NCBI GenBank assembly: GCA_965652415.1
Contig: CBFGVH010000004.1
Coordinates: 3,071-67,070 of the forward strand
Direction of reading: 5' to 3'
Origin: an uncultured Gammaproteobacteria bacterium
GTDB lineage: Bacteria > Pseudomonadota > Gammaproteobacteria > Arenicellales > CAJQKF01
Length of the DNA: 64,000 bases
In this document: one piece after another, positions 1 through 64,000 of the stretch
Layout: every line of letters starts with the position of its first letter
Position numbering within the stretch: the stretch's first letter is position 1
Notes under the pieces: generated by a model
The model's input: the letters and a program-made list of their open reading frames with translations, nothing else
Database searches by the model: none
Told to the model about the DNA's origin: nothing
Position numbers and translations under genes: made by a program

Positions 1-121
1 TATATGAAGTCTTGATGTGGGATCGTTATGGGATACTGTGGAAGTCGTGTGGTAATCTTCCCTCATGCCGATTCCAGATCCGTTGCCGCCCTGCCGCGCG
101 TCGCGTCGCGGCCGCTAGCTC

Positions 122-883
122 ATGCAGCCACGCCGGCGCCGCCAGGAAATCCTGCGTCTCGTCCGCGCCCGGGGCGACTGCTCCATCGCCGAGCTCGCCG
201 GCATGCTCGAGGTGTCGGACGAGACCATTCGCCGCACCATCAGGCCGCTCATCGACGAAGGGCTGGTGGAAAAGGTCCACGGCGGCATCGTGTTCGCCGG
301 CGAGCACGGCAGCGAACCGCCGTTCGAGCGCCGCATGCAGGAGCACGTGACCGAGAAGACGGCCATCGCCGAAATCGTCGCGGGCATCGTCGCCGACGGC
401 GACTCGGTCATCATGGACACCGGCTCGACCAATGCCTACGTCGCGCGCGCCCTGCGCCGCCGCGCCAATCTCTCCGTGGTCACAAATTGCACGGAGATCG
501 CCCGCACCCTGGCGCCCGTCGCCGGCAACCGCGTCAACATCACCGGCGGCGAGCTGCGCGCAGACGATTCGGCCGTGTTCGGCCCTTCGTCCATCGACTT
601 CGTGCGCCAGTTCCAGGCACGCTACGCCATCCTGTCCATCGGCGCCATCACCGACGACGGCGATTTCATGGACTTTCACCTCGAGGAGGCGGAGTTCTCG
701 CGCGCGGTCATGGCCCGGGCCCAGGAAACCATCGTCGTCGCCGACCACTCCAAGTTCGGCGCGCGCGCCTTCGTGCGCATATGCGAGCGCAGCATGGTTG
801 ACCGCGTGGTCACCGACCGCGCGCCCGCTCCCCGTCTCGCCGGCCTGCTTCACGAGGCGGGCGTAGCCATCGTCACGCCCTGA
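122..883 (+). CDS. DeoR/GlpR family transcriptional regulator
   Basis: 253 aa with an ATG at 122. N-terminal wHTH 'CSIAELAGMLEVSDETIRRTIRPLIDEGLV' followed by a DeoR-C sugar-binding-type C-terminus ('VIMDTGSTN', 'VVTN'). Confidence 0.85.
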   Translation: MQPRRRRQEILRLVRARGDCSIAELAGMLEVSDETIRRTIRPLIDEGLVEKVHGGIVFAGEHGSEPPFERRMQEHVTEKTAIAEIVAGIVADGDSVIMDTGSTNAYVARALRRRANLSVVTNCTEIARTLAPVAGNRVNITGGELRADDSAVFGPSSIDFVRQFQARYAILSIGAITDDGDFMDFHLEEAEFSRAVMARAQETIVVADHSKFGARAFVRICERSMVDRVVTDRAPAPRLAGLLHEAGVAIVTP

Positions 884-1215
884 ACGATCGCGCGCGCGTT
901 GCCTGCGCGGCGCCTTTGCGATGTAATCGACCTGCCCTCGCACGACCCGCCGGATCGCGGTGTCGATCCCCGGAACTTTCACCACGAAGGACATGTCATG
1001 ACAGTTCGCTCAATTACCGGGACAACCGGATCGTGGTGCTCGGCCGCATCCCGAATTGAGCCGCCCCTCGAAACGCAGATCGAAAATGCACCCGCCCGGC
1101 GTTGCGCCTACAATACCCGCGAGCGAAACACTGGCGGCGGCGCGGTAGTGCGCGACGTCGTGAGAACGTCCCGGCGCCTGCACGGCGCCGGATCGACCCC
1201 TCAAGGAATGGCGAC

Positions 1216-2295
1216 ATGACCATCACGCTGTGGCTGCGAGCGGAAACCAGGGCCGACGAACGCCGCACACCGCTTACCCCGTCCGATGCCGCCCGCCTGG
1301 TCGAGGACGGCTTCTCGATCATGGTCGAGGAATCGGCGGAGCGTGTGTTCACCGACGCCGCCTATGCCGCCGCCGGCTGCCGGCTGGTGCCGCCCGGCAG
1401 CTGGACGGACGCCCCCGACGACGCCTTCATCCTCGGGATCAAGGAGCTGCCCGCCGAGCCCGGTGCCCTTCGCCATCGCCACGTCTACTTCGCCCATGCG
1501 TACAAGGAGCAGAGCGGGTGGCGCGACCTGCTGGGACGGTTCGTTGCCGGCGGCGGAAAGCTTCTCGACCTGGAATACCTCACCGACGCCTCCGGGGCGC
1601 GCGTGGCGGCATTCGGGTACTGGGCCGGCTTCGCCGGCGCCGCGCTCGGCGTGCGCCTGTGGGCGGGACGCCAACGCGAGGGAGGCGAGTTCAGGATGTC
1701 CGCCCAAAGGCCTGCCGCGGACCAGAACGAACTGGTGTCGGCGATCCGCACACGGCTCGACCTGATACCCGAAGGCCGCGCCCGGCAGCCGAAGTCGATC
1801 ATCGTCGGCGCCCTCGGTCGCTCGGGCCGCGGCGCCTCGGCCCTGTTCGATGCGCTCGGCATGGAGGTCACCGGCTGGGACATGGCCGAAACCGCCGGCG
1901 GTGGCCCGTTTCCCGAACTCGTCGACTACGACCTGCTCGTCAACACCGTGCTGCTCGGCGCGCCGGTTCCGCCATTTTTGACCCGCGCCGAAATCGCGCG
2001 CAAGGACCGGCGCCTGGCCGTCATCACCGACGTCAGTTGCGACCCCTCGAGCGCCGCGAACCCGCTGCCGATCTACGACCACGTGACCACGTTCGCCGAA
2101 CCCGCCGTGCGCGTCATCGAAGGCCACAACCCGCTCGACATCATCGCCGTTGACAATCTGCCCTCGCTGCTGCCGCGCGAGAGCAGCATCGATTTCAGCA
2201 ACCAGCTGCTGCAGCACCTGGCCGACCTGCGCGAAGGCTCCGACGTGTGGCGGCGCGCGGCCGACGCGTTCACCGCACATTGCGCGCGGCTGTAG
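1216..2295 (+). CDS. Saccharopine dehydrogenase (NAD+, L-lysine-forming), LYS1 type
   Basis: The track ORF is 1102..2295; the ATG at 1216 gives 'MTITLWLRAETRADERRTPLTPSDAARLVEDGF...'. It is collinear by eye with fungal Lys1 ('LHLRAETKPLE.R.ALTP', 'FAHCYK.Q.GW', 'RVAAFG.YAGFAGAALG'). Confidence 0.8.
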   Translation: MTITLWLRAETRADERRTPLTPSDAARLVEDGFSIMVEESAERVFTDAAYAAAGCRLVPPGSWTDAPDDAFILGIKELPAEPGALRHRHVYFAHAYKEQSGWRDLLGRFVAGGGKLLDLEYLTDASGARVAAFGYWAGFAGAALGVRLWAGRQREGGEFRMSAQRPAADQNELVSAIRTRLDLIPEGRARQPKSIIVGALGRSGRGASALFDALGMEVTGWDMAETAGGGPFPELVDYDLLVNTVLLGAPVPPFLTRAEIARKDRRLAVITDVSCDPSSAANPLPIYDHVTTFAEPAVRVIEGHNPLDIIAVDNLPSLLPRESSIDFSNQLLQHLADLREGSDVWRRAADAFTAHCARL

Positions 2296-2400
2296 CAATC
2301 GTCGAATCTTCCGTCGCCCCGACGAAAGACGATTGCTGGGCGGCGGTCGCCAGATTGGTTATGCTTGGCACCGGGGCAGGACCTGACGGAACCAGTTGAC

Positions 2401-2961
2401 ATGCAAGACATCGACCAGCAGGCGCAGCATTACCGCCAGATCATCGCCGGTATCGGGGAAGACGTCGATCGCGACGGCCTTCGCGACACGCCGCTGCGCG
2501 CCGCCCGCGCGCTCGCGTACCTGACCCGCGGGTACGGCCAGAGCCTGGACGAGGTGGTCAACGGCGCCGTGTTCGACTCGAGCAACGACGAGATGGTGAT
2601 CGTCAAGGACATCGAGGTGTACTCCCTGTGCGAGCATCACCTGCTTCCCTTCATCGGCAAGTGCCACGTCGCCTACCTGCCGACCGGCAAGGTCATCGGC
2701 CTGTCGAAGGTGGCCCGCATCGTCGACATGTTCGCCAGCCGCCTGCAGATCCAGGAGAACCTGACCAGCCAGATCGCCGAGGCGGTCAACGAGATGACGC
2801 ACCCGCGCGGTGTCGGCGTGGTGGTCGAGGCCAAGCACCTGTGCATGATGATGCGCGGCGTGCAGAAGCAGAACTCGGTGATGACGACGTCGATGATGAT
2901 CGGAACCTTCCGCACCGACCACCGCACCCGCTCGGAGTTCCTGGGCCTGGTATCCGGATAG
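2401..2961 (+). CDS. folE: GTP cyclohydrolase I
   Basis: ATG at 2401 ('MQDIDQQ'); the track ORF starts at a TTG at 2365. Hallmark '[20 protein letters not shown]' and '[15 protein letters not shown]'. Confidence 0.9.
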
Positions 2962-2970
2962 AACAGACGC

Positions 2971-3621
2971 CTACCCGCGTTCGTCCACGATCCGCATCCG
3001 TCCTCCTTCGAGCACGATCACTCCCTCGGCGATCAATGCCCTGAGCACGCGACCGGTCCGCTCCCGAGAGGCGCCGACCATGTCGGCGATGAGCTGCTGC
3101 GTGAGCCCCTCGGCAACCACCCCCCCGTCCTGGGCCGGATCGGCGAAGCGCCTCAGCGTGCAGATGACGCGCCCGCGCACGTCGCCGCCGGCCATGCTTT
3201 GCACGCACCCGGTGAGGTTGCGGATCTTGTGCGCAAGGCCGTGAATGATGCACGCCGCCAACTGCGGATGGCGATCGATGCAGGCACGAAAGCGATCGCG
3301 CGGGATGACCAGGAGCCGGGTCCTGGCCGTGGTCATGACGGACGTTCCGCGCACGGCTCCGTCTATCAGGGCCACCTCGCCGAACCAGGCGCCGGTCGTC
3401 TCCACGCCGAAGATCGCCTCGCGCCCGCCTCGGGCGCTGGCGAACCGTTTCACCGCGCCGGCGAGGATGACGTAGAGCGCCTCGCCGGGCTCGCCCTCGG
3501 AAACCACCAGGGTATCCGGCGGCAGCACCCAGACGTAGCCCATGTCGATGATGCGCCGGATGGCGTCGTCGTCCAGCCCCGCGAACAGGGCGATGCTGTC
3601 GGCAAGTTCCCGCGTGTCCAT
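2971..3621 (-). CDS. Crp/Fnr family transcriptional regulator
   Basis: 216 aa. cNMP-binding beta-roll ('GEPGEALYVILAGAV...FGEVALIDG') plus a C-terminal HTH ('MVGASRERTGRVLRALIAEGVI'). Last gene of the minus-strand C1 operon. Confidence 0.8.
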   Translation of the reverse strand: MDTRELADSIALFAGLDDDAIRRIIDMGYVWVLPPDTLVVSEGEPGEALYVILAGAVKRFASARGGREAIFGVETTGAWFGEVALIDGAVRGTSVMTTARTRLLVIPRDRFRACIDRHPQLAACIIHGLAHKIRNLTGCVQSMAGGDVRGRVICTLRRFADPAQDGGVVAEGLTQQLIADMVGASRERTGRVLRALIAEGVIVLEGGRMRIVDERG

Positions 3622-3684
3622 GCGCCGTGGCTCCCTGGGTCGCGATCCGCTGCGATTACTCCGGCGGTTCCCTCCGCCGCCGCG

Positions 3685-5745
3685 TCAACGCCTTCGTCGC
3701 CGGCGTCGTCCACCCGCGCCGCCTGCCGCCGAATCCGCGCGCGGCGCCGGCAGCGTCACCTCCTTGGCCAGCTCGGTGAAGACGATGGTCTTGTGCGGGA
3801 ACGCCATGGCCTCGACGAAGTGCTGCTGGAACTTCGGTTCGACGGCCGTTTCGACCTTCTCGATCCGTCGCACCTCGGCCTCGATTTCGACTCGCGACTT
3901 GCGATCGACGAGGGCGATCGAGGCACCGGTGCCGGCCGCGTTGCCCGCCGAGGTGACGTGTTCCAGGCGACAGTCGGGAATCATGCCGAGCACCATCGCG
4001 TACTTGACGTCGATGTGTGCGCCGAAGGCGCCGGCCAGGCGAATGCGGTCGACGCGATCGATTCGCATCTTGTCCATCAGGAGCCGCGCCCCCGCGAACA
4101 AGGCCGCCTTTGCGAGCTGGATGGCGCGCACGTCGTTCTGGGTCAGCGCCAGGCGCACGTTGCCGTCGTGGAGCAGGTAGGAGAAGGTCTTTCCAGCCGA
4201 AAACACGCGCGTACTGCGCGCCGCGTTGGCGCCGTCGATGATGCCGTCGGTCGTGATCACCCCGGCGAGAAACAGCTCCGCGATGAACTCGATGATGCCC
4301 GAGCCGCACACGCCGGTAATGCCCACGTGCGCGGATGCCTCGGCGAACCCCTCGTCGTCGGACCACAGGTCGCAGCCGATCACCTTGAATCGCGGCTCGA
4401 GTGTCACCGGGTCGATCCTCACCCGCTCCACCGCGCCGGGCGCGGCGCGCTGGCCGCAACTGATCTGGGCTCCCTCGAAGGCGGGTCCGGTCGGGCTCGA
4501 CGCGGCGAGCAGCTTCCTGCGGTTGCCGAGCACGATCTCGGCGTTGGTCCCCACGTCGACGACCAGCGTCAGTTCGTCGCGAAGGTACGGCGCCTCTGAC
4601 AGCACCACGGCCGCCGTGTCGGCGCCGACGTGCCCAGCGATGCAGGGCAGCACGTAGACCATGGCGCGCGGATTGACGTCGAGACCGAGTTCCGCGGCGC
4701 TGGCGCGGACCGCCTCGTCGGTCGCCAGCGCGAACGGCGCGCCGCCGAGCTCCACCGGGTTGATGCCGAGAAACAGGTGATGCATGACGGGATTGCCCAC
4801 CAGCACCAGTTCCAGAACGCTGGTCGAATCAACGCCCGCCTCCTCGCACGTTTCGCGGACGAGGTCGCAGACGGCCTCGCGAACCACGCGGGTCAGCTCG
4901 ACTTCGCCTCCCGGGTTCATCATCACGTACGACACCCGGCTCATGAGGTCCTCGCCGAAGCGGATCTGCGGATTCATCACGCCCGCCGAGGCCGCCGCCC
5001 TGCCGGTCGAAAGATCGATCAGGTGGGCGGCGATGGTGGTCGAGCCCACATCGACCGCGACGCCGTACACGCGGTCGTGATAGCCGGGCCACAGCGCCAC
5101 CACGCGCCTGCCGTCCGCCACCGCGACGGTGACCGCGAAATTTCCGTCTCTCAGGATTTTCTGGAACCCCGGCAGGAGCGGCGCCGGGAACTCGAGGTCG
5201 GTCAGCGACCATTCGAACTCGAGCGCCTCGCGCAGCCGCCTCAGGTCTCCGGCCGGGTCGTGCATGTCGGGTTCGGGCACCTCGACGAAGAAGATCCGGA
5301 TGGCGGGATCGACCTCGATGCTGTGCACCTCGACGCGCTTGCGCACCACCTGCTTGTGGACCTGGCTGTCGGGCGGCACGTCGATGACGACGTCGTCGAG
5401 CATCGACGCGGAACAGGCGAGCCTCCTGTCCCCGTGCCGGCCGAGGGTCTGGAAATAGGTGCGCTCGGTCTCGGTGACCGCCGACAGGTGATCGGCGCGC
5501 GAGTCGATGCCGTGCTTGGCGAAGCTGCCCTCGCTGAGCTTGACCTGGCAGCGCCCGCAGATGCCGCGGCCGCCGCACACGGAGTCGATATCGACGCCGA
5601 GCATGCGCGCGGCCTCGAGCACGGTGGTGCCGCGGGCGAACGCGCCGCGCTTGCCCGACGGCGTGAACACGACACGCACCTGCGCGGCGGCTTCGGCCGC
5701 GAGGGCATCGTCGCTTTCGATGGCGGTGTTGATCCGGCTGGTCAA
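3685..5745 (-). CDS. Corrinoid reductive activase-like protein (2Fe-2S ferredoxin domain + ASKHA/DUF4445 ATPase)
   Basis: 686 aa with a TTG start. N-terminal plant-type ferredoxin motif 'CGGRGICGRCQV' and a large ASKHA-type body ('GVAVDVGSTTIAAHL', 'LVVDVGTNAEIVLG'). Confidence 0.8.
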   Translation of the reverse strand: MTSRINTAIESDDALAAEAAAQVRVVFTPSGKRGAFARGTTVLEAARMLGVDIDSVCGGRGICGRCQVKLSEGSFAKHGIDSRADHLSAVTETERTYFQTLGRHGDRRLACSASMLDDVVIDVPPDSQVHKQVVRKRVEVHSIEVDPAIRIFFVEVPEPDMHDPAGDLRRLREALEFEWSLTDLEFPAPLLPGFQKILRDGNFAVTVAVADGRRVVALWPGYHDRVYGVAVDVGSTTIAAHLIDLSTGRAAASAGVMNPQIRFGEDLMSRVSYVMMNPGGEVELTRVVREAVCDLVRETCEEAGVDSTSVLELVLVGNPVMHHLFLGINPVELGGAPFALATDEAVRASAAELGLDVNPRAMVYVLPCIAGHVGADTAAVVLSEAPYLRDELTLVVDVGTNAEIVLGNRRKLLAASSPTGPAFEGAQISCGQRAAPGAVERVRIDPVTLEPRFKVIGCDLWSDDEGFAEASAHVGITGVCGSGIIEFIAELFLAGVITTDGIIDGANAARSTRVFSAGKTFSYLLHDGNVRLALTQNDVRAIQLAKAALFAGARLLMDKMRIDRVDRIRLAGAFGAHIDVKYAMVLGMIPDCRLEHVTSAGNAAGTGASIALVDRKSRVEIEAEVRRIEKVETAVEPKFQQHFVEAMAFPHKTIVFTELAKEVTLPAPRADSAAGGAGGRRRRRRR

Positions 5746-5771
5746 TTTATTTCGGCGGCAGTTGCGACAGA

Positions 5772-6680
5772 TTACGATCGGGCGCGGCGGCGGCGTCCGG
5801 CGCGCTTCTCCCTGGCCCCGCCCTGTCCTTCGGCGGCGGGCTCGCGATAGCGGCGAATCCAGCTTCGGCAGTCCGGATCGTGTCCCATCATGACGTCGGC
5901 GCCGAGGATGGCCTGTACCACCTCGGCATGCAGCGGGTTGGTGATGGCCGAGGTCATGCCAGCGCCAATGGCCATGGTCAGGAAGGCCGCGTTCATGCCG
6001 TTGCGATTGGGCAGGCCGAAGCTGACGTTGGATGCGCCGCAGGTCGTGTTGACCTTGAGCTCGTCACGCAGGCGGCGCACCAGCCGCAGCACCTGGACGC
6101 CGGCGGTGTTGATGGCGCCGATGGGCATGACCAGCGGATCGACCACGATGTCCGACACCGGGATGCCGTGGTCGGCGGCGCGCTCGACGATCTTTTTCGC
6201 CACGGCGAAACGCACGTCCGGATCCTCCGAGATCCCGGTCTCATCGTTGGAAATCGCCACCACGGCGGCGCCGTATTTCTTCACCAGCGGCAGCACCGAC
6301 TCCAGCCTGTCGTCTTCGCCGGTCACCGAGTTCACCAGCGGCTTGCCCTTGTAGACCGCGAGACCCGCCTCGAGCGCCGCGACGATCGAGGAGTCGATCG
6401 ACAGCGGCACGTCGGTCAGGGACTGCACCAGCTGGACCGCTTCGGCCAGGATTCGCGGCTCGTCGGCAAGCGGAATGCCCGCGTTGACGTCGAGCACATG
6501 AGCGCCGGCCTCGACCTGCGCGATGGCGTCCGCCTCGACGCGGCTGAAATCGCCCGCGGCCATCTCCTGGGCCAGCAGCTTCCTGCCGGTGGGATTGATG
6601 CGTTCGCCGATTAACACGAACGGTCGGTCGAACCCTATCACCACCTCGCGGCTGGCGGAGCTGATCACGGTATCGGTCAC
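5772..6680 (-). CDS. Methyltetrahydrofolate:corrinoid methyltransferase (pterin-binding, MetH/AcsE-like domain)
   Basis: 302 aa. 'VLIGERINPTGRKLLAQEMAAGDF...AGAHVLDVNAG', 'PLSIDSS', 'NSV', 'TCGASNVSFGLPNR'. Its GTG start overlaps the metF stop (GTGA). Confidence 0.85.
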   Translation of the reverse strand: MTDTVISSASREVVIGFDRPFVLIGERINPTGRKLLAQEMAAGDFSRVEADAIAQVEAGAHVLDVNAGIPLADEPRILAEAVQLVQSLTDVPLSIDSSIVAALEAGLAVYKGKPLVNSVTGEDDRLESVLPLVKKYGAAVVAISNDETGISEDPDVRFAVAKKIVERAADHGIPVSDIVVDPLVMPIGAINTAGVQVLRLVRRLRDELKVNTTCGASNVSFGLPNRNGMNAAFLTMAIGAGMTSAITNPLHAEVVQAILGADVMMGHDPDCRSWIRRYREPAAEGQGGAREKRAGRRRRARS

Positions 6681-7720
6681 TGTGCAAGCCTCATGTCTGT
6701 GTTTGCGGGGCGGTTGGGAAACCAGGGCACGCGACCCTCGAGGATCCCGGAAGCGTCCACGATCTCGGCAACCGACTCTTCCTGCCGGTAGGCCATGATG
6801 TGGATGCCGGCCACTCCCTTGATTTCACGAATTCGCTGAATCAGTTCGATGCAGATCTTCTTGCCTTCGAGCCTGGGCTTTTCGGCCTTGAGCAGCCGCT
6901 CGATCACGTCGTCGGGAATATGCACGCCCGGCACGTGGTCGCGGATCCACGACGCGGCCCGCCCCGACGCCAGCGGCCCGACCCCGACCAGGATGAACAC
7001 CTTCTCGTCCAGGCCCCGGTCGCACACCTGTTCCATGAACCGCTCAAGGCGCGGCACGTCGTAGCAGTACTGGGTCTGCACGAACTGCGCCCCCGCGGCC
7101 ACTTTCTTCGCCAGCCGGTCGACGCGAAAGTCGAGCGGCTCGGCGAACGGGTTCTCGGCGGCGCCGAGAAAAATCTTCGGCGAGAAGTCGAGTTTGCGCC
7201 CGCTCAGGAACTCGGACTCGTCGCGCATTCGCCGCGCCGTGGTCAGCAGCGACATGCAGTCGAAGTCGAACACCGGCTTGGCGCCCGGCTGGTCGCCGGC
7301 CTGCACGCCGTCCCCGGACAGGCACAGGATGTTCGCCACGCCCATCGCCGCCGCTCCGAGAATGTCTCCCTGGATGGCGATGCGGTTCCGGTCGCGGCAG
7401 GAGATCTGCATGATCGTCGAGTAGCCGACGCGCGTCAGAAGCGCGCACACGCCGACGCTCGACATGTGGCAGTTGGCGCCCGATCCGTCGGTCGCGTTGA
7501 TCGCATCGACGTAGCCGTCGAATATCCTCGCCCTCAGGTACACCTCTTCCGGGTCCGCGGAGTCCGGCGGGGCCAGTTCCGCCGTTACCGCGAACTTGCC
7601 CCCGCGCAGCACGCGCTCGAACCGCCCCGGCGACACGTGCCCGGGAAGTATCGGCAGAGAATAACCCGGAACCGGCTCGTCTTCAAAGTACATGGCCGAA
7701 CTCCCCGCCCGACGGGGCAT
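6677..7720 (-). CDS. metF: Methylenetetrahydrofolate reductase (MetF, MetV-associated type)
   Basis: 347 aa. 'FAVTAELAPP', 'DAINATDGSGA', 'QISCRDRNRIAIQGDILGAA..GV.NILCLSGD'. ATG at 7720; an alternative ATG lies at 7693. Confidence 0.85.
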   Translation of the reverse strand: MPRRAGSSAMYFEDEPVPGYSLPILPGHVSPGRFERVLRGGKFAVTAELAPPDSADPEEVYLRARIFDGYVDAINATDGSGANCHMSSVGVCALLTRVGYSTIMQISCRDRNRIAIQGDILGAAAMGVANILCLSGDGVQAGDQPGAKPVFDFDCMSLLTTARRMRDESEFLSGRKLDFSPKIFLGAAENPFAEPLDFRVDRLAKKVAAGAQFVQTQYCYDVPRLERFMEQVCDRGLDEKVFILVGVGPLASGRAASWIRDHVPGVHIPDDVIERLLKAEKPRLEGKKICIELIQRIREIKGVAGIHIMAYRQEESVAEIVDASGILEGRVPWFPNRPANTDMRLAQ

Positions 7721-7721
7721 T

Positions 7722-8189
7722 TCAGGATTGCTGGTAGAACTGCTCGTCGCGAAGACGCCGTACCTCGCGCAACCACGCAGAGGAGCCTTTCAGGGAACGG
7801 TCGACCACCACCTGAACGTCGAGAATGCGCTGTCCGTTGCGCATCCTGAGGCTCCCTTCGTAGGCCTCGACCCACACGCATCGCATATCGGGCTTCACCT
7901 CGCAGTTCCCGTTGGCGCGCACGCCGCCGCACGGCCCGTTGCGAATCTCCTTGGGGCAGTTCATGGGGCAGGACATGCCGGTGGAGCTGAGCACGCAGCG
8001 GCCGCACATCCGGCAGTCGAACAGGAATCCCTTGACCCGCTTCTCGATCGCGGTCACCGGCTTTTCGACACGGTCGTAGCCGATTTTCAACCACAACGGG
8101 TGCAGCGCGGCGAAGAACCGCTCGAAGTGCCGATAGAACCACTCCATCTGTCGTGCGTGGCGCACCGACCATCGTCTCACCGCGTACAT
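7722..8189 (-). CDS. Methylenetetrahydrofolate reductase C-terminal-domain protein (MetV-like, Cys-rich)
   Basis: 155 aa. Cysteine cluster 'CRMCGRCVLSSTGMSCPMNCPKEIRNGPCGG'. Sits immediately upstream of metF. Confidence 0.75.
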   Translation of the reverse strand: MYAVRRWSVRHARQMEWFYRHFERFFAALHPLWLKIGYDRVEKPVTAIEKRVKGFLFDCRMCGRCVLSSTGMSCPMNCPKEIRNGPCGGVRANGNCEVKPDMRCVWVEAYEGSLRMRNGQRILDVQVVVDRSLKGSSAWLREVRRLRDEQFYQQS

Positions 8190-8201
8190 GGCAGCTCGCC
8201 G

Positions 8202-8510
8202 TCAGTCGTCAGCGGCGGGACGGCGGCCCTTGCCGCGAATCATCGCCGCCAGCATGTCGTCGTCGATGGATGCCTGAAGTACCTCGGCGCGCGCCCGGGC
8301 CGCGGCGTCGATGTCGCCCGAGACTTCCTCGGTCTCGCGCCGCCATTCCTCGAGGTAGGCGTCGGTGCCGCCCTTGCCGGCGCGCATGGCGGCGCGGTCG
8401 ATGGCTTCCTGGAAACGTTCGGGCAGCTGCACCTTGGCCGTGCGCCTGCCCTGCTTGACGATGACCTGGGCCGGGATGTCGCGCCAGTACACGGTGATGA
8501 GTTTCGCCAT
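8202..8510 (-). CDS. Small uncharacterised protein ('virulence factor' family by recollection), corrinoid-cluster associated
   Basis: The track ORF extends to 8630; the ATG at 8510 gives 'MAKLITVYWRDIPAQVIVKQGRRTAKVQLPERFQEAIDRAAM...'. It is 102 aa and sits 7 nt from the DUF1638 stop. The family name comes from memory only. Confidence 0.5.
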   Translation of the reverse strand: MAKLITVYWRDIPAQVIVKQGRRTAKVQLPERFQEAIDRAAMRAGKGGTDAYLEEWRRETEEVSGDIDAAARARAEVLQASIDDDMLAAMIRGKGRRPAADD

Positions 8511-8517
8511 GGCGGCG

Positions 8518-9117
8518 TCAGACGAGGGCTTCGAGAGCGGACTCGAACGCATCGAGCCCGGTCGGCACGCGCTCGTACTCGAGGCCGAGGAAGGCCGCGG
8601 CATCGGCGGCCTCGCGATCCAGTGCCGCATCGTCGCTCTGCGCCAGGTACACCAGTCGGCGGTAGTTGCCGAAAAGCATGTCCTTCAGTTCGGGGTGACG
8701 GTCGATGCCCATGCCCTTGACGATCAGGCGGGTGAAATTGCGTGCGAGGTAGTCGGTCAGGTAGAAGGTGGCCGCGTCACGCTCGGCCAGTTCGGCGAAT
8801 CGGCCGGCGCCGGCGAAGAACTCGTAACAGTGGGCGCCCGGGATGCGATCGACGCCGTGCCGGCGCGCCACCTCATCCAGCAAGCCCCCGCTGCCGCAGT
8901 CGGCGTAGCCGATCACGATGCGCTCGAAGCGGCCCTCGTTCTCCATGATCTTGCGCTCCACCGCCGGCGCGATGCGCTCGGGCCGGTTGTGCAGTTCGGC
9001 GGGCAGGCATTGGATCTCGACCGCCTGCCAATCGTTGAGGCGCCGGATGCGTACCAACTCGTTCGCCACGGCGCCGCAGGCGATCACGAGCACCTTGCCC
9101 GGGGCGTTGGAGGACAT
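8518..9117 (-). CDS. DUF1638 domain-containing protein
   Basis: ATG at 9117 ('MSSNAPGKVLVIACGAVANEL...'). 'IGYADCGSGGLLD', 'GAHCYEFF', 'FYLTDYLARNF'. The start is 4 nt from the corrinoid-protein stop. Confidence 0.7.
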   Translation of the reverse strand: MSSNAPGKVLVIACGAVANELVRIRRLNDWQAVEIQCLPAELHNRPERIAPAVERKIMENEGRFERIVIGYADCGSGGLLDEVARRHGVDRIPGAHCYEFFAGAGRFAELAERDAATFYLTDYLARNFTRLIVKGMGIDRHPELKDMLFGNYRRLVYLAQSDDAALDREAADAAAFLGLEYERVPTGLDAFESALEALV

Positions 9118-9121
9118 CGTC

Positions 9122-9835
<714 letters not shown>

Positions 9836-10041
9836 GATTCACTCACTCGATACTGCTGGGGTCCGCTGCCGCCGGGGTACGCCTGGAAGGCGTCGGGCGG
9901 CCGTTCGGCTGGTCGCCTTCGGGCACCCATCGTACCCGATTCGCCGGCGATTTATGGGCCACGGAGACACCGGCTGCTGGCGCCGGCGCGACACCAGTTT
10001 ATAGTAGAACGACAAACGCTAAAACCTCGCCCCGCACGCGG

Positions 10042-11712
10042 TCAAAACAGACCGGTGGTGTTGCCGGATTCGTCGAGACGAATGCGGGTAGCGGCAGGCA
10101 CCCGCGGCAGTCCGGGCATGGTCATGATGTCACCGCAGATCACGACCAGGAAACCGGCGCCGGCGGCCAGGCGCACCTCGCGCACTGGCACCACGTGATT
10201 CGACGGCGCACCGCGCAGGGCCGGGTCGGTGGAGAAGCTGTACTGGGTCTTGGCGATGCATACCGGGAGATGGCCGAAGCCGTCGTCCTCGAAGGCCTTG
10301 AACTGAGCCCGCACACGGCTTTCGGCGGTGATGTCGTCGGCCCCGTACAGGCGCCGGGCGATGGTGCGCACCTTCTCCCAGGGAGACAGCGAGTCCTCGT
10401 AAAGAGGCATGAACTGGCTGCGGCCGGCCTCGGCCAGCGCCGCCACCTCGCGCGCCAGCTGCTCGGTGCCGGCGCCGCCTTCGGAGAAGTGGGTACAGGG
10501 CACCGCGGTCACGCCGTGGCCGGCGCAGAACTCCTTCACCAGTTCCAGTTCCGCGTCGGTATCGCTGGCGAAGCGGTTGATGGCCACCACCAGCGGCACG
10601 CCGAACTGGTGAACGTTCTCGATGTGTCGGCGCAGGTTGGCGAAACCTTCACGGACGGCATCGAGGTTTTCGGCGCCGAGTGCGTCCCGGGCCACGCCGC
10701 CGTGGTACTTCAGGGCGCGAATCGTCGCCACCAGCACGGCGGCGTCGGGCGCCAGGCCCGACTTGCGGCACTTGATATCGAAGAACTTCTCGGCCCCGAG
10801 GTCGGCGCCGAAGCCCGCCTCGGTGACCACGAAGTCGGCCAGCCCCAGGGCGGTGGTGGTGGCGATCACCGAGTTGCAGCCGTGTGCGATATTTGCAAAC
10901 GGCCCGCCGTGGATGATCGCCGGGTTGCCTTCCAGTGTCTGCACCAGGTTGGGACTGAAAGCATCCTTGAGCAGCACGGTCATCGGCCCGGCCGCTTCGA
11001 GTTCCGCACAGCGAATCGGCCGGCGTTCGCGGGTGTAGCCGACGATGATGTCGCCCAGGCGCCGCTCGAGGTCCTCGAGACTCGATGCCAGGCAGAAGAT
11101 GGCCATCACCTCGGAGGCCACGGTGATGTCGAACCCCGACTCGCGCGGGAAGCCGTTGGCGATGCCGCCCAGGGCCACGTTGACCTGGCGCAGGGCGCGG
11201 TCGTTCATGTCCAGCACCCGTCGCCAGGCCACCCGGCGCGTGTCGAATCCGAGCTCGTTGCCCCAGTAGATGTGGTTGTCGATCATCGCCGCGAGCAGGT
11301 TGTGGGCCGCGGTGATGGCGTGAAAATCGCCGGTGAAATGAAGGTTGATGTCCTCCATGGGGATCACCTGAGCGTATCCGCCGCCGGCCGCGCCGCCCTT
11401 CATGCCGAAGCAGGGCCCGAGGCTCGGCTCGCGCAGGCACACCACCGCGTTCCTGCCGATGCGGTTGAGGCCGTCGGTGAGGCCAACCGAGGTCGTGGTC
11501 TTGCCCTCGCCTGCCGGCGTGGGAGAAATCGCCGTGACCAGCACCAGGCGCCCGCGCGGCCGTGCCGCGGCCTCGTTCACCATCGCCGCGCCGATCTTCG
11601 CCTTGTCGTGGCCGAAGGGACGCAGGTGCTCCCACGCGATGCCCAGGCGCTCGCCGATCTCGCCGATCGGACGGGGGGTGACGCTGCGGGCGATTTCTAT
11701 ATCGGATTTCAT
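10042..11712 (-). CDS. fhs: Formate--tetrahydrofolate ligase
   Basis: ATG at 11712 ('[11 protein letters not shown]'). FTHFS signature '[16 protein letters not shown]' and '[11 protein letters not shown]'. Confidence 0.95.
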
Positions 11713-11908
11713 CTCGGGCACGAACGCGTTCTCCGGCGGATGGACGGGCGCCAAGGCCCATTGCGAAAGTGCGCGTAGCGTAGCACCCGCCCCGCGCGAG
11801 ACTTTGCCAGCGGCGCCCGCCGCGAAGCGAAAAACGACTCGCGCGAGCCGTCCCGGTGACGCCGCCGGGCGCTGCCCGTGCGGCCGCGCACCCTGAGGAG
11901 GCGTCGCC

Positions 11909-13144
11909 CTACGTCGAGGCCGTCTCGGGCAGGTGCCTGAAGTCCCGCTCGCGCATGCCGATCAGGTAGAGGATGCTGTCGAGGCTCGATGCTCCCAGCG
12001 CCAGTCGCGCCTGGCGCCGCACCACCGGCTTGGCGCGAAAGGCGATGCCGAGACCGGCGATGCTGAGCATTTTGAGATCGTTGGCGCCGTCGCCGACGGC
12101 AATCACCTGCTCCAACCGGATGCCCTCGCGCTCGGCTATGGTGCACAGCAACTCCGCCTTCCTGTCCTCGTCGATGATCTCGCCGACGACCTTTCCCGTC
12201 AGCCGACCGTCGACGATCTCGAGCTCGTTGGCGTAGACGTAGTCGATGCCGAGACGCTCCTTCAGGCGACGGGCGAACCACGTGAATCCTCCGGAGATGA
12301 TCGCGGTCCGAAACCGGTAGTGCTTCAGCGTCCGCACCAGGGCCTCGGCGCCGTCGGTCACCCTGACCGATTCCGCCACCTTCTCGAGCTCCTCCTCGCC
12401 CAGCCCCCGAAGCAGCGCAAGGCGCCGGGTGAAGCTTTCCTTGAAATCGAGTTCGCCGGCCATGGCCCTCGCAGTGATGCGACCGACCTCGTCGCCGACG
12501 CCGGCGACGCGGGCAAGCTCGTCGATCACCTCGTTCTGGATCAGCGTCGAGTCCATGTCGAAGCACACCAAGCGGCGGTTGCGCCGGAACACGTTGTCCT
12601 CCTGGATGGCGACGTCGATGTCGAGGCTCTGCGACAGCTGCAGGAACGTGGCGTGCATCACCGACAGGTCCTTGACGTCGCCGCGCACGTGGAAGTCGAT
12701 GGCCGCGCGCCGCTTGTGCTCCGGGGTGCTCAGAAGCGCACGACCCGACAAGCGGTTGATGCGATCTATGTTCAGTCCCCCGACCGCGATGAGCTCGGCG
12801 ACGCGGCAGATGTGCTCGGCACGGATCTGCTTGCCGAGCACCGTGATCACGTGCCGCGAGCGGCCCTGCTGGCCCACCCAGCGGCTGTACTCGGCCTCGC
12901 TCACCGGGGTGACGTGCATGTTCAGACCGAGCCGATGGGCCTCGAACATCAGTTCCTTGAACAGGGCCGAATCCGACGCCTGGGGCGGGATCTCCACCAG
13001 CATGCCCCAGGCGAGGTTGTCGTGGATCACGGCCTGGCCGATGTCCAGCACGTTCAGGTGATAGCGCCCCATGATCGCGGTCAGCGACGCGGTGATGCCG
13101 GGGCGGTCGGAGCCGGTGACGTTGACAAGAACGATCTCGCTCAT
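11909..13144 (-). CDS. serB: Phosphoserine phosphatase (ACT-domain + HAD)
   Basis: 411 aa. N-terminal ACT-like repeats ('[16 protein letters not shown]') and HAD motifs 'FDMDSTLI' and 'GDGANDL'. Confidence 0.85.
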
Positions 13145-13197
13145 GGCCTTGTGCGAGCGCGGGCCTGTTCAGCAGGGAATGGCCGCTGGACGCCCGG

Positions 13198-14301
13198 TCA
13201 CGCCGGGTTGGCGGCGCGGAACGCGGCCATGAAGTCGACAAGGGAGCGCACTCCCGCTTCCGGCATGGCGTTGTAAATGCTGGCACGCACGCCGCCGACG
13301 CTCCGATGGCCCTTGAGGTTGACCATGCCCCGCGCGGCGGCCTCCTTCAGAAAACGCGCCTCGAGGGCCTCGTCGGGCAGGCGGAACACCACGTTCATGT
13401 GCGAACGGCAGGCCTTGTCGACGGGGCTGCGGTAGTATCCGCCGCTGCCGTCGATGGCTTCGTACAGCAACCCCGCCTTTCGCGCTGCGGCGAGTTCCAT
13501 GGCCTCGAGGCCGCCGTTCGCCTCGATCCACCTCAGGACCTTGCCCAGCATGTACACCGCGAAGACCGGCGGGGTGTTGAACATGGAGTCCTTGTCGACG
13601 TGAACGTCGTAGCGCAGGTAGCGTCCCAGGGCCTTGTTCAGACCGGCAACGACGGAATTGCGGACGTACACCACCGCCAGCCCCGCAGGCCCGAGGTTCT
13701 TCTGCACGCCGCCGTAGACGAGGTCGACACGGTCCCAGGGTATGGGCCTGGCCATGTACTCCGAGGAGACGTCGGCGATGAGGGGCACGGACACATCGGG
13801 CCACTCCGGGAAGCGGATACCGCCGATGGTTTCATTGCTGGTGATGTGCAGGTAGCGGGTGCCGCCGCGGATCGCGATCTCGTCCGAAGAAGGCATGCGC
13901 GCGTAGCCGTGCGCCTGACCGTCCCAGGCGACGTACACGTCGCCGTAGCACTTCGCGTCGGCGATGGCACCCTTCGCCCACGAGCCGCTGTCGACGTACC
14001 CGGCGCATGCGCCCTCGGCCAGGAAATTCATCGGCACCATCGAGAACTGCAGCGTCGCCCCGCCCTGCAGGAACAGGACCTCGAACTCGTCACCGCAGCC
14101 GGCCACGCGCCGCGCCAGGTCCTTGGCCTCCTCGTGCACCGCCATGAAATGACTGCCGCGATGACTCATCTCGACCAGGGACATGCCCGAACCCTGGTAG
14201 TCCACGAACTCCTGCTGAACCTCGCTCAACACCTCCAGCGGAAGGGTGGAAGGACCGGCACTGAAATTGAACACCCGATTGACGGTGCCTGGATGATTCA
14301 T
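13198..14301 (-). CDS. serC: 3-phosphoserine/phosphohydroxythreonine aminotransferase
   Basis: ATG at 14301 ('MNHPGTVNRVFNFSAGPSTLP'). 'MSLVEMSHRG' and 'GGVQKNLGPAGL'. The track ORF carries a 28-aa extension. Confidence 0.9.
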   Translation of the reverse strand: MNHPGTVNRVFNFSAGPSTLPLEVLSEVQQEFVDYQGSGMSLVEMSHRGSHFMAVHEEAKDLARRVAGCGDEFEVLFLQGGATLQFSMVPMNFLAEGACAGYVDSGSWAKGAIADAKCYGDVYVAWDGQAHGYARMPSSDEIAIRGGTRYLHITSNETIGGIRFPEWPDVSVPLIADVSSEYMARPIPWDRVDLVYGGVQKNLGPAGLAVVYVRNSVVAGLNKALGRYLRYDVHVDKDSMFNTPPVFAVYMLGKVLRWIEANGGLEAMELAAARKAGLLYEAIDGSGGYYRSPVDKACRSHMNVVFRLPDEALEARFLKEAAARGMVNLKGHRSVGGVRASIYNAMPEAGVRSLVDFMAAFRAANPA

Positions 14302-14492
14302 CGAAAACTCCGGGGGGCGATCGGTGCGCCGCCGTCCACCGCGCGGGCACGCACCGATCCGTTGACGAGACGTTCCTGAAGACAAGGACGGACGATCTCT
14401 GCCCGACGCGGGCGGTGGGAGCGGCGACTTCGGCCGGGCCCCGCGGGCAGGCTCGCATTATAACAGGGGCGCGCCGCCCACGCCCGCGGCCG

Positions 14493-15854
14493 TCACGGGG
14501 CCGGGATGACGACCCTGACGTCGGCGCCGCCGGCGACGGCGGTACCGATATCGATCTCGCCGTCGTAGCTTTCGACGATGTCTCGCACGATGGACAGGCC
14601 GATGCCCTGTCCCGGGATCCGCTCGTCGGCACGCACGCCGCGGCGCAGAACGTCGCGGGCCAGCGCCGGCTCGATCCCGGGACCGTCGTCGGCCACCGAC
14701 AGCTCGACACCGCGCGCGCTTCGGTGCGCGCGCACGCGCACCTCGCCGGCGGTCCACTTGCAGGCGTTCTCGATCACGTTGCCGACGACCTCCATGAGAT
14801 CGCCCTCGTCCATGGGCACTGTCAGGCCCTGTTCCACGTCGACCGCGAGGTGCAAGCCGCGCTCGGCATAGACCTTGCGGAGCGTGCGCACCACCTTGTC
14901 GACCACGGGGCCCACGGCGATGGGCGGGATGTTCACGCGGCCTCCGGAGCTCGCGGCACGCTTGAGCTGGTAGTCGACGATATCGGACATGCGCCGGACC
15001 TGCTCGGCGAGCGTGACCCGCGCGCGATCGGCATCACCGTCCTCCTCGGTCAGCCCGCGCAGCACCGCGAGCGGCGTCTTCAGGCTGTGCGCGAGGTCCC
15101 CGAGCGAATTGCGATAGCGCTCGAGCGAGCGCTGGCTGCTTTCGATCAGGCGGTTGACGTTGCGGGTCAGCCCGCGAATCTCGTCCGGGTAGGCTCCCTG
15201 CACCAGCCGCTGCTCTCCCCGCTCCACCCGGTCGATCTCGCGCCCGACCCTCGACAGGGGCCTCAAGGCCCAGTGGAGGATCGACAGCTGCAGGGCCATC
15301 AGCAGGCCGACTCCCGCCGCGCTCCACAGGAAGAGGTTGCGTCGGAAACTGTCGACCTGTGCGCGGTACCGCGCCAGGTCCTCGGCGACCACGATCGTGA
15401 AACCGTGCTGCTCTCCCTCGGCCGATTCCCAGGCCACGCCGAAGCGCAGGGTGAAAAGATCGGTGCCTCCCTCGGTCCGTTCCAGCCCGAAGCGAGTCGA
15501 ACCGACCGGCATCGCGTAGGCGCTCGGCTCGACCAGCGGCGAGATCGCCGACGGCGAACGCCACACGTTGCCGCCGTCGGTGTCGTAGGCGAACGCGTAG
15601 AGTCCCGACCCCACCACCGAGAAGCGCGGCTCGACCAGCCGCTCGGGAAGGTAGATATTGCCCTCGGCATCGACTTCCGCCGCGGTCAGCAACGCGTAGA
15701 GCTGGGCGTTGAGCTGCTCGCGCACCGAGTCGCGCGCGGCCTGCTCGAAGGCGTTGTGCAGCACCGCGACGGCAACGGCGGCAAACATGAGCACCACCAG
15801 CGATGCGATGGCGAGCAGGCGAGCCCTCAGTGAACTGAACAGACCGAGCGCCAC
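14493..15854 (-). CDS. Sensor histidine kinase (PhoQ/QseC-like)
   Basis: H-box 'LGDLAHSLKTPLAVL', N-box 'NVIENACKW', G-boxes 'DDGPGI' and 'GQGIGLSIV', plus two TM segments. The track ORF runs to 15947 and overlaps the regulator by 80 nt. The GTG at 15854 gives a 13-nt gap and is preferred. Confidence 0.8.
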   Translation of the reverse strand: MALGLFSSLRARLLAIASLVVLMFAAVAVAVLHNAFEQAARDSVREQLNAQLYALLTAAEVDAEGNIYLPERLVEPRFSVVGSGLYAFAYDTDGGNVWRSPSAISPLVEPSAYAMPVGSTRFGLERTEGGTDLFTLRFGVAWESAEGEQHGFTIVVAEDLARYRAQVDSFRRNLFLWSAAGVGLLMALQLSILHWALRPLSRVGREIDRVERGEQRLVQGAYPDEIRGLTRNVNRLIESSQRSLERYRNSLGDLAHSLKTPLAVLRGLTEEDGDADRARVTLAEQVRRMSDIVDYQLKRAASSGGRVNIPPIAVGPVVDKVVRTLRKVYAERGLHLAVDVEQGLTVPMDEGDLMEVVGNVIENACKWTAGEVRVRAHRSARGVELSVADDGPGIEPALARDVLRRGVRADERIPGQGIGLSIVRDIVESYDGEIDIGTAVAGGADVRVVIPAP

Positions 15855-15867
15855 GCCGCGCCCGCCG

Positions 15868-16548
15868 TCAGTCGTCGAGGGTCGGGTTGAGGCGATAGCC
15901 GCGTCCGCGAAGGGTCTGGATCGGGTTGATGACGCCGTCGGGATCAAGCTTCTTGCGCAGGCGGCCGATGAACACCTCGATGACGTTGCTGTCCCGGTCC
16001 CGGTCCTCGTCGTAGATGTGCTCGACCAGCTCCGACTTCGACACGACCTTGTTGCGATTGAGCACGAGGTAATGCAGCAGCCGGTATTCGAACGCGGTGA
16101 TTTCCACGGACCTGCCGTCGACGCTGACTTCCTGGCTGGCGGTGTCCAGGGCGATCGGCCCGGCGCGCACCGTCGACTCGGCGACGCCGGCGCTTCGGCG
16201 TATCAGCGCGCGCAGCCTCGCCGACAGCTCCTCGAAGTGGAAGGGCTTGGTGAGATAGTCGTCGGCACCGGCCTCCAGCCCCTCGACCTTCTCCTGCCAG
16301 CGCGAACGCGCGGTCAGGATAAGAATCGGGAAGGTATGCTCCTCGCGCCTCAGCGTGCTGATCAACTCGATGCCCGAGATGCCCGGCAGGCCGATGTCCA
16401 CCACGGCGACGTCGATCGGGTACTCGCGCCCGAAATACAGGCCGTCGTCGCCGGTGGTCGCGCTGTCCACGGCGTAACCCTCGGCCCGCAGCCGCTCGGT
16501 GAGCTGGCGATTGAGTTCGACCTCGTCCTCGACGATCAGCACGCGCAT
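15868..16548 (-). CDS. OmpR/PhoB-family response regulator
   Basis: 226 aa. Receiver domain ('MRVLIVEDE', 'VVDIGLPG', 'ILTAR') and a winged-helix output domain ('RGRGYRL'). Confidence 0.9.
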   Translation of the reverse strand: MRVLIVEDEVELNRQLTERLRAEGYAVDSATTGDDGLYFGREYPIDVAVVDIGLPGISGIELISTLRREEHTFPILILTARSRWQEKVEGLEAGADDYLTKPFHFEELSARLRALIRRSAGVAESTVRAGPIALDTASQEVSVDGRSVEITAFEYRLLHYLVLNRNKVVSKSELVEHIYDEDRDRDSNVIEVFIGRLRKKLDPDGVINPIQTLRGRGYRLNPTLDD

Positions 16549-16555
16549 GGCTCGC

Positions 16556-16819
16556 TCAATCCTTGCCGGGGTCCACGGTCAGGACCTTGATGACGCCGTT
16601 CGAGAGGATCTTCACGCGCACCGTGTAGCCGCCCGGTCCCTTGATCGGCGTGGCCGAAAGCACCCTTCCCTTGTAGCGCTTGTTGATCTGCGACACGGCA
16701 CGCTCGACCGCCTCGTCGGGACTGGCGATGCGCTTGTTGTCACCCCTGCCGTTCGAATCCAGCGCCTGCGCCTGGGCGCCGGCGGCGATCAGAGCGAGCA
16801 CGATCAGCACTCGGATCAT
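16556..16819 (-). CDS. PepSY domain-containing periplasmic protein
   Basis: ATG at 16819. Signal peptide 'MIRVLIVLALIAAGAQAQA' and a PepSY-like body ('AVERAVSQINKRYKGRVLSA...YTVRVKILSNGVIKVLTVD'). Confidence 0.7.
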   Translation of the reverse strand: MIRVLIVLALIAAGAQAQALDSNGRGDNKRIASPDEAVERAVSQINKRYKGRVLSATPIKGPGGYTVRVKILSNGVIKVLTVDPGKD

Positions 16820-16894
16820 CAGTCCCCCCGAACCTTTCCCGTTGGTGCGCGGCATTATAGCGCCAGGGTCCGCCGGCCACTACCGAGCGGACTG

Positions 16895-17437
16895 CTACCA
16901 GGCCGGAGTGACATCGACGCGCACACGCAGTCGGTCGCCGGGGTCGTGATCCATCCGCGTCGTGTAGTCGCGGCCATGATACCGGTACGTCACGTCGTAG
17001 CCGTCGATGCGCTCCTCGTCGTGCACGTCGTGGACGGTGCGGCAGCGACGCTCGACCGTCTGGTAGGTGCGGCCGTACGGGGCCATGCGGCGGTTCTTGT
17101 AGTCGTGGCCGAGGGACCCGCCGAGCACCGCGCCGGCCACCGTCGCCACATCCCGACCGCTGCCGCTGCCGAACTGGTTGCCCACGGCAGCGCCGAGGAT
17201 GGAGCCGAGAATTTCCGGGGTGTACGTGCGCGGCGCAGGCTCGGTGACGGTCACCGTCTCGTCCCGGCACTGCCGGCGCGGGGTTTCGACGCGAACAACT
17301 CGCACCACGGGCTCGACCGAGGTGACGCGGGCGTAGTCGGTGTAGGCGGTGCCGGGTGCTGCGGCAAGGACCGGGGACGCGAGCAGCAGAACCGCGGCCG
17401 CCGCGCCCGGCAGGAGGTGTTCAATTGGCGTCTTCAT
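16895..17437 (-). CDS. Glycine-zipper (17-kDa-antigen-like) outer-membrane lipoprotein candidate
   Basis: 180 aa. Signal peptide plus a Gly-zipper 'ILGSILGAAVGNQFGSGSGRDVATVAGAVLGGSLG'. Confidence 0.65.
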   Translation of the reverse strand: MKTPIEHLLPGAAAAVLLLASPVLAAAPGTAYTDYARVTSVEPVVRVVRVETPRRQCRDETVTVTEPAPRTYTPEILGSILGAAVGNQFGSGSGRDVATVAGAVLGGSLGHDYKNRRMAPYGRTYQTVERRCRTVHDVHDEERIDGYDVTYRYHGRDYTTRMDHDPGDRLRVRVDVTPAW

Positions 17438-17634
17438 GCTGTCGTCTCCTCGGGAACGGGGCCGTTCCCGATCCGGTGGTTCCGTCGCGATTGCCTCGAG
17501 ATCATAGCGGCGCCCGCTGAATCGTCACTGAACCGGGCTCGATGCTGGTATTTTTCGCCTGGCCGTTGATAATAGCGCCTGCGGGCGGCAGACTCCGGGT
17601 GGACCGCCCTTAAGTCACCAGAAGGACCCCAGCC

Positions 17635-18231
17635 ATGTTGTTTTCTTCACGTTCGCTCGCCGGGCGCGGCCTGCTCGCGGGGCTCGCCGCCCTGTTCCTT
17701 TGCCTCGCCGGGACCGCCGGCGCCGAGACCTTCACCGGTGGCGTGCCCCTATCGCCGCAGCCCGATTCGGCGACCCTCAAGCCGGGGCTGGCCGTGAACT
17801 ACTTCTACAGGTACTTCGACCATATCGACGAACTCGACGGCCTCGACGGCGGCAAGCCGGGCGATGCGCTGACGAATCTCGACCACGTCGCCTTCGAGGA
17901 CGGCAAGGTGCTGACCACCAGCCAGCCTATGGGAGTCGGTGCCCACATCCGCGGCCTGATCCATCTCGACAAGCCCGGTACCTACACGTTCCGCCTGCAG
18001 TCGAACGACGGGGTCAAGCTGTTCATCGGCGGCGTATTCATGCACGTCGACCCGGAGATCCACGCGGCCCGCTGGTCGCCGGACCTGGCCTACGAAGTCA
18101 CCGAACCGGGCTGGTACGACTTCACCCTCGACTACTACCAGCGCAAGGGCACCTCGGCGCTCAGGCTGGTCTGGATCGCGCCGGGGGGCGAAGAGGAGAT
18201 CGTGCCGCCGGAGGCGTTCGCCTACCGCTAG
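17635..18231 (+). CDS. Secreted PA14 domain-containing protein
   Basis: 198 aa. Signal peptide 'LLAGLAALFLCLAGTAGA' and a PA14-type core ('GLAVNYFY', 'GTYTFRLQSNDGVKLFIGG', 'YDFTLDYYQRKGTSALRLVW'). Confidence 0.75.
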   Translation: MLFSSRSLAGRGLLAGLAALFLCLAGTAGAETFTGGVPLSPQPDSATLKPGLAVNYFYRYFDHIDELDGLDGGKPGDALTNLDHVAFEDGKVLTTSQPMGVGAHIRGLIHLDKPGTYTFRLQSNDGVKLFIGGVFMHVDPEIHAARWSPDLAYEVTEPGWYDFTLDYYQRKGTSALRLVWIAPGGEEEIVPPEAFAYR

Positions 18232-18731
18232 CGCCGCAGGATCAGTTGCCCGTCGCGCTGCACCAGTTCCAGGTCGCGCAGGAACGACATGCCGAGCAGC
18301 ACGATCGACTCGTCGATGCCGGGGCTGAGCACCGCCGCGACGTCCTCGAGCCGGATCGGGCCGATGGCGATCGAATCGATGGTCGTGCGTGCCCCGCGCA
18401 CGACGCCGTTGGCGGTCGACAACGTCACCGGGGCCCCCGGCCGAAGCCCCAGCCGCCGGCCGGTTGCCTCGGACATGGCGACGTCGGTCGCACCGGTGTC
18501 CACCAGGAACCGGATCGGCTCGCCGTTCACTTCGCCAGTGGCGACGTAGTGCCCCGAGCGGTTGCGCCGCAGCACCACTTCCTGTTCCCCGCTCTCGGCG
18601 ACGTTGACCACGGGCTCGGCGTTGGGGTTGAACTGGCGTTCGAGTTCACCCTGGAACAGCCACGCCACGAGGGCCAGGAATACCACCCAGGCGCCGAAAA
18701 CCATCCCCTTGCCAATACGCGCGGTAGCCAT
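18228..18731 (-). CDS. Membrane-anchored retropepsin-like aspartic protease (clan AA)
   Basis: The true start is the ATG at 18731 ('MATARIGKGMVFGAWVVFLALVAWLF'); the track ORF runs to 19607 and is spurious there. Catalytic 'FLVDTGAT' and 'LLGMSFL'. Confidence 0.75.
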   Translation of the reverse strand: MATARIGKGMVFGAWVVFLALVAWLFQGELERQFNPNAEPVVNVAESGEQEVVLRRNRSGHYVATGEVNGEPIRFLVDTGATDVAMSEATGRRLGLRPGAPVTLSTANGVVRGARTTIDSIAIGPIRLEDVAAVLSPGIDESIVLLGMSFLRDLELVQRDGQLILRR

Positions 18732-18859
18732 CAGCGGGAAGATGCGACGGCCCCCGGCCGCCCCGGGCTCGTTGAACGGAACCGATTGAACATGCACGTG
18801 ATGTGGGGCCGGCCCAAGGCCCGCGCAAGGCTCGCCCGCACGGCCGCCGATGGCGTGGC

Positions 18860-19864
18860 TCAGGCGGGTTCGCCGAACCGGTCCAGCAGTTCTCGCGGCA
18901 GCGCGATACCCTGCGCCGCCGCCCTTGCACGCGCCTCGAGCCGGCGCGAGCCGGGCAGGCGCACGCCGGGCTGGGCCATCATGGCGCCGATCAGCGCTTC
19001 GAGGCGGTCGGCGAACGCGCCGCCCGAAAACACGGCCGGATCGAAGCCGATCAGCAGCTGGCCAACCCCGGGGGGCTCGCCCTCGGCGTCGAAGAACGAC
19101 GAGGCCTCGTAGCCGAAGTTGGCGCCGGTCAGCGCGGCGGCGAGGATCTCCACCATCATGACCAGGGCCGAGCCCTTGGCATCGCCGATGGGCAGCATGG
19201 TTCCCGCCATGGCGGCCGCGGCATCCGTGGTCGGACGCCCTTCGGCGTCCAGCGCCCAGCCCGGCTCGATCGCCTCGCCCTTCGCCGCCGCCACCATGAT
19301 CCTGCCCCGCGCCACCTTGCTCAACGAAAGATCGATGACGAGGGGCGGGTCGGCGGCGCGCGGGGCCGCGAAGGCGATCGGGTTGGTGCCGAACAGGCCG
19401 GCGCTGCCGCCCCACGGCGCGATGGCGCGGGGACTGTTGCCGAAGCCCAGCGCAACCAGCCCGCGTTCGGCGAGCCGTTCCACGTGAAATCCGGCCTGGC
19501 CGAAGTGATGAGAGCGGAAAACCCCCGCGGAGGCGATGCCGGTCGTTCGTGCATGCTCTGCGACGCGGTCGATGGCGAGGTCCATGGCCGGGAAGGCGAA
19601 GCCGCATGCCGCGTCGATGCGCACCGCGGCGGCCGACTCCTGCACCACTGTCGGCTCGGCAAAGCCGTCGACCTTGCCGGACGCCGCCTGGGCGGCGTAG
19701 GACGGCAGCCGCGACAGGCCGTGCCCCTTCTGGCCGTCCGCCTCGGCAGCGACCAGGGCGCGGGCCACGCTGGCGGCGTTGGCCCTCGAGGTATCGTGCC
19801 GCTCGAGCGCCCGGGCGACGAATCGTTGGGCCTCGTCGAGATCGACGATTACGGAGTCGTTCAT
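18860..19864 (-). CDS. Ldh_2-family (malate/L-lactate/sulfolactate dehydrogenase family) oxidoreductase, ComC-like
   Basis: 334 aa. 'GQKGHGLSRLP', 'SHHFGQAG', 'LFGTNPIAFAAP', 'GDAKGSAL'. ATGA overlap with the upstream dehydrogenase. Confidence 0.8.
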   Translation of the reverse strand: MNDSVIVDLDEAQRFVARALERHDTSRANAASVARALVAAEADGQKGHGLSRLPSYAAQAASGKVDGFAEPTVVQESAAAVRIDAACGFAFPAMDLAIDRVAEHARTTGIASAGVFRSHHFGQAGFHVERLAERGLVALGFGNSPRAIAPWGGSAGLFGTNPIAFAAPRAADPPLVIDLSLSKVARGRIMVAAAKGEAIEPGWALDAEGRPTTDAAAAMAGTMLPIGDAKGSALVMMVEILAAALTGANFGYEASSFFDAEGEPPGVGQLLIGFDPAVFSGGAFADRLEALIGAMMAQPGVRLPGSRRLEARARAAAQGIALPRELLDRFGEPA

Positions 19865-20796
19865 GGACGGCGCCGATCCAGCACGCGGCGCACGTTGTCG
19901 GCGGTCACCCGGCTCACACGCACGTTGGATTCGTTGGTGACCCCGGCGACGTGCGGAGTCAGCACGAGGTTCGGCACTCCTTCGAAGCGCCGCGCCGCCT
20001 CGCCGGCCAGGGGCTCGGATTCGAACACGTCCAGGGCCGCGCCCGCGATTTCGCCGGAGAGCAGGGCCTCGGCCAGCGCCGCCTCGTCCACGACGCCGCC
20101 GCGGGCGGTATTGACCAGGACGGCCTCGCGTTTCATGCGGCCCAGCTCCGCGGCGCCGACCAGGCCGCGGGTCTCGTCGGTCAGCGGAACGTGAATGCTG
20201 ACGATGTCCGACTGCGCGAGCAGCTGGTCAAGTGTGTCCAGGCGACCCGCGCCGGCGAGGTTCACGCCGTCGGCGAGGTGGGGATCGTACGTGGCCACGG
20301 TCATGCCGAACGCGCGGGCCCGGTGAGCGGTTTCCCGCGCGATGCCGCCGAAGCCGACGAGGCCCAGGGTGCGCCCGCTGAGTTCGCCGCCGATGCCCGC
20401 GCTGCGCGGCCAGGCGCCCACGACGACCTCGCCCGATCGCAGGAACACGGGCCTGATCAGCAGCATCGCGGCGGCGATGACGTACTCGGCGACAGCCACG
20501 TCGTTGGCGCCGCCGGCCGGACAGACCTCGACGCCGCGGCGCGCGCAGGCGTCAAGATCGATATTGTCGAGGCCCACGCCGAGGCGGCCCACCACTTCCA
20601 GCGCGGGCGCCGCGTCCAGCAGCGCCTCGTCGACGCGGGTTCGGTTGCGTACCACCAGGGCGCGCGCACCAGGCAGCAGTGAGACCAGGCGTTCGCCGTC
20701 GTCGACCAGCGCGGGATCGTAAACGACGCGGTAGTCGCCGGCCAGGGAGTCGACCACCGGGCGGTCCATGAACTCGGTGATGACGATGTCGCTCAT
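19861..20796 (-). CDS. D-isomer-specific 2-hydroxyacid dehydrogenase family protein
   Basis: 311 aa. NAD-binding 'GLVGFGGIARE', 'NTARGGVVDE' and 'LTPHVAGVT'. Confidence 0.85.
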   Translation of the reverse strand: MSDIVITEFMDRPVVDSLAGDYRVVYDPALVDDGERLVSLLPGARALVVRNRTRVDEALLDAAPALEVVGRLGVGLDNIDLDACARRGVEVCPAGGANDVAVAEYVIAAAMLLIRPVFLRSGEVVVGAWPRSAGIGGELSGRTLGLVGFGGIARETAHRARAFGMTVATYDPHLADGVNLAGAGRLDTLDQLLAQSDIVSIHVPLTDETRGLVGAAELGRMKREAVLVNTARGGVVDEAALAEALLSGEIAGAALDVFESEPLAGEAARRFEGVPNLVLTPHVAGVTNESNVRVSRVTADNVRRVLDRRRP

Positions 20797-20824
20797 GGCC
20801 GGCTTGCCGCGCCGTCGGCTTTCG

Positions 20825-22000
20825 TCAGGCGCTCTCGTAGAGCCGGGTCAGCACGAACTCGCGATGGCCGAGCGACTCCGCCGCCGTCAGGCGGCCATTG
20901 GCGGTGCGCAGCATCATCTCGAGCAGCGCGTCGCCCGCCTCGTCAGGCGTCATCTCCTTGCGCAGGAGTCCGGACACGTCGACGTCGACGTGCTCGCTCA
21001 TGGTGCGCACGGTACGCGGATTGGCGCACAGCTTGATCACGGGCAGCACGGGGTTGCCGATGATGTTGCCCTGGCCGGTGGGAAAGAAGTGCACCACGAA
21101 GCCCGAGGCGGCGCACAGGGTGACCATCTCGGCCGCGGCGCTGGAGGAGTCCATGAACCACAGCCCCGGCCCGGTGGGCATCTCGGCCTTGTCCAGCACG
21201 CCGTCGACCAGGCATTTCCTGCCGATCTTCTGGATGTTGCCGAGCGCCTTCTCCTCGATGGTGGTCAGGCCGCCGGCGATGTTGCCCTTGGTGGGCTGGG
21301 AATCGGACAGGTCGTTGGTCTTGTGGCGGTTGATCATGTCCTGGTAGCGGTTGAACATGAACATGAAGCGATCGCGCACCGCGTCGTCGCGGCAGCGCTC
21401 GGCCACCAGGTGTTCGCCGCCGGTGATCTCGGAAGTCTCGCCGAACAGCAGCGTCACACCCTTGTCGTACATCTTGTCGAAAGCGTTGCCTACCGTAGGG
21501 TTCGAGCCGCAGCCGGAGGTCGTGTCGGACTCGCCGCACTTGGTCGACACCCACAGCTCCGCCAGCGGGGCTTCCTCGCGCTGCTTCTCCGACGCCCACT
21601 GCACGTACTCCTTGGCCGCCTTCGAGGCGCGCATGATGGTGTCGTGGTCGCCGTGCAGCTCGATGCCGAAGCCGGTGACCGGCTTGCCGGTGGCGGCGAT
21701 GCCGTCTACGACGCGCCGGGTCCACTGCTCCTCGATGCCGATCACCACCACGGCGGCGACGTTGGGATTGGCCCCGGTTCCGATCAGGGTGCGAAAGTGC
21801 AGCTCGAGGTCCTCGCCGAACTGCAGGCGCCCATACGGATGGGGAATCGCCATGGCGCCCTTGATGTTGTTGGCGACCGCCTCGCAGGCGGCGTTCGACA
21901 GGTCGTCGACCGGCAGGATGATGACGTGATTGCGCACACCGACACGGCCGTTTTCGCGGCGGTAGCCGAGGAATGTTGCGTTGTCGAGATCGATGGACAT
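20825..22000 (-). CDS. UxaA-family dehydratase/lyase large subunit (SuyB-like)
   Basis: ATG at 22000 ('[30 protein letters not shown]') with a GGAGAG SD. UxaA C-terminal family features. The large subunit is separate from the SAF subunit, as in sulfolactate sulfo-lyase. Confidence 0.8.
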
Positions 22001-22040
22001 GGAATTTCTCTCCGGGATGTTCGTGCGTTTGCGGCTTCGG

Positions 22041-22322
22041 CTACCAGCGCTTGGTCTTGATGTTGTGCACGTGGGCGTGCTCGCCGAGGCCAATGTCGGC
22101 GACCACCCGTCCGATGTCCACGCCGTACTTGATCACCGTGTCGCCTTCCTTCAGCGGCTTTATCGCAAGCTTGTGGCCGATGGGAATGTCGCCGGCGGCC
22201 TTGAACTGGATCTCCCTGTCCTGGTCCATGATCCAGCCGGTCAGCTCGTCGCCGGCATTTACGCCTTCGACGACGACCACGCCGACGGAATCGTTCTCGT
22301 CATGCACCACGAACTGGATCAT
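22041..22322 (-). CDS. UxaA-family SAF-domain small subunit (SuyA-like)
   Basis: ATG at 22322 behind an AGGAGGG SD. 93 aa: '[27 protein letters not shown]...[24 protein letters not shown]'. Confidence 0.75.
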
Positions 22323-22412
22323 CTGCACCCTCCTGAGGTTGAACCCGGCTGCCCGGGAGCGGGGATTGTCGATGCGGGAACTATAGGCGAAGCGTTGAGT
22401 CTTGTCAATATA

Positions 22413-22444
22413 CTCAGATAACTCTTATATAAGAGTTATCTGAG
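22413..22444. promoter_or_regulatory. Perfect 32-bp palindrome in a divergent promoter (candidate GntR operator)
   Basis: CTCAGATAACTCTTAT|ATAAGAGTTATCTGAG has 16-nt arms and no mismatch. It is AT-rich, lies 90 nt upstream of the suyA-like ATG, and lies 79 nt upstream of the gntR ATG. Confidence 0.6.
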
Positions 22445-22523
22445 ATACTCTAGTGTGTATTCCTGTGTTATATTGGCGGCGAGCCGGGTCTTCCGATCCG
22501 GCAGCCCAGCGGAGACCAGGACC

Positions 22524-23246
22524 ATGACCATAGCCGGTGCAGGCCCCCTGTACGTCCAGGTGCGCAACCTCATGGTCGAGCGCATCCGCCGCGGCGAGTA
22601 CAAGCCCGGCGAACCGATACCCAGCGAGACCCGGCTGGCCCGCGACCTCGACGTCAGCCAGGGAACCATCCGGAAGGCCATCGGCGACCTCGTCACCGGC
22701 AGGGTGCTCGTGCGCCAGCAGGGCAAGGGCACGTTCGTTGCCGCCCACGACAGCCGCCGGGCACTGTTCCATTTCTTCCACGTGGTTCCCGACCAGGGAA
22801 CGAAGTCCCTGCCAGACAGCAGGACGCTGTCCATCCGCCGCCGCGAGGCGACCCGCGACGAAGCCGCCGCGCTGGCGCTGTCGGCGGGCGGAGAGGTGGT
22901 GCGCATCGAGCGGATACGCCGCCTCGGCGGCGAGGAGATCCTCGCGGAGACCATTTCAGTTCCGGCGCGCATGTTCCCGGGGCTCGAAAACACGGCCGCG
23001 CCGGACCTGCCCAATGCCGTCTACGAGATGTACGAGCGCCGATTCGGCGTGACCATTCACCGCGCCGACGAGCGACTGAAGGCCGTAAAGGCCGGCCAGC
23101 GCATCGCCCGCCAGCTCGGCGTCGACCCCGGGGAGGCGCTCCTTCGGATCGAACGCACGGCACGCACCCTGGCCGGAGAGCCGGTGGAACTCAGGGTGAC
23201 CCACGTGTACACGCTGCGCCACCACTACGCCAACACGCTCACCTGA
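22524..23246 (+). CDS. GntR family (HutC/UTRA subfamily) transcriptional regulator
   Basis: ATG at 22524. wHTH 'YKPGEPIPSETRLARDLDVSQGTIRKAIGDLV' plus a UTRA-like C-terminal half. Confidence 0.85.
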   Translation: MTIAGAGPLYVQVRNLMVERIRRGEYKPGEPIPSETRLARDLDVSQGTIRKAIGDLVTGRVLVRQQGKGTFVAAHDSRRALFHFFHVVPDQGTKSLPDSRTLSIRRREATRDEAAALALSAGGEVVRIERIRRLGGEEILAETISVPARMFPGLENTAAPDLPNAVYEMYERRFGVTIHRADERLKAVKAGQRIARQLGVDPGEALLRIERTARTLAGEPVELRVTHVYTLRHHYANTLT

Positions 23247-23250
23247 GGGC

Positions 23251-24102
23251 TTACGAGGCGACCTGCATCACGATCACGCCGGCGGCCACCATCACCACCG
23301 CGGCGAGCCGCACCCGGGTGAGCCGTTCCTTGAGGTAGAACACGCCGATCATCGCCGCCATGATGACGCTGGTCTCGCGCAGCGCCGAGACGAGTCCCAT
23401 GGCACCGAGGGTCATGGCGTAGATGACCAGCCCATAGGCAGTCATGGAGAACACCCCGCCGGCAATGCAGTAGCGCCAGTTCGCGGCAAGACCGCTCGCC
23501 ACCGCGCCGCGCCGGAGCACCAGCGCGTACAAGGCGATCGGCCATCCGTCCAGCAGCGAGAGCCAGCAGATGTAGCTGAGCGCGTTGCCGGAAAGCCGGC
23601 CGCCGAGGCCGTCGGTGATCGAGTAGGCGGCAATCCAGACGCTCGTGATGAGCGCGGGCGCCACCGCGCTGTTGCCGAGACGCCACGGCGGACCACGCTC
23701 GAAGGACAGGCTGATGATCCCCACCGAGGCCAGCAGCACGCCCGCCGCAGCCAGCGGGGACAAAAGCTCCCCGGCGAACAGCATGCCGCCAATGCTGATC
23801 AGCAGGGGCGCCGAGCCGCGCGCCAGGGGGTAGACCTGGATCAGTTCGCCGCGGTCGTAGGCCTTGAGCAGGTAGAAGTAATAGCCGCAGTGCAGCACCA
23901 CGGAGAGCAGGATGTACGGCCACGCCGCGGGGGCGGGCAGCGGCACGAACGGCACCAGCACGGCGCCGACGAGCATTGCGACGATGTTGACGCCGGCCAG
24001 CACCACCAGCCGGTCCCCGCTTGCGCGCACGAACGCGTTCCAGCCGGCATGCAGCAATGCCGCCAGCAGGACCAGGGGAATCAGCAGGGCCGACGAATCC
24101 AA
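23251..24102 (-). CDS. EamA/DMT-family transporter
   Basis: 283 aa, about 10 TM helices, two EamA-like halves. TTG start. Confidence 0.8.
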   Translation of the reverse strand: MDSSALLIPLVLLAALLHAGWNAFVRASGDRLVVLAGVNIVAMLVGAVLVPFVPLPAPAAWPYILLSVVLHCGYYFYLLKAYDRGELIQVYPLARGSAPLLISIGGMLFAGELLSPLAAAGVLLASVGIISLSFERGPPWRLGNSAVAPALITSVWIAAYSITDGLGGRLSGNALSYICWLSLLDGWPIALYALVLRRGAVASGLAANWRYCIAGGVFSMTAYGLVIYAMTLGAMGLVSALRETSVIMAAMIGVFYLKERLTRVRLAAVVMVAAGVIVMQVAS

Positions 24103-24186
24103 TGAATGACGCCGTGAATGACGCCGCCGACCCGTTGCCGGCGCGGACGGCCGGCGGGGCCGGCAGCGCCGGCCCCGCGCGCCGTG

Positions 24187-24879
24187 TTACTTTATCTCGA
24201 GGAGCTCGATCTCGAAGATCAGCGTCTCGTTGGGGCCGATACGTCCGCCGGCGCCGCTGGCGCCATAGGCGAGCTCGGAAGGAATGAATACCTTCCACTT
24301 GCCGCCGGTCTTCATGAGCTGAAGCGCCTCCTGCCAGCCCTTGATGATGCCCTCGAGCGGAAACGTCGCCGGCGCGTCACGGCTGTAGGAACTGTCGAAC
24401 TCGGTGCCGTCGAGGAGCGTGCCGCGGTAGTGGACCACCACCGTGTCATTGACCGTGGGCTGTTCACCTTCGCCCTCGGTGAGCACCTCGTACTGCAGGC
24501 CGGAGTCGGTGGTCACGACGCCTTCGCGCTCGCCGTTCTCCGCCAGAAAGGCCTCGCCGGCGGCCTTTGTGTCCTCGGCCCTGGCGCGCTGGGCCTGCAT
24601 CTCCTGTTCCCGCCGGGCCATGACCACGGCCTGCATCTCGTCGGGCGACAGGGCCGGGGCCTCCTGTTTGAGGGCATCGCTGATCGCTTGTACGAACACG
24701 TCGACGTCGAACTGGATGTTCTCGGCGCCGAACTGGCCGAGCACCTGGTTGCCGATGCTGTAGCCCATGGCGTAGCTGAACTTCTCGTCGTCGGTATCGA
24801 GGTTCGCATCCTGGGCAAGGGCGGCGCCGGCTGCCGTTGCAATCAGCAGGCCTGCGCAGGCTTTGTAGATGGGTCTCAT
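24187..24879 (-). CDS. FKBP-type peptidyl-prolyl cis-trans isomerase (FkpA/Mip type)
   Basis: ATG at 24879 with signal peptide 'MRPIYKACAGLLIATAAGAALA'. N-terminal dimerisation helix and an FKBP domain ('VHYRGTLLDGTEFDSS', 'GWQEALQLM', 'LIFEIELLEI'). Confidence 0.9.
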   Translation of the reverse strand: MRPIYKACAGLLIATAAGAALAQDANLDTDDEKFSYAMGYSIGNQVLGQFGAENIQFDVDVFVQAISDALKQEAPALSPDEMQAVVMARREQEMQAQRARAEDTKAAGEAFLAENGEREGVVTTDSGLQYEVLTEGEGEQPTVNDTVVVHYRGTLLDGTEFDSSYSRDAPATFPLEGIIKGWQEALQLMKTGGKWKVFIPSELAYGASGAGGRIGPNETLIFEIELLEIK

Positions 24880-25065
24880 GAACTCTCCCGGTTGAATGGG
24901 GATGCAGGGGGCGCTGTCGCGGCTACGATGCCCGATTCTACCATTTCGCGACCCGCGCCGTCGTGCAGGCCGACACCGAATCTGTCGATGCGCCGGACAA
25001 CCATGAAGATGATGAAGGATTTGTATAAAATGACGGTAAACCCCGAACGGACAAGGACTCAGCCC

Positions 25066-26601
25066 ATGGTTTCCGGAACGAAACAACCTGCCCTGCTTGC
25101 CACCCTGACCTTTCTCGCCGCGATGCCGGCAATCGCCCCCGCCGCCTCGCTGCTGCCCAACGGTGACTTCGAGTCCGGTTCCCTTCTCGGCTGGTTCGGC
25201 GCCGGCATCGACGGTGGAATCGCCGATATCGCCACTGCGGGCACTTGTTTCTCCGGCGAGGACACGACCCGGCTCACCATGTTTGGCGGCCACGCGGCGC
25301 TCATCAGGTCGGGGCCAGGCGGCGGCCGCGGTTCCATCGGCGCACTGACGTCCGATCCCTTCGTCGCAGGCGACGGCATCGTCTTCGCCGCACTCACCGG
25401 GACCCGCGACGGCGAGCGCGTGGTCGCGCCGGTGCATTTCGAGGTGCGCATTTTAAACGCCGACGGCGCACCGCTCACGGCCCAGCGTTTCAACACGGCC
25501 GTGGTTCGGCTGGCCGACGGCTGCCCGGGAGAGGCCCGCGACGGGCGCTTCTACGTCCACTACTTCGATACCCGCGCGTTCCGCGACCAGCAGATTCGCA
25601 TCCAGTTCCGCCAAGGCACCAACACCGGCGGCTTCGAACCATTCACCCTGATCGACCAGGTCATCGTGTTCGGACGCGGCGAAGGCCCGCTGTTCACCAG
25701 CAAGCCGGAGGCGGTGGCGGCGCTGTCGAGCACCCGCCGCGGCGTGCCGAGGCTCGACGCCTCGCATTCCTTCGACCCCGACGGCGGTCCGGCACCGCTC
25801 ACCTTCAGCTGGCAGATCGACGGCGAGAACCTGATCCGCCTCGGCGAGAAACCGTGCCTCGCCGACCTTGCCGACGGCACCTACGAGGCGACGCTGTTCG
25901 TCAACGACGGCTTCCACGCGGTGTCCGACAGGCTCCGCTTCGAGATCACCGGGCAGAGCATTGGCGGCGATGGCCAGGGCGACAACGATGACAGTGGAGA
26001 TGGCAACGGCGAGACCGAAGCCGTGCCCCGGGTCGAGTACGACGGCTGCGGCGAGGATACGCTGGCCACGGAATTCAGCATCGACCAGGGGACCCCGGCG
26101 GGCGGTGGCGGCGCTAACGACGACTCCGGCGGCGCGGGCAGCGGCGGCGATCCGGCGGCCGGCATGTCCGGCGGCGGTGTGGACAACAGTGCCCCCACCG
26201 TCGATCTCGACGCCGACGACAGTTCGGTCAGCGGCAACAACTTCCAGGCGACGTACGTGATCGGCGGCGATCCCGTCGCCATCGCCGACACCGATGTCGC
26301 CGTCGGCGACGCCGACGGCGACGAAATTGCCAGCGCGACCATCACCCTGCAGTACGGCGCCGATGGCGACAGTCTCGACGTCGATCCGTCGCTGCTGCCA
26401 GGCGGCATCGCCGCCGCCGTCTCGCCAACCTCGATCAACCTTTCGGGCGTCGCGGCGCCCGAGGCCTATGCCGCCGCCATCGGCGTGGTCACCTTCGAGA
26501 CAAGCGATCCGGGCGACGGTTCGCGCTTCATCACCGTGACAGTCAATGACGGCATCGACGACAGCGGCTTCGCCTTCGCCTCCATCATCGTCCAGGAGTG
26601 A
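25066..26601 (+). CDS. Secreted multidomain protein (beta-sandwich N-domain, PKD-like domain, Asp/Gly-rich linkers, cadherin/Ig-like C-domain)
   Basis: Signal peptide 'MVSGTKQPALLATLTFLAAMPAIAPAAS' (alternative ATG at 25003). PKD-like 'LDASHSFDPDGGPAPLTFSWQIDG...YEATLFVNDG'. C-terminal 'TITLQYGADGDSL...ITVTVNDGIDDS'. The 5' third of the track ORF is antisense to fkpA. Confidence 0.6.
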   Translation: MVSGTKQPALLATLTFLAAMPAIAPAASLLPNGDFESGSLLGWFGAGIDGGIADIATAGTCFSGEDTTRLTMFGGHAALIRSGPGGGRGSIGALTSDPFVAGDGIVFAALTGTRDGERVVAPVHFEVRILNADGAPLTAQRFNTAVVRLADGCPGEARDGRFYVHYFDTRAFRDQQIRIQFRQGTNTGGFEPFTLIDQVIVFGRGEGPLFTSKPEAVAALSSTRRGVPRLDASHSFDPDGGPAPLTFSWQIDGENLIRLGEKPCLADLADGTYEATLFVNDGFHAVSDRLRFEITGQSIGGDGQGDNDDSGDGNGETEAVPRVEYDGCGEDTLATEFSIDQGTPAGGGGANDDSGGAGSGGDPAAGMSGGGVDNSAPTVDLDADDSSVSGNNFQATYVIGGDPVAIADTDVAVGDADGDEIASATITLQYGADGDSLDVDPSLLPGGIAAAVSPTSINLSGVAAPEAYAAAIGVVTFETSDPGDGSRFITVTVNDGIDDSGFAFASIIVQE

Positions 26602-26685
26602 CACTGATCAGGGCGCCGCTCTCTCGACGCCTGCCTGTGCGATAATCCGCACCCCGTCCCAATCACTCGACGACAGAGGTCCGCC

Positions 26686-26943
26686 ATGACCGTCGACGCC
26701 AAGCTGCTCGAGATCCTGCGCTGCCCGGTGACCAAGCAAACGCTCTCGCTGATCCCTCCCGACAGGCTCGCCGCCCTGAATGCGAGGATCGAACGCGGTG
26801 AGGTCCGTCACCTCGACGGCAGCGTCGTGGAAAGGGCACTGGACGGCGCCCTCGTCACCGCCAACGGCAACACGATCTACAAGATCGAGGACGACATTCC
26901 CATCATGCTCGAGGACCTGAGCATTCCCGCGAACCTCGAGTAG
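26686..26943 (+). CDS. Trm112-family protein (UPF0434/YcaR-like)
   Basis: 85 aa: 'LLEILRCPVTKQTL...', 'IYKIEDDIPIMLEDLSI'. Confidence 0.8.
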   Translation: MTVDAKLLEILRCPVTKQTLSLIPPDRLAALNARIERGEVRHLDGSVVERALDGALVTANGNTIYKIEDDIPIMLEDLSIPANLE

Positions 26944-26965
26944 GTTCCCGCTTCCGGGCGCGAAG

Positions 26966-27703
26966 TCAACGCGCGACGAGTTCTATATCAACCACCACCG
27001 GCAGGTGGTCCGAGGCGAAGCGGGCCAGCGCCAGCCGGGAGCGCCGGTGGTGCTCGCAGCCCAGCGCCCCGCGTGCGAACACCCTGTCGAGGGCCCCGAC
27101 CGGCTGCCACGACGGAAACGTCAGCGACGCACGCCGGCCGGTCCCGGTCACGCACTCGAAGCCCGACTGGCGCAGTCGGCCTCGCGCCAGCGCACCACTC
27201 CAGTCGTTGGTGTCGCCGGCGACGATCACCCGGCTGGCCGGATCGAGACGAGTGAGCTCGTCGGTTGCGAGCAGGCTGCGCACCTGCCAGCGCCGTTCCA
27301 TGCCCGACAAGCCCAGGTGGACGTTGATCACGTGCAGCGTGCGGCGGCGATCGCCGGCCTGGACCCGGATCTCGGTGTACAGTGCGCCACGCGCCTTCTT
27401 GCCGGGCAGGGTCAGGTCGATGTTGCGGCTTCGGGATATGACGTGGCGCGACAGCGTCGCGTTGCCGTAGCAGCCGTATTTGAGGAATACGTTGGGCGCG
27501 AACACTCGGTGGGGCATGCCGAGCGCCTCCGCCAGCGCCGCCGCCTGGGGCTCGGAGCGCGACCTCGGCACCTCGTGGTCCACCTCCTGCAACGCCACGA
27601 TGTCGGGGTCGTAGTGGCGGATCACCTCGACCACGCGCTCGAGGTCGTAACGGCGGTCGAGGCTGCCGATGGCCTTGTGGATGTTCCAGGTAAGTAGCCT
27701 CAT
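26966..27703 (-). CDS. Endonuclease/exonuclease/phosphatase (EEP) family protein
   Basis: 245 aa: 'MRLLTWNIH', 'ALQEV', 'VINVHLG', 'GDTND', 'SDHLPVVVD'. Confidence 0.8.
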   Translation of the reverse strand: MRLLTWNIHKAIGSLDRRYDLERVVEVIRHYDPDIVALQEVDHEVPRSRSEPQAAALAEALGMPHRVFAPNVFLKYGCYGNATLSRHVISRSRNIDLTLPGKKARGALYTEIRVQAGDRRRTLHVINVHLGLSGMERRWQVRSLLATDELTRLDPASRVIVAGDTNDWSGALARGRLRQSGFECVTGTGRRASLTFPSWQPVGALDRVFARGALGCEHHRRSRLALARFASDHLPVVVDIELVAR

Positions 27704-27854
27704 GAACGCTGACGCGCGCCTCGCCCCGGGTGGTCGACAAGGCGATTATGTCAGCGATCGACCGCGCGCGACGACCACGGCGGCCCGGCCGGCTGCTTCA
27801 CGGCCGGGCCCGGCTCGACGACGACCTGCCCCCGCCGCCGCGCCGTGGCCACCC

Positions 27855-29045
27855 TCAGGCGGCGTTTCGGCGGTAGTAGTCCATCAGTATGTGGGCGACC
27901 TCGGGCCTGGCGAACTCGGGCGGCAGCTCCTGCCCGGCGGCCAGCATCTCGCGCACCCGGGTGCCGGACAGCAACACGAAATCGTCCTTCGTGTGATCAG
28001 GCGCGTCGCGCATCATCACCACGCGACCGAGCTTCTTCGAGTAGGCGGTGTGGTCGGCGCGGAAGATCTCGATCGCAAGCGCCCCTGCGGGAACTTCCTC
28101 GTCGAAGATCTTCTGGGCGTCGAACGCGCCGTAGTAGTCGCCGACGCCGGCATGGTCGCGGCCGATGATGAAATGCGTGCAGCCGGCGTTCTGGCGAAAC
28201 ACCGCGTGCAGCACCGCCTCGCGCGGACCGGCGTAGAGCATGTCGAAGCCGTATCCGGTGATCATCACCGTGTTGGGCGGGAAGTACAGCTCCACCATCT
28301 TGCGGATCGCGGCATCGCGCACCGGCGCGGGAATGTCGCCGGGCTTGAGCTTGCCGAGCAGCATGTGGATCAGTATGCCGTCGGCGCCGGCGGCCTCGCG
28401 CGCCATCTTGCACAACTCCTCGTGGGCGCGGTGCATGGGATTGCGCGTCTGGAACGCCACCACCGACTTCCAGCCCCGCTCGGCGATGCCGTCGCGGATC
28501 TGCTGCGCGGTGCGGAAGGTTTCCGGGAAATCGGTTTCGAAGTAACTGAAGTTGAGCACTTCCACCGCACCGGACACGATCTGCCTGCCCTGGGCGCGGA
28601 ACGCCTCGACGCCGGGATGGGCGGGATCGAGGGTGCGATAGACCTTCTCGGTGATGAGATCGAGCTCCTCGTCGGACAGCGTTTCCACGGCCTCAACGTG
28701 CTGCACCGCGATCACGGGCTCGCCCTCGACGTTGGGATCCTTAAGCGCTATGCGCGATCCGGCTTCGATGCCGCCAGCGTCCGCCACGAGGTTCAGTACC
28801 GGAACCGGCCAGAACAGGCCGGTCGTGGTGTGCATGTCGCGGGCCACGGACAACGCGTCCGCCTTGTTCATGTAGCCGGCAAGCGGCGTGAAGTATCCCG
28901 CGCCGAGCATGACCGCGTTGGCCGCGGCGCCCGAGGACACCACGATAGACGGCAGTGAACGCGCCTCGTCAGAAAGCCGCGCCCGCGCTTCGCGGTCGGC
29001 GACGTACAGGGGCATGAGTGCATCGGCCCCGTGCGGCTTGATCAT
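27855..29045 (-). CDS. sat: Sulfate adenylyltransferase (ATP sulfurylase, Sat type)
   Basis: ATG at 29045 ('MIKPHGADALMPLYV'). 'VAFQTRNPMHRAHEEL' and 'IIGRDHAGVG'. Confidence 0.9.
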   Translation of the reverse strand: MIKPHGADALMPLYVADREARARLSDEARSLPSIVVSSGAAANAVMLGAGYFTPLAGYMNKADALSVARDMHTTTGLFWPVPVLNLVADAGGIEAGSRIALKDPNVEGEPVIAVQHVEAVETLSDEELDLITEKVYRTLDPAHPGVEAFRAQGRQIVSGAVEVLNFSYFETDFPETFRTAQQIRDGIAERGWKSVVAFQTRNPMHRAHEELCKMAREAAGADGILIHMLLGKLKPGDIPAPVRDAAIRKMVELYFPPNTVMITGYGFDMLYAGPREAVLHAVFRQNAGCTHFIIGRDHAGVGDYYGAFDAQKIFDEEVPAGALAIEIFRADHTAYSKKLGRVVMMRDAPDHTKDDFVLLSGTRVREMLAAGQELPPEFARPEVAHILMDYYRRNAA

Positions 29046-29195
29046 CGCGAAATCTCTCCTCGAAGGTTCGGTTGCCTGGTGCGAATCCCGATCGGGACAT
29101 GTCCGGGCGATGACATTAGCATCGTTGACGGCGGGCGCAGACATCCCGCCGGCAAGAAATTTCTAATCGAGTTATAAGGACCTCGGCGGACGCCG

Positions 29196-30275
29196 TCAGC
29201 TCGCCTGGCGGTTGTGGTGGGCACGGCGCGCGGCCACCGCCTGCGACAACTGCGCGAACATCCTCGTCGTGTCGTCCCAGCCGATACAGGCGTCGGTGAT
29301 GCTCTGCCCGTACTCGAGTTCCTCGCCGGGCCGGATGTCCTGTCGGCCGGCCTCGAGGTGACTCTCGATCATCACGCCGAAGATGCGGCGGTCGCCGTCG
29401 GCGACCTGGTGGCTGACATCGGCGCATACCTCGACCTGCCGCTCGGGGATCTTGCGGCTGTTGGCATGGCTGAAGTCGATCATGATGATCTCGGGCAGGT
29501 TGGCCCGCGCCAGCAGGCGCGCCGTTTCGCCGACATGTTCGCGGCTGTAGTTGGGTTCAACGCCGCCGCGCAGGATGATGTGCGTGTAGGGATTACCGGT
29601 CGTGTGGTAGATGGCGGAGTGACCGCTCTTGGTCAGCGACAGGAAATGGTGCGGATGGCGCGAGGCGCCGATGGCGTCGACCGCGATCTGCAGGCTGCCC
29701 TTGGTGCCGTTCTTGAACCCCACCGGGCACGACAACCCGGAGGCCATCTCGCGATGCACCTGGCTCTCCGTGGTGCGCGCGCCGATGGCGCCCCAGCTCA
29801 CCCCGTCGGCGATGTACTGCGGCGTGATGATGTCCAGGTACTCGGTGGCCACGGGCACGTCGAGCTCGTTGATGCCGAGCACCAGCTTGCGCGCCAGGCG
29901 CAGTCCCTTGTTGATGTGGAAACTGTTGTCGAGGTCCGGATCGTTGATCAACCCCTTCCAGCCGACCGTGGTGCGCGGCTTCTCGAAGTAGGTGCGCATG
30001 ACGATCATGAGCGTGTCGGCATGGCGCCGGCGCTCCGCCGCGAGCCGGGAAGCGTATTCCAACGCCGCCTCCGGATCGTGGATCGAACACGGGCCGGCGA
30101 TGACCACCAGCCGGTCGTCCTTGTGGTCCATGATGTTCTGGATGTCTCGCCGCGCCTCCCAGGTCACGCGGGCGGCGTGCTCGGTCAGCGGGAACTCCTC
30201 GCACACCGTGAGCGGGTTGGCGACTTCCTTGATTTCGGCGATGCGCAGATCGTCGGTGAGGTATTTCTGGGTCAT
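29196..30275 (-). CDS. 3-deoxy-7-phosphoheptulonate (DAHP) synthase, class I
   Basis: 359 aa: 'LVVIAGPCSIHD', 'MRTYFEKPRTTVGWKGLINDP', 'IGARTTESQ.HRE', 'GFKNGT'. Confidence 0.95.
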   Translation of the reverse strand: MTQKYLTDDLRIAEIKEVANPLTVCEEFPLTEHAARVTWEARRDIQNIMDHKDDRLVVIAGPCSIHDPEAALEYASRLAAERRRHADTLMIVMRTYFEKPRTTVGWKGLINDPDLDNSFHINKGLRLARKLVLGINELDVPVATEYLDIITPQYIADGVSWGAIGARTTESQVHREMASGLSCPVGFKNGTKGSLQIAVDAIGASRHPHHFLSLTKSGHSAIYHTTGNPYTHIILRGGVEPNYSREHVGETARLLARANLPEIIMIDFSHANSRKIPERQVEVCADVSHQVADGDRRIFGVMIESHLEAGRQDIRPGEELEYGQSITDACIGWDDTTRMFAQLSQAVAARRAHHNRQAS

Positions 30276-30412
30276 GGCGGTTCGACGGGGAAGGCGTCAC
30301 GCACTGGACGCAGGAGTCGCCAGCATGCAGCGCAAAAGGAGGAGTTTAGCCGATCCCGTGCGCTTTTTTAAGGGTTGCCGCCTTCTTCGCTGGCGTGGCG
30401 GGCAAATCACTC

Positions 30413-31300
30413 CTACGGCCAGAACTCGACCGGGTCGTCGGCGGGCATGAATCGTTCGACCGTGGTGACGCCGAAAAGCCGACCCGGCCCCGCATGGGGC
30501 CGGTTGCGGGACATGAGTACATTGTCGTAGCCGGACTTCTCCAGGGCCTGGCCGGTCGCGGCGTTCATGTCGGCGGCGTCGCCGAACGGCAGCGAGAACA
30601 GTTCGCTGATGCGCCGGCCGTCGAGTCGCGCCAGCATCTCGCCCGTGGCACGGATCTCCGCCAACTGGCGCCTGACGTCCAGGGACGACATCACGTAGTG
30701 GTGGTGCCCGTGGTTGCCGTAGGCGACAAGCGGGTGGCCCGGCAGGTCCTCGATCCGTGACACGCACCAGTCGAGGTTCGCGGCCGGAGCGCCCTTGAAC
30801 TCGAGGAAACGGTCGAGTTCGGCGTCGATCCGGGCACTGTCGATGGACGGGTCCTTGCTGTAGCGGTAGAACCGCCGGCCGGCAATCGGCTCGATGCCCC
30901 GCATGAACGACTCGAAGTCGCTCACCCAGCCCATGGCCTCGACCAGCCGGACCTTGTCGCGCCAGAACGCTGCCCCGTCGAAGGCGGCGCCGTTCAGGTA
31001 CACGGTGAACGGGACACCGAGCGACTCGAGCACCGGCAGGGCCGAGTCGAACACCGAGCGATAGCCGTCGTCGAAGGTCACGGCCGCGTAACCGCGCGGA
31101 TCGGGCAGGGCCGCGAATGTGTCGACGTCGACGAATTCGAAGCACCGGCCGACGGCCTCGAGCTGGGCGCGCAGCACCGACGGCCGCACGTTGTGCAGGC
31201 CGCCGGCAAGCACTGCCGGGGGCCGTTCGAAGACGGCGTGGTAAAGCAGCACCAGCCCGCATTTGTTCGCCAGCGCCGCGCCGGCTGCCGTGACGTCCAC
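30413..31300 (-). CDS. Polysaccharide deacetylase (NodB-homology) family protein
   Basis: 295 aa with a GTG start that overlaps the M24 stop by 1 nt. 'VTFDDGYRSV' and 'YGNHGHHH'. Confidence 0.75.
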   Translation of the reverse strand: MDVTAAGAALANKCGLVLLYHAVFERPPAVLAGGLHNVRPSVLRAQLEAVGRCFEFVDVDTFAALPDPRGYAAVTFDDGYRSVFDSALPVLESLGVPFTVYLNGAAFDGAAFWRDKVRLVEAMGWVSDFESFMRGIEPIAGRRFYRYSKDPSIDSARIDAELDRFLEFKGAPAANLDWCVSRIEDLPGHPLVAYGNHGHHHYVMSSLDVRRQLAEIRATGEMLARLDGRRISELFSLPFGDAADMNAATGQALEKSGYDNVLMSRNRPHAGPGRLFGVTTVERFMPADDPVEFWP

Positions 31301-32460
31301 TATCGAACGATCAGCTCGCGGCCATGGCGCGACAGCCGCTCGTTGCCGGTGTCGCCGACGATGAACGTCTCACCCAGCGTCATGGCGCGGGCGCTGTTGC
31401 TGTTCATCAGGATCATGTGCAGGAACATCACCATGCCCGGTTCGATCACTTGGCGGTTGCCGTCGTGGCACATGGGATAGTCCATCCAGCTCGGCGTGAA
31501 GCGGGCGCCGAGGCTGTAGCCGCAGGCGTTGAGCCGGTGCGCGGCGAGACCGGCACCGTCGAGCGCGCGGGCGTGCGCGTGGAACACGTCGTGCGCGCTC
31601 GCTCCGGGCACCATTGCCTCGTCGCAGGCCGCCAGCGCCTCGGCGGCGGCCTCGTACAGGTAGCGGTGTTCCGGGTGCACCTCGCCGACCAGCACGGTGC
31701 GCATCATAGCGGCGTGGTAGTGCCGGAACACGCCGGCGAACTCCAAGGTGAGCTGGTCCGGTTCGTCGAGGCGGCGCCGCCCCGAGGCATAGCGGCACAA
31801 CAATGCGCGCTCGCCCGAGCCGATGATGAACTCGTTGCCGGGATAATCGCCGCCGCCAGCGAACACCGCGCCCTGCATGGCGGCGAGAACCTGGCCCTCG
31901 TCGGCGCCCGGGCCGATCAGTGCAATGCCGGCATCGAGGGCGTCGTCGGCCAGCGCTGCGGCACGACGCACGTGTTCGAGCTCGGCGGTCGACTTCACCA
32001 TGCGCAGCGTGCTGACGAGTTCGGAGTGATCCGCGACGGTGCAGAACCCGTCCAGCGCGTCCTCGAGTTCGCGGCCGCGGCGATGGGTCAGTCCGTAGCT
32101 CTCGAACTCGGCGCCCAGGCGCGCGCCCTTCATCCCGTGCGCGGCGAGCAGGTCGCGCAGCCGGGGGGCCGGCCCCCCGTCGACGCCGTCCACCCAGACG
32201 TGTATTTCGTCGATGATGGAGGTGAGCTGCGCCTGCCGCAGGTCCGCCGAGCGGGTCAGCAGGAACAAGGCGCCGTCGGCACCGAAGAACAGGCACTGGA
32301 AGAAGCAGAACCCGAATGTCTCGTAGCCGGTCAGGTAGTACATGCTCTCCTGGCGAAACAGCAGCAGGCCGTCGAGCGAATGCGCGACCATGGCGGTGCG
32401 AAGGCGCTGCTGGCGCTCGAGGAACTCCGATCGCGGGAATGGCAGTGCGCCCGGGTTCAT
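31300..32460 (-). CDS. M24-family metallopeptidase (Xaa-Pro peptidase/creatinase-like)
   Basis: 386 aa. Creatinase-N-like N-domain ('LDGLLLFRQESMYYLTGY') and a pita-bread C-domain ('GYSLGARF', 'EPGMVMFLH'). Confidence 0.8.
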   Translation of the reverse strand: MNPGALPFPRSEFLERQQRLRTAMVAHSLDGLLLFRQESMYYLTGYETFGFCFFQCLFFGADGALFLLTRSADLRQAQLTSIIDEIHVWVDGVDGGPAPRLRDLLAAHGMKGARLGAEFESYGLTHRRGRELEDALDGFCTVADHSELVSTLRMVKSTAELEHVRRAAALADDALDAGIALIGPGADEGQVLAAMQGAVFAGGGDYPGNEFIIGSGERALLCRYASGRRRLDEPDQLTLEFAGVFRHYHAAMMRTVLVGEVHPEHRYLYEAAAEALAACDEAMVPGASAHDVFHAHARALDGAGLAAHRLNACGYSLGARFTPSWMDYPMCHDGNRQVIEPGMVMFLHMILMNSNSARAMTLGETFIVGDTGNERLSRHGRELIVR

Positions 32461-32473
32461 GCGTACCTCCGGC

Positions 32474-32797
32474 TCAGTAGCTCAACAGTTCAAGGAAGAA
32501 AGGCAGCCACGCCCCGACCAGCAGCACCAACAGGAGCGCATCGAATCGGATCACCGTGGTCAGCCGGGCGCGCTCGGCGCCTTCGGCGGACGCGCGTCCG
32601 ATCGCCGCCATGGTCATGTCGAGCGGCAGCACGAAAAAGAAGATCGGCACCAGCGCCGGGGCGATCAGCGTCGGCCACATGGCAAAACCGCTGCGGGCAC
32701 TTTCGCCGCCGGCGAAGGGCGCGGATAATACGAGCACCAGCAGGAATGCCGCGTGCATCACGCGCAGCGGACCGATCTTCCTCAAGAATTCAGGCAT
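32474..32797 (-). CDS. Small hypothetical membrane protein (3 predicted TM helices)
   Basis: 107 aa with hydrophobic stretches 'MHAAFLLVLVLSAPF', 'LIAPALVPIFFFVLPL' and 'ALLLVLLVGAWLPFFL'. No recognisable family. Start uncertain (ATG at 32797 or 32758). Confidence 0.4.
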   Translation of the reverse strand: MPEFLRKIGPLRVMHAAFLLVLVLSAPFAGGESARSGFAMWPTLIAPALVPIFFFVLPLDMTMAAIGRASAEGAERARLTTVIRFDALLLVLLVGAWLPFFLELLSY

Positions 32798-33866
32798 GTC
32801 TCATCTCAGGGCGCGAGCTTCGGGCGCGCCGTATTCTACGCCAGGGCAGGTTCGAATTGCCCGCGCCCGGCTCGCACTGGCCGCTGCAATCATGGTTCTC
32901 GTCCACGGCGTCGGCGCCAACGACGCGGTACCGGTGTCGGTCGAGCCGCTGTCCGCGCTCGCCGTCACCCTGTCCGGGTCGGCGCCCGGCACCGCTGTCA
33001 GCCTCCACCACACCGAGGTGGCCTCGCGTCTTGCCGGGGTGATCGACTCGATCGCGGTCGAGGCCGGCGACCGCGTGGCGACCGGCGACGTGCTCGCCGA
33101 ACTCGACTGCACCGAGTACGCCCGCGAACTCGCCCGCCACGAGGCGCAGCTCGAGGCCCTCGAGGCGCGACGCACCCTTGCCGACGCGCAGCTTCAGCGC
33201 GCCCTGAAGCTGCTGCCGACCCGCAACATCCCCGAGGAACAGGTCAACCAGCGGCGAGCCGAATTCGACGTCGCCAGCGCCGAGATCGTCGCCCAGAAGG
33301 CCCAGGTCGCGATCTCCCGGCGCCAGGTCGAACACTGCCGCATCGTGAGCCCGTTCGACGGCGTCGTCACCCGGCGCACGGCAAGCCTCGGCGCCTACGT
33401 CTCTCCCGGCACGGCAGTGGCCGAGGTCATCGATACGGAGCGCGTCGAGGTGTCGAGCCAGGTGCCGCTGGGCGACGTCGGGCAGCTTGCAACGAGGCCG
33501 CTTTCGTTTCGCACTGACAACGGGGAGTACGAGGTTGCGCTTCGCACCCTGGTGCCGCTGATCGACGCCTCCAGCCGCAGCCAGGAGGCGCGCCTTCGAT
33601 TCGCGGGTGAACCGGCAGTACCGGGAACACCCGGACGGGTGGTCTGGGTCGCCGACGACAGCGCCGTGCCGGCCCACCTGCTGGTGGCCCACGACGGCGC
33701 GCTCGGCGTCTACGTCGCCGACGACGGCGTCGCCCGCTTCGTGCCGCTGCCGGGCGCCGTGGAAGGACGGGCGGCGGCCGCCAATCTCGATCCCGACACC
33801 CTGGTCATCACGCTCGGACGCCATGCCGTCGCCCCGGGCCGGCCGATCGTAGTCGAAACCGACTGA
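32796..33866 (+). CDS. Efflux RND transporter periplasmic adaptor subunit (MFP)
   Basis: The track ORF starts at 32556. The only canonical in-frame start ahead of the signal-like 'RIARARLALAAAIMVLVHGVGA' is the ATG at 32796. Lipoyl and coiled-coil segments ('GDRVATGDVLAELD', 'EAQLEALEARRTLADAQLQRA'). Confidence 0.8.
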   Translation: MSHLRARASGAPYSTPGQVRIARARLALAAAIMVLVHGVGANDAVPVSVEPLSALAVTLSGSAPGTAVSLHHTEVASRLAGVIDSIAVEAGDRVATGDVLAELDCTEYARELARHEAQLEALEARRTLADAQLQRALKLLPTRNIPEEQVNQRRAEFDVASAEIVAQKAQVAISRRQVEHCRIVSPFDGVVTRRTASLGAYVSPGTAVAEVIDTERVEVSSQVPLGDVGQLATRPLSFRTDNGEYEVALRTLVPLIDASSRSQEARLRFAGEPAVPGTPGRVVWVADDSAVPAHLLVAHDGALGVYVADDGVARFVPLPGAVEGRAAAANLDPDTLVITLGRHAVAPGRPIVVETD

Positions 33867-33912
33867 AGCCGCCTGCAACATCGACCCGCCGGGAGACCCG
33901 TTTCCAAGGCCC

Positions 33913-36900
33913 ATGCTGCGCGTACTGATCCGCAACCACGTTCTCGCCAACGCCCTGTTCGTGCTGGTCCTGGCACTGGGCACGGCCGCCTACGTGACCA
34001 TGCCGCGCGAGCAGGACCCGACCATCAACTTCAACTGGATCGACATCACCACGGTGTTCCCGGGCGCCTCGGCCGAGGATATCGAGAAACGCGTCACCGA
34101 CGTCATCGAGGATGCCGTGCGCAAGCTGTCGGACGTGCGCTTCGTGGCCAGCACCAGCCGCGAGGGCGTTTCCAACGTGGTTGTGCGCTTCAACGAGATC
34201 TCGCCCGCATTGTTCGACAAGCGGGTCAACGACTTGAGGCGCGAAATCCAGAACAAGGAGGTGGAACTGCCCCAGGACGCCCTCGACCCGGTGATCTTCG
34301 AGGTCACCAGCGCCAACGCCTTCCCCACGGCCACCATCGTCATATCCGGCCGGGCCTACGACGAGAACCTGCGCCGCGCTGCCCACCTGGCCCGCGACGA
34401 GGTCGAGCAGCTGCGCGGCGTCGATCGGGTGCTGGCGACCTCCCTGCCCGATCCCGAGGTCGTCGTGCGCCTCGACGCCGCGAAGGTCCATTCCCTCGGC
34501 CTGTCGCCAATATCTATCGCGAACGCCATAGAGGCCCAGTTCCGCGACGTCGCCGCCGGCAGCGTCTCCGTGGACGACCAGCGCTGGCTCGTGCGGCTGA
34601 TCGGCACCAGCGACGACCTGGGCCTGTTGTCGCGAGTGCCCCTGCCGGCGGCTGATGGCGAAGTGCTGCTCGAGGACGTCGCCGACATCGAACGCGGCAT
34701 GGACGAGTTGCGCACGGGCGTGCGCTACCGGGGGCGGCCGGCCGCCATGCTGGCGGTGACCAAGTCGCCCGGAACCAACAACCTTGCCCTGGTCGAGCGG
34801 CTCGAGGAATGGGCCGCAGGCTACAACGAGGCCATGGCTCATCGCGGAGTCAATGCCGAACTCGTCGACGACCAGACCCAGGTCACCCGCGACGCCCTCA
34901 ACGTGATGCAGACCAACGCCGCGCTCGGCCTGGCGCTCGTTCTGGTTGTCACCTGGCTGTTCGTGGGCGCGCGTATCGCCGTGCTCACCTGTCTCGGCAT
35001 CCCCTTCATCCTCGCCGGTACGTTCTGGGCCCTGTCGGCGCTCGACCAGACCGTCAACGTCAGCGTGCTGCTCGGTGTGGTAATCAGCCTGGGCATGCTG
35101 GTCGACGACGCGGTGGTGGTGGTCGAGTCCATCTACCAGCGCCTGCAGCACGGCATCGACGCCATGACCGCGTCGCTCGAGTCGCTCGCCGAGGTCGCGG
35201 CGCCTGTGACCACCGCCGTGCTCACCACCATGGCCGCGTTTCTGCCGCTGATGCTGCTGCCGGGCATTCTCGGCCAGTTCATGATGGTGATTCCGCTGGT
35301 GGTGACAGTGGCGCTGGCGATCAGCCTGGTCGAGGCGTTCTGGATGCTCCCGGTGCACATCACGGCGATGAGTCCCGACTTTTCCTCTCCCGGACGCATC
35401 CAGCGACTGCGCAACCGGATGCTGGCCGCCATCCGGCGAACCTACACGCGGCTGCTGGTGCGCGTCATCCGCCATCCGGCGGTCTTCGCGGTGCTGATCC
35501 TTGCGCTAATCGCCGGCGCCGGCGCCGCGGTGGCGACCGGCGCGATACGCATGGATTTCTTCGCCAGCGACCCGCTCAGGATCTTTTACGTCAACGTGCA
35601 GATGCCGAGCGACACGCCGCTCGAGGCGACCATGGAGCACGTGGAGCGGATCGAGCGCGCGGTGCGCGCCGGACTCGACGAGGACGAGGTGCGTTCCGTG
35701 GTGAGCTACGCCGGCCAGCAGTTCACCGAGATCGAGCCGCTGTTCGGCGACCGCTACGGGCAGGTGCTGGTATCGCTCAAGCCGGCGCGCGGAGAACTGC
35801 GCCCGGTGGACGAGGTGATCGACGCCCTCCGTCCGGTGCTCGAGCGTATTCCGGGCGCCTCGCGCATCACTTTCCTGCGCCTCGCCGGCGGGCCGCCGAC
35901 TTCCAAGCCCATCAACGTCAAGTTGCGCGGCGACGACTCCGCCGCCATCGGCGCCGCGGTAGAGGACCTGACAGCCTTCCTGGAGGCGCGCGCCGACGTG
36001 CACGACGTCGAGGACGACCGCTCCCAGGGACAGCTCGAGTTCCGCCTGCGCATCCGCCACGACGCCCTCGCCCGCTCCGGCGTCGATCCCGCCGTGCTGG
36101 CGCGGACCGTGCGCCTGCTGGTCGACGGCGAGGTCCTGACCAGCTTCCAGGACCGCGGCGAGAAGGTCGAGCTTCGCCTGCGGCTCGAGGGCGACGGCCG
36201 CCACGACATCGCCCGGCTGCTCGAATTCACGCTGCCGGCGACCGACGGCCGCCAAGTCGCCCTTTCCACGCTTCTGGAAGCGGACACCTCGCGCGGCGCC
36301 GGCACCATTCGTCACTACAATTTCCGGCGTACCGTCACCGTCAGCGCCGACATCGACAGCGACCAGATCGACACCGTGGCCATCAACAACGCCATCCGCT
36401 CCTGGTGGGAGCAGGCACGCGAGCGTCACCCCGGCATCGGCCTGGACTTCACCGGCGTGCTCGACGACATCGAGGAGAGCATCGACGCCATCGGCCGGCT
36501 TTTCCTGCTCGGCGTCGGCCTGATCTACCTGATCCTGGGCACGCAGTTTCGCAGCTACTTCCAGCCCATGATGATCCTGTCCAGCATTCCGCTGGCCTTC
36601 ACCGGCGTGGTGGCGGGCCTGCTCATCAGCAAGACGCCGCTCAGCCTGTTCACCCTGTACGGCGTGGTGGCGCTTGCCGGGATCGCGGTCAACTCGGCCA
36701 TCGTCCTGATCTCGGCGGCCAATGCCCGCCTCGACGCCGGCTACACGGTGATCCACGCCATCGTCTACGCGGCGCGCCGCCGCGTGGTGCCGATACTGAT
36801 CACCTCGCTGACCACCATCGCCGGGCTGTTCTCGCTCGCCACGGGCCTGGGCGGCAAGTCCCTGATCTGGGGCCCGGTCGCCACCTCCATCGTGTGGGGG

Positions 36901-37014
36901 CTGGGAATCTCGAGCCTGCTCACCCTGTTCTTCGTACCGGTGCTCTATCGCCTGTTCATGGTTCGCAGCCACCGCGCGAGGCCGGCGGCGCAGCGCCTGC
37001 AGGCGTCCCGGTGA
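33913..37014 (+). CDS. Efflux RND transporter permease (AcrB/HAE family)
   Basis: 1033 aa with 12-TM RND architecture: 'FPGASAEDIE', 'MLVDDAVVVVE', 'GIAVNSAIVL'. Confidence 0.95.
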   Translation: MLRVLIRNHVLANALFVLVLALGTAAYVTMPREQDPTINFNWIDITTVFPGASAEDIEKRVTDVIEDAVRKLSDVRFVASTSREGVSNVVVRFNEISPALFDKRVNDLRREIQNKEVELPQDALDPVIFEVTSANAFPTATIVISGRAYDENLRRAAHLARDEVEQLRGVDRVLATSLPDPEVVVRLDAAKVHSLGLSPISIANAIEAQFRDVAAGSVSVDDQRWLVRLIGTSDDLGLLSRVPLPAADGEVLLEDVADIERGMDELRTGVRYRGRPAAMLAVTKSPGTNNLALVERLEEWAAGYNEAMAHRGVNAELVDDQTQVTRDALNVMQTNAALGLALVLVVTWLFVGARIAVLTCLGIPFILAGTFWALSALDQTVNVSVLLGVVISLGMLVDDAVVVVESIYQRLQHGIDAMTASLESLAEVAAPVTTAVLTTMAAFLPLMLLPGILGQFMMVIPLVVTVALAISLVEAFWMLPVHITAMSPDFSSPGRIQRLRNRMLAAIRRTYTRLLVRVIRHPAVFAVLILALIAGAGAAVATGAIRMDFFASDPLRIFYVNVQMPSDTPLEATMEHVERIERAVRAGLDEDEVRSVVSYAGQQFTEIEPLFGDRYGQVLVSLKPARGELRPVDEVIDALRPVLERIPGASRITFLRLAGGPPTSKPINVKLRGDDSAAIGAAVEDLTAFLEARADVHDVEDDRSQGQLEFRLRIRHDALARSGVDPAVLARTVRLLVDGEVLTSFQDRGEKVELRLRLEGDGRHDIARLLEFTLPATDGRQVALSTLLEADTSRGAGTIRHYNFRRTVTVSADIDSDQIDTVAINNAIRSWWEQARERHPGIGLDFTGVLDDIEESIDAIGRLFLLGVGLIYLILGTQFRSYFQPMMILSSIPLAFTGVVAGLLISKTPLSLFTLYGVVALAGIAVNSAIVLISAANARLDAGYTVIHAIVYAARRRVVPILITSLTTIAGLFSLATGLGGKSLIWGPVATSIVWGLGISSLLTLFFVPVLYRLFMVRSHRARPAAQRLQASR

Positions 37015-37072
37015 TAAGATAGGAATCGCCGGCACAACCGTGCGGTGACTACTCCGCAGACCGGCAGGCGAC

Positions 37073-37459
37073 ATGCTGAAACGATTCGACGAATTCGGCC
37101 GCGATTTCCTCGAGACCGTCGGCCCCCGCCGCACCCGCGAGGCCGCCCTTCGATGCGCGACCTGTAGCGCGGTGATCTCGCACCGCCCGCGGCCCATCGA
37201 GCGCCGCGGCGCCCATCGCCACCACTTCGTCAATCCGCACGGCTTCTCCTTCCATGTCGGCTGCTTCGCCCATGCCGAGCGCACCGCCGGCAGCGGACGC
37301 GCGACGAGCGCGCATACCTGGTTTCCGGGTTACGCCTGGCGCATCGCCCTGTGCGCCCGCTGCGGCGTTCACGTCGGCTGGCGCTTCGACGGACCTCACG
37401 ACAGCTTCTTCGCGCTGATCCTCTCCCGCGTCATCGAGGCGCCGGGCGACGACCACTGA
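37073..37459 (+). CDS. Bacterial cereblon-like CULT-domain protein
   Basis: 128 aa. CxxC (C28/C31 'CATC') and CxxC (C94/C97 'CARC'). 'FVNPHGFSFHV', 'HTWFPGYAW' and 'HVGWRF' reproduce the cereblon thalidomide-binding-domain hallmarks, including all three cage Trp residues. Confidence 0.8.
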   Translation: MLKRFDEFGRDFLETVGPRRTREAALRCATCSAVISHRPRPIERRGAHRHHFVNPHGFSFHVGCFAHAERTAGSGRATSAHTWFPGYAWRIALCARCGVHVGWRFDGPHDSFFALILSRVIEAPGDDH

Positions 37460-37472
37460 CCGCCTCGCCACC

Positions 37473-37946
37473 GTGATCATCTACATCGCCCAATGCAAGG
37501 TGGGATCACCCGGCTTTTCCAGCCTGGTCGAGCGCCTGGACGCCGAACTGGGAGGCCTCTACCCGCCCGGCAGCAACCACCTCGACGCGATCGGCGACCT
37601 CGACGCTGCCGACGCCTTCGCCGTGGGCGCCTTCGACCTCATCGAGCAGGTCGGCTGCGGCGCGTTCAAGCGCATGACCGACGACGGCGTCTACGCGGAG
37701 ATCAAGCGCATCTACGTCGAGCCGCTGTATCGGGGCACCGGCATCGGCCGCCGCATTCTCGACGCCCTCGAGGACGAGATGCGCCGGCGCGGGCTCACGG
37801 TGGCGCGGCTCGAGACAGGCGTTGCAACCACCGAGCCTCTTGCCCTCTACGAAAAGGCCGGCTACCGGCGGCGCGGTCCGTTCGGCGGTTACCGCGACGA
37901 CATCCACAGCGCGTTCTTCGAGAAGCAGCTCGGCCTTCAGTGCTGA
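37473..37946 (+). CDS. GNAT family N-acetyltransferase
   Basis: 157 aa with a GTG start 13 nt after the CULT stop. Acetyl-CoA motif A 'IYVEPLYRGTGIGRRILDALE' and 'LYEKAGYRR'. Confidence 0.85.
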   Translation: MIIYIAQCKVGSPGFSSLVERLDAELGGLYPPGSNHLDAIGDLDAADAFAVGAFDLIEQVGCGAFKRMTDDGVYAEIKRIYVEPLYRGTGIGRRILDALEDEMRRRGLTVARLETGVATTEPLALYEKAGYRRRGPFGGYRDDIHSAFFEKQLGLQC

Positions 37947-38023
37947 GCGGTGACGATCGGGTATCATCCGGGGCCTGTCGACGCCGCCTGCCGCGTCGGC
38001 CAGCTATTCCGGGAGACGAATTC

Positions 38024-38485
38024 GTGAGCACCGCGATCTGGCAAAGTCCCCTCGACCTGGCGCTGGCCAACCGGCTGGTGCGCGGCACCGCCGTCGGGCA
38101 TCTCGGCATCGAGCTCACCGAGCTCGGCGACGACTACCTCGTCGGGCGCATGCCGGTCGACGAGCGCACCCGGCAGCCCGCCGGCGTGCTGCACGGCGGC
38201 GCCTCGGTGCTGCTTGCGGAGACGCTGGCCTCGTGGGCAGCGACCTTCTGCGTGGACACCCGCCGCAGTCACTGCGTGGGGCTGGAGATCAATGCCAATC
38301 ACCTGCGCCCGGTGACCGACGGCCACGTCGTCGGCACCGCGCGCCCCCTGCATCTCGGCCGCACCACCCACGTGTGGCAGGTCGAGATCGAGAACGCCGC
38401 GCGCAAGCCGGTGTGCATCTCGCGCGTGACCATGGCGGTGCTGCCGGTGCCGAGCGGCTACGTGCCGCAGGGGGAGCGGGACTGA
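38024..38485 (+). CDS. PaaI-family hotdog-fold thioesterase
   Basis: GTG at 38024 behind GGGAGA. 'GHLGIELTELGDDYLVGRMPVDERTRQPAGVLHGGASVLLAETLAS' and 'LHLGRTTHVW'. The upstream part of the track ORF overlaps the GNAT gene and was not called. Confidence 0.8.
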   Translation: MSTAIWQSPLDLALANRLVRGTAVGHLGIELTELGDDYLVGRMPVDERTRQPAGVLHGGASVLLAETLASWAATFCVDTRRSHCVGLEINANHLRPVTDGHVVGTARPLHLGRTTHVWQVEIENAARKPVCISRVTMAVLPVPSGYVPQGERD

Positions 38486-38494
38486 CGGCAGGGT

Positions 38495-41400
38495 CTATCG
38501 CGACGGCGGGTGGACGGACTCACGTTGGGGCTCCCTCCCGGTTTTCGCTGGCCCGGCCAGCGAGTCCCTGAAGGCCGCCTCGACCCGCGCACACTCCTTG
38601 CCGCCGGTGGTCAGGCGGTCGAACATGTTTTGAAGCAGCAGGCTCATGCCGCCACTCGCCATGGCCGCACCGATGCTGGCGCCGGTCATCAGCAGGCCCT
38701 TGGGGTCGGTGCGGTACTCGGGCGCCGACAACGTGCCGCCGACGCCGATGAACTTGACCAGTCCCGACGTGCTCAGGCCGATGCCTTCCTGGGCCTTGGG
38801 CCGCATCACCAGGGCGAGCCGCTCGGAGCCGAGGTCGATTTCTCCCTCGCCTATGATGAGCAGCCGGCTGCCCTTGATCACGATCGACTTGTCGGCGACG
38901 GCCTTGCCTCCTCGGACCACGAAGCCGACCACACCGCACTCGATTTCCATGTTCCGCGCCTGGCGGTCAAAGGGATTGACGATGCGGAAGACCTCGAACA
39001 GCACGTCCGCCGACAAAAGGTTGAGCTGGCGGTTCGGCAGTACGGCGCTGTTGATGCGGACCAACAGGTGGCCGTCGGCACCCGAAATGATCTCGTGCAC
39101 CGAGTCGCCGTGCCCGGCAATTTCGATCTCGACGTCGATGTCGCCGCTGTACTCGTCGCCGCTGTCCTCCAGCGCCCTGAGTCGACCCGGATCGATGCCG
39201 TCAAGCAACACGTTGACGCTGACGGCCGGCCGGGCAGCGCTCGCGTCGATATCGAGTTCGAGGCTGGATTCGCCTCCGCCGAGCATGCGCTGGGTCGATG
39301 CGATCTCGACCACGCCACCGCGGCCCTGGCCGCGAAACGATACCGACTGGTAGTCGATCGCCTTGCTGTGCAGGGTGCCGACATCGAGGTCGAGATCGAG
39401 ATCGAACGTCGCAAGCGACTTGAGGGACAACGGCGCGGTTGAGAAATAGCTCGTCCGCGACGCGGCCTCGGCCGCCGTCTCGGCATCCGGCTCCGTATCG
39501 AGGCCGAGGTCGGCGAGGTGGAGATCCGGCGCGGTGGCGTCGACACGCACGTGCGGCAACTCGTCGTTCGAGCCGGGAAATCGCACGTCGACGCTGCCCT
39601 GGATCCGGGTTTCGCCGCTGGCCAGGTCGAGTCCTTCCAGGTAGATGCCGGAAGCGTCATGGCGAAGGCTGCCGACCAGGTCCACCGGGTTGGGAAAGGC
39701 GGTGGTTGCACCCGCCAGTGCGGTAATCGCATTGGCATCCATGTCCTTGAGCCGCAGTTGTCCGGAACCCCCGAAGTCCTCGTCCAGCCGGCCGCTGTAC
39801 GAGATCGTGCCGTCGCTGCCGACCAGGCGCGCGGAAAGCTCGAACTCCCGCTCATCGAGGGCGCCCGCCTCGACACGGCCCGCGAACGCGGCCGCACCGG
39901 GAGCCTCGACGCCCCGGAGCAACGAGGGGTCCGGCTCGAAGCGGAACTCACCGGCGATGCCCGCCAGCCGCCGCGGCTCGGCGACGGTGCCTTCGAACTC
40001 GAATCGGCCGCGCGCCGTTGCCCCGTTCGCCTCGACGGCGGCGCCGGCGTCGAGGCCCTCGGGCAGGTCCAGGGCAAGGTCCAGGGCGACGATTCCCGCC
40101 GGCGCCGACGCCGGGCCCGCGTCGAGGACGACCTCGATGCCGCTGGAGGCGAGATCGCGAAGTCGCTGGATATCGCCGCTCACCCGGGCGCGCCCGCGCT
40201 CGCTCTCGAAAACCGCCACGAGACCCGCCAGCGAGAACTGGCGCTCGGCAAAGCGCAGCGTCCCCGATGCCTCGCCACGCTCGCCGAACCACTCGGCCAT
40301 GGGCACCTTCGGCACGACCCGGGCGATGTCGGTCCCGCGAACACTCGCCGCCAGTTCCAGCGACATTCCGTGATCGCTTCGCGCGAGCTCGCCTTCGCCG
40401 GTCGCGGTCAACGCACCGGCGCCGAGGTCGAGTTGCAGTCGCTCGACCAGGATCCGATGAAGCGGTCCGTCGGCAACCGCGCTACCGGTCAGGGGGCCGG
40501 TCAAACGCGAGTCGACGCCGAATGCGGAAACGATAATGGCAATGTCGTCGGCGTCGATGGTGAAGCGCACGTCCTCGACGCGGTCGCCGCCACCGGCCTC
40601 GTCGCGCGCGAATCGGCCGGAGCCGGCAAGTTCGACATCGCCATCGCCGATGACGACCGTGAAGTGCTCGACGTTGACCCCGTCGTAGTCGCCGTCGAGG
40701 CGCGCGCTGAGCCGAGCCGGCAGGGTTACTCCCGCATCGAAGCCGAAGTCGCCCAGGAACGCCGCGAGATCGCTCGCCTCGACCTCGAGATCGCCGTGCT
40801 CCATCACCAGGCGCCGACGCTCCTGGCGAATGGTTGCCGAAAGGCCGAAGCCGCCGTGGGCGGTGGTCGCCGCCATCTCGCTCATCTCGAATGTCAATGC
40901 GCCGACGTCTCCGAACAGCCGCCCCTTGACTCGCTCATCGAAGAACTGCGCGCCGACACCGGCCTGGCCGGCGATGTCACCGGCAGCCGTCAGCTGCAGG
41001 TCGACGCCGCCGAGCGCGGGCCAGTCGGCAACGTCGCCATGCACGGCGAGGGTCAGGCCGGCGAAGTCGATCCAGCCCGACACCCGGGCCGAGGACGAAT
41101 CGGCCACCGGGTCGCCGAACCCGGCCAGGAGTTCGCTCGCCACCGGTTCGCCGCCAAGCGCCGCCCGCAGGCTGAACCGCGCGCCGCTGGCGAGATCCGC
41201 GCGCAGGTTCATGGACTCGATGTCGAGGGCGGCACGGTCGCCGGGCAGACCCTCGATCACGGACTGGTCCACCGCGATCTCGACCGGGAACGGCAGCCAC
41301 GTTTGCCGTCTTTCACCGCCGCGGCGCCCTGGCAGGCGCCCCGCGGCCAGCGATGCTCCGCTGAGCGCGACGACGACCGGGTCCTCGGCGCTCGGGTCCA

Positions 41401-41677
41401 GCAGCGCGCGCGGAGCGGTCAGCGTGGCCCGCTCGATGGTCAGCCACGGCTCCTCGCCCGGCACCGCCACGGCCAGGTTCGCGAGCGACACCGACAACGG
41501 CGAGAAGCCGATCCTCGCGACGCCGTCGAACGCCACCTCGTGCCCGTAGCGGGACTCTATGTAACCGGCAACGCGCTCTCGCCCGTGGTCCGAGTTCAGG
41601 TACACGAGGGCCGCGAAGACCAGCAGGACGACGCCTGCCACGGCAATGATCAGCTTCCTGAGAACCTTCCCTAACAT
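38495..41677 (-). CDS. AsmA-family large envelope protein
   Basis: ATG at 41677 gives an N-terminal TM anchor 'MLGKVLRKLIIAVAGVVLLVFAALVYL'. About 1060 aa of repetitive beta-rich sequence and an AsmA_2-like C-terminus ('LVMRPKAQEG...GTLSAP'). Confidence 0.75.
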   Translation of the reverse strand: MLGKVLRKLIIAVAGVVLLVFAALVYLNSDHGRERVAGYIESRYGHEVAFDGVARIGFSPLSVSLANLAVAVPGEEPWLTIERATLTAPRALLDPSAEDPVVVALSGASLAAGRLPGRRGGERRQTWLPFPVEIAVDQSVIEGLPGDRAALDIESMNLRADLASGARFSLRAALGGEPVASELLAGFGDPVADSSSARVSGWIDFAGLTLAVHGDVADWPALGGVDLQLTAAGDIAGQAGVGAQFFDERVKGRLFGDVGALTFEMSEMAATTAHGGFGLSATIRQERRRLVMEHGDLEVEASDLAAFLGDFGFDAGVTLPARLSARLDGDYDGVNVEHFTVVIGDGDVELAGSGRFARDEAGGGDRVEDVRFTIDADDIAIIVSAFGVDSRLTGPLTGSAVADGPLHRILVERLQLDLGAGALTATGEGELARSDHGMSLELAASVRGTDIARVVPKVPMAEWFGERGEASGTLRFAERQFSLAGLVAVFESERGRARVSGDIQRLRDLASSGIEVVLDAGPASAPAGIVALDLALDLPEGLDAGAAVEANGATARGRFEFEGTVAEPRRLAGIAGEFRFEPDPSLLRGVEAPGAAAFAGRVEAGALDEREFELSARLVGSDGTISYSGRLDEDFGGSGQLRLKDMDANAITALAGATTAFPNPVDLVGSLRHDASGIYLEGLDLASGETRIQGSVDVRFPGSNDELPHVRVDATAPDLHLADLGLDTEPDAETAAEAASRTSYFSTAPLSLKSLATFDLDLDLDVGTLHSKAIDYQSVSFRGQGRGGVVEIASTQRMLGGGESSLELDIDASAARPAVSVNVLLDGIDPGRLRALEDSGDEYSGDIDVEIEIAGHGDSVHEIISGADGHLLVRINSAVLPNRQLNLLSADVLFEVFRIVNPFDRQARNMEIECGVVGFVVRGGKAVADKSIVIKGSRLLIIGEGEIDLGSERLALVMRPKAQEGIGLSTSGLVKFIGVGGTLSAPEYRTDPKGLLMTGASIGAAMASGGMSLLLQNMFDRLTTGGKECARVEAAFRDSLAGPAKTGREPQRESVHPPSR

Positions 41678-41792
41678 GTCACGTTCAGTGGGCTTCGGGC
41701 GCCTGTCGGCGGCCATGGCGCCTGGGGCTTGTTGTACCATATAGCATGCCGACCGGAATTATCCAGCACCGTCCCCTCGACGACAGTTCGCG

Positions 41793-42650
41793 ATGACAGC
41801 CACTACTGCAACAGACCGGCACAGCCGGCTCGAGTTCAACAAGCTGCGCAAGAAACTTCGGCGCAACACCGGCCGCGCCATCGAGGACTTCAACATGATC
41901 GAGGCCGGGGACCGGGTCATGGTCTGCCTGTCTGGAGGCAAGGACTCCTACACCATGCTCGACATGCTGCTCGACCTCAAGGCCCGCGCGCCGGTCGAGT
42001 TCGAGCTCGTGGCAGTCAATCTCGACCAGAAGCAGCCCGGGTTTCCGCCCGAGGTGCTGCCGAACTACCTCGAGTCGCTGGGCGTGCCGTACCACGTCAT
42101 CGAACGGGATACTTACAGTGTGGTAACCCGCGTCATCCCGGCAGACAAGACCATGTGCGCTCTGTGCTCGCGCCTCAGGCGCGGCACCCTGTACGGCTTC
42201 GCCGAGGCCCACGGCTTCACCAAGATCGCCCTCGGCCACCATCGCGACGACATCATCGAAACACTGTTCCTGAACATGTTCCACAACGGCGCACTCAAGG
42301 CGATGCCGCCGTGGCTCAGGAGCGACGACGGCAGAAACGTGGTCATCCGGCCACTCGCCTACTCGAGCGAGCGGGACATCGAGCGCTACGCCGCCTTCAG
42401 GCAGTTCCCGATCATCCCCTGCAACCTGTGCGGCTCGCAGGAGAACCTTCAGCGCGCCGCCACCAAGGCCATGCTGCGCGAATGGGAGGCGCGCTTCCCG
42501 GGTCGCATCGAGAACATCTTCCGCGCCATCGGCAACGTCAAGCCCTCGCAGCTCGCCGATCGCAGCCTGTTTCCCTTTTCCGCCGCCAGCCAGGAGCCGG
42601 ATTCCTGGCTGATCGAGCCGAAGGCTTCGAGCGCCGGTGGCGAGCGATGA
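41793..42650 (+). CDS. ttcA: tRNA 2-thiocytidine(32) synthetase
   Basis: 285 aa. PP-loop 'CLSGGKDS', '[10 protein letters not shown]' and 'CNLCGSQ'. Confidence 0.9.
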
Positions 42651-43936
42651 CCCAGGAAAACTTCAACCACGAGCTGCTCAGGTTCCTGCACGCCTCGCCG
42701 ACGCCGTTTCACTGCGTGCAGAACATGGTCAACATCCTCGAGGACCAGGGCTTCGTGCTGCTGGCGGAGGACGATCACTGGGCATTGCGCGCCGGCGGGC
42801 GCTACATGGTTACCCGCGGCGACGGCTCCCTGATCGCCTTCATCCGCGGCGAGGACGCTCCGGACCGTGCGTCGCTGCGCATCGTCGGCGCCCACACCGA
42901 CAGCCCGTGCCTGCGCATCAAGCCGGAAGCCGACATCAACCGGGCGGGGTGCAACCAGGTCGCGGTCGAGGTGTACGGCGGCGTGCTGCTCGCGCCCTGG
43001 TTCGATCGCGACCTGTCCATCGCCGGACGGGTCAGCTATCGCGACGCCGGCGGCGGCGTGGCGAGCGTGCTTATCAACTTTCAGCGGGCCGTGGCGGTCA
43101 TTCCGAGCCTGGCCATCCACCTCGACCGCGAGGCCAACAAGGGCCGCGAGATCAACGCCCAGAACCACGTCGTCCCCGTCGTCGGCCTGGCCGCCGAGGA
43201 CGAAGAGTTCGCCTTTCGAGACGCGATCCTCGCCCAGATCGAGGACGAGTACGGCGCCATCGACATCGACCTGCTGCTCGATGCGGACCTGTGCTTCTAC
43301 GACAGCCAGGCGCCGGCGATCACGGGGCTGGCCAACGAGTTCATCGCCTCGGCACGCCTGGACAACCTCATCAGCTGCTTCACGGCGCTGAAGTCCCTCG
43401 AGTCGGCTGCACCCGCCGGCGCCACCTGCATGATCGCCTGCCACGATCACGAGGAGGTCGGCAGCGCGTCGATCAGCGGGGCGAACAGCCCGTTCCTCGC
43501 CGACGTGATCGCGCGCATCGTGCCGGAGGCCGAGGACCGGCGCCGCGCCATTCACCGCTCGCTCATGATCTCTGCCGACAACGCGCACGCGCATCACCCG
43601 AATTACGCGGACAAGCACGATCCCAACCACCAGCCGGTCCTCAACGGCGGTCCGGTGATCAAGTTCAATGCCAGCCAGCGCTACGCCACCAGCAGCGAGA
43701 CCGCCGCCCTGTTCCGCAACCTGTGCATCGAGACCGGCGTGCCGGTGCAGGCCATGGCCATGCGCAACGACATGGCGTGCGGCAGCACCATCGGTCCAAT
43801 CAGCGCCGCGCGCACCGGCATCCCGGTGGTCGACGTCGGCATCCCCCAGTGGGCCATGCACTCCGTGCGCGAGACCTGCGGGGTGCGCGACCCGTACTAC
43901 CTCTACCGGGTGCTGCAGGCGTTTTACGGGTCGTAG
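42647..43936 (+). CDS. M18-family aminopeptidase (aspartyl aminopeptidase-like)
   Basis: The ATG at 42647 overlaps the ttcA stop (ATGA). '[12 protein letters not shown]', '[13 protein letters not shown]', 'HEEVGS'. The 735-aa track ORF is a read-through artefact. Confidence 0.85.
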
Positions 43937-44895
43937 CCGGCGGCCGCGTCGCGGCGAAGGGCGGCTGCCATGTGCCGCGCCAGCTCCGACTCGTCGAAGC
44001 GTGCCGAAAGCTCTTCCAGGGTGATCGGCTCCTCGTTGTCGAGCAGTCCCAGACCTGCGGCCAGCGAACCGATCACCCGTTCGATGGACCAACCGGCATC
44101 GAGCACGGTGGCCAGCGACGGACCACCGACACGCTTTGACAACCGCGCGCCGGTGCGGTCGCGGCGCAGCGGCACGTGCCAGTACGCCGGCGCGGCGACG
44201 CCGAGGGCGCGGTACAGCGCCGCCTGGGGAAACACCGCTGGCAGGAGATCGGCCCCGCGCACGACGTCGGTGACGCCCATGGCGATGTCGTCCACCACCA
44301 CCGCGAGATGGTAGGCGACCACGCCGTCGCGCCGGAACACCACGAAATCGCCCACCTCGCGCTCGACGTCGCAAGTCACCTCGCCGGCGATCCGGTCGAC
44401 GAACGAGTCCCTGCCTCGCGTAACGCGAAAGCGCAGCGCTTCGTCCGACTCGGCCGCCGCATCGATGCCCTCGCCGTCGGCCAGCCGGCGGTCGTGGCAG
44501 GTGCCCGGATACACCGGGCCCATCGGCCCGTGCGGTGCGCTGGCCAATTCCGTCAACTCGCGGCGGCTGCAGCGGCACGGAAACAGGCGGCCGTCACGGG
44601 CCAGGTTGTCGAGAGTGTCACGGTAGAGGTCGAGGCGGGCGCTTTGCAGGTAGTCGGCGGGCGACCCGGCCCCGGGGCCGACGTGCCAGTCGAGACCCAG
44701 CCTGGCGAGGTCGGCGACAATCGAGTCGATGTACTGCGGCCGGCAGCGGGCCGCGTCGAGGTCCTCGATCCGCAGGATGAAACCGGCCCGGGCCGCGCGC
44801 GCCTGAAGCCACGAGGCCAGGGCGCTCTGCAGGTTGCCGAGATGCAGCGGACCGGTGGGGCTTGGCGCGTAACGGGACCAGCGGTCGGACTTCAC
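43924..44895 (-). CDS. gluQ: tRNA glutamyl-Q(34) synthetase
   Basis: 323 aa with a GTG start. 'RYAPSPTGPLHLGNL', 'ILRIEDLD', Zn-site 'CRCSRREL' and 'LSKR'. Confidence 0.9.
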   Translation of the reverse strand: MKSDRWSRYAPSPTGPLHLGNLQSALASWLQARAARAGFILRIEDLDAARCRPQYIDSIVADLARLGLDWHVGPGAGSPADYLQSARLDLYRDTLDNLARDGRLFPCRCSRRELTELASAPHGPMGPVYPGTCHDRRLADGEGIDAAAESDEALRFRVTRGRDSFVDRIAGEVTCDVEREVGDFVVFRRDGVVAYHLAVVVDDIAMGVTDVVRGADLLPAVFPQAALYRALGVAAPAYWHVPLRRDRTGARLSKRVGGPSLATVLDAGWSIERVIGSLAAGLGLLDNEEPITLEELSARFDESELARHMAAALRRDAAAGYDP

Positions 44896-44918
44896 GGGCG
44901 ATTCGGTCGCATAACGAG

Positions 44919-44945
44919 AAAGGCCGGGCGCGAGCCCGGCCTTTT
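44919..44945 (-). terminator. Intrinsic terminator candidate downstream of cytochrome c5
   Basis: AGGCCGGGC-GCGA-GCCCGGCCT: a 9-bp GC stem with a GNRA-like loop. It is flanked by an A run on one side and a T run on the other, and sits 23 nt after the cytochrome c5 stop. Confidence 0.55.
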
Positions 44946-44967
44946 CGCGGTATACCCTGGCGGCTGC

Positions 44968-45288
44968 CTATTGGGCCTTTTCGACCATGTAGTCGACCAC
45001 GGCCTTGAGGGCGTCGTCGTCGAGAGTGGACCCGCCGCGGGGCGGCATGTATCCGACCTGTCCCTGGAATCCTTCGATGGAATGCTTGTAAAGCGTGTCC
45101 ATACCCTGTTCGATGCGCGGCGCCCAGGCTTCCTTGTCACCGAGCTTGGGAGCCCCGGCAACCCCCTGGTCGTGGCAGGCGAAGCAGGCGCTCTGGTAGT
45201 CGGCCTCGGCATCGGCGAGAGCGCCGGCGGACATCGACGCCATGGCGACAAACGCGGCTGAAGCGGCGGCCTTCACGAAAACCTTCAT
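44968..45288 (-). CDS. Cytochrome c5-family c-type cytochrome
   Basis: ATG at 45288 behind a GGAGG SD. Signal peptide, haem site 'CFACHD' and 'MPPRGG'. Confidence 0.85.
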   Translation of the reverse strand: MKVFVKAAASAAFVAMASMSAGALADAEADYQSACFACHDQGVAGAPKLGDKEAWAPRIEQGMDTLYKHSIEGFQGQVGYMPPRGGSTLDDDALKAVVDYMVEKAQ

Positions 45289-45367
45289 CTGGAACCTCCG
45301 GTATGGCGGTAAGTGTTGGGAACCTTGCCTCACCGACCGCGATCGACCGGATGTTTCCGCGATGCGA

Positions 45368-45847
45368 TCAGCTCGAATAGAACAGGTGGCTGCCCACGCG
45401 AGCGACGAACCGCTTGCTCCGGCTCCAGCGGGGGCGAACCTGCTTGCTATGGTAATACAAAAGATTGTCGTATTCAGCCACGACTTGCTTCGACAGGCTC
45501 GACTCGGCGATTTTCATCGCCTTCTTCCAGGCCTTCATGTCGGTGGGGAAGTAGTTGCGCAGGGTATGAGTCCAGCTGAACTGGCGCGGCTGCCACACGA
45601 CCGCGCACACCGAGTTCGGGAAACGCTCGTCGCGCACCCGGTTCAGCGTCACCGCGGCGACCGCCAACTGGCCCTGGCGCGACTCGCCGCGGGCCTCGTG
45701 GTAGATGTTCAGGGCCAGGCAGCCCAGTTCGGTTCGCTCCAGGGCCTCGGTCTGTGCCGGCAACAGGGCCGCCACCATGACGAGTGCCGCTGCAGGCAGC
45801 GCGAACGCCCGGACGACGCGTCGCGCCACAATTCTCGTGCTGGTCAT
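45368..45847 (-). CDS. Cell-wall hydrolase (SleB/Hydrolase_2 family)
   Basis: 159 aa: 'LALNIYHEARGESRQGQLAVAAVTLNRV' and 'SVCAVVWQPRQFSW'. Confidence 0.8.
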   Translation of the reverse strand: MTSTRIVARRVVRAFALPAAALVMVAALLPAQTEALERTELGCLALNIYHEARGESRQGQLAVAAVTLNRVRDERFPNSVCAVVWQPRQFSWTHTLRNYFPTDMKAWKKAMKIAESSLSKQVVAEYDNLLYYHSKQVRPRWSRSKRFVARVGSHLFYSS

Positions 45848-46072
45848 TAGACGATCAACCGTTCTTTGGGCGAACCCGGATGGGGCAATCCGATCCCGTG
45901 ACGTTTCCGTCGCCGGGTTCGCTGGTGAAGTCAGGCGGCCGTATTATCGGTACTCAGCCACGACTTCGCCATGTTTTTTGCATAACCTTAACGTTTCGCC
46001 ACCTGCGAACCACCTCTCGCCGCGGCGGCGGGAGCATACAGCCGGTCCTCGCGCGAGATCAATCGGTCGGTT

Positions 46073-46105
46073 CGATACGCATATAAATCAATTATATGCG
46101 TATCG
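46073..46105. repeat. AT-rich inverted repeat (14-bp arms, 5-nt spacer) just downstream of prfC
   Basis: CGATACGCATATAA-ATCAA-TTATATGCGTATCG has perfect arms. It lies 23 nt beyond the prfC stop and upstream of the sleB-like gene. Confidence 0.7.
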
Positions 46106-46127
46106 CGCCTGATCATCGGCAGAGGGA

Positions 46128-47708
<1,581 letters not shown>

Positions 47709-47951
47709 GAGATGGCAACGGGATTAGATCGGATTGCGCCGGCCTCGCGGATCGGCGGGCGCGCGGGGCGCGGATTATATCGAAAGACCGACCTTCTGAA
47801 AAAGTTGGCGCGCCACAATGTGGCGATTTCGTGGTTTTTGCGCCGCGATGAATCGACGACGACCGCGACACCGGTACAATTTCCGGCAATCGGTTCAATC
47901 GCGCCCGGACGCCTCGCGCGCTTCCGGGCGGGCCTTCGAAGCAGGTTGCCC

Positions 47952-48146
47952 ATGTCGCGAAAATCCAAGCAGTTCGGCGTCTCGAAACATTCGCGGCGCC
48001 GTCAGAAACGCAAGAAGCGCGAACACGCCCTCGAACCCGTCGCCCTGGTGCACCGCCGGCACGCGACCGTGGTCCAGCAGCTCGTCGCGGCCCGACGGCA
48101 AACGGGCATTGCGCTCGACCCCGGGCTCAGGCGCCTGGTGCCCTGA
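47952..48146 (+). CDS. Hypothetical small basic protein (64 aa)
   Basis: '[25 protein letters not shown]...'. Third-codon-position G/C is high by eye, which fits coding. There is no clear SD and no recognisable family, and the 3' end overlaps rimO by 20 nt convergently. Confidence 0.3.
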
Positions 48147-49458
48147 CGACGCGCCCGACGAGGTCGTGGCCGGCGGCATCGGCGATCTCGACCTCGACGA
48201 AGTCCCCCGGGGACACCCCCTCCTCGTAATCCAGGTACACCAACCCGTCGATTTCCGGCGCGTCGGCGAAGCTCCGCGCAACGATGGTGTCCGTTTCGAC
48301 CACCTCGTCGACCAGCACCGTCTCGCGCCGTCCGATACGGCGTGCCAGACGCCGGGCCGAGATCTCCTCCTGCAGCGCCATGAGCCGCTCACGTCGCTCG
48401 GCGCCCACGTCCCCGGGCACCGCGCCCGGCAGGTCGTTGGCCGCTGCCCCCTCGACCGGCGAGTACTCGAAGCATCCCACCCGGTCGAGTTCGGCGGCTT
48501 CGAGAAAGTCGAGCAGCGTCTCGAAATCAGCCTCGGTCTCCCCGGGGAATCCGACGATGAAGCTGCTGCGGATGGCGATGTCGGGGCAGATTTCACGCCA
48601 GCGCCCGATTCGCGCCAGCGTGTTCTCGGCGTTGGCCGGGCGGCGCATGGCCTTGAGGATCCGCGGCTCGGCATGCTGCAGCGGCACGTCGAGGTAGGGC
48701 AGCACGGCGCCGTCGGCCATCAGCGGCACGAGGTCGTCGACGTTGGGATAAGGGTAGACGTAGTGCATTCGCACCCAGGCGCCGAGGCTGCCGAGTTCGC
48801 GCGCCAGGTCGACGAGCCGCGTTCGCACCTCGCGCCCGCGCCAGCTCGCCGCCCGGTAGCCGAGATCGACTCCGTAGGCGCTGGTGTCCTGGGAGATGAC
48901 CAGCAGTTCGCGAACGCCCGCCGACACGAGCTTCTCCGCCTCGGCCATGACGTCGTCGACAGGCCTGCTGACCAGCCGCCCGCGCATGCTCGGTATGATG
49001 CAGAAGGTGCACTTGTGGTTGCAGCCCTCGGCGATCTTCAGGTAGGCGTAGTGCCGCGGCGTCAGCTTGATGCCGCCAGGGGGAATCAGGCTGGTGAACG
49101 GGTCGGCGGGCGGCGGCGCAGCGGCGTGGATCGCCTCCATCACCGTGTCGTAGGCGGCCGGGCCCGAGATCGACAGCACGTCCGGGAAGCGCTCGCGAAT
49201 GGTGTCGGCCCGCTTGCCGAGACAGCCGGTCACCACCACCCGCCCGTTTTCGGCCATGGCCTCGCCGATGGCGTCCAGCGACTCGGCCACCGCCGACTCG
49301 ATGAAGCCGCAGGTGTTGACCACCACCACGTCGGCGTCCTGGTAGGAGCCGCTGACGGCGTAGCCCTCGGCACGCAGGCGGGTCAGGATTCGCTCGGAAT
49401 CGACCAGCGCCTTGGGACAGCCGAGGCTGACGAATCCGACCGATCGCGTGTCCGTCAT
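48127..49458 (-). CDS. rimO: Ribosomal protein S12 methylthiotransferase
   Basis: ATG at 49458 ('[22 protein letters not shown]'). Radical-SAM 'GCNHKCTFC' and a TRAM C-terminus. The start overlaps the ppsR stop (TGATG). Confidence 0.95.
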
Positions 49459-50294
49459 CAGTAGATATCCCGCTTCAGGCCCATCTGCTGCATCACCCGG
49501 CTGGCGATCTCCTCGATGGACAGGGAGGTGGTATCGGCGGTCGGCAGGTGGTGGCGCATGAACAGGTTCTCGGCCTGCCCGACCTCGTAGCGACACTGCT
49601 GCATGCTGGCGTACTTGCTGCCGTTGCGGCGCTCCTGTCGGATCTGCTGCAGCCGCTCCGGGCGGATCGTCAGCCCGAACAGTCGCTCGCGGTAGTCCTT
49701 GAGGGCGCGCGGCAGGGTCAGCTTCTCGAGGTCCTGGTCGGTCAGGGGGAAATTGGCGCAGTACACCCCGAACTGCATGGCGAGGTAGAGGCTGACCGGC
49801 GACTTGCCGACCCGGGACACCCCCACGAGGATGACGTCGGCCTTGTCGTAGTCGCGCACGTTGAGGCCGTCGTCGCAGTGTACCGCGTAGTTCACCGCGC
49901 CGATGCGGTTGGTGTAGCGCACCGGGTCGACGATGCCGTGGGAGACCCCGATGCTGTGCGAGGAGCGCTGGTCGAGTTCCTGCTCCAGGGGGTCGAGGAA
50001 GGTGCCGAACAGGTCGAACACCACCCCGTCGCAGGTCAGAAGGCGGCCGCGATGGTTGTCGTCGACGAAGGTGGCGAACACCAGCGGCCGCACCCCGGCG
50101 ACGCGGCCGGCCTCGTTGATTTGTCTTACGACGTCGCTCACCTTATCATCCGAGTCCACGAACGGAAGTGTGGCCACGTCGAAATCGACGTTGGGGAACT
50201 GCGTCAACAGGCTGTGGCTCATCATTTCCGCGGTAATCCCGGTTCGGTCGGATACCACGAATACGGGTCGATTGCTCATCGGGCTCAACATCAT
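49458..50294 (-). CDS. ppsR: Pyruvate, water dikinase regulatory protein (PSRP/DUF299)
   Basis: 278 aa: '[13 protein letters not shown]' and P-loop '[11 protein letters not shown]'. Divergent from ppsA. Confidence 0.9.
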
Positions 50295-50391
50295 GGGTCA
50301 CGGCTCGCCGGCGAGGCCGCGAGTCGGCGGGGCCCGTATTCTACCAGTCGACGCACCCTCTCGTTTTATCAATACACGGGAATCCCATCCA

Positions 50392-52788
50392 ATGAGTGAC
50401 AACCTGGTCTGGTTCACCGACCTGGGCATGGGCGACGTGCCCCGCGTGGGGGGCAAGAACGCCTCACTGGGCGAGATGATCAGCGCGCTGGCCGACAGCG
50501 GCATCGAGGTGCCCGGCGGCTTCGCCACCACGGCCGACGCCTACAGGCGGCACCTGGCCCGCGACGGCCTCGACAAGCGCATCGCCGGGGTGCTCGACGC
50601 CCTCGACGTCGACGACGTCTCGGCCCTCACCGCCGCCGGCCGGCAGATCAGGCAGTGGATCGAGGACGCGCCCCTGCCGGAGGACCTCGAGAACGAGATC
50701 CGCGAGGCCTATCGCACCCTCGGCGACGGGCGCGACGCGGCCGTCGCGGTGCGCTCCTCGGCCACCGCCGAGGACCTTCCCGAGGCATCGTTCGCCGGTC
50801 AGCAGGAGACCTTTCTCAACGTTTGCGGCGCCGACGCGGTGCTGGCCGCGACGAGGCGCGTGTTCGCCTCGCTGTTCAACGACCGGGCCATCTCCTACCG
50901 CGTCCACCAGGGCTTCACCCACGCCGACGTGGCGCTGTCCGCGGGCATCCAGTACATGGTGCGCAGCGACATCGGCTCGAGCGGGGTCATGTTCACTCTC
51001 GACACCGAGTCCGGCTTCGACCGCGCCGTGTTCATCACCTCGTCGTTCGGCCTCGGCGAGTGCGTGGTGCAGGGTGCGGTCAATCCCGACGAGTTCTACG
51101 TCTACAAGCCGGCGCTGGCCGCCGGCCGGCCGGCCATCCTCAAGCGCTCGCTCGGCTCCAAGCTGATCAAGATGGTCTACGCCGACGGCGGCGAGCACCC
51201 GGTGACCGTGGTGGACACCCCCGCCGACGAACGGGCCCGGTTCTCCCTCGGCGACGACGACGTCCACGAGCTGGCGCGGATGGCCGTCGCCATCGAGAAG
51301 CACTACGGCCGGCCCATGGACATCGAGTGGGGCAAGGACGGCGAGACCGGCAGGCTGTACATCCTGCAGGCCAGGCCCGAGACGGTGGTCAGCCGCGGCA
51401 ACGGCCAGGTGCTGGAGCGCTTCGCCCTGAAGGCGCGCGGCGAGGTACTGGCCGAGGGCCGCGCCATCGGCCAGCGCATCGGCTCCGGGACAGTGCGCAT
51501 CGTGCCGGACGTCGAGCACCTCGCCCGGGTCGAGGCTGGCGACGTGCTGGTCACCGACATGACCGACCCCGACTGGGAGCCGGTCATGAAACGCGCCAGC
51601 GCCATCGTCACCAACCGCGGCGGGCGCACCTGCCACGCCGCCATCATCGCCCGCGAGTTGGGCGTGCCGGCGGTGGTGGGCTGCGGCGATGCGACCTCAA
51701 GAATCACCGACGGCGCCGAGGTCACGGTCTCCTGCGCCGAGGGCGACAACGGCTACGTCTATGCCGGCCACCTCGACTTCGAGGTCAAGCGGGTGGCCCT
51801 CGACGACATGCCGGCACTGCCCTTCGAGATCATGATGAATGTCGGCAACCCCGAGAGGGCCTTCGACTTCGCCCGCCTGCCGGGCTACGGGGTCGGCCTG
51901 GCCCGGCTCGAGTTCATCATCAACAACACCATCGGCATTCACCCCAAGGCGGCGCTGCACTACGACGACATGCCCGCCGACGTTCGCCAACGCATCGATG
52001 CCGCGAGTCGAGGCTACGCCGACCCGGTGCGCTTCTACGTCGACAAGCTGGCCGAGGGCATCGCCACCCTGGGCGCGGCCTTCGACCCCAAGCCCGTCAT
52101 CATTCGCCTGTCTGACTTCAAGTCCAACGAGTACGCCAACATGATCGGCGGCGGCGAGTTCGAGCCCGACGAGGAGAACCCGATGCTGGGTTTCCGCGGC
52201 GCCTCGCGCTACATCGACGCCGGCTTTCGCGAGTGCTTCGACCTCGAGTGCCGGGCGTTGAAATTCGTGCGCGACGAGATGGGGCTGACCAACATCCGGG
52301 TGATGGTCCCGTTCGTGCGCACCCTCGACGAGGCGCGCCAGGTCACCGACCTCCTGGCCGCCAACGGCCTGGCGCGGGGCGACAACGGGCTGAAGGTCAT
52401 CATGATGTGCGAGATCCCCTCCAACGCCCTGCTCGCGGAGGAGTTCCTGGAGCACTTCGACGGCTTCTCCATCGGCTCGAACGACCTCACCCAGCTCACC
52501 CTGGGCCTGGATCGCGACTCGGGCATCATCTCGCACCTGTTCGACGAGCGCGACCCGGCTGTCAAGGCGCTGCTGGCCAGGGCCATTTCCGCCTGCAGGC
52601 AGGCCGGCAAGTACGTCGGCATCTGCGGCCAGGGCCCGTCCGACCACCCCGACCTAGCCCGCTGGCTGATGGACCAGGGCATCGACAGCGTCTCGCTCAA
52701 TCCGGACACCGTGGTGGAGACCTGGCTGTTCCTCGCCGAGGCCGCCCCGCATTCTTGCGACCAGGGGGATCACCGCGTTGACGCGTAA
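50392..52788 (+). CDS. ppsA: Phosphoenolpyruvate synthase
   Basis: ATG at 50392 ('[29 protein letters not shown]'). Phospho-His '[15 protein letters not shown]' and 'SIGSNDLTQ'. Confidence 0.95.
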
Positions 52789-52812
52789 CACAGTTACACG
52801 TAGACTGTGTTC

Positions 52813-53043
52813 ATGAAAAACATCACCCTCAGCATCGACGAGAAGATACTGGCCGCCGCCCGACGGTACGCCGCGGAACAAAACTCCTCGGTGAACGCAA
52901 TCGTGCGCGAGTACCTGGCCGACATTGCCCGGCGGGAAGATCGGGCGGCCCGGGCCCGCGAACGCCTCGGGCAGCTCGGCCGAGAGTCCAGCGCCCGGAT
53001 CGGGGCGAGGAAGTGGCAGCGCGACGAATTGCATGAGCGTTGA
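52813..53043 (+). CDS. Ribbon-helix-helix antitoxin (VapB-like)
   Basis: 'MKNITLSIDEKILAAARRYAAEQNSSVNAIVREYLADI...'. The track ORF starts at a GTG at 52807. Overlaps the PIN gene by 11 nt. Confidence 0.7.
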   Translation: MKNITLSIDEKILAAARRYAAEQNSSVNAIVREYLADIARREDRAARARERLGQLGRESSARIGARKWQRDELHER

Positions 53044-53446
53044 GTGCTTCCTGGATACCAACGTCCTGGTTTACGCGGCGGCGGGCGACGAGGAAACGGA
53101 AAAGCGCGACACTGCGCTGCGGCTGATAGAGGAAACCGATTTCGGCCTCTCCGCCCAAGTCATGCAGGAATTCTACGTAACGGTGGTGCGCAAGGCGAAG
53201 GTTCCCCTGTCCCCGGTCGCGGCGCTGGAGTGGATCGAGCAGCTTCGAGCATTTCCGTGCGCAGTAATCGACGCCAGCCTCGTCATGGTCGCCGTTGAGA
53301 ACAGCGAGCGATATCGAATCTCCTATTGGGACGGCGCCATCGTCGCCGCGGCCGAGTCCCTTCAGGCGCCGATACTGTACAGCGAAGACCTCAACCACCA
53401 GCAGGTCTATGGCTCGGTCCGAGTCATGAACCCGTTTTTTGCCTGA
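53033..53446 (+). CDS. PIN-domain ribonuclease toxin (VapC-like)
   Basis: 'MSVECFLDTNVLVYA...' with the conserved acidic positions (D in 'LDTN', E in 'VMQEF', D in 'SYWDG', D in 'SEDL'). Confidence 0.85.
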   Translation: MSVECFLDTNVLVYAAAGDEETEKRDTALRLIEETDFGLSAQVMQEFYVTVVRKAKVPLSPVAALEWIEQLRAFPCAVIDASLVMVAVENSERYRISYWDGAIVAAAESLQAPILYSEDLNHQQVYGSVRVMNPFFA

Positions 53447-53521
53447 TCCGCGGAGTCGCTCGATACCCCTGCGGCTGATCGGACCTGCACTCTGCTGCAG
53501 TTGCCATCGACCACCCGGCCG

Positions 53522-55189
<1,668 letters not shown>

Positions 55190-55310
55190 GAAAACGCAAC
55201 GTGGTGTTGACTGCAGGTTGCCCCGGGTGCCGGGGGGAGAGTGCTGCCACGGCCCGGCCGTTACGCCGAACCAGGGGCCGAGCCCGGCGCGGTGCCGGGC
55301 GCTGCCCGGG

Positions 55311-55553
55311 TCACTGTGACGACGGGGACGCTTGCGACTCGCGCTCGAGTTCCGCGACCCGGGCCTCAAGGGCCTCGAGCTTGCGGCGGGTCCGAAGCAG
55401 CACCTGGCGCTGGACTTCCAGCTCCTCTCGCGAGACGAGATCCATATCCTCGAGCGCGGCACGCACGGCGGCGCGGACATTGCGACGCACGTCCTCGCCC
55501 ATGCGCTCGGGGAGCATGGCATTGACGGCGCCGGCCAGGTCCTTGAGTAGCAC
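55311..55553 (-). CDS. ubiK: Ubiquinone biosynthesis accessory factor UbiK (YqiC/BMFP family)
   Basis: 'DLVSREELEVQRQVLLRTRRKLEALEARVAELE' matches the UbiK coiled-coil core. The preferred start is the GTG at 55553, 9 nt after a GGAG. The track ORF extends to 55637. Confidence 0.65.
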   Translation of the reverse strand: MLLKDLAGAVNAMLPERMGEDVRRNVRAAVRAALEDMDLVSREELEVQRQVLLRTRRKLEALEARVAELERESQASPSSQ

Positions 55554-55692
55554 TTGACGGATCTCCGAAACTCCTCGGGTGCCGATTATAGCGTCATCCG
55601 CGCGCCGGCGAAGCACGTGTCGCCAGCGAATAGCCACCGGTTCGCCACCGGGAATGCAACTCTTGACCCTTGACGGGGTTTAAGGTGCCGCT

Positions 55693-55800
55693 GTCGACCG
55701 CACGGTCGACCATTGGCAAACCGGCTGCAACTCCCGCCGGTGGACGGCAACGTCCCTCCCGTGATTGAGCGTCCCCCGGAACCCCCGGGGGACTTTTTTT
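55693..55800 (+). ncRNA. Candidate structured small RNA or leader ending in an orphan terminator (5' end undefined)
   Basis: Three hairpins precede the terminator: GTCGACC-GCAC-GGTCGAC (55693..55710), CCGGC-N10-GCCGG (55721..55740) and GGACG-GCAA-CGTCC (55742..55755). No plus-strand CDS lies upstream. Confidence 0.3.
55771..55800 (+). terminator. Rho-independent terminator (plus strand)
   Basis: GTCCCCCGG-AACCC-CCGGGGGAC followed by TTTTTTT. The flanking genes ubiK and ettA are on the opposite strand. Confidence 0.8.
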
Positions 55801-55807
55801 CGGGTTG

Positions 55808-55837
55808 TTGACAGGATCGGCGGTCCTCCCGTACTTT
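55808..55837 (+). promoter_or_regulatory. Candidate sigma70 promoter of the K+ channel gene
   Basis: TTGACA (55808..55813), an 18-nt spacer, then TACTTT (55832..55837). It starts 8 nt after the terminator T-run. Confidence 0.45.
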
Positions 55838-55973
55838 TTTGCCGCACCTCCCGGCCGGTCCCCATGAATCAACGCCTCCCGACGCCGCCGAATCGCGGCA
55901 GCGGACCTTCCCCCGCCCTGGACAGCTCCAGGGCCGCTGCCGGGTCTTGCCCGCGAGCGGCGGCATCCGCCGG

Positions 55974-56714
55974 ATGGGCATCATGATGCAACGGCTCCAC
56001 CGGCTGGTCGACGAACATACCGTCGCCGGCAGGCGCTTCGCCTGGTTCATCCAGGCGCTGATCGTCGTATCGATGATCAGCTTCACCATCGAGACCCTGC
56101 CCGACCTGCCTGCCGACTGGATGCGCGCGTTCGCGTGGCTGGAGATCGTGGTCGTGTTGATCTTCACTTTCGAGTACGTACTTCGCGTGCTTTGCGCGCC
56201 GAGCAAGCCGCGCTTCATCTTCAGTTTCTTCGGACTCGTCAACCTGGCGGCCATTGCGCCCTTCTATCTCGCCACGGGCCTGGACCTTCGCTCGGTGCGG
56301 ATCCTGAGACTGCTGCGCCTTCTGCGCATCATCAAGCTGTTCCGCTACAACCGCGCCGCCCAGCGCCTGGCACGCGCCTTCGTCCAGGTGCGTCACGAAC
56401 TGGTGCTTTTCATCGTCCTGATCGTCGTCCTGCTGTACCTGTCCGCGGTCGGCATCTACTACTTCGAGAACGAAGCGCAGCCCGACAAGTTCAAGTCGGT
56501 GCCGCACAGCATGTGGTGGGCGCTGGCGACCTTGACCACCGTGGGCTACGGCGACATCTACCCGATCACCGCCGGCGGCCGCTTCTTCACCTTCATCGTC
56601 CTGATACTCGGCCTCGGCGTAATCGCGGTGCCAACAGGCCTGGTCGCCTCCGCGCTGACCAACGCCAGGGACGACGAGCCGAACGACGAGAGCCGGCCCC
56701 CGTCAGTACAGTGA
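55974..56714 (+). CDS. Voltage-gated (6-TM, Kv-type) potassium channel
   Basis: ATG at 55974. S4 with basic residues at every third position ('RSVRILRLLRLLRIIKLFR') and selectivity filter 'TLTTVGYGD'. Short C-terminus with no RCK domain. Confidence 0.85.
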   Translation: MGIMMQRLHRLVDEHTVAGRRFAWFIQALIVVSMISFTIETLPDLPADWMRAFAWLEIVVVLIFTFEYVLRVLCAPSKPRFIFSFFGLVNLAAIAPFYLATGLDLRSVRILRLLRLLRIIKLFRYNRAAQRLARAFVQVRHELVLFIVLIVVLLYLSAVGIYYFENEAQPDKFKSVPHSMWWALATLTTVGYGDIYPITAGGRFFTFIVLILGLGVIAVPTGLVASALTNARDDEPNDESRPPSVQ

Positions 56715-56808
56715 TGATGCGCTTGCGAACCGGGGCGGCGCGAAACGGCCTCAGTACAACAATCGCCCATCGTCGAACGACGGTCGCATCGGGGGGATCC
56801 CGGCGACC

Positions 56809-57612
56809 CTATTGCATCTCCATCACGCGGAGGCGGATCACTTCCCAGGCACCGAACGAGGCAAAATGCGCATAGACGGCGTCCAGCAACCGCGTCTGGC
56901 GCCACTCCTCGATGACGTCGGCGGGCAAGGCGTCGTATTTCTTCCGGTCGATCACATGGAAACCACGCAACCGGCGTGTCTCCTCGCCCGGTAGCAGCAG
57001 GCTGGCCTGCCCTTCCGAGAGAAGGTCGAGCTCGTGCAGCACCCGGCAGCACGTCCTGGTGTGCGCTTCGGAAGCGGCGTAGTTGCGGCAGAATTCAATC
57101 GCCTCTCTCAGGGTTTTCGTCGGCTCCTCGCTGTGGTACAGCGGCCGGATATCGCCCTCCGACACCATCGGCGCCTCACGGTCGATGCACACGGTCCACT
57201 GATCGGTCTCGGCGACGCGCGCGGCGAGGAACGGATAGCGCCGGACGTAGGCGGGAACATAACGCCCTTTCGCCCAGGTGCCGTCCGACTCGATGAACAG
57301 GTTCCTGCCGTCCATGCCGCCAAGCAGCGCATAGGCCATGGGGTCGGACCCGCCGGAGAAGACAATCGGGTAGTGGCGCTGGGCTTCGGCGAACTCATTG
57401 ACGAGCAGCGGCACGTGGTCGACTTCGGCGCTGAAACTCATGTCGGCAGCATCCTTCACCGACAATGCGCCATGCGCTGCCGGCGTCAGGATCTCGATCT
57501 TTTTGTAGAACATCGGAAGGACCCGGTCGGCGGGCGTCTCCCCCGGGGGATGCGTACCCGCAGCCGGCGGATTCGGCTGTTCGTTCATTACAGAATCGAG
57601 GCGTTCAACCAT
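56809..57612 (-). CDS. SapC family protein
   Basis: SapC-like core 'FYKKIEILTPAAHGALSVKD...HYPIVFSGG...ALLG...YVPAYVRRYPF'. The ATG at 57612 lies 9 nt after AGGAGGAG. The core is preceded by a roughly 33-aa Pro-rich extension. The track ORF starts at a TTG at 57621. Confidence 0.8.
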   Translation of the reverse strand: MVERLDSVMNEQPNPPAAGTHPPGETPADRVLPMFYKKIEILTPAAHGALSVKDAADMSFSAEVDHVPLLVNEFAEAQRHYPIVFSGGSDPMAYALLGGMDGRNLFIESDGTWAKGRYVPAYVRRYPFLAARVAETDQWTVCIDREAPMVSEGDIRPLYHSEEPTKTLREAIEFCRNYAASEAHTRTCCRVLHELDLLSEGQASLLLPGEETRRLRGFHVIDRKKYDALPADVIEEWRQTRLLDAVYAHFASFGAWEVIRLRVMEMQ

Positions 57613-57652
57613 GGCTGCCAACTCCTCCTGAGTCGTCGTTAGTGGTGGTTGC

Positions 57653-59722
57653 TTAGGGGTCCGGAGCCGCTGGCGACAGCATGATGCCGCGATCGCACAA
57701 GGCCTGGATCTCCGGTCGGTGGGTCGCGAGAACGACGGTCATGCCGCGTTCGCGCAATCGTTCCAATATGCGCGTACTCTGCTCGAGCGACAGATGATTG
57801 AAGGCGTCGTCGAAGAACAGGCACTCATCGCTTTTGTACAATGCCTGTGCCAAGAGCAGGCGCTGAACCTCACCCCGGCTCAGACCTTGTTCCTCGAGCC
57901 GCTCGCGGCCGTCCGACCCGACGAAGAACCCCAAACGGTCCCACAGCTCCGTCAGGCGCAGCATGCCGATGAGACGTTCGGTATCGACCCCCTGCTCGTT
58001 GGAAACGAACTCGGCCAGCGAACCGTGAATGAATTCATCGTCGGCGAATACGAAACCGGCCGGCGCCGGACCGTCCAGCGGCCGGCCGTCAAGATACACG
58101 CCGCCTTGAAGCGGAAGGCGCAAACCCGCGAGCAGCTCGAGCAGCGTCGTCTTGCCGGCGCCGCTCGCTCCCGCAAGGTTGACGACCTCGCCTTTGTCGA
58201 TGCGCAGGTCAAGGTTGCGAAACAAGTCCGCATCGACACCGTTGTAGCCGAAACTGACACTGCGCGCCTCGATCCGCGAGCACCAGCTGGCAGGAGACGG
58301 CGAATCTTCCGCAGGCCGGTCCCCGGCATCGGGGCTTGCCTGCTCCGCTGCGTCCAGGACTTCGGCGACACGCCGCGCGACCGGGCGCAGTGCGCAGTAG
58401 CGCCGTGTCGTCTCCGAGATTTCCTCGAGCTGCGTGGACAGCATCACGGCCAGCATGCTGGCCAGCATGTAGCCGCCATAGGTCAATTGACCATCGATCA
58501 GAAGGTACCCGCCGGCGAAGGCCGACAGCGGCAGGGAGAGCGCCGCCATACTCTGGCGAGCCGCGGTATAGCCGATGAGGCGCCGTCCCCGATCGGCCTC
58601 GGCGGCCTGCCGTCGGCCGAGCGGGGGCAGGCAGGTGGCAAGCAGATGGTTCTGCAGACCGGCGGCGTAAAAGCGCAGGTAACCGCTGGCCCTCTGGGTT
58701 TGCAGCGCCTGGTATCGGGCGTTCTCGTCGTGTGCACGGAGCTGTCGTTCCCGGTTTCGCGCACTGACGACAAACAACCAGGCGAGCAATACGAGCTGGG
58801 GCAACAGATGGACGATGGCGATCAGCGGCGCCATGATGCCGAGGACGGCGATCGCCAAGACCGCGATCAGCACATGCCGCCCCATGTTGTGTGTGGCCTG
58901 CAGGTAAAAGCGCAGGCACTGATCGAGATCGCGCAGCCGGCCGAACAACTCACCCGCGAAGTGAGATTCAAAGAAGCTCGTTGGCCGAATGTAGAAGCGC
59001 TCGAGGAACGAGCGCTTCATGCGGATGGCCAGGTCCGACGACAGGCCTTCGAAGCGCATGCCCTGACAGTGGCGCAGCATGAAACGGGCGGCGAGCACCG
59101 GAATACCGGCCAGTGCCAGCACGTAGCCCCATTGGGTCATCTGGAATTCGACGACATAGTCGAAGAATGTTCGCGCAATGCCGCCGAACAGCAGCTCGAC
59201 GAGGAACACGAGTGCGCTGGCCGCGAGGCCGACGGCGAACACACCCTTCAGTTGCATTGAGCCGACCGGCGCCAGTGAATGCAGGAACCGCCACGGCGAG
59301 CGGTCGCGGTCCCCTGACGCCCTGCCGTTGACCTGAACGTCCAGGCACACACCAGTGAAATGACGGTCGAATTCCGCAAGCTTGAGCTTTCGGCGTCCCG
59401 ACGCCGGATCATTGATCCAGGCGTGCTTTCCCCGGATTTCCTCCAGGACCACGAAGTGCCGCAGGTCCCAGTGCAGGATGATCGGTCGGCCCGCTTTCCT
59501 GAGACTTTCCATTCCCTTCTTGACGACCAGGCAGCGATGGCCAAGCGACTGGGCGCCACGCTGTATCTGGGCGACGGTCGCACCGTCGCGCCCGACCGCG
59601 CAGAGCCGTCGCAGATCGAGGGTGGAATGCCTTTGGCCATGGTGCTCCAGAACGATACCAAGGCAGACCGCCCCGCAGTCGACGGGATTGCCCTGAAGCC
59701 GAACGGGTGTCCTGGTGATCAG
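57653..59722 (-). CDS. C39-peptidase-domain ABC transporter (bacteriocin/RiPP-type maturation exporter)
   Basis: C39 triad: Cys in 'NPVDCGAVCL', His in 'LRHFVVL', Asp in 'WINDPA'. Six-TM domain. NBD with 'GASGAGKTT', 'LSRGE', 'LFFDDA' and 'ATHR'. The 5' end is uncertain: the track ORF begins at a GTG at 59902 (184-nt overlap), and 59722 is a CTG in a CTGA junction. Confidence 0.85.
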   Translation of the reverse strand: MITRTPVRLQGNPVDCGAVCLGIVLEHHGQRHSTLDLRRLCAVGRDGATVAQIQRGAQSLGHRCLVVKKGMESLRKAGRPIILHWDLRHFVVLEEIRGKHAWINDPASGRRKLKLAEFDRHFTGVCLDVQVNGRASGDRDRSPWRFLHSLAPVGSMQLKGVFAVGLAASALVFLVELLFGGIARTFFDYVVEFQMTQWGYVLALAGIPVLAARFMLRHCQGMRFEGLSSDLAIRMKRSFLERFYIRPTSFFESHFAGELFGRLRDLDQCLRFYLQATHNMGRHVLIAVLAIAVLGIMAPLIAIVHLLPQLVLLAWLFVVSARNRERQLRAHDENARYQALQTQRASGYLRFYAAGLQNHLLATCLPPLGRRQAAEADRGRRLIGYTAARQSMAALSLPLSAFAGGYLLIDGQLTYGGYMLASMLAVMLSTQLEEISETTRRYCALRPVARRVAEVLDAAEQASPDAGDRPAEDSPSPASWCSRIEARSVSFGYNGVDADLFRNLDLRIDKGEVVNLAGASGAGKTTLLELLAGLRLPLQGGVYLDGRPLDGPAPAGFVFADDEFIHGSLAEFVSNEQGVDTERLIGMLRLTELWDRLGFFVGSDGRERLEEQGLSRGEVQRLLLAQALYKSDECLFFDDAFNHLSLEQSTRILERLRERGMTVVLATHRPEIQALCDRGIMLSPAAPDP

Positions 59723-61737
59723 CGGCGGGTCTCCAGCTCGATGACCGTTTCCGCGAATGCGTGCATGTGCGAGCGGTGCGATACGAAATAGATCTGCTCG
59801 AACAAGGGCCGGATACTGGTGAATATGACTTCTTCCATGTCCATCGGCAGACCCGACATGGCCTCGTCCAGGACCAGGATTGCACTTCTCTTGATGACGC
59901 ACTGCGCAAGCGCCATCCTTTGCCGCTCACCTGTCGAGAAGTCCCGTCGGGCGTCGCCGATCGGCGTGTTCAGTCCAAGCGGGAGTGCTCTAACGCGGTC
60001 GACCAATCCGACCAGTTCCAGCGACTCCCACAGACTCCTGTCGCCAGACGTGGTCGCACCGAATAGCAATAGATTGTCGCGCACCGTCCCCGGCAACAAC
60101 TGCACGTTCTGATCCGCGTAGGCGAAGATGCGCCGGCGCTCGTTCATGGAAAGACGCGTCGGATCCACTCCGAGGACCTCGATCGCACCCGAGTCCGGCG
60201 CCTGTAGCCCGAGCAGACAGTTCAGAAATGTCGTCTTGCCGGCTCCCGACTCGCCCGCGATTCGCACTACGCGTGGCCCCTCGATGCGAAGCGTCAGGCT
60301 CTCGGCGTCCTTGAAGCGGCAGCCGTGAGGCAGGCGCAGGCGGTGACACTCGACGCTGGCATTCGCCTGGGTGACAGTGGGGGTGTTCAACGCGTGAACC
60401 TGGGCCGCTTCCTCCAGCAGATCCTTAGCCTCGAGCAGATCGATCCGGATAGCGCCGACTTTCCCGATGGCCGTCGCCACACGCGGAATCATCCGGTAGG
60501 TCTGCGTGACGAGATAAAGCATGATGAAGGCAAGCCCCACGGTGAGCGCATTGCCGGTCTGCGCGGCGAAGGCGACAAGCACCGTGAGCGCGAAGATCGC
60601 CAGCAACTGGGTGACATCCATCAATGTCGCCTCGGCCTCGCGGGCACGGGATTCGCCCGCCGCGACGCTGCGGCGGGCGTCGGCGATCTCCCTCTGGCAC
60701 TGCTGCCAGTGGGCGATCGCCCTGCCGGCGGCATCGTAGAAATTCAGGCGCGTGATGTTGCCCATGATCCGGTAAAGGTAGCCGTCGCTCTCGGTCTCCT
60801 CGAACACCAGCCTTCGCTGACGGCGGCCTTGACGCCACTGAAAAAATACCTGGGGCACGGTGCCGACCACGGCGATAACGAGCGTGGCGAAAAACAGGAA
60901 TGTCGGCAGGCGCAGGTACAGCAGGATCAGAATCGGCGCAATCGCAAGCGAGGCGACGACTGCGATTACAGCATCCGATGTCGCCTTTCCGACCCGAGAC
61001 ACGACGGCGCACTGCTCATGCGCCCGGTGGATACCCCTCACAGCGATGTACTGCGGTCGCATGGACCATAAAAGCGAGAGTTTCAGAATCTCCGCCCGCT
61101 CCTCGATCAGAGAGTCCAGGTGGAACTGCACCCGTTGCGCCAGGAAATGGCCGAGACCGATCGTTGCCGCCGCCCCGGCCATGAGCCAGGCAATGGCCCA
61201 GAAGGCACCGAGATTCTGGGTCGGGACGACATAGGCCAGGATGCTGAAGTTGGCGATGAACAGGAGCGATGCGGTCAGAGCGATCAGCGCCTGGCACAAT
61301 AGGGCCTCGCGCATCAGCCCCCGCGCCGGTCGGAGCACGAAATCGGCGACCCTGCGGATCGTGATCGGACGGTCCAGGACAAACGGCTCGAACAGCACCC
61401 GAAGATCGGTCAGGCCAAACTGCTCCGCGTCCGGAAGATCGAAACGCTCACCGCTTTCGAGCGCCAACCCCCGAACCGTATCGCCTCTGAGCAGTGCCGG
61501 TACGTACTCGAGCAGGACCGGGCCGTATTCCCCGTATTGTCCGATCCAGAGTGGATAGCCGCGCAGACGGTCGGTTCCCGCCGTGACCGGCACCGCAATC
61601 ACTCCCAAGTGCCGCTCGAGATAGACGATCCAGTCGGAGAGGTCACCACACGCCGGCCGCGGCAGGTCGCGCAAGCGTTCCGGCGCACTGAGGGCATTCC
61701 CGAGGAACTGACGGAGGACGTCAGGCGCCACCGTCAC
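59719..61737 (-). CDS. ABC transporter permease/ATP-binding protein, non-peptidase partner
   Basis: About 150-aa N-domain without a Cys/His/Asp triad, a 6-TM domain, and a canonical NBD ('GESGAGKTT', Q-loop 'YADQNV', 'STGERQR', 'ILVLDEA', 'VSHR'). The GTG at 61737 overlaps the upstream stop (GTGA). The track ORF starts at a TTG at 61755. Confidence 0.85.
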   Translation of the reverse strand: MTVAPDVLRQFLGNALSAPERLRDLPRPACGDLSDWIVYLERHLGVIAVPVTAGTDRLRGYPLWIGQYGEYGPVLLEYVPALLRGDTVRGLALESGERFDLPDAEQFGLTDLRVLFEPFVLDRPITIRRVADFVLRPARGLMREALLCQALIALTASLLFIANFSILAYVVPTQNLGAFWAIAWLMAGAAATIGLGHFLAQRVQFHLDSLIEERAEILKLSLLWSMRPQYIAVRGIHRAHEQCAVVSRVGKATSDAVIAVVASLAIAPILILLYLRLPTFLFFATLVIAVVGTVPQVFFQWRQGRRQRRLVFEETESDGYLYRIMGNITRLNFYDAAGRAIAHWQQCQREIADARRSVAAGESRAREAEATLMDVTQLLAIFALTVLVAFAAQTGNALTVGLAFIMLYLVTQTYRMIPRVATAIGKVGAIRIDLLEAKDLLEEAAQVHALNTPTVTQANASVECHRLRLPHGCRFKDAESLTLRIEGPRVVRIAGESGAGKTTFLNCLLGLQAPDSGAIEVLGVDPTRLSMNERRRIFAYADQNVQLLPGTVRDNLLLFGATTSGDRSLWESLELVGLVDRVRALPLGLNTPIGDARRDFSTGERQRMALAQCVIKRSAILVLDEAMSGLPMDMEEVIFTSIRPLFEQIYFVSHRSHMHAFAETVIELETRR

Positions 61738-62639
61738 CCGCCGTTCTTCACCCAAGAGGGTACGGAATACTCGCCATACCAGCGGCGCAGAGCCGGCCAG
61801 AACACCCAGTCAGCAAGGGGACAGTGCAGTTCCGCCCCGCGTCTCCACGGACGTAGCCGCACCGTTCCCGGCTCCGGGTAGTCCAGAAGGTGATGCCCCG
61901 CCCTGTGACGCCGTGCCAGAAATCGCGCGATGGAGATCCCCTCCACGTCGACGGCCACATCGGGTCGGGCATAGAAATGCAAACGACTCGACGTCTTTCC
62001 GGGCTGGTACCGGTCGGGGAACAGACTCGGCGGCATGTCGCCAAAGTAAATGAGGACGGTCCGATCGCTCATCTCGCGACCGAGTGTTGCCAACCAGGCA
62101 CCCTCCAGCCTCAGGCACACCGTTTCGACCTGCAGAACACGCTCGACGAGTATTTGGCCCGTTGCCGCGCGTGGATCCAGTGGATCTCGCAGGTGCAGGA
62201 GTATCGCCTTGCGGAATCCATGTCCAGCGACCAGAAGCTGGATCGTCGCATAGAGCACCGAGAAAACGCAGCAATGGTGTACGCTCTCAAGGATGAGCGG
62301 ACGGTCGGTTGGCGGCGATATCTCACCGAGTTCGAAGCGAAGGCTCTTCTTCACAGACAGGAAATAGTCCCGTGCCTGTCCGAGACTCATGGTCGGCATG
62401 ACGAGCGGTTCGAACCAGTAGTCGGCCAGGTTGCGCACGCCCCGCTCGTCTTCCTCCGGGGCGATTGCCGAAAGTCCCTCGATGCGCGACAACACCAGCC
62501 GGGACAGCAATTCGTCCTCGCGCCAACGATGCAGTAGTCGAGTGCGAGTCGCACGAGGGCTTTCAGACGTGCTGTAAGCGCGCATGATCGTAAGATCGAG
62601 CCGATCCTGGATCTCGGATTCGTCGGCGTTCGGGATCAT
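61734..62639 (-). CDS. Hypothetical protein (301 aa), embedded in the export operon
   Basis: ATG at 62639, 25 nt after the HlyD stop; the stop overlaps the next gene's start. No signal peptide, no TM helix, and no motif I can assign. There is only weak collinearity with LpxL-type acyltransferases (see findings). Confidence 0.6.
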   Translation of the reverse strand: MIPNADESEIQDRLDLTIMRAYSTSESPRATRTRLLHRWREDELLSRLVLSRIEGLSAIAPEEDERGVRNLADYWFEPLVMPTMSLGQARDYFLSVKKSLRFELGEISPPTDRPLILESVHHCCVFSVLYATIQLLVAGHGFRKAILLHLRDPLDPRAATGQILVERVLQVETVCLRLEGAWLATLGREMSDRTVLIYFGDMPPSLFPDRYQPGKTSSRLHFYARPDVAVDVEGISIARFLARRHRAGHHLLDYPEPGTVRLRPWRRGAELHCPLADWVFWPALRRWYGEYSVPSWVKNGG

Positions 62640-62664
62640 GAAGGGATTTCCGTACGACAGTCAG

Positions 62665-64000
62665 CTAGCCCTGGTTGAAAAAATCCGCGTAGAACGGCAA
62701 CAATACGGCTATTGGCGAGGTGACTTCCACCCATATGCGCGTCGTGACCATCGTACCAACGGAAAGCGGCCGGCTCAGGGTATCGCCATCGAGTCGCAGT
62801 GCACCGTCTGGATCCCGCTCGAAGCCGAGATTCGCGACGATGCCGGCATGGGAGCCTGTCAGCATCTGTGCGAGTTCGGCGCTGCCGACTAGCGCCTGGG
62901 CCTCGATCGAAGTGGCGATGTAGTCGCTGACATACGTCACTCGGGCCTCGATCTGGGAACCGATCAGCGACTTCTCGAAACCGGGTTTGACGAGGGCCCG
63001 ATCACCGACCTGGACGCGCTTGGCATCCTGGGGTTGCAGCAGCGCCACGGCCACCAGCCCGCTACCGCGCCATTCGTCCCCGATGGGAATCAGGTCCGCA
63101 AAAACGGGGACGTTCGCGTCGTCGAACAACTCGGTTTGCGAAAGCTCGAGACGCTCCAGTACACCGAGGCCGTTGCCGGCTGCCGTGATCACCGCGCGTT
63201 CATCAGCAATGCGCAGATCGAACACCACACCCGGCGCCAGATTCCGGATGGCTTCGTGGAGTTCGGACTCGAAGTCGGTGTCATCCTCGCCATATTCGAT
63301 CGTCATCGCCCTGTCGACCACAGCCAGCGTTATCTGTCCGCGCCGGGCGCGCGGCGAGATCACCATGAGCATGCCCTGGTGCTGGGGCACCAGGTTGACC
63401 AGGGCCACGGGCTCACCCTGGCCGACCAATTGGCCGGGCGCCTTCTTCATGGCGATCAGCTCGCCTTCATATGGCGAGACGATGTTCTCGCCCATCCAAC
63501 GCTGACGTTCGGCATTCAGCAATGCGCTGCGGCTGGCAAGTGCGCGCAGTTCCAGTTCCATTCGATCGATTTCCCACCTGCCTTTTGCGCTCTCCAGAGG
63601 GTTCAGGATCCTCTGTTCCTCGGCATGGCTGGCGTCGATCTTCTGGTTGATGTCGCTCAGCGCGTGCTGCATCCGCTCACGTTCGCTCCTGGAGTGAGAA
63701 AGTGCGGCGGCGCTCTCGAAAGAGACTGCCATGCTCCGCAGCCGGGCACGCTTGGCGAGCACGCTGTGGAGTCTGTCGTCCAGCGCCTTGATTTGTTCGT
63801 CATGGTTCCGGAGGCCGTCCTGCTTCTGTGCCTCCAGCAGCGATGTCTCGGCCAGGTACCGGCGGCGGGCATCTTCGTAGGCGGCCCTAGCGGGCGGATT
63901 GGAGACCCGCAGCAGGATGTCCCCGGCGCGGATTCGGGTTCTGGCAGCATCCGGTCGACCCGTCACCGTTCCCTGCCCCAGGGAGGTGATCTCGCGCACG
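62665..64000 (-). CDS. HlyD-family membrane-fusion/secretion protein (5'-partial, continues beyond the window)
   Basis: More than 444 aa with no N-terminal TM anchor in the window. Long coiled coil ('YLAETSLLEAQKQDGLRNHDEQIKALDDRL...', 'RWEIDRMELELRALASRSALLNAERQRW') and beta-barrel segments ('IVSPYEGELIAMK', 'GTMVTTRIWV'). Confidence 0.8.
   Translation of the reverse strand, partial: VREITSLGQGTVTGRPDAARTRIRAGDILLRVSNPPARAAYEDARRRYLAETSLLEAQKQDGLRNHDEQIKALDDRLHSVLAKRARLRSMAVSFESAAALSHSRSERERMQHALSDINQKIDASHAEEQRILNPLESAKGRWEIDRMELELRALASRSALLNAERQRWMGENIVSPYEGELIAMKKAPGQLVGQGEPVALVNLVPQHQGMLMVISPRARRGQITLAVVDRAMTIEYGEDDTDFESELHEAIRNLAPGVVFDLRIADERAVITAAGNGLGVLERLELSQTELFDDANVPVFADLIPIGDEWRGSGLVAVALLQPQDAKRVQVGDRALVKPGFEKSLIGSQIEARVTYVSDYIATSIEAQALVGSAELAQMLTGSHAGIVANLGFERDPDGALRLDGDTLSRPLSVGTMVTTRIWVEVTSPIAVLLPFYADFFNQG

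Follow-up and report, generated by a model that had tools for sequence, protein, structure and literature searches.

The window analysed here, a stretch of 64 000 nucleotides from an uncultured gammaproteobacterium (contig CBFGVH010000004.1), contains a block of corrinoid and one-carbon genes without an enzyme to load the corrinoid, which raises the question of whether the block is an incomplete module or a known system with partners encoded elsewhere. The initial annotation took it as the downstream half of a demethylation pathway, unexplained as it stood. We conclude, with a probability of about 85%, that it is a gammaproteobacterial version of the MtgC/MtgD hub for corrinoid methyl transfer, accompanied by the enzymes that maintain it and process C1 units, the loading enzymes being separately encoded. 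The operon is thus of an already described type, a vitamin-B12-dependent hub with which bacteria of the sea and of soils both demethylate glycine betaine and synthesize methionine, and not an orphan. The hub (MtgC, MtgD, RamA, DUF1638 and MetF2) was characterized genetically in Phaeobacter in 2018 (PMC5764234) and in Ruegeria in 2025 (PMC12478193); its partners are exchangeable, with MtgB supporting glycine-betaine demethylation and MtgE methionine synthesis (PMC5764234; PMC12478193). Knockouts of mtgC and mtgD in R. pomeroyi are methionine auxotrophs that do not grow on glycine betaine (PMC12478193). The gene calls, the proposed route (from methyl-corrinoid through methyl-THF and methylene-THF to formate) and the local absence of a loading enzyme in the initial annotation all stand; the orphan framing does not, and a second, biosynthetic function, that of a split methionine synthase, was overlooked.

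Pfam and NCBIfam searches bear out the nine genes and their assignments, all on the minus strand (2971–11712), and by domain content each component of the published hub has its counterpart here. The first gene encodes formate–tetrahydrofolate ligase (FTHFS; 10042–11712; PF01268, E = 3e-262; NCBIfam NF010030, 894 bits versus a cutoff of 652). It is followed by an MtgC-type corrinoid protein (9122–9835; PF02607, B12-binding_2, and PF02310, B12-binding), a DUF1638 protein (8518–9117; PF07796, E = 6e-30), a 102-residue protein (8202–8510; PF13769, 'Virulence_fact', E = 5e-24), a MetV-like small subunit with eight cysteines (7722–8189; PF12225, E = 3e-27) and a MetF2-type methylenetetrahydrofolate reductase (MTHFR; 6677–7693, with an alternative start at 7720; PF02219, E = 7e-34). 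An MtgD-type pterin-binding methyl-THF:corrinoid methyltransferase with a GTG start (5772–6680; PF00809, Pterin_bind, E = 8e-30), a RamA/RACo-like reductive activase (3685–5745; Fer2, RACo_linker, Raco_middle and RACo_C_ter) and a Crp-family regulator (2971–3621; PF00027, cNMP-binding, and PF13545, HTH) complete the series. The intergenic distances in transcription order are 206, 4, 7, 12, 28, −4, 26 and 63 nt. The tight spacing reported earlier applies to the 4 and 7 nt gaps and to the GTGA overlap between MetF and MtgD (6680..6677, read directly in the sequence), but not to FTHFS, which lies 206 nt before the corrinoid gene; a reported 1 nt gap exists solely if MetF starts at 7720. The Crp gene, 63 nt downstream of the activase, falls outside the range 3685–11712 to which it had been assigned. 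As claimed, the operon is flanked by folE (2401–2961, plus strand) on one side and by serB (11909–13144) and serC (13198–14301), both on the minus strand, on the other.

The corrinoid protein carries the DxHxxG motif as D-I-H-D-I-G. It is 79% identical to the mtg-locus protein of Sinorhizobium meliloti and 80–83% identical to Roseobacter-group orthologues (including those of Ruegeria atlantica and Leisingera), and across 80 genomes the identity ranges from 78 to 90%. Its scores fall below the cutoffs of the NCBIfam MtgC models (213 bits versus 370; 178 versus 310), a pattern suggesting that these models represent the type found in anaerobes. The NCBIfam MetH model is matched by MtgC and MtgD alike. 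MtgD matches NF005719 (375 bits versus a cutoff of 259) and shares 64% identity with the S. meliloti protein and 80% with that of Azoarcus. [quoted passage not shown]

MetF is 69% identical to its counterpart in the S. meliloti cluster. The NCBIfam model that it matches best covers the MTHFR half of the bifunctional enzyme of clostridial type; the E. coli-type MetF model is matched only at E = 7e-4. In R. pomeroyi, the MetF2 adjoining mtgD is the protein most strongly induced on N-osmolytes, which also induce RamA and DUF1638 (PMC12478193). The MetV-like protein (66% identical to the neighbour of MTHFR in S. meliloti) is paired with MetF in all related loci and is presumably its Fe-S or zinc partner. 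FTHFS precedes MtgC in five of 55 related loci, while S. meliloti and Azoarcus have a formyltransferase and PurU, respectively, beside MtgC. The Crp regulator occupies the same place in three near relatives (L001, L011 and L013) and occurs at two of the 80 wider loci; it is a lineage-specific addition, and its translation has no N-terminal cysteine cluster.

The seven genes from MtgC to the activase follow one another in this order in 23 of 80 loci, which span several phyla; the arrangement is therefore not due to chance. These loci were returned by a scan of species representatives and come from genomes other than that of the present organism; SPO2160, PGA1_c13350 and the other experimentally studied proteins were represented in the comparisons by congeners and by S. 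meliloti. The mtg locus of the latter (CP090106.1, 2.216–2.234 Mb) encodes MtgC, DUF1638, PF13769, MetV-like protein, MTHFR, MtgD and ASKHA activase in the same order, all seven collinear with the window at 50–79% identity, although additional small genes separate DUF1638 from PF13769 there. It differs further in having bmt (equated with mtgE; PMC12478193) ∼8 kb away and, transcribed divergently from mtgC, an MttB-family gene; the window has neither. Plasmid pAZKH of the betaproteobacterium Azoarcus sp. KH32C (NC_020548.1) carries the same seven-gene operon (MtgD 80%, MetF 73%). A dimethylglycine-dehydrogenase (DMGDH)-like gene and an ABC transporter for glycine betaine flank it, much as here, and MttB is likewise lacking within 12 kb; it differs in its plasmid location, in the replacement of FTHFS by PurU, in the ETF genes adjoining the dehydrogenase and in having GlxA-type instead of Crp/DeoR regulators. 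[quoted passage not shown] In roseobacters, however, the core genes lie at several separate loci, whereas in this uncultured gammaproteobacterium they form one block that includes FTHFS, the MetV-like protein, PF13769 and the Crp regulator. A related gammaproteobacterial lineage has MtgC–DUF1638–PF13769–MtgD–activase, with an MTTB gene next in line.

No substrate-specific methyltransferase was found nearby. Among the called genes of the window, Pfam annotation (covering all except three short ORFs, 22041–22424, 26608–26943 and 44968–45513, and the DeoR gene; the Ldh_2 and retropepsin-like genes at 18.2–19.9 kb were taken from a precomputed annotation) revealed no PF06253, PF02574, MtaB/MtbB/MtmB or URO-D domain. 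With S. meliloti Bmt/MtgE and two MttB proteins as queries, tblastn returned no match at E ≤ 1e-3, either in the window or in the ∼18 kb to its left, which were read from contigs sharing at least 99.8% identity with the window. Thus, no MttB, MtaB/MtbB, UroD or homocysteine methyltransferase, and hence neither MtgB nor MtgE, is present in this sequence. A co-transcribed MT1 just outside the window, which would have contradicted the initial annotation, is likewise absent from the left flank, where a separate betaine/choline-type ABC transporter operon with DMGDH-like genes is found instead. This layout is common for the system and leaves no gap. Among the 39 loci with MtgC, MtgD and the activase, MttB lies within 10 kb in 20, MtgE in four and neither in 19, and of the 23 loci in which the set of seven core genes is complete, ten have no MttB in the same neighbourhood. 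The 'missing' enzyme is absent because such enzymes are often encoded elsewhere: MtgB and MtgE partners are dispersed in the genomes of Ruegeria and Phaeobacter (PMC5764234; PMC12478193), with MtgB paralogues and MtgE at other loci in R. pomeroyi (PMC12478193) and four dispersed mtgB genes in P. inhibens (preprint 10.64898/2025.12.19.695462). We infer that the present organism also carries MtgB and/or MtgE elsewhere in its genome.

The left flank encodes an OpuAC binding protein, a ProV-subfamily ATPase, a choline-type fused permease, an APH-like kinase and an 814-residue DAO/FAO_M/GCV_T dehydrogenase; a second DMGDH-like gene lies on a contig whose copy of this dehydrogenase is 97% identical. 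The transporter and the DMGDH-like gene fit betaine catabolism and suggest that the hub is used in catabolism mainly to convert glycine betaine, via dimethylglycine and sarcosine, to glycine, with betaine as the probable methyl donor. By analogy with the genetics of Ruegeria and Phaeobacter, the hub may serve both betaine demethylation and methionine synthesis, and gene context suggests the direction of flux. MtgC would carry the methyl group on its cobalamin. In the catabolic mode, an MttB-family MtgB would load it from glycine betaine or a related quaternary amine; in the methionine-synthase mode, a PF02574 MtgE would unload it onto homocysteine. MtgD would transfer methyl groups in both directions between methyl-cob(III)alamin and tetrahydrofolate, MetF2 and its MetV-like partner would interconvert methyl-THF and methylene-THF, and FTHFS, the proposed exit of C1 oxidation, would convert 10-formyl-THF to formate and ATP. 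The RamA/RACo-like protein, using ATP and its 2Fe-2S domain, would re-reduce inactive Co(II) to Co(I), probably aided by DUF1638.

It is less likely that the hub serves another methyl donor (choline, carnitine, proline betaine, trimethylamine or chloromethane) through a different MttB paralogue or a non-MttB methyltransferase. The transporter's divergent OpuAC-type binding protein matches the ProX and choline models weakly and the dehydrogenases are accompanied by APH/choline-kinase-like genes; genomes with mtgC and mtgD hold as many as seven MttB-family ORFs without an assigned specificity, and a close relationship between MtgC and the corrinoid domain of CmuA has been reported (PMC12478193). 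Nevertheless, glycine betaine is the only donor demonstrated experimentally for this hub type (PMC12478193; preprint 10.64898/2025.12.19.695462), and DMGDH-like neighbours are the expected steps following betaine demethylation. In the chloromethane (cmu) pathway of Methylobacterium and Hyphomicrobium, the corrinoid-bound methyl group likewise passes to THF (CmuB) and then via MetF2, FolD and PurU to formate, but CmuA is a fused methyltransferase–corrinoid protein, whereas the corrinoid protein here stands alone and Pfam detects no CmuA-type methyltransferase domain in the window. Less probable still is a purely anabolic hub, that is, a split cobalamin-dependent methionine synthase (MtgECD) supplied with methyl-THF by MetF and with no catabolic demethylation. 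The lack of MttB near the operon and the anabolic neighbours serB, serC and folE would suit it; moreover, the genes were first defined as a split MetH in P. inhibens (PMC5764234) and ∼70% of marine MtgBCD genomes lack MetH (PMC12478193). Against it stand the MTHFR of the N-osmolyte-induced MetF2 type, the adjoining betaine/choline-type transporter and DMGDH-like gene (with a second in a near relative) and the presence of MttB in seven of nine related loci that have a DMGDH-like gene. FTHFS heads the operon and relatives have PurU or a formyltransferase beside MtgC; PurU is irreversible in the oxidative direction, which also counts against a methionine-only role. The chemistry of E. coli-type MetH, with its pterin-binding, B12-cap and B12-binding modules, is here distributed over separate proteins; the window has neither the PF02574 homocysteine nor the PF02965 reactivation domain, and a RamA/RACo-type ATPase would take over reactivation.

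A remnant or variant of the Wood–Ljungdahl methyl branch (FTHFS, MetFV, AcsE-like methyltransferase and RACo/AcsV) is a highly improbable reading of the block. Acetogens typically have FTHFS and a MetV-type MTHFR, the pterin-binding enzyme passes the NCBIfam domain model for methyltetrahydrofolate:corrinoid/iron–sulfur protein methyltransferase and AcsV is the top NCBIfam match of the activase, but at 389 bits versus a cutoff of 800. Among the window's genes with Pfam annotation there is neither CODH/ACS nor CFeSP (AcsC/AcsD); the corrinoid protein belongs to the MtaC/MtgC type, and the nearest relatives are mtg loci of aerobic Proteobacteria. The MtgC/MtgD hub does share with the MtgABC/RamA systems of Desulfitobacterium hafniense and Methanolobus vulcani the three-component logic (MttB-family MT1, corrinoid protein and second methyltransferase) and ATP-dependent reductive activation. 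It differs from them in its corrinoid protein, which scores below the NCBIfam MtgC cutoffs, in its host, which is probably aerobic like its relatives, and in a likely additional service to methionine synthesis; proteobacterial MtgC forms a separate clade (Mausz et al., PMC12478193).

Two proteins had been left unassigned. For DUF1638 this is not wholly so: P. inhibens mutants are methionine auxotrophs rescued by methionine, and the protein co-occurs with the RamA-like protein (PMC5764234). It follows MtgC in 45 of 55 related loci and is 50% identical to its S. meliloti counterpart; across 36 sequences C14, H43 and C97 never vary, and C74 is retained in at least 90%. By analogy, it is probably an accessory factor required for hub function, with a proposed role in cobalamin reactivation or loading. 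The 102-residue protein, which belongs to PF13769, contains no cysteine and is 53% identical to its S. meliloti counterpart. None of the papers that we found mentions it, and its AF2 model (pLDDT 92.9) gave no Foldseek match in the PDB. Its companionship with MtgD is the sole, modest novelty of a locus whose hub has already been described: 33 of the 35 loci bearing PF13769 also have MtgD (both, 33; PF13769 only, two; MtgD only, six; neither, 14; Fisher p = 8e-7), and in Pseudorhodobacter, where the system is split over two loci, PF13769 remains beside MtgD.

The window has a G+C content of 62–71%, raw open-reading-frame lists are full of spurious frames and the coding frame of each region was chosen by codon-position G+C. 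The nine minus-strand genes listed in the initial annotation are each borne out by Pfam. In transcription order they encode FTHFS (10042–11712), a corrinoid protein with B12-cap and B12-binding domains (9122–9835; PF02607 and PF02310), a DUF1638 protein (8518–9117; PF07796), a 102-residue protein (8202–8510), a MetV-like protein (7722–8189; PF12225), an MTHFR (6677–7693), a Pterin_bind methyltransferase (5772–6680; PF00809), a RACo-type activase with an N-terminal 2Fe–2S domain (3685–5745; Fer2 plus RACo linker, middle and C-terminal domains) and a Crp-family regulator (2971–3621). The 102-residue protein, listed at first as unknown, does have a Pfam family, PF13769 ('Virulence_fact'; E = 5e-24). 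The block had been described as tightly spaced and as spanning 3685–11712, which fits apart from the Crp-family gene, located outside the start of that range, and the first junction, between FTHFS and the corrinoid gene, where the gap is 206 nt. The full series of intergenic distances in transcription order is 206, 4, 7, 12, 28, −4, 26 and 63 nt, and the reported GTGA overlap (6680–6677) is real, as is the placement of folE, serB and serC as flanking genes of the operon.

No Rfam family was found at gathering score over the whole window, riboswitches included (cobalamin, SAM, THF and ZTP were sought), and a run on 2800–14700 gave a single chance miRNA match (E = 0.74). Scans of 2800–13400 returned 0 promoters and a terminator count not above that of shuffles. 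The 206 nt spacer between FTHFS and the corrinoid gene (9836–10041) is without an Rfam match; an internal promoter may lie here and set FTHFS apart from the core of seven genes.

The operon matches a published system component by component. We assign it to the MtgC/MtgD hub, the genetics of which have been described, as a compact representative from a gammaproteobacterium. Methionine synthesis in P. inhibens depends on a three-part split MetH made up of B12-binding, pterin-binding and homocysteine-binding proteins, with two further requirements, a DUF1638 protein and a RamA-like ferredoxin/DUF4445 protein; methionine rescues mutants of each of the five genes (Price, 2018; PMC5764234). [quoted passage not shown] Four dispersed mtgB paralogues in P. 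inhibens, and competition between the MtgBCD and MtgECD complexes, are reported in a later preprint (10.64898/2025.12.19.695462). Methionine auxotrophy combined with lost glycine-betaine demethylation upon loss of mtgC or mtgD is documented in R. pomeroyi and P. inhibens alone (PMC12478193, PMC5764234).

The corrinoid protein of the window is a stand-alone polypeptide of 237 residues with B12 domains only, and its translation reads DIHDIG at the DxHxxG motif. Orthology to proteobacterial MtgC was judged via relatives of the experimentally studied proteins SPO2160 and PGA1_c13350: the identity is 79% to the S. meliloti protein and 80–83% to the orthologues of Ruegeria (including Ruegeria atlantica), Leisingera and Epibacterium. 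The best 120 database matches share 85–100% identity and carry names that include Arenicellales, Acidiferrobacteraceae, Shimia and Dehalococcoidia, and the identity is 78–90% across 80 species-representative genomes spanning Gamma-, Alpha- and Betaproteobacteria, Acidimicrobiia, Thermoleophilia and Candidatus Udaeobacter. The nearest named genome, the MAG GCA_027493835.1, encodes an MtgC with 98% identity and is ∼92% identical in DNA (20 kb of the MAG covered). The synteny of the window is shared by the MAG 'marine bacterium B5-7'. The Pterin_bind protein scores 375 bits against the NF005719 model (cutoff 259) and is 64% identical to S. meliloti MtgD and 80% identical to the Azoarcus protein in the equivalent position. 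A RamA-like activase replaces the reactivation domain of MetH (PF02965), which is found in none of the Pfam-annotated genes of the window. The DUF1638 gene starts 4 nt downstream of the corrinoid gene, an adjacency kept in 45 of 55 related loci, and a MetF2-type MTHFR, divergent from the E. coli-type MetF model, lies beside mtgD with a 4 nt overlap with its start.

The initial annotation held that the methyltransferase that loads the corrinoid is absent from the window, and both Pfam and tblastn agree. Pfam was run on the called genes, with two genes at 18.2–19.9 kb annotated from a precomputed table and with the short ORFs 22041–22424, 26608–26943 and 44968–45513 and the DeoR gene outside the scan; no MttB (PF06253), MtaB/MtbB/MtmB, URO-D or homocysteine S-methyltransferase (PF02574) domain was found in the Pfam-annotated genes. 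Searches by tblastn with MttB from S. meliloti and from a related gammaproteobacterium and with S. meliloti Bmt gave no match at E ≤ 1e-3 in the window or in a left extension built from metagenome contigs at least 99.8% identical to it. A contig walk reaching ∼18 kb leftward likewise met neither an MttB-family MtgB nor an MtgE, and the left extension holds no co-transcribed substrate-specific methyltransferase (MT1) just outside the window.

A hub with no MT1 beside it is not unusual. Neighbourhoods were compared by tblastn of reference proteins against 80 MtgC-bearing loci, 10 kb on each side of mtgC, with the species of the window not among the 80 and with per-gene counts taken from the 55 loci for which 18 kb or more of sequence was available. 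Of these 55, DUF1638 was found near mtgC in 45, the activase in 40, MtgD in 39, PF13769 in 35, MttB in 22, MetF/MetV in 19 and MtgE in 12. MtgC, MtgD and the activase occur together in 39 loci, with MttB in 20 of them, MtgE in four and neither in 19; the exact seven-gene order recurs in 23 of the 80 loci, ten of which have no MttB nearby. The Crp-family regulator, which is without an N-terminal cysteine cluster in its translation, is at the operon in two of the 80 wider loci and is lineage-specific. The pathway logic of the initial annotation stands, and its portrayal of the module as an unexplained orphan does not, since the hub is published and its partner is often absent nearby.

The S. meliloti locus comprises bmt (equated with mtgE), a divergent MttB-family gene and genes for a cobalamin-binding protein, DUF1638, a formyltransferase, a 'virulence factor', an MTHFR C-terminal-domain protein, MTHFR, a methyl-THF:cobalamin methyltransferase and an ASKHA protein; seven of these are counterparts of window genes, in identical order and with 50–79% identity. 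The published MtgE–MtgC–DUF1638 layout recurs in loci of the Roseobacter group (Ruegeria atlantica, Leisingera, Epibacterium and others). In a related gammaproteobacterial lineage the core lacks MetF and MetV, and an AraC/GlxA-type regulator and an MTTB gene come after it. The locus on Azoarcus pAZKH is again without MttB; it carries the full operon together with PurU, an ABC transporter for glycine betaine and a DMGDH-like gene accompanied by ETF genes.

A classical MetH needs homocysteine, pterin, B12-cap, B12 and reactivation domains in one polypeptide; here the domains are on separate proteins, and the window has neither PF02574 nor PF02965. A Wood–Ljungdahl methyl branch is rejected: CFeSP (AcsC/AcsD) and CODH/ACS domains occur in none of the Pfam-annotated genes of the window, the sole CdhD signal is a weak secondary match inside the Pterin_bind protein, and the activase reaches 389 bits with the AcsV model against a cutoff of 800. 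The corrinoid protein scores below the cutoffs of the anaerobe-type MtgC models of NCBIfam, NF047995 and NF047996 (213 versus 370 and 178 versus 310 bits, respectively), and a Cmu chloromethane dehalogenase is rejected on the Pfam results, which include no CmuA-type fusion and no URO-D or MtaA-like domain in the window. A hidden MT1 was considered in the form of a 404-residue hypothetical protein encoded next to the Azoarcus operon; it has no Pfam domain, and no counterpart lies beside the operon of the window. Its gene (18129–19343 of L099, our handle for the Azoarcus pAZKH locus) directly follows that of a glycine-betaine binding protein downstream of the mtg operon.

Leftward of the operon and its flanking genes, a divergent DeoR regulator is followed by a separate minus-strand operon. 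Its transporter genes encode a divergent OpuAC-type binding protein, an ATPase that scores above the NCBIfam cutoff for the ProV subfamily and a double permease, fused into one protein, that satisfies the choline-permease model; the operon also encodes an APH/choline-kinase-like protein and an 814-residue DAO/FAO_M/GCV_T enzyme of the dimethylglycine/sarcosine-dehydrogenase type. A contig with a 97% identical copy of the dehydrogenase adds a second dehydrogenase of the same type (804 residues) and a second kinase-like gene, beyond which lie unrelated genes (MFS, S26 peptidase, LutABC). The region left of position 1 (97–7509 of locus L006 and 2917–6257 of locus L012) is thus a betaine/choline-type ABC transporter operon and then two dehydrogenase/kinase-like (GntI-like) pairs. 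Leftward of the DeoR gene, four of the five longest assemblies listed stop within ∼8 kb and do not run past the first dehydrogenase, possibly on account of paralogous repeats. A plus-strand gene located between folE and the DeoR regulator (1216–2295) encodes a 359-residue AlaDh_PNT-family protein; its position is kept in all close relatives, and in MAG B5-7 it lies beside a DAO-family oxidase.

By sequence, the operon supplies the corrinoid carrier and its methyl-THF:corrinoid methyltransferase, a DUF1638 protein and an ATP-dependent reductive activase that contains a 2Fe–2S domain of its own, and in addition a MetF2/MetV-type MTHFR and FTHFS. According to published genetics MtgD acts in both directions, so that the hub passes a methyl group either from MtgB to THF or from methyl-THF to MtgE and homocysteine. 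In the catabolic mode that we infer, a quaternary amine would be imported by the adjoining ABC transporter and demethylated by an MtgB encoded elsewhere, and the methyl group would travel via MtgC and MtgD to methyl-THF, which MetF2/MetV would oxidize to methylene-THF; a FolD encoded elsewhere and then FTHFS would yield formate and ATP, and the DMGDH-like enzymes would convert dimethylglycine to glycine. PurU or a formyltransferase occupies the place of the FTHFS of the window beside mtgC in relatives, and PurU is irreversible by established biochemistry, which supports the oxidative direction. Methionine synthesis via an MtgE encoded elsewhere is a likely second role. In its one-operon form the hub also includes FTHFS, a Crp regulator and a MetV-like gene, and it adjoins a quaternary-amine transporter and a DMGDH-like gene, a layout that supports the catabolic reading outside the roseobacters.

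The apparently incomplete C1 module is accordingly a published, ecologically important system, and the puzzle that it posed is resolved. Its genes currently carry generic annotations (such as 'B12-binding domain-containing protein', 'dihydropteroate synthase', 'ASKHA domain protein' or 'virulence factor'); recognition of the hub allows cobalamin-dependent betaine demethylation and methionine synthesis to be called in uncultured Gammaproteobacteria.

The PF13769 protein may be a missing piece of the hub machinery. We tentatively propose, at slightly less than even odds, that it belongs to the MtgD half as a dedicated component not recognised before; the family is unmentioned in the literature that we found on the MtgC/MtgD system. 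Its gene directly precedes that of MetV or MtgD in 44 of 49 occurrences, and it co-occurs with MtgD (both in 33 loci, PF13769 only in two, MtgD only in six and neither in 14; Fisher p = 8e-7). It is kept in the related gammaproteobacterial lineage where MetF and MetV are absent, and a homologue of MtgC accompanies it in all eight plasmid-collection records that contain it. In Pseudorhodobacter turbinis, where mtgC and mtgD are 327 kb apart, PF13769 lies ∼1 kb upstream of mtgD; in this split system it travels with MtgD, not with MtgC. Co-occurrence, synteny and the behaviour of the split locus together make PF13769 credible as an MtgD-side component. It could act between MtgD and MtgC, in docking or in setting directionality, or be a partner of the activase. 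From the gene at 8202–8510 in the window to loci L014–L099 of the comparison set, PF13769 keeps a syntenic association with MtgD in Alpha-, Beta- and Gammaproteobacteria. The protein is always stand-alone and ∼100 residues long, has no cysteine, and its N-terminal 60 residues are arginine-rich and strongly conserved. Its AF2 model is confident (pLDDT 92.9), with the topology βββααβαα; a Foldseek search of the PDB with this model gave no match (best E = 0.22, TM = 0.27), and sequence searches of solved structures gave chance-level matches only.

Searches by sequence found no solved structure for the DUF1638 protein or the MetV-like protein, and a single-sequence AF2 model of the former was poor (pLDDT 60). 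The DUF1638 family has ∼1600 representatives at 50% identity, all of which are stand-alone. In an alignment of 36 sequences Cys14, His43 and Cys97 are invariant and Cys74 is nearly so, and the motifs LPAxLHNxP, YADCGTGG and HCYxFF stand out. As a lead weaker than that for PF13769, this conservation suggests that the four residues form a metal or cluster site, which would fit a role in cobalamin reactivation.

Several other regions of the window merit description. On the minus strand, 18860–22424 encodes an Ldh_2-family dehydrogenase, a D-2-hydroxyacid dehydrogenase (SerA-like), an altronate/galactarate-dehydratase-like protein, a GntR/UTRA regulator and an EamA transporter, and may serve the catabolism of sugar acids or hydroxy acids, not the biosynthesis of serine. 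At 30413–32481, also on the minus strand, a polysaccharide-deacetylase-family gene overlaps a Creatinase_N plus Peptidase_M24 gene of the creatinase, prolidase or ectoine-hydrolase type, which may encode a further N-osmolyte-related enzyme. An open frame of up to 827 residues on the plus strand (24118–26601), with a signal-like N-terminus, Gly/Asp-rich repeats and no Pfam match, probably encodes a secreted or surface protein. The segment 57653–63999 differs from the rest of the window in G+C content (62–64% versus ∼68%) and encodes two ABC proteins, one of them a C39-peptidase exporter, and two proteins without a Pfam match, of 308 residues and, where the window ends, 444 residues; the segment resembles an island for bacteriocin or peptide export and was possibly acquired horizontally.

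Follow-up and report, generated by a model that had tools for sequence, protein, structure and literature searches.

What does a bacteriocin-type export locus carry when no cargo gene can be seen beside it? The question arises at one end of the 64,000-nucleotide stretch of DNA that we analyzed (the window), where a preliminary description had recognized the architecture of the NHLM microcin export trio (HlyD, ABC and C39-ABC) in a run of five genes, with a 301-aa protein and SapC as two extra members.

The export end of a longer operon

Open reading frames and domain matches place the five co-directional genes on the minus strand, as first described, with a convergent gene beyond them:

62665..64000 (continues past the window end), minus strand: HlyD-like periplasmic adaptor, with TIGR03794 as its best NCBIfam match
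61734..62639, minus strand: p301, a 301-aa protein of a rare new family, constant partner of the rSAM/SPASM maturase
59719..61737, minus strand: non-peptidase ABC half-transporter, 672 aa (PF00005, 1.5e-24)
57653..59724, minus strand: C39-peptidase ABC exporter, 690 aa if the CTG at 59724 is the start (Peptidase_C39, PF03412, 1.2e-29)
57622..57629, minus strand: Shine-Dalgarno sequence AGGAGGAG, read from the sequence, 9 nt 5' of the SapC ATG
56809..57612, minus strand: SapC-family protein of 267 aa, encoded by the operon's last gene (PF07277, 1.1e-57)
55839..56714, plus strand: voltage-gated-type ion channel gene (Ion_trans, 2.6e-36)

The junctions also agree with the original reading. The 301-aa reading frame follows the HlyD stop at a spacing of 25 nt, its own stop overlaps the GTG start of the non-peptidase ABC gene in a GTGA, and the SapC ATG (57612) lies 40 nt past the C39-ABC stop, behind its Shine-Dalgarno sequence. 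The ion channel gene, convergent with SapC, is the downstream boundary of the operon and lies outside the system. Within the 7.2 kb of the locus we likewise found no outer-membrane factor and no small ORF with a GG leader.

The HlyD-like gene runs beyond position 64000, with 445 of its 514 codons inside the window. Because the metagenome contig L001 is 100% identical to the window over 8 kb and extends past 64000, we treat it as the continuation of the window, and on it the true HlyD start maps about 209 nt further on. There the operon reads CPBP protease, cargo, rSAM/SPASM maturase, HlyD, p301, ABC, C39-ABC and SapC, so that both the operon start and the cargo lie beyond the window end, where they had been predicted. 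The five genes in the window are the distal export end of one longer operon. A hint of low GC content, taken earlier from single lines of sequence, had the right direction and a modest size: the locus has 63.1% GC against 67.5% in the rest of the window, and its GC3 is 0.69-0.84 compared to 0.85-0.92 in the flanking housekeeping genes.

All three transport proteins find their best NCBIfam matches in the NHLM trio, which Haft and colleagues reportedly described in 2010 as TIGR03794 (HlyD), TIGR03796 (C39-ABC) and TIGR03797 (ABC). The HlyD-like protein scores 53.6 bits against NHLM_micro_HlyD as the window fragment and 75.7 bits at full length in contig L003 (cut-off 156), the non-peptidase ABC protein 148.1 bits against NHLM_micro_ABC2 (cut-off 709.4), and the C39-ABC protein 299.1 bits against NHLM_micro_ABC1 (cut-off 853.3). 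The architecture, the character of a maturation and export locus and the closeness to the NHLM models thus stand from the first assignment, but membership does not, as the scores are below all three equivalog cut-offs.

The non-peptidase ABC protein has a canonical Walker B motif (ILVLDEA) and is 54% identical to its orthologue in the metagenomic locus L007. A comparison of its N-terminus with C39-like domains, of which it might have been a degenerate copy, showed no similarity. The C39-ABC protein keeps the previously noted Cys, His and Asp of the peptidase together with the Gln (Q10, C16, H89 and D105 with the CTG as start), a set that is complete only provided that translation begins no further downstream than 59724. 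At the expected place this gene has no canonical start codon; a CTG stands there instead, in a CTGA overlap (59724-59721), in the window and in three further contigs (L001-L004). Four homologues carry an ATG at the equivalent position, where it overlaps either the end of the gene before it or that gene's stop codon, and alignment with the L007 orthologue puts the N-terminus at the CTG. The only canonical alternatives are a GTG at 59902, with a 184-nt overlap, and an ATG at 59512, which would remove the catalytic Cys. In the Walker B motif of the C39-ABC protein (CLFFDDAF), Asp takes the place of Glu. Since this change is confined to the window and one homologous locus (L021), we rejected a conserved NBD asymmetry. 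Given the lack of a canonical start and the altered Walker B motif, expression and activity of the C39-ABC protein in this organism are not assured.

Neither the locus nor the flanking ORFs scanned in the window contained a TolC-type outer-membrane factor; an unlinked TolC is common for type I-like secretion systems. In L021, a fragment of a TolC-family (OEP) gene is adjacent to the locus.

A protein-sized cargo and its probable maturase

The NHLM assignment had pointed to an NHLP- or Nif11-type peptide as cargo. What we found instead, beside the rSAM gene on L001, is an 813-aa protein with its own leader region of about 170 aa, which consists of an N-domain of about 150 aa and an acidic GG linker ending ELLLHGMPVGG. 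Three PPC-like repeats follow, and then a tail of 193 aa, whose C-G/A-x-N/D repeats contain 20 Cys and which terminates in VPSC-COOH. Across loci, cargos range from 370 to more than 2,100 residues, and their tails, C-terminal modules of 170-360 residues, contain 17-44 repeats of C-(G/A)-x-(N/D) and terminate invariantly in Px(L/V)PSC-COOH. Of the distinct loci with sufficient upstream sequence, 22/22 had a Cys-rich ORF that ends Cx[VI]N[VIA][ILF]Px[LV]PSC*. The cargos of three isolates (373-401 aa; 387 aa in Pelagibaculum and 401 aa in Parashewanella) comprise nothing but a leader and a Cys-rich core.

The N-domain occurs in two homologous forms, fused to the cargo in exporter-type loci and free-standing in Bradyrhizobium-type loci. 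The linker motif of the fused cargos, (I/V)SxxELxL(H/N/Y)G(M/I)PxG(G/A), is conserved in all five with a visible N-terminus, and its spacing is 3 residues longer than in the classical LSxxELxxIxGG. Only fused cargos, all of them from C39-ABC loci, carry this acidic, GG-containing extension; it is missing from the free-standing N-domains. Neither NHLP (TIGR03793) nor Nif11 (TIGR03798) nor any other NCBIfam model matched the leader domain at E values up to 10, and sequence and profile searches of Pfam and the PDB gave no meaningful match. Between them, the leader and the Cys-rich tail drew a sole NCBIfam match at this limit, a meaningless one to CefA (0.64). The impression that the N-domain is SCP2-like was backed by no search. 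A small precursor was also sought upstream of CPBP, but the 740-bp gap there contained only GC-rich chance ORFs; none had a usable GG leader, and none is conserved in other loci.

The maturase gene lies outside the window, on L001 and L003. Its product has the CX3CX2C motif (CNLACGYC at residue 141) and the seven Cys of a full SPASM domain (373, 392, 432, 435, 441, 445 and 462; TIGR04085, 2.4e-11). Three members scored 449.9, 443.6 and 444.2 bits against TIGR04463, a RiPP maturase model; because these scores do not reach the cut-off of 525, we place the enzyme in a sister clade (190 clusters) of that family, for whose product the literature searched gave no description. Its nearest NCBIfam families are peptide maturases for Cys-rich targets (Clo7bot, CefB, PapB and CcpM). 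The two motifs are what it shares with the thioether-forming enzymes (TIGR04463, Clo7bot, CefB, PapB/ranthipeptides and QhpD). PapB makes Cys-X3-Asp rings, and the cargo recalls these with its many regularly spaced Cys and an Asn or Asp at +3, although the motif here is CxxN/D rather than CxxxD. The putative substrate also differs: it is a module of 170-360 residues at the C-terminus of a large protein, with an invariant PSC-COOH end.

The CPBP protease is of the Rce1-like intramembrane type, with intact EExxxR, FxxxH and HxxxN motifs. Its weak NCBIfam matches, far below cut-offs, are to the sorting-type proteases MrtS and the myxosortase core. As in the myxosortase, MrtS and CAAX systems, an Rce1-like protease is encoded with a substrate whose invariant C-terminus has a Cys. 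Here, however, that Cys is the very last residue, without a following transmembrane segment or basic tail, and the protease is not universal, being missing from L038, L045 and every Bradyrhizobium-type locus.

The order cargo, rSAM, HlyD, p301, ABC and C39-ABC, with or without CPBP, recurs in several metagenomes (L007, L019-L021, L037 and L038; the metagenome scan ran from a 12-sequence alignment). The same order from cargo to C39-ABC is found in Pelagibaculum spongiae (L039), Desulfogranum mediterraneum (L044) and Parashewanella tropica (L045). IS elements flank the locus in L038. Bradyrhizobium has a version without a transporter, made up of the cargo, a free-standing N-domain, rSAM, p301 and a SnoaL-like protein; its cargo has LysM, and the locus adjoins a DUF1521 gene. 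Literature searches on TIGR04463, the SapC family, ACGX/Clo7bot and the combination of rSAM, C39, HlyD and CPBP returned no relevant description of the system.

p301 and SapC, the two additional genes

Although p301 was first taken as an extra gene of the pump, it is the maturase's most faithfully conserved partner. It adjoins the rSAM gene or lies one gene away in every locus with enough sequence, and because both persist in the transporter-less Bradyrhizobium loci, p301 belongs with the maturase and not with the pump. Searches of p301 against Pfam, NCBIfam and PDB sequences gave no match, nor did any of 36 family members against Pfam at E values up to 10. By its sequence p301 is a rare new family, with 46 representatives in a set of 1.84 billion and 4 clusters in one of 5.8 billion proteins. 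Its invariant residues are E77, H121, D201 and W278.

An AF2 model of p301 (pLDDT 93.9, pTM 0.91) has PatA/LPLAT acyltransferases (PDB 5f2t and 5oce) as its only significant structural neighbors. The best nine Foldseek matches in the PDB are all PatA chains (E 3.7e-8, prob 1.0, TM 0.36-0.46), and PatA is matched at prob 1.0 with both poor and excellent models of p301; GPAT also appears. H121 follows one beta-strand and D201 another, parallel to the His126/Glu200 relay of PatA (PMC8519569). In contrast to PatA, p301 has no sequence similarity to the family, has HHxxxxS (H121-H122-x4-S127) where LPLATs have HX4D, with the invariant D201 elsewhere, and is partnered with a protein-modifying rSAM enzyme rather than a lipid pathway. 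A local match of the HH motif to a YdjC-type deacetylase in the p301/N-domain searches (E 0.059) was judged to be chance.

SapC is a clear member of its family (195.6 bits against PF07277, gathering score 28.9). The preliminary description had proposed to judge its adjacency by whether homologous loci keep the gene. They do not: SapC is present in 1/8 exporter-type loci, being absent from the seven others with a visible downstream side, and in no Bradyrhizobium-type locus, so we regard it as a lineage-specific add-on. Its nearest relatives, at 40% identity, stand in unrelated contexts, and in 4/7 loci inspected a plasmid homologue comes after a giant TpsA-like or autotransporter-repeat gene. 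In Campylobacter fetus sapCDEF, SapC is next to S-layer type I secretion genes. That arrangement resembles ours in having SapC in an operon with ABC/HlyD-type secretion for a large surface protein, but all other copies of the present system lack SapC. Another described neighborhood of SapC comprises a Trp-halogenase, a TonB receptor and JmjC (Iyer et al. 2010, PMC2938197).

A proposed pathway, its alternatives and their consequences

Taken together, our observations favor, at a probability of roughly two in three, an operon that modifies the Cys-rich tail of a large protein, removes its leader of about 170 residues and exports it. The 813-aa cargo would be made in the cytoplasm with its globular N-domain and acidic GG-type linker, a domain and a conserved motif that are observed directly. 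The rSAM/SPASM enzyme would then put many small intramolecular cross-links into the C-terminal tail, and the motif and the enzyme family make thioethers from Cys to Asn/Asp, of the ranthipeptide/QhpD kind, the likeliest form. With its predicted PatA-like fold and invariant His121/Asp201, p301 may carry out a second modification of the cargo, possibly acyl transfer, which is the weakest step. By family precedent, the C39 domain would cut after G-G/A, and an ABC/C39-ABC heterodimer, HlyD and an unlinked TolC-type channel would export a mature protein of about 640 aa. Cleavage and export are supported by the finding that the GG extension occurs only where a C39-ABC gene is present. The CPBP protease would either process the product or confer self-protection, and SapC would be an accessory added by this lineage. 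Export of a heavily cross-linked protein of this size by a bacteriocin-type ABC pump would be unusual, which counts against the scheme.

We find it very hard to maintain that the trio is a canonical NHLM microcin exporter, serving small NHLP- or Nif11-leader peptides encoded elsewhere and standing among unrelated neighbors. The best matches of all three transport proteins are NHLM models, and the likeness extends to a peptidase and a non-peptidase ABC protein with HlyD next to RiPP maturase genes and to an unusually long, protein-like leader ending in Gly-Gly. Yet the three scores are 2.9 to 4.8 times under the curated cut-offs, the leader is unrelated to NHLP and Nif11 and also exists as a separate protein in exporter-less loci, the cargo spans 370 to more than 2,100 residues, and p301 is encoded within the transporter block. 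Moreover, neither the 7 kb upstream nor the 740-bp gap contains a small GG-leader ORF, and the trio keeps cargo, rSAM and p301 as its neighbors across phyla. It is also improbable that the tail, as a module of some ordinary secreted enzyme or adhesin, forms disulfide bonds or binds metal while the rSAM enzyme acts elsewhere, on the N-domain or as an anaerobic-sulfatase-type maturase. PPC and LysM are ordinary extracellular modules, sulfatases and QhpC are examples of proteins that rSAM/SPASM enzymes mature as well, and we assign the tail as substrate from its motif and the enzyme family. But tail and rSAM strictly co-occur in the 22 loci, the enzyme's nearest families all mature Cys-rich targets, three isolates have nothing in their cargos beyond leader and tail, and disulfides would not be expected in the cytoplasm, the site of the tail's synthesis.

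Two further alternatives concern the product and p301. The product could be a bacteriocin-like toxin with CPBP as its immunity factor instead of a processing or sorting protease, since CPBP/Abi proteins act as immunity proteins in class II bacteriocin loci, and C39-ABC export, patchy distribution, lower GC and the IS elements around L038 fit such a role. We consider this rather unlikely: L038, L045 and the Bradyrhizobium-type loci lack CPBP, its weak matches are to sorting-type proteases, and PPC-repeat cargos with lengths from 813 to more than 2,172 residues rather resemble proteins of a surface or matrix. A stronger challenge, somewhat short of even odds, is that p301 is no acyltransferase at all but a non-catalytic partner (a scaffold for substrate or leader, or an rSAM chaperone), or else a hydrolase or a different transferase whose likeness to PatA is limited to an alpha/beta core. 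A TM below 0.5, the missing Pfam and PDB sequence matches, an HX4D motif that is not conserved as such and SRP-GTPase NG domains among the weaker fold matches speak for it; the uniform PatA matches with both models, the appearance of GPAT and the placement of the invariant H121 and D201 speak against it.

Returning to the pathway of tail modification, leader removal and export, we conclude that the system is a new variant of the rSAM RiPP-like systems with a protein-sized cargo, whose chemistry we infer. Only tentatively would we go further and propose an undescribed 'RiPP-protein' class, in which the leader domain, acting in cis (and removed by C39-ABC at the GG) or in trans (in Bradyrhizobium), guides an rSAM/SPASM enzyme in placing dozens of Cys-Asn/Asp staples within the C-terminal module of secreted proteins, and a PatA-like enzyme adds a second modification, possibly an acylation tied to PSC-COOH.

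To our knowledge, nearly all radical SAM RiPP systems described so far act on short peptides. In the present system, the logic of leader, maturase and C39-ABC appears to be applied to whole proteins with 17-44 repeated Cys motifs, and for two conserved components, the leader domain and p301, we could match no Pfam or NCBIfam model. The LysM cargo of the Bradyrhizobium version and its DUF1521 neighbor, DUF1521 being the domain found in NopE effectors, may bear on symbiosis. As the leader domain exists both fused and free-standing, the family offers a natural experiment on leaders working in trans, and the chemistry is directly testable because three cultured isolates, P. spongiae, P. tropica and D. 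mediterraneum, carry cargos of about 380 aa.

Layout and full extent of the operon

The minus-strand locus near the end of the window had been described as five co-directional, tightly packed genes, and the ORF list and translations agree:

62665 to beyond the window end, minus strand: HlyD-like ORF (no Pfam match for the fragment)
61734-62639, minus strand: p301, 301 aa (no Pfam match)
ending at 59719, minus strand: ABC gene (Pfam ABC_tran)
ending at 57653, minus strand: C39-ABC gene (Pfam ABC_tran and Peptidase_C39, 1.2e-29)
56809-57612, minus strand: SapC gene (Pfam SapC, 1.1e-57)

Sequence inspection also reproduced every junction described earlier: 25 nt separate the HlyD stop from the p301 start, the p301 stop overlaps the ABC start as GTGA, and the SapC ATG, preceded by AGGAGGAG, lies 40 nt 3' of the C39-ABC stop. 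A convergent ion-channel gene downstream of SapC marks the operon's closing boundary, and the flanking genes scanned (ABC-F, PEP synthase, RF3 and AcrB) are of ordinary chromosomal kinds. The suggestion of foreign origin from base composition is reasonable in that GC content (63.1%, against 67.5% in the remaining window) and GC3 (0.69-0.84, clearly below the 0.85-0.92 of flanking housekeeping genes) are both lower in the locus, but the shift is modest.

Using an exact-sequence look-up of p301, we located metagenome contigs, one of which (L001) is 100% identical to window positions 56001-64000 and then continues for 7 kb. The operon start and any precursor gene had been expected past 64000, and three further genes are indeed found there, upstream of HlyD on L001:

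radical-SAM/SPASM maturase (rSAM), 550 aa, with CX3CX2C and the full seven-Cys SPASM motif
Cys-rich protein, 813 aa
CPBP (Rce1-like) intramembrane protease, 274 aa

The rSAM enzyme scores best with the RiPP maturase model TIGR04463, at 450 bits where the cut-off is 525, ahead of models for further maturases that act on Cys-rich peptides (Clo7bot, FlmE/OhkG, CefB and PapB). Beyond the CPBP gene lies a 740-bp gap without genes and then an unrelated PA0069-type rSAM gene. Within this gap on contig L003 (1421-2164), a short ORF encodes a Tat-signal-like NRRHLLSALAAVG and ends abruptly; it is possibly a gene remnant. At the other end, the spacer that separates the ion-channel gene from the UbiK/BMFP-like gene (window about 55770-55795; L001 15262-15284) has a strong GC hairpin with T7 after it, likely a terminator.

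Cargo protein and locus architectures

We conclude that the 813-aa protein is the missing cargo of the locus. It begins with a domain of about 150 aa and an acidic linker ending in ...DREISGAELLLHGMPVGG, continues with three PPC-like repeats, of which Pfam scored one and the others were recognised by recurring DxDW motifs, and closes with a 193-residue tail containing 20 Cys, mostly as C-G/A-x-N/D with spacings alternating between 7 and about 11-13 residues, up to the C-terminus ...GVNVLPFVPSC-stop. Wherever upstream DNA sufficed, in 22 of 22 distinct loci, there is a Cys-rich ORF ending in Cx[VI]N[VIA][ILF]Px[LV]PSC-stop.

Loci for comparison, collected through the p301 family in genomes and metagenomes and through the rSAM family, and annotated by tblastn with the window's proteins, show two architectures. 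In type A, the exporter type, the cargo gene comes first, then rSAM, HlyD, p301, ABC and C39-ABC, and a CPBP gene precedes or follows the set. Carriers are the window's organism, five other metagenome lineages (L007, the L019/L020 fragments, L021, L037 and L038) and the isolates Pelagibaculum spongiae (L039), Desulfogranum mediterraneum (L044) and Parashewanella tropica (L045). Type B starts with a Cys-rich protein that bears a LysM domain, continues in order with a standalone leader-domain homologue (about 150-166 aa), rSAM, p301 and a SnoaL-like protein, and has neither a transporter nor a CPBP gene. Its full layout is seen in eight loci of Bradyrhizobium and related genomes and in about eight soil-metagenome loci.

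Cargo size varies within type A. In the three isolates it is 373-401 aa, the Cys-rich repeats directly following the leader domain and GG-type motif, while the L038 (940 aa) and L007 (>2,172 aa) cargos have inserted PPC repeats, as in the window's organism. Each of the five fused leaders whose N-terminus is visible has the acidic linker together with the motif (I/V)SxxELxL(H/N/Y)G(M/I)PxG(G/A), and the aligned free-standing N-domains have neither; the putative cleavage site thus goes together with a C39 peptidase.

Several individual loci have features of their own. In Bradyrhizobium the type B cargo itself bears a LysM domain, and in L011 and L013-L017 (e.g. L013 92-6039) the transporter-less version adjoins a 1181-aa LysM protein and a DUF1521 protein, DUF1521 being the domain of the NopE type III effectors. 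In the database record of the Bradyrhizobium valentinum cargo gene (L011, about 6900-7150) a stretch is masked with N, precluding a repeat count. In the complete genome of Bradyrhizobium sp. RDT10 (L018 7614-10697), the matches to the N-domain, to rSAM and to p301 are each broken into two or three shifted pieces, and this copy looks pseudogenised. Integrase/transposase (rve) genes on both sides of the exporter-type cluster in L038 (5062-5901 and 18679-19137) fit mobility and a patchy distribution.

Exporter and SapC

The transport genes had been likened to the NHLM (nitrile-hydratase-leader/Nif11 microcin) export trio. NHLM models do rank first in NCBIfam for all three proteins, but their scores are far under the cut-offs (299 against 853 bits for C39-ABC, 148 against 709 for ABC and 54-76 against 156 for HlyD). 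The exporter resembles the NHLM trio in how it would work but is not a member of it; ABC and C39-ABC presumably form a heterodimer. No TolC-type gene linked to the window's locus was found. The sole outer-membrane factor beside any copy of the system is a TolC/OEP-family fragment at a contig end (L021 5859-6413, minus strand), convergent to the CPBP gene.

The catalytic residues of the C39 domain are intact, as described. At the C39-ABC start position the window has CTG (59721-59724), an allele also carried by four independently assembled contigs (L001-L004). Four homologues (L007, L021, L037 and L039) have ATG there, overlapping the end or stop codon of the upstream gene, and L038 has an ATG start with a 20-nt overlap. 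In the window, a canonical start would have to be either a GTG 184 nt within the upstream gene or an ATG at the cost of the catalytic Cys. Additionally, the Walker B catalytic Glu is replaced by Asp (CLFFDDAF, about 57820-57855). Only the window and L021 carry Asp, with Glu kept in six other homologues, which rules out the replacement as a family trait.

SapC proved not to be a regular member of the system: it occurs in one of eight type A loci with a visible downstream end, that of the window, and is a lineage-specific addition. It is probably co-transcribed with the operon, given the 40-nt gap and the strong SD, and no convincing terminator was found. The family is named after the S-layer secretion operon sapCDEF of C. 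fetus. Echoing that context, plasmid SapC homologues (about 31-37% identity) sit immediately behind, or close to, genes encoding giant secreted proteins in four of seven loci inspected, from Thalassospira (L035), Azospirillum (L036), Aminobacter (L041) and Agrobacterium (L043); these proteins have thousands of residues and are of the TpsA-like or autotransporter-repeat kind. The closest relatives among 5.8 billion proteins share only 40% identity, and the two looked up have unrelated contexts. Iyer et al. (PMC2938197) reported the family alongside tryptophan halogenases, TonB receptors and JmjC enzymes, and predicted that it is enzymatic. SapC may plausibly have a role tied to large exoproteins.

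p301 and the proposed pathway

The preliminary description had treated p301 as an extra gene of the export locus. Instead, it is kept in the transporter-less type B loci, which firmly places it with the maturase and cargo and not with the pump. It is a rare, discrete family, with relatives in four clusters among 5.8 billion proteins (word-indexed search) and 46 among 1.84 billion representatives (full HMMER search), and with no sequence relationship in Pfam, NCBIfam or PDB. Across 36 members, E77, H121, D201 and W278 are invariant, and H122, S127, R157 and a C-terminal CPLxDWxFWP block are nearly so.

An AlphaFold model from a four-sequence alignment was mediocre (pLDDT 67), and one from 36 sequences reached pLDDT 93.9 and pTM 0.91. 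For both models the sole significant PDB neighbour is the mycobacterial acyltransferase PatA, nine chains of which take the top nine places for the better model (E down to 3.7e-8, probability 1.0, TM 0.36-0.46); a plant glycerol-3-phosphate acyltransferase comes lower in the list. In PatA, His126 is the general base, assisted by Glu200 (PMC8519569). Judged by strand positions in the p301 model, the invariant His121 comes after strand 115-119 and the invariant Asp201 after strand 194-199. We take this similar placement as a lead. Unlike LPLATs, p301 lacks the HX4D motif. Our leading idea, at about even odds, is that p301 transfers an acyl or other group to the cargo; a non-catalytic role, or catalysis of a different kind, is roughly as probable.

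Which genes are present, how they are conserved and how the motifs correlate is observed; every chemical step of the best-supported reading, which follows, is inferred. The leader-bearing cargo would be made in the cytoplasm, where rSAM would staple the CxxN/D repeats and a second, p301-dependent modification would be made. The C39 domain would then cut off the leader at the G-G/A site, and export would proceed via ABC/C39-ABC, HlyD and TolC, with CPBP acting in processing or immunity.

The cargo family, leader domain, p301 and operon have no description in Pfam, NCBIfam, PDB or the literature searched, and the isolates' proteins are annotated with generic names only. The system combines rSAM RiPP-like maturation with C39-ABC export, both known in kind; what would be unusual here is the protein-sized cargo, a leader proposed to work either fused in cis or separately in trans, and the new partner predicted to be PatA-like.

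Follow-up and report, generated by a model that had tools for sequence, protein, structure and literature searches.

What is a 301-residue protein of no named family doing inside an export cassette? In the stretch of DNA analysed here (64,000 nucleotides, called the window below), such a protein, hereafter the target, is encoded between a gene for a HlyD-like adaptor and a gene for an ABC transporter. An earlier reading, made from the letters of the DNA alone, proposed that it may be a divergent LpxL-like acyltransferase wired into the exporter, possibly acylating the exported product. We compared this proposal with homologues, gene order, structure models and profile alignments.

The gene, its neighbours and its family

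The elementary claims of the sequence-only reading are correct. The 301-codon frame is present on the minus strand, which that reading had left unspecified (Table 1), and the blocks quoted from it, PLILESVHHCCVF, TVLIYFGDMP and WVFWPALRRW, lie at residues 114-126, 194-203 and 278-287. The gene is flanked on the same strand by the HlyD-like gene upstream, 25 nt from the target ATG, and by an ABC permease/ATPase gene downstream. The plus-strand letters tcac at 61734-61737 read GTGA on the minus strand, where the target TGA (61736-61734) shares letters with a GTG (61737-61735) lying in the reading frame of the ABC gene; the same 4-nt overlap occurs in the gene calls of four other contigs (L001, L021, L022 and L038), and translational coupling to the ABC gene is thus supported. 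The protein was also said to lack a signal peptide and transmembrane segments. Its N-terminus is indeed polar (MIPNADESEIQDRLD...), and the highest 19-residue Kyte-Doolittle mean, 1.65, falls on residues 120-138, a buried core helix of the model described below; the same scan found no N-terminal transmembrane or amphipathic membrane anchor, a trait of the PF03279 family.

Table 1. Features of the window discussed in the text (all on the minus strand)
Feature	Coordinates	Strand	Basis
SapC-family gene, 40 nt 3' of ABC1	56809..57612	-	PF07277 at 1.1e-57
ABC1, C39-peptidase ABC transporter; longest ORF, true start uncertain	57653..59902	-	PF03412, TIGR03796
ABC2, ABC permease/ATPase without peptidase domain, 672 aa	59719..61737	-	PF00005, TIGR03797
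Target gene, ATG start; protein soluble, 301 aa, family unnamed; PatA/LpxL-like alpha/beta acyltransferase fold predicted	61734..62639	-	ORF listing, AlphaFold, Foldseek
D201 codon GAC, Y(M/F)GDMP motif	62037..62039	-	Sequence reading
H121 codon CAC (62279-62277) and H122 codon CAT (62276-62274)	62274..62279	-	Sequence reading
HlyD-like periplasmic adaptor, NHLP-type related; window end cuts about 70 N-terminal residues	62665..64000	-	TIGR03794 best, below cut-off

The part of the locus beyond the window is supplied by contig L038, which is 99.98% identical to the window DNA over 10,285 bp and carries a CPBP protease, an 813-aa precursor, a radical-SAM (rSAM) enzyme and the full HlyD gene (514 aa). 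The window copy of the adaptor aligns to its L001 counterpart from residue 71 of the latter, and its best NCBIfam model is TIGR03794 (75.7 against a cut-off of 156). ABC2, called in L038 as a 672-aa gene starting at the target overlap, scores 148 bits against TIGR03797, with a cut-off of 709. ABC1 contains a Peptidase_C39 domain (PF03412 at 1.2e-29) and scores 299 bits against TIGR03796 (cut-off 853), with homology from residue 64, near position 59713; the junction of ABC2 and ABC1 reads CTGA. Judged by these profile scores, each far below the cut-off of its best model, the cassette is related to the NHLP type and is not an equivalog of it. The SapC-family gene, preceded by an AGGAGG ribosome-binding site and also called as a gene in L038, is probably co-transcribed with ABC1. 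It is no more than a candidate member of the system, because a CPBP protease stands at its position in L001, L007, L021, L022 and L024.

The target belongs to a rare family of 46 clusters at 50% identity, found among 1.8 billion representatives; nearly all members have 285-307 residues, and in public records they are named "hypothetical protein" without exception. An alignment of 37 sequences, 16-59% identical to the window protein, has only four invariant columns: E77, H121, D201 and W278. Searches of Pfam, NCBIfam and PDB sequences with the target and the 37-member family returned nothing relevant, in keeping with its description as an orphan; in particular, neither PF03279 nor PF01553 matched the target or any of the 37 members at E <= 1, and true LpxL homologues all carry PF03279. 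Two short, weak PDB matches, 7vi8 (E 0.045) and 2a7w (E 0.15), were taken as noise.

This GC-rich window has many spurious overlapping open reading frames, and a chance frame or a pseudogene had therefore to be considered for the target. The probability of this is practically nil. The 46 homologous clusters share the target's length, 27 loci in genomes of the Alpha-, Gamma- and Deltaproteobacteria type keep the gene order, identical copies are present on 14 contigs, and the structure model is confident (pLDDT 94.5). Together with the four invariant columns, these observations establish the target as a real gene.

Predicted fold and candidate catalytic residues

The main AlphaFold2 model, built on the 37-sequence alignment, has a pTM of 0.91 besides the pLDDT given above. 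When it was compared with the PDB by Foldseek, PatA, a mycobacterial acyltransferase that belongs to the LpxL/HtrB/MsbB family, took all of ranks 1-8 (E 8e-8 to 6e-7, prob 1.0, TMt 0.44-0.48). A second model, made from only four sequences, is poor (pLDDT 67) and was used as a replicate only; it again placed PatA at ranks 1-9, with a best E-value of 1.5e-6 (prob 1.0). Over all PatA matches the TM-scores range from 0.38 to 0.48 and the rmsd from 6.5 to 10 Å. The LPLAT enzyme GPAT (1iuq, 1k30) is also among the matches of the main model, and Acinetobacter baumannii LpxM (5KN7), which is present in the searched library, lies outside the top 50. By these matches the model has the alpha/beta architecture of PatA, built around a six-stranded central sheet, the similarity being distant (TM < 0.5); its N-terminal 100 residues form a helical bundle. 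From the two models we predict an acyltransferase fold of the LpxL/HtrB/PatA branch for the target.

Profile methods did not detect this relationship. Aligned by hhalign to LpxL, LpxM, LpxP and AbLpxM, the 37-sequence family gave a non-significant probability of 0.08%, and after the addition of PatA and ten LpxL homologues it gave 0.19%, again not significant, against a shallow LpxL profile from which a deep HHpred search could still differ; a large search made to deepen this profile returned mostly close enterobacterial LpxL and added little diversity. Thus the similarity lies at the level of fold and not of Pfam membership. The collinearity with LpxL that had been noted by eye stands in part: the fold agrees in two models, and three of the four blocks are recovered in the same hhalign alignment, whereas the expected LPLAT or Lip_A_acyltrans profile match is undetected.

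A more sceptical explanation is that the likeness to PatA is superficial, the target being a generic Rossmann-like alpha/beta sandwich with a helical bundle and an unrelated function. It draws on the TM-scores below 0.5, the non-significant hhalign result and the second class of Foldseek matches, the SRP GTPase NG domains. However, in each of two independent models PatA has an E-value more than three orders of magnitude better than that of the SRP domains and twice their TM-score, a second LPLAT family is matched as well, no P-loop motif was seen when the sequence was read, and the invariant His and Asp coincide with LPLAT catalytic blocks. We consider such a coincidence of folds improbable. 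An SRP-type GTPase in particular was rejected, with TM 0.21-0.25, E >= 2e-4 and no GxxxxGK[ST] in the sequence as read.

Two of the four invariant residues occupy suggestive positions. H121 directly follows strand 115-119 of the model, and D201 directly follows strand 194-199, both being invariant in the 37 sequences. In the unsupervised hhalign register (alignment probability 0.1-0.2%), H121 falls on LpxL H132 and D201 on LpxL D200; the LpxL profile, aligned in turn to PatA, places H132 on H126 and D200 on E200. The strands of the target model end at residues 119, 149, 177 and 199, and the corresponding loops of PatA start at 124, 148, 173 and about 200 (PMC4792965). According to the register and the model, H121 and D201 are predicted to occupy the places of the PatA catalytic pair H126/E200.

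The acidic residue of the HX4D/E motif had been noted as absent, and this is so. The target reads H121-H122-x3-F126-S127, with no acid at +5 of either histidine and with S127 nearly invariant, and thus lacks the canonical HX4D motif of LPLAT/GPAT enzymes (PF01553). In PatA, the H126A and E200A variants are inactive and D131A retains 37% activity; in HtrB, MsbB and PatA, the acid partner of the histidine comes from block 3 (E200 of PatA) and not from the Asp of HX4D (PMC4792965). Since the catalytic acid of PatA is the block-3 glutamate, the missing HX4D acid is no argument against an acyltransferase.

The conserved partner and its precursors

The second part of the earlier proposal, that the protein is wired into the exporter, does not hold for the family. 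An exporter is present in only 8 of the 27 related loci, whereas a TIGR04463-like rSAM/SPASM maturase is encoded no more than two genes upstream of the target homologue in every distinct locus with enough upstream DNA (24/24). In the 19 loci without an exporter the rSAM and target-family genes are adjacent, with an overlap of 4 nt seen in L002, L010, L013 and others. The true partner of the target is therefore the rSAM maturase and not the exporter, and readings of the target as an exporter subunit or an immunity protein were rejected because of these 19 loci. Against TIGR04463 the maturase of L038 scores 449.9 bits and those of L001 and L002 444-448, without reaching the cut-off of 525; by these scores, the partner enzymes are a sister group of that family.

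Upstream of the target-family gene, nearly all loci also encode a large protein that contains Cys-rich repeats of the C-x-x-D/N type and invariably ends in ...PxLPSC. These precursors are protein-sized, from 373 to more than 2,600 residues, and their leader is domain-sized and also occurs as a stand-alone protein. No open reading frame ending in PxLPSC was found within the window, the precursor lying beyond coordinate 64000. A literature search on TIGR04463 and on LPLAT or acyltransferase partners of ranthipeptide/SPASM systems yielded no prior description, and we know of no LPLAT-fold partner for TIGR04463 or PapB-type families.

The constant company of the maturase and the leader domain (p156) allows another role for the same fold, that of a non-catalytic scaffold or chaperone derived from an LPLAT. 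Such a protein would bind the p156-type leader or the C-terminal tail of the precursor and either offer the long Cys-rich substrate to the maturase or maintain it in an export-competent state. This agrees with the invariable co-occurrence of the family with the p156 domain as well as the rSAM enzyme, the translational coupling to the maturase gene in several of the loci without an exporter, clusters without acyl-donor genes, the lack of an LPLAT signal at the sequence level and an N-terminal 100-residue helical bundle that has no assigned role. Against it, despite divergence to 16% identity, two of the only four invariant residues are a His and an Asp at exactly the block-1 and block-3 positions of PatA and LpxL: invariant His and Asp at catalytic positions are an enzyme pattern, rarely kept by pure binding proteins. 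We regard a purely structural role as a minority possibility.

Proposed role and comparison with known systems

We give roughly even chances to the reading that the target is a soluble acyltransferase of the LpxL/HtrB/PatA fold, a dedicated tailoring component of an undescribed rSAM system for large Cys-rich proteins. At the locus studied here, the pathway would begin with the 813-aa precursor, in which a leader of about 170 residues ending in ...HGMPVGG is followed by PPC-like repeats, the Cys-rich repeat region and the end ...VCGVNVLPFVPSC. The rSAM/SPASM enzyme would then cross-link the Cys-rich repeats, probably through thioethers by analogy with its relatives. His121 would act as the general base, held by Asp201 in the manner of His126 and Glu200 of PatA, and an acyl group from housekeeping acyl-CoA or acyl-ACP might be transferred in the cytoplasm to the precursor, on a Ser, Cys or Lys; the invariant PSC with which the precursor ends is one candidate acceptor. 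Finally, to judge by the families of its components, the C39-ABC1/ABC2/HlyD exporter would cut the leader after the double glycine and export the product. We infer the acyl transfer itself, as well as its donor and acceptor, from the fold and the candidate dyad; the HlyC-style acylation of the exported product suggested earlier would likewise be an analogy.

Besides the modest TM-scores and the missing signal at the sequence level, several points count against acyl transfer. The clusters contain no acyl-carrier, acyl-CoA ligase or lipid gene. To our knowledge, known members of the LpxL/PatA fold acylate lipids or glycolipids and not proteins. LpxL and PatA, moreover, are anchored to the membrane at the N-terminus, and the target lacks such an anchor. 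The missing donor genes would fit a reaction that uses no external acyl donor, and the same fold and dyad could serve a hydrolase or a transacylase independent of acyl-CoA, in which the His-Asp pair activates water or a nucleophile of the substrate. The protein might then be a thioesterase or esterase, or might form an intramolecular ester, thioester or lactone in the precursor, with the C-terminal Ser-Cys as one conceivable site. In favour of this, LpxM-type enzymes reportedly (Dovala and co-workers, in 2016) have an acyl-protein thioesterase side activity; on the other hand, we know of no precedent in the PatA/LpxL family with peptide substrates. Although the present data do not separate hydrolysis from acyl transfer, we hold this chemistry to be rather unlikely.

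A bolder version of the acyltransferase reading, which we think fairly unlikely, would make the target an S-, O- or N-acyltransferase. Ahead of type-I-like export it would place a fatty acyl group on the giant rSAM-cross-linked protein, perhaps at the invariant ...P-S-C tail, after which the neighbouring Rce1-like CPBP protease would process or sort the lipidated C-terminus. In bacteria, such a pathway would correspond to the lipidation of a C-terminal Cys together with Rce1 processing in eukaryotes, and lipidated RiPP-like proteins would be made in a new way that has no relation to HlyC or GNAT enzymes. More generally, if the target is active as an acyltransferase, the LpxL/PatA fold would acquire ribosomal protein substrates in addition to its lipid and glycolipid acceptors, and RiPP-like biosynthesis would gain a new tailoring step; the RiPP lipidation enzymes known to us are of the GNAT type or prenyltransferases. 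Whatever the chemistry of the target, the large precursors with their domain-sized leader, Cys-rich repeats and PxLPSC end, the sister rSAM enzyme of TIGR04463 and the PatA-like protein form a coherent, unnamed system. As it occurs in culturable strains of Bradyrhizobium, Methylobacterium and Desulfogranum, the hypothesis is directly testable.

Its components resemble known systems to different degrees. The rSAM enzyme is closest to TIGR04463, has a SPASM domain and is accompanied by Cys-rich repeat substrates, as in TIGR04463/PapB-type thioether-forming maturation, where PapB links Cys to Asp or Glu (PMC9413430); it differs in scoring below the family cut-off and in its protein-sized substrates. 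The exporter follows the plan of the NHLP/Nif11-type RiPP cassette (TIGR03794 HlyD, TIGR03796 C39-ABC and TIGR03797 ABC; Haft et al. 2010, PMC2887384), with three genes, namely one ABC protein with a peptidase, one without and a HlyD-like adaptor, and with a leader from a stand-alone protein family that has a double-glycine end. In contrast to that cassette, the window has an extra gene between HlyD and ABC2, a new domain, p156, of about 170 residues serves as leader in place of NHLP or Nif11, and the "peptide" is a protein of 813 residues, or more than 2,600 in L001.

The best structural match of the target is PatA, the phosphatidylinositol-mannoside palmitoyltransferase of M. smegmatis and M. 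tuberculosis (5F2T, 5F34, 5OCE). They share the alpha/beta core and a size of about 300 residues. The candidate catalytic pair of the target would also be arranged as in PatA, with the His behind the first core strand and the acid not in HX4D but in block 3, behind the fourth strand. PatA is a PF03279 member that is membrane-associated through N-terminal amphipathic helices and acylates a glycolipid, whereas the target is polar and soluble, has HX4S for HX4D, matches no Pfam family and belongs to a peptide or protein maturation cluster. The LpxL/LpxM/LpxP group (HtrB/MsbB; PF03279) shares collinear blocks, with H121 on H132, D201 on D200 of the invariant PD, and a later strand-helix-strand block also aligned, in an alignment that is itself not significant (probability 0.1-0.2%); unlike this group, the target lacks an N-terminal transmembrane helix and does not occur in a lipid A context, and its 50 best fold matches do not include LpxM 5KN7. 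The plan of the operon, with genes for a large secreted protein made of repeats, for a small putative acyltransferase of the cytoplasm and for an ABC/HlyD exporter, recalls that of the HlyC-type TAAT systems of RTX toxins exported by HlyB/HlyD. HlyC acylates internal lysines using acyl-ACP and has a GNAT-like fold, unrelated to that of the target. Unlike HlyC, the target family is found in 19 loci without an exporter and always accompanies the radical-SAM enzyme.

The orphan gene and its family

The sequence-only reading described a 301-aa orphan protein whose stop codon overlaps the start of the next gene of the exporter. Both the ORF and the overlap are confirmed by the ORF listing and the junction sequence; the strand, which had been left unstated, is the minus strand. 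The TGA (61736-61734) is overlapped by a GTG (61737-61735) in frame with the next ORF, the peptidase-less ABC permease/ATPase ABC2, so that the junction reads 'tcac' at 61734-61737 on the plus strand. The identical 4-nt overlap occurs in the gene calls of four related loci (L001, L021, L022, and L038). The absence of a signal peptide or transmembrane segment was also borne out: the N-terminus is polar, and the sole hydrophobic maximum (residues 120-138, 19-residue KD mean 1.65) corresponds to a core helix that is buried in the structure model.

The orphan protein retrieved nothing in Pfam, NCBIfam, or PDB sequence searches. A word-indexed search of 5.8 billion clusters gave four clusters only, and a profile search run exhaustively over 1.84 billion representatives gave 46 matches, nearly all of 285-307 aa. 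In the family alignment of 37 sequences, whose identity to the window protein is 16-59%, four columns are invariant (E77, H121, D201, and W278), and R13, D15, D73, Y92, H122, S127, R157, W182, W281, and P282 are near-invariant. No consistent Pfam family match was found among the 37 members, PF03279 and PF01553 being matched by none of them, and members are named 'hypothetical protein' in public records. The orphan is a real gene from a rare family still without a name; a spurious ORF is refuted.

Predicted fold and candidate catalytic positions

AlphaFold produced a mediocre model from four sequences (pLDDT 67) and one with pLDDT 94.5 and pTM 0.91 from 37 sequences. In the latter, a helical N-terminal region (to about residue 100) leads into an alpha/beta domain with core strands ending at 119, 149, 177, and 199. 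In a Foldseek search of the PDB, Mycobacterium smegmatis PatA took ranks 1-8 with the 37-sequence model (E 8e-8 to 6e-7, prob 1.0) and again ranks 1-9 with the lower-quality one. The second class of matches were SRP GTPase NG domains (E >= 2e-4, TM about 0.21), and the LPLAT enzyme GPAT was also found (E 2-3e-3). The fold match has its limits: the PatA TM-scores are all below 0.5 (TMq 0.38-0.41, TMt 0.44-0.48), and LpxM 5KN7, present in the library, is absent from the top 50 matches. That the resemblance is superficial seems to us very improbable beside the top ranks of PatA with both models. Since PatA belongs to the LpxL/HtrB/MsbB family, the likeness to LpxL noticed by eye is upheld at the level of fold, but not of sequence or profile.

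Profile-profile comparison of the orphan family with LpxL, LpxM, LpxP, and AbLpxM was not significant (prob 0.08%), nor was it after addition of PatA and ten LpxL homologues to the LpxL side (prob 0.19%), and sequence therefore gives no ground for claiming PF03279 membership. The best, non-significant alignment keeps in collinear order the peptide blocks quoted earlier, whose residue positions were correct, and places H121 on LpxL H132, D201 on D200 of the invariant LpxL 'PD', and the strand-helix-strand block 217-253 on its LpxL counterpart. In turn, alignment of the LpxL-family profile to PatA, with numbering confirmed against W130, F160, and R164 as named in PMC8519569, places H132 on PatA H126 and D200 on PatA E200. 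H126 is the general base of PatA and E200 its charge-relay partner; the H126A and E200A mutants are inactive, whereas D131A, affecting the Asp of HX4D, has 37% activity left (PMC4792965). Thus the missing HX4D/E acid, earlier held against the orphan, is not disqualifying, because PatA relies on H126 and E200 rather than on D131. Judging by alignment register and secondary structure, H121 and D201, two of the four invariant residues, probably occupy the two positions that matter in the PatA/LpxL branch. A hydrolase or transacylase that uses the same dyad is a reading we consider improbable.

Gene neighbourhood and the putative substrate

Loci were annotated by phmmer against reference proteins on the contigs of the closest relatives, at 14 named-genome loci, and at 15 metagenome loci. 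The window-type order (the TIGR04463-like radical SAM maturase rSAM, HlyD, orphan, ABC2, and the C39-peptidase transporter C39-ABC1, usually then a CPBP protease) was found in eight of 27 informative distinct loci. In 19 of the 27 the orphan directly follows rSAM, with no exporter and usually with a SnoaL-like protein next; both orphan-gene junctions are 4-nt overlaps in several of these (e.g., L002, L010, L013). A radical SAM/SPASM enzyme of ~550 aa, for which the best model is TIGR04463 (444-450 bits, below the 525 cut-off), is encoded ahead of the orphan in each of the 24 loci whose upstream sequence is long enough. Therefore the conserved partner of the orphan is the maturase and not the exporter to which it had been linked.

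The SnoaL_2/NTF2-like protein (120-127 aa; L002:3302-3682, L010:10897-11277, and others), whose gene overlaps that of the orphan by 4 nt in L002 and L010, may represent another tailoring enzyme of the system or one of its binding proteins. Two loci appear to be decaying: in B. retamae a 74-aa orphan fragment (L019:9998-10222) lies beside a SnoaL-like gene with no rSAM gene, and in Bradyrhizobium sp. RDT10 (L018:8131-9841) the rSAM and orphan genes are broken into several ORFs by frameshifts or sequencing errors.

With one exception, the loci encode upstream of rSAM a large protein, the putative precursor, of 373 (L007) to >2,600 aa (L001). Toward the C-terminus it is made up of Cys-rich repeats (ACGADxx, ACAANAS, and the 17-mer AACGQDATVGALVNQA, among others), highly variable in period and sequence, ahead of an almost invariant C-terminus, ...S/F-x-C-x-(V/I)-N-(V/I/L)-x-P-x-(L/M/V)-P-S-C stop; the upstream Cys-rich protein of Methylobacterium litchii (L017) is the sole one without this PSC tail. 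In exporter-type loci the precursor starts with a ~170-aa domain ending in GMP(A/S/V)GG, by its sequence a predicted double-glycine site suited to the C39 peptidase, whereas in non-exporter loci this domain, p156 (~165 aa), is a separate gene between those of the Cys-rich protein and rSAM; the leader appears to be split off in one type of locus and fused in the other. NCBIfam has no model for the orphan, p156, or the tail, and Pfam none for the orphan or p156. The precursors would represent protein-sized 'RiPP' substrates. Precursor N-termini in non-exporter loci (L010, L016, L014, L009) read M-x-(K/Q/E)-(V/I/R)-(I/V)-(D/N), resembling the p156 start (M-x-x-I-D), and the L010 precursor has a stretch that looks LysM-like, judged by eye only.

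A look-up by exact sequence placed the orphan on 14 contigs. Of the 17,339 bp of the near-identical contig L038, 10,285 bp align to window 64000..53716 with 99.98% identity, and another 7,054 bp lie beyond the window, whose end is L038 position 7055. Its 813-aa protein, the putative substrate of the window organism, comprises a leader with 35% identity to a stand-alone Bradyrhizobium p156 (E 1e-28), ...HGMPVGG, PPC-like repeats (PF04151), a Cys-rich region (~595 to 813), and the tail VCGVNVLPFVPSC. The slot after C39-ABC1 holds SapC in the window and the CPBP/Rce1-like protease in other exporter-type loci; in the window organism the CPBP gene precedes that of the precursor. The CPBP protease itself weakly resembles myxosortase and MrtS-type sorting proteases. 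On L040, a PA0069-family radical SAM protein (L040:357-1421; 473 bits, above cut-off) is encoded ~740 bp ahead of the CPBP gene and probably has nothing to do with the cluster.

The start of C39-ABC1 is ambiguous (59690-59902, minus strand): the longest ORF, with its GTG at 59902, shares 183 nt with ABC2, homology to the L001 protein and to TIGR03796 sets in at residue 64, the sequence where ABC2 stops is CTGA and offers no canonical start codon, and the L038 gene call (619 aa) would cut into the C39 domain. The genes flanking at 50398-56711 look like ordinary housekeeping and membrane genes, so the downstream cluster border falls at SapC. A DUF6364 protein (78 aa) and, after it, a PIN-domain protein, encoded at 52807-53446 (+), are likely a toxin-antitoxin pair.

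Features of the orphan cluster, its flank, and related loci
Feature	Location	Strand	Remarks
PEP synthase-like	window 50398-52785	+	
ABC-F/EttA-like ATPase	window 53525-55210	-	
BMFP/UbiK-family protein	window 55314-55637	-	
Ion-transport-family channel	window 55839-56711	+	TVGYGD motif as in K+ channels
SapC-family gene	window 56809-57612	-	just after C39-ABC1
Orphan ORF	window 61734..62639	-	301 aa, ATG start
HlyD-like gene	window 62665 to end	-	25 nt upstream of orphan
L038 gene 1, CPBP/Rce1-like protease	L038:1811-2635		274 aa, PF02517
L038 gene 2, precursor	L038:2670-5111		813 aa, off-window
L038 gene 3, rSAM			550 aa
L038 gene 4, HlyD			514 aa
L038 gene 5, orphan			
L038 gene 6, ABC2			672 aa
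L038 genes 7, 8			C39-ABC1, then SapC
Stand-alone p156 genes	L012:7765-8265, L002:175-645		loci without exporter
p156 as fused N-terminal leader	L006:542-3364, L007:5543-6664, L024:4107-6110		loci with C39 exporter
Conserved precursor C-termini (examples)	L010:7716, L016:3510, L007:6664, L024:6110		

Proposed role and comparison with known systems

The best-supported reading, to which we give about an even chance, is that the orphan is a soluble tailoring acyltransferase of PatA/LpxL fold, acting on the precursor in the cytoplasm. Where an exporter is present, the modification would precede leader cleavage and export. As acyl donor we propose housekeeping acyl-CoA or acyl-ACP; the acyl group would pass to a Ser, Cys, or Lys residue in the precursor, the invariant PSC tail being one candidate site. 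The leader or this tail could instead be bound by a non-catalytic scaffold, an alternative that, with H121 and D201 invariant across the family, we regard as unlikely.

Neither this protein family nor an LPLAT-fold partner in such clusters was described in the literature we searched. The rSAM partner falls in a group that is sister to TIGR04463; thioethers between Cys and Asp/Glu are made by PapB-like enzymes (PMC9413430). The exporter is a relative, but not an equivalog, of the NHLP cassette (PMC2887384). With HlyC, the orphan shares the operon logic but neither fold nor distribution. Finally, it is similar to PatA, LpxL, and LpxM in predicted fold and probable dyad, but it does not pass the membership tests based on sequence and has neither their membrane anchor nor their lipid context.
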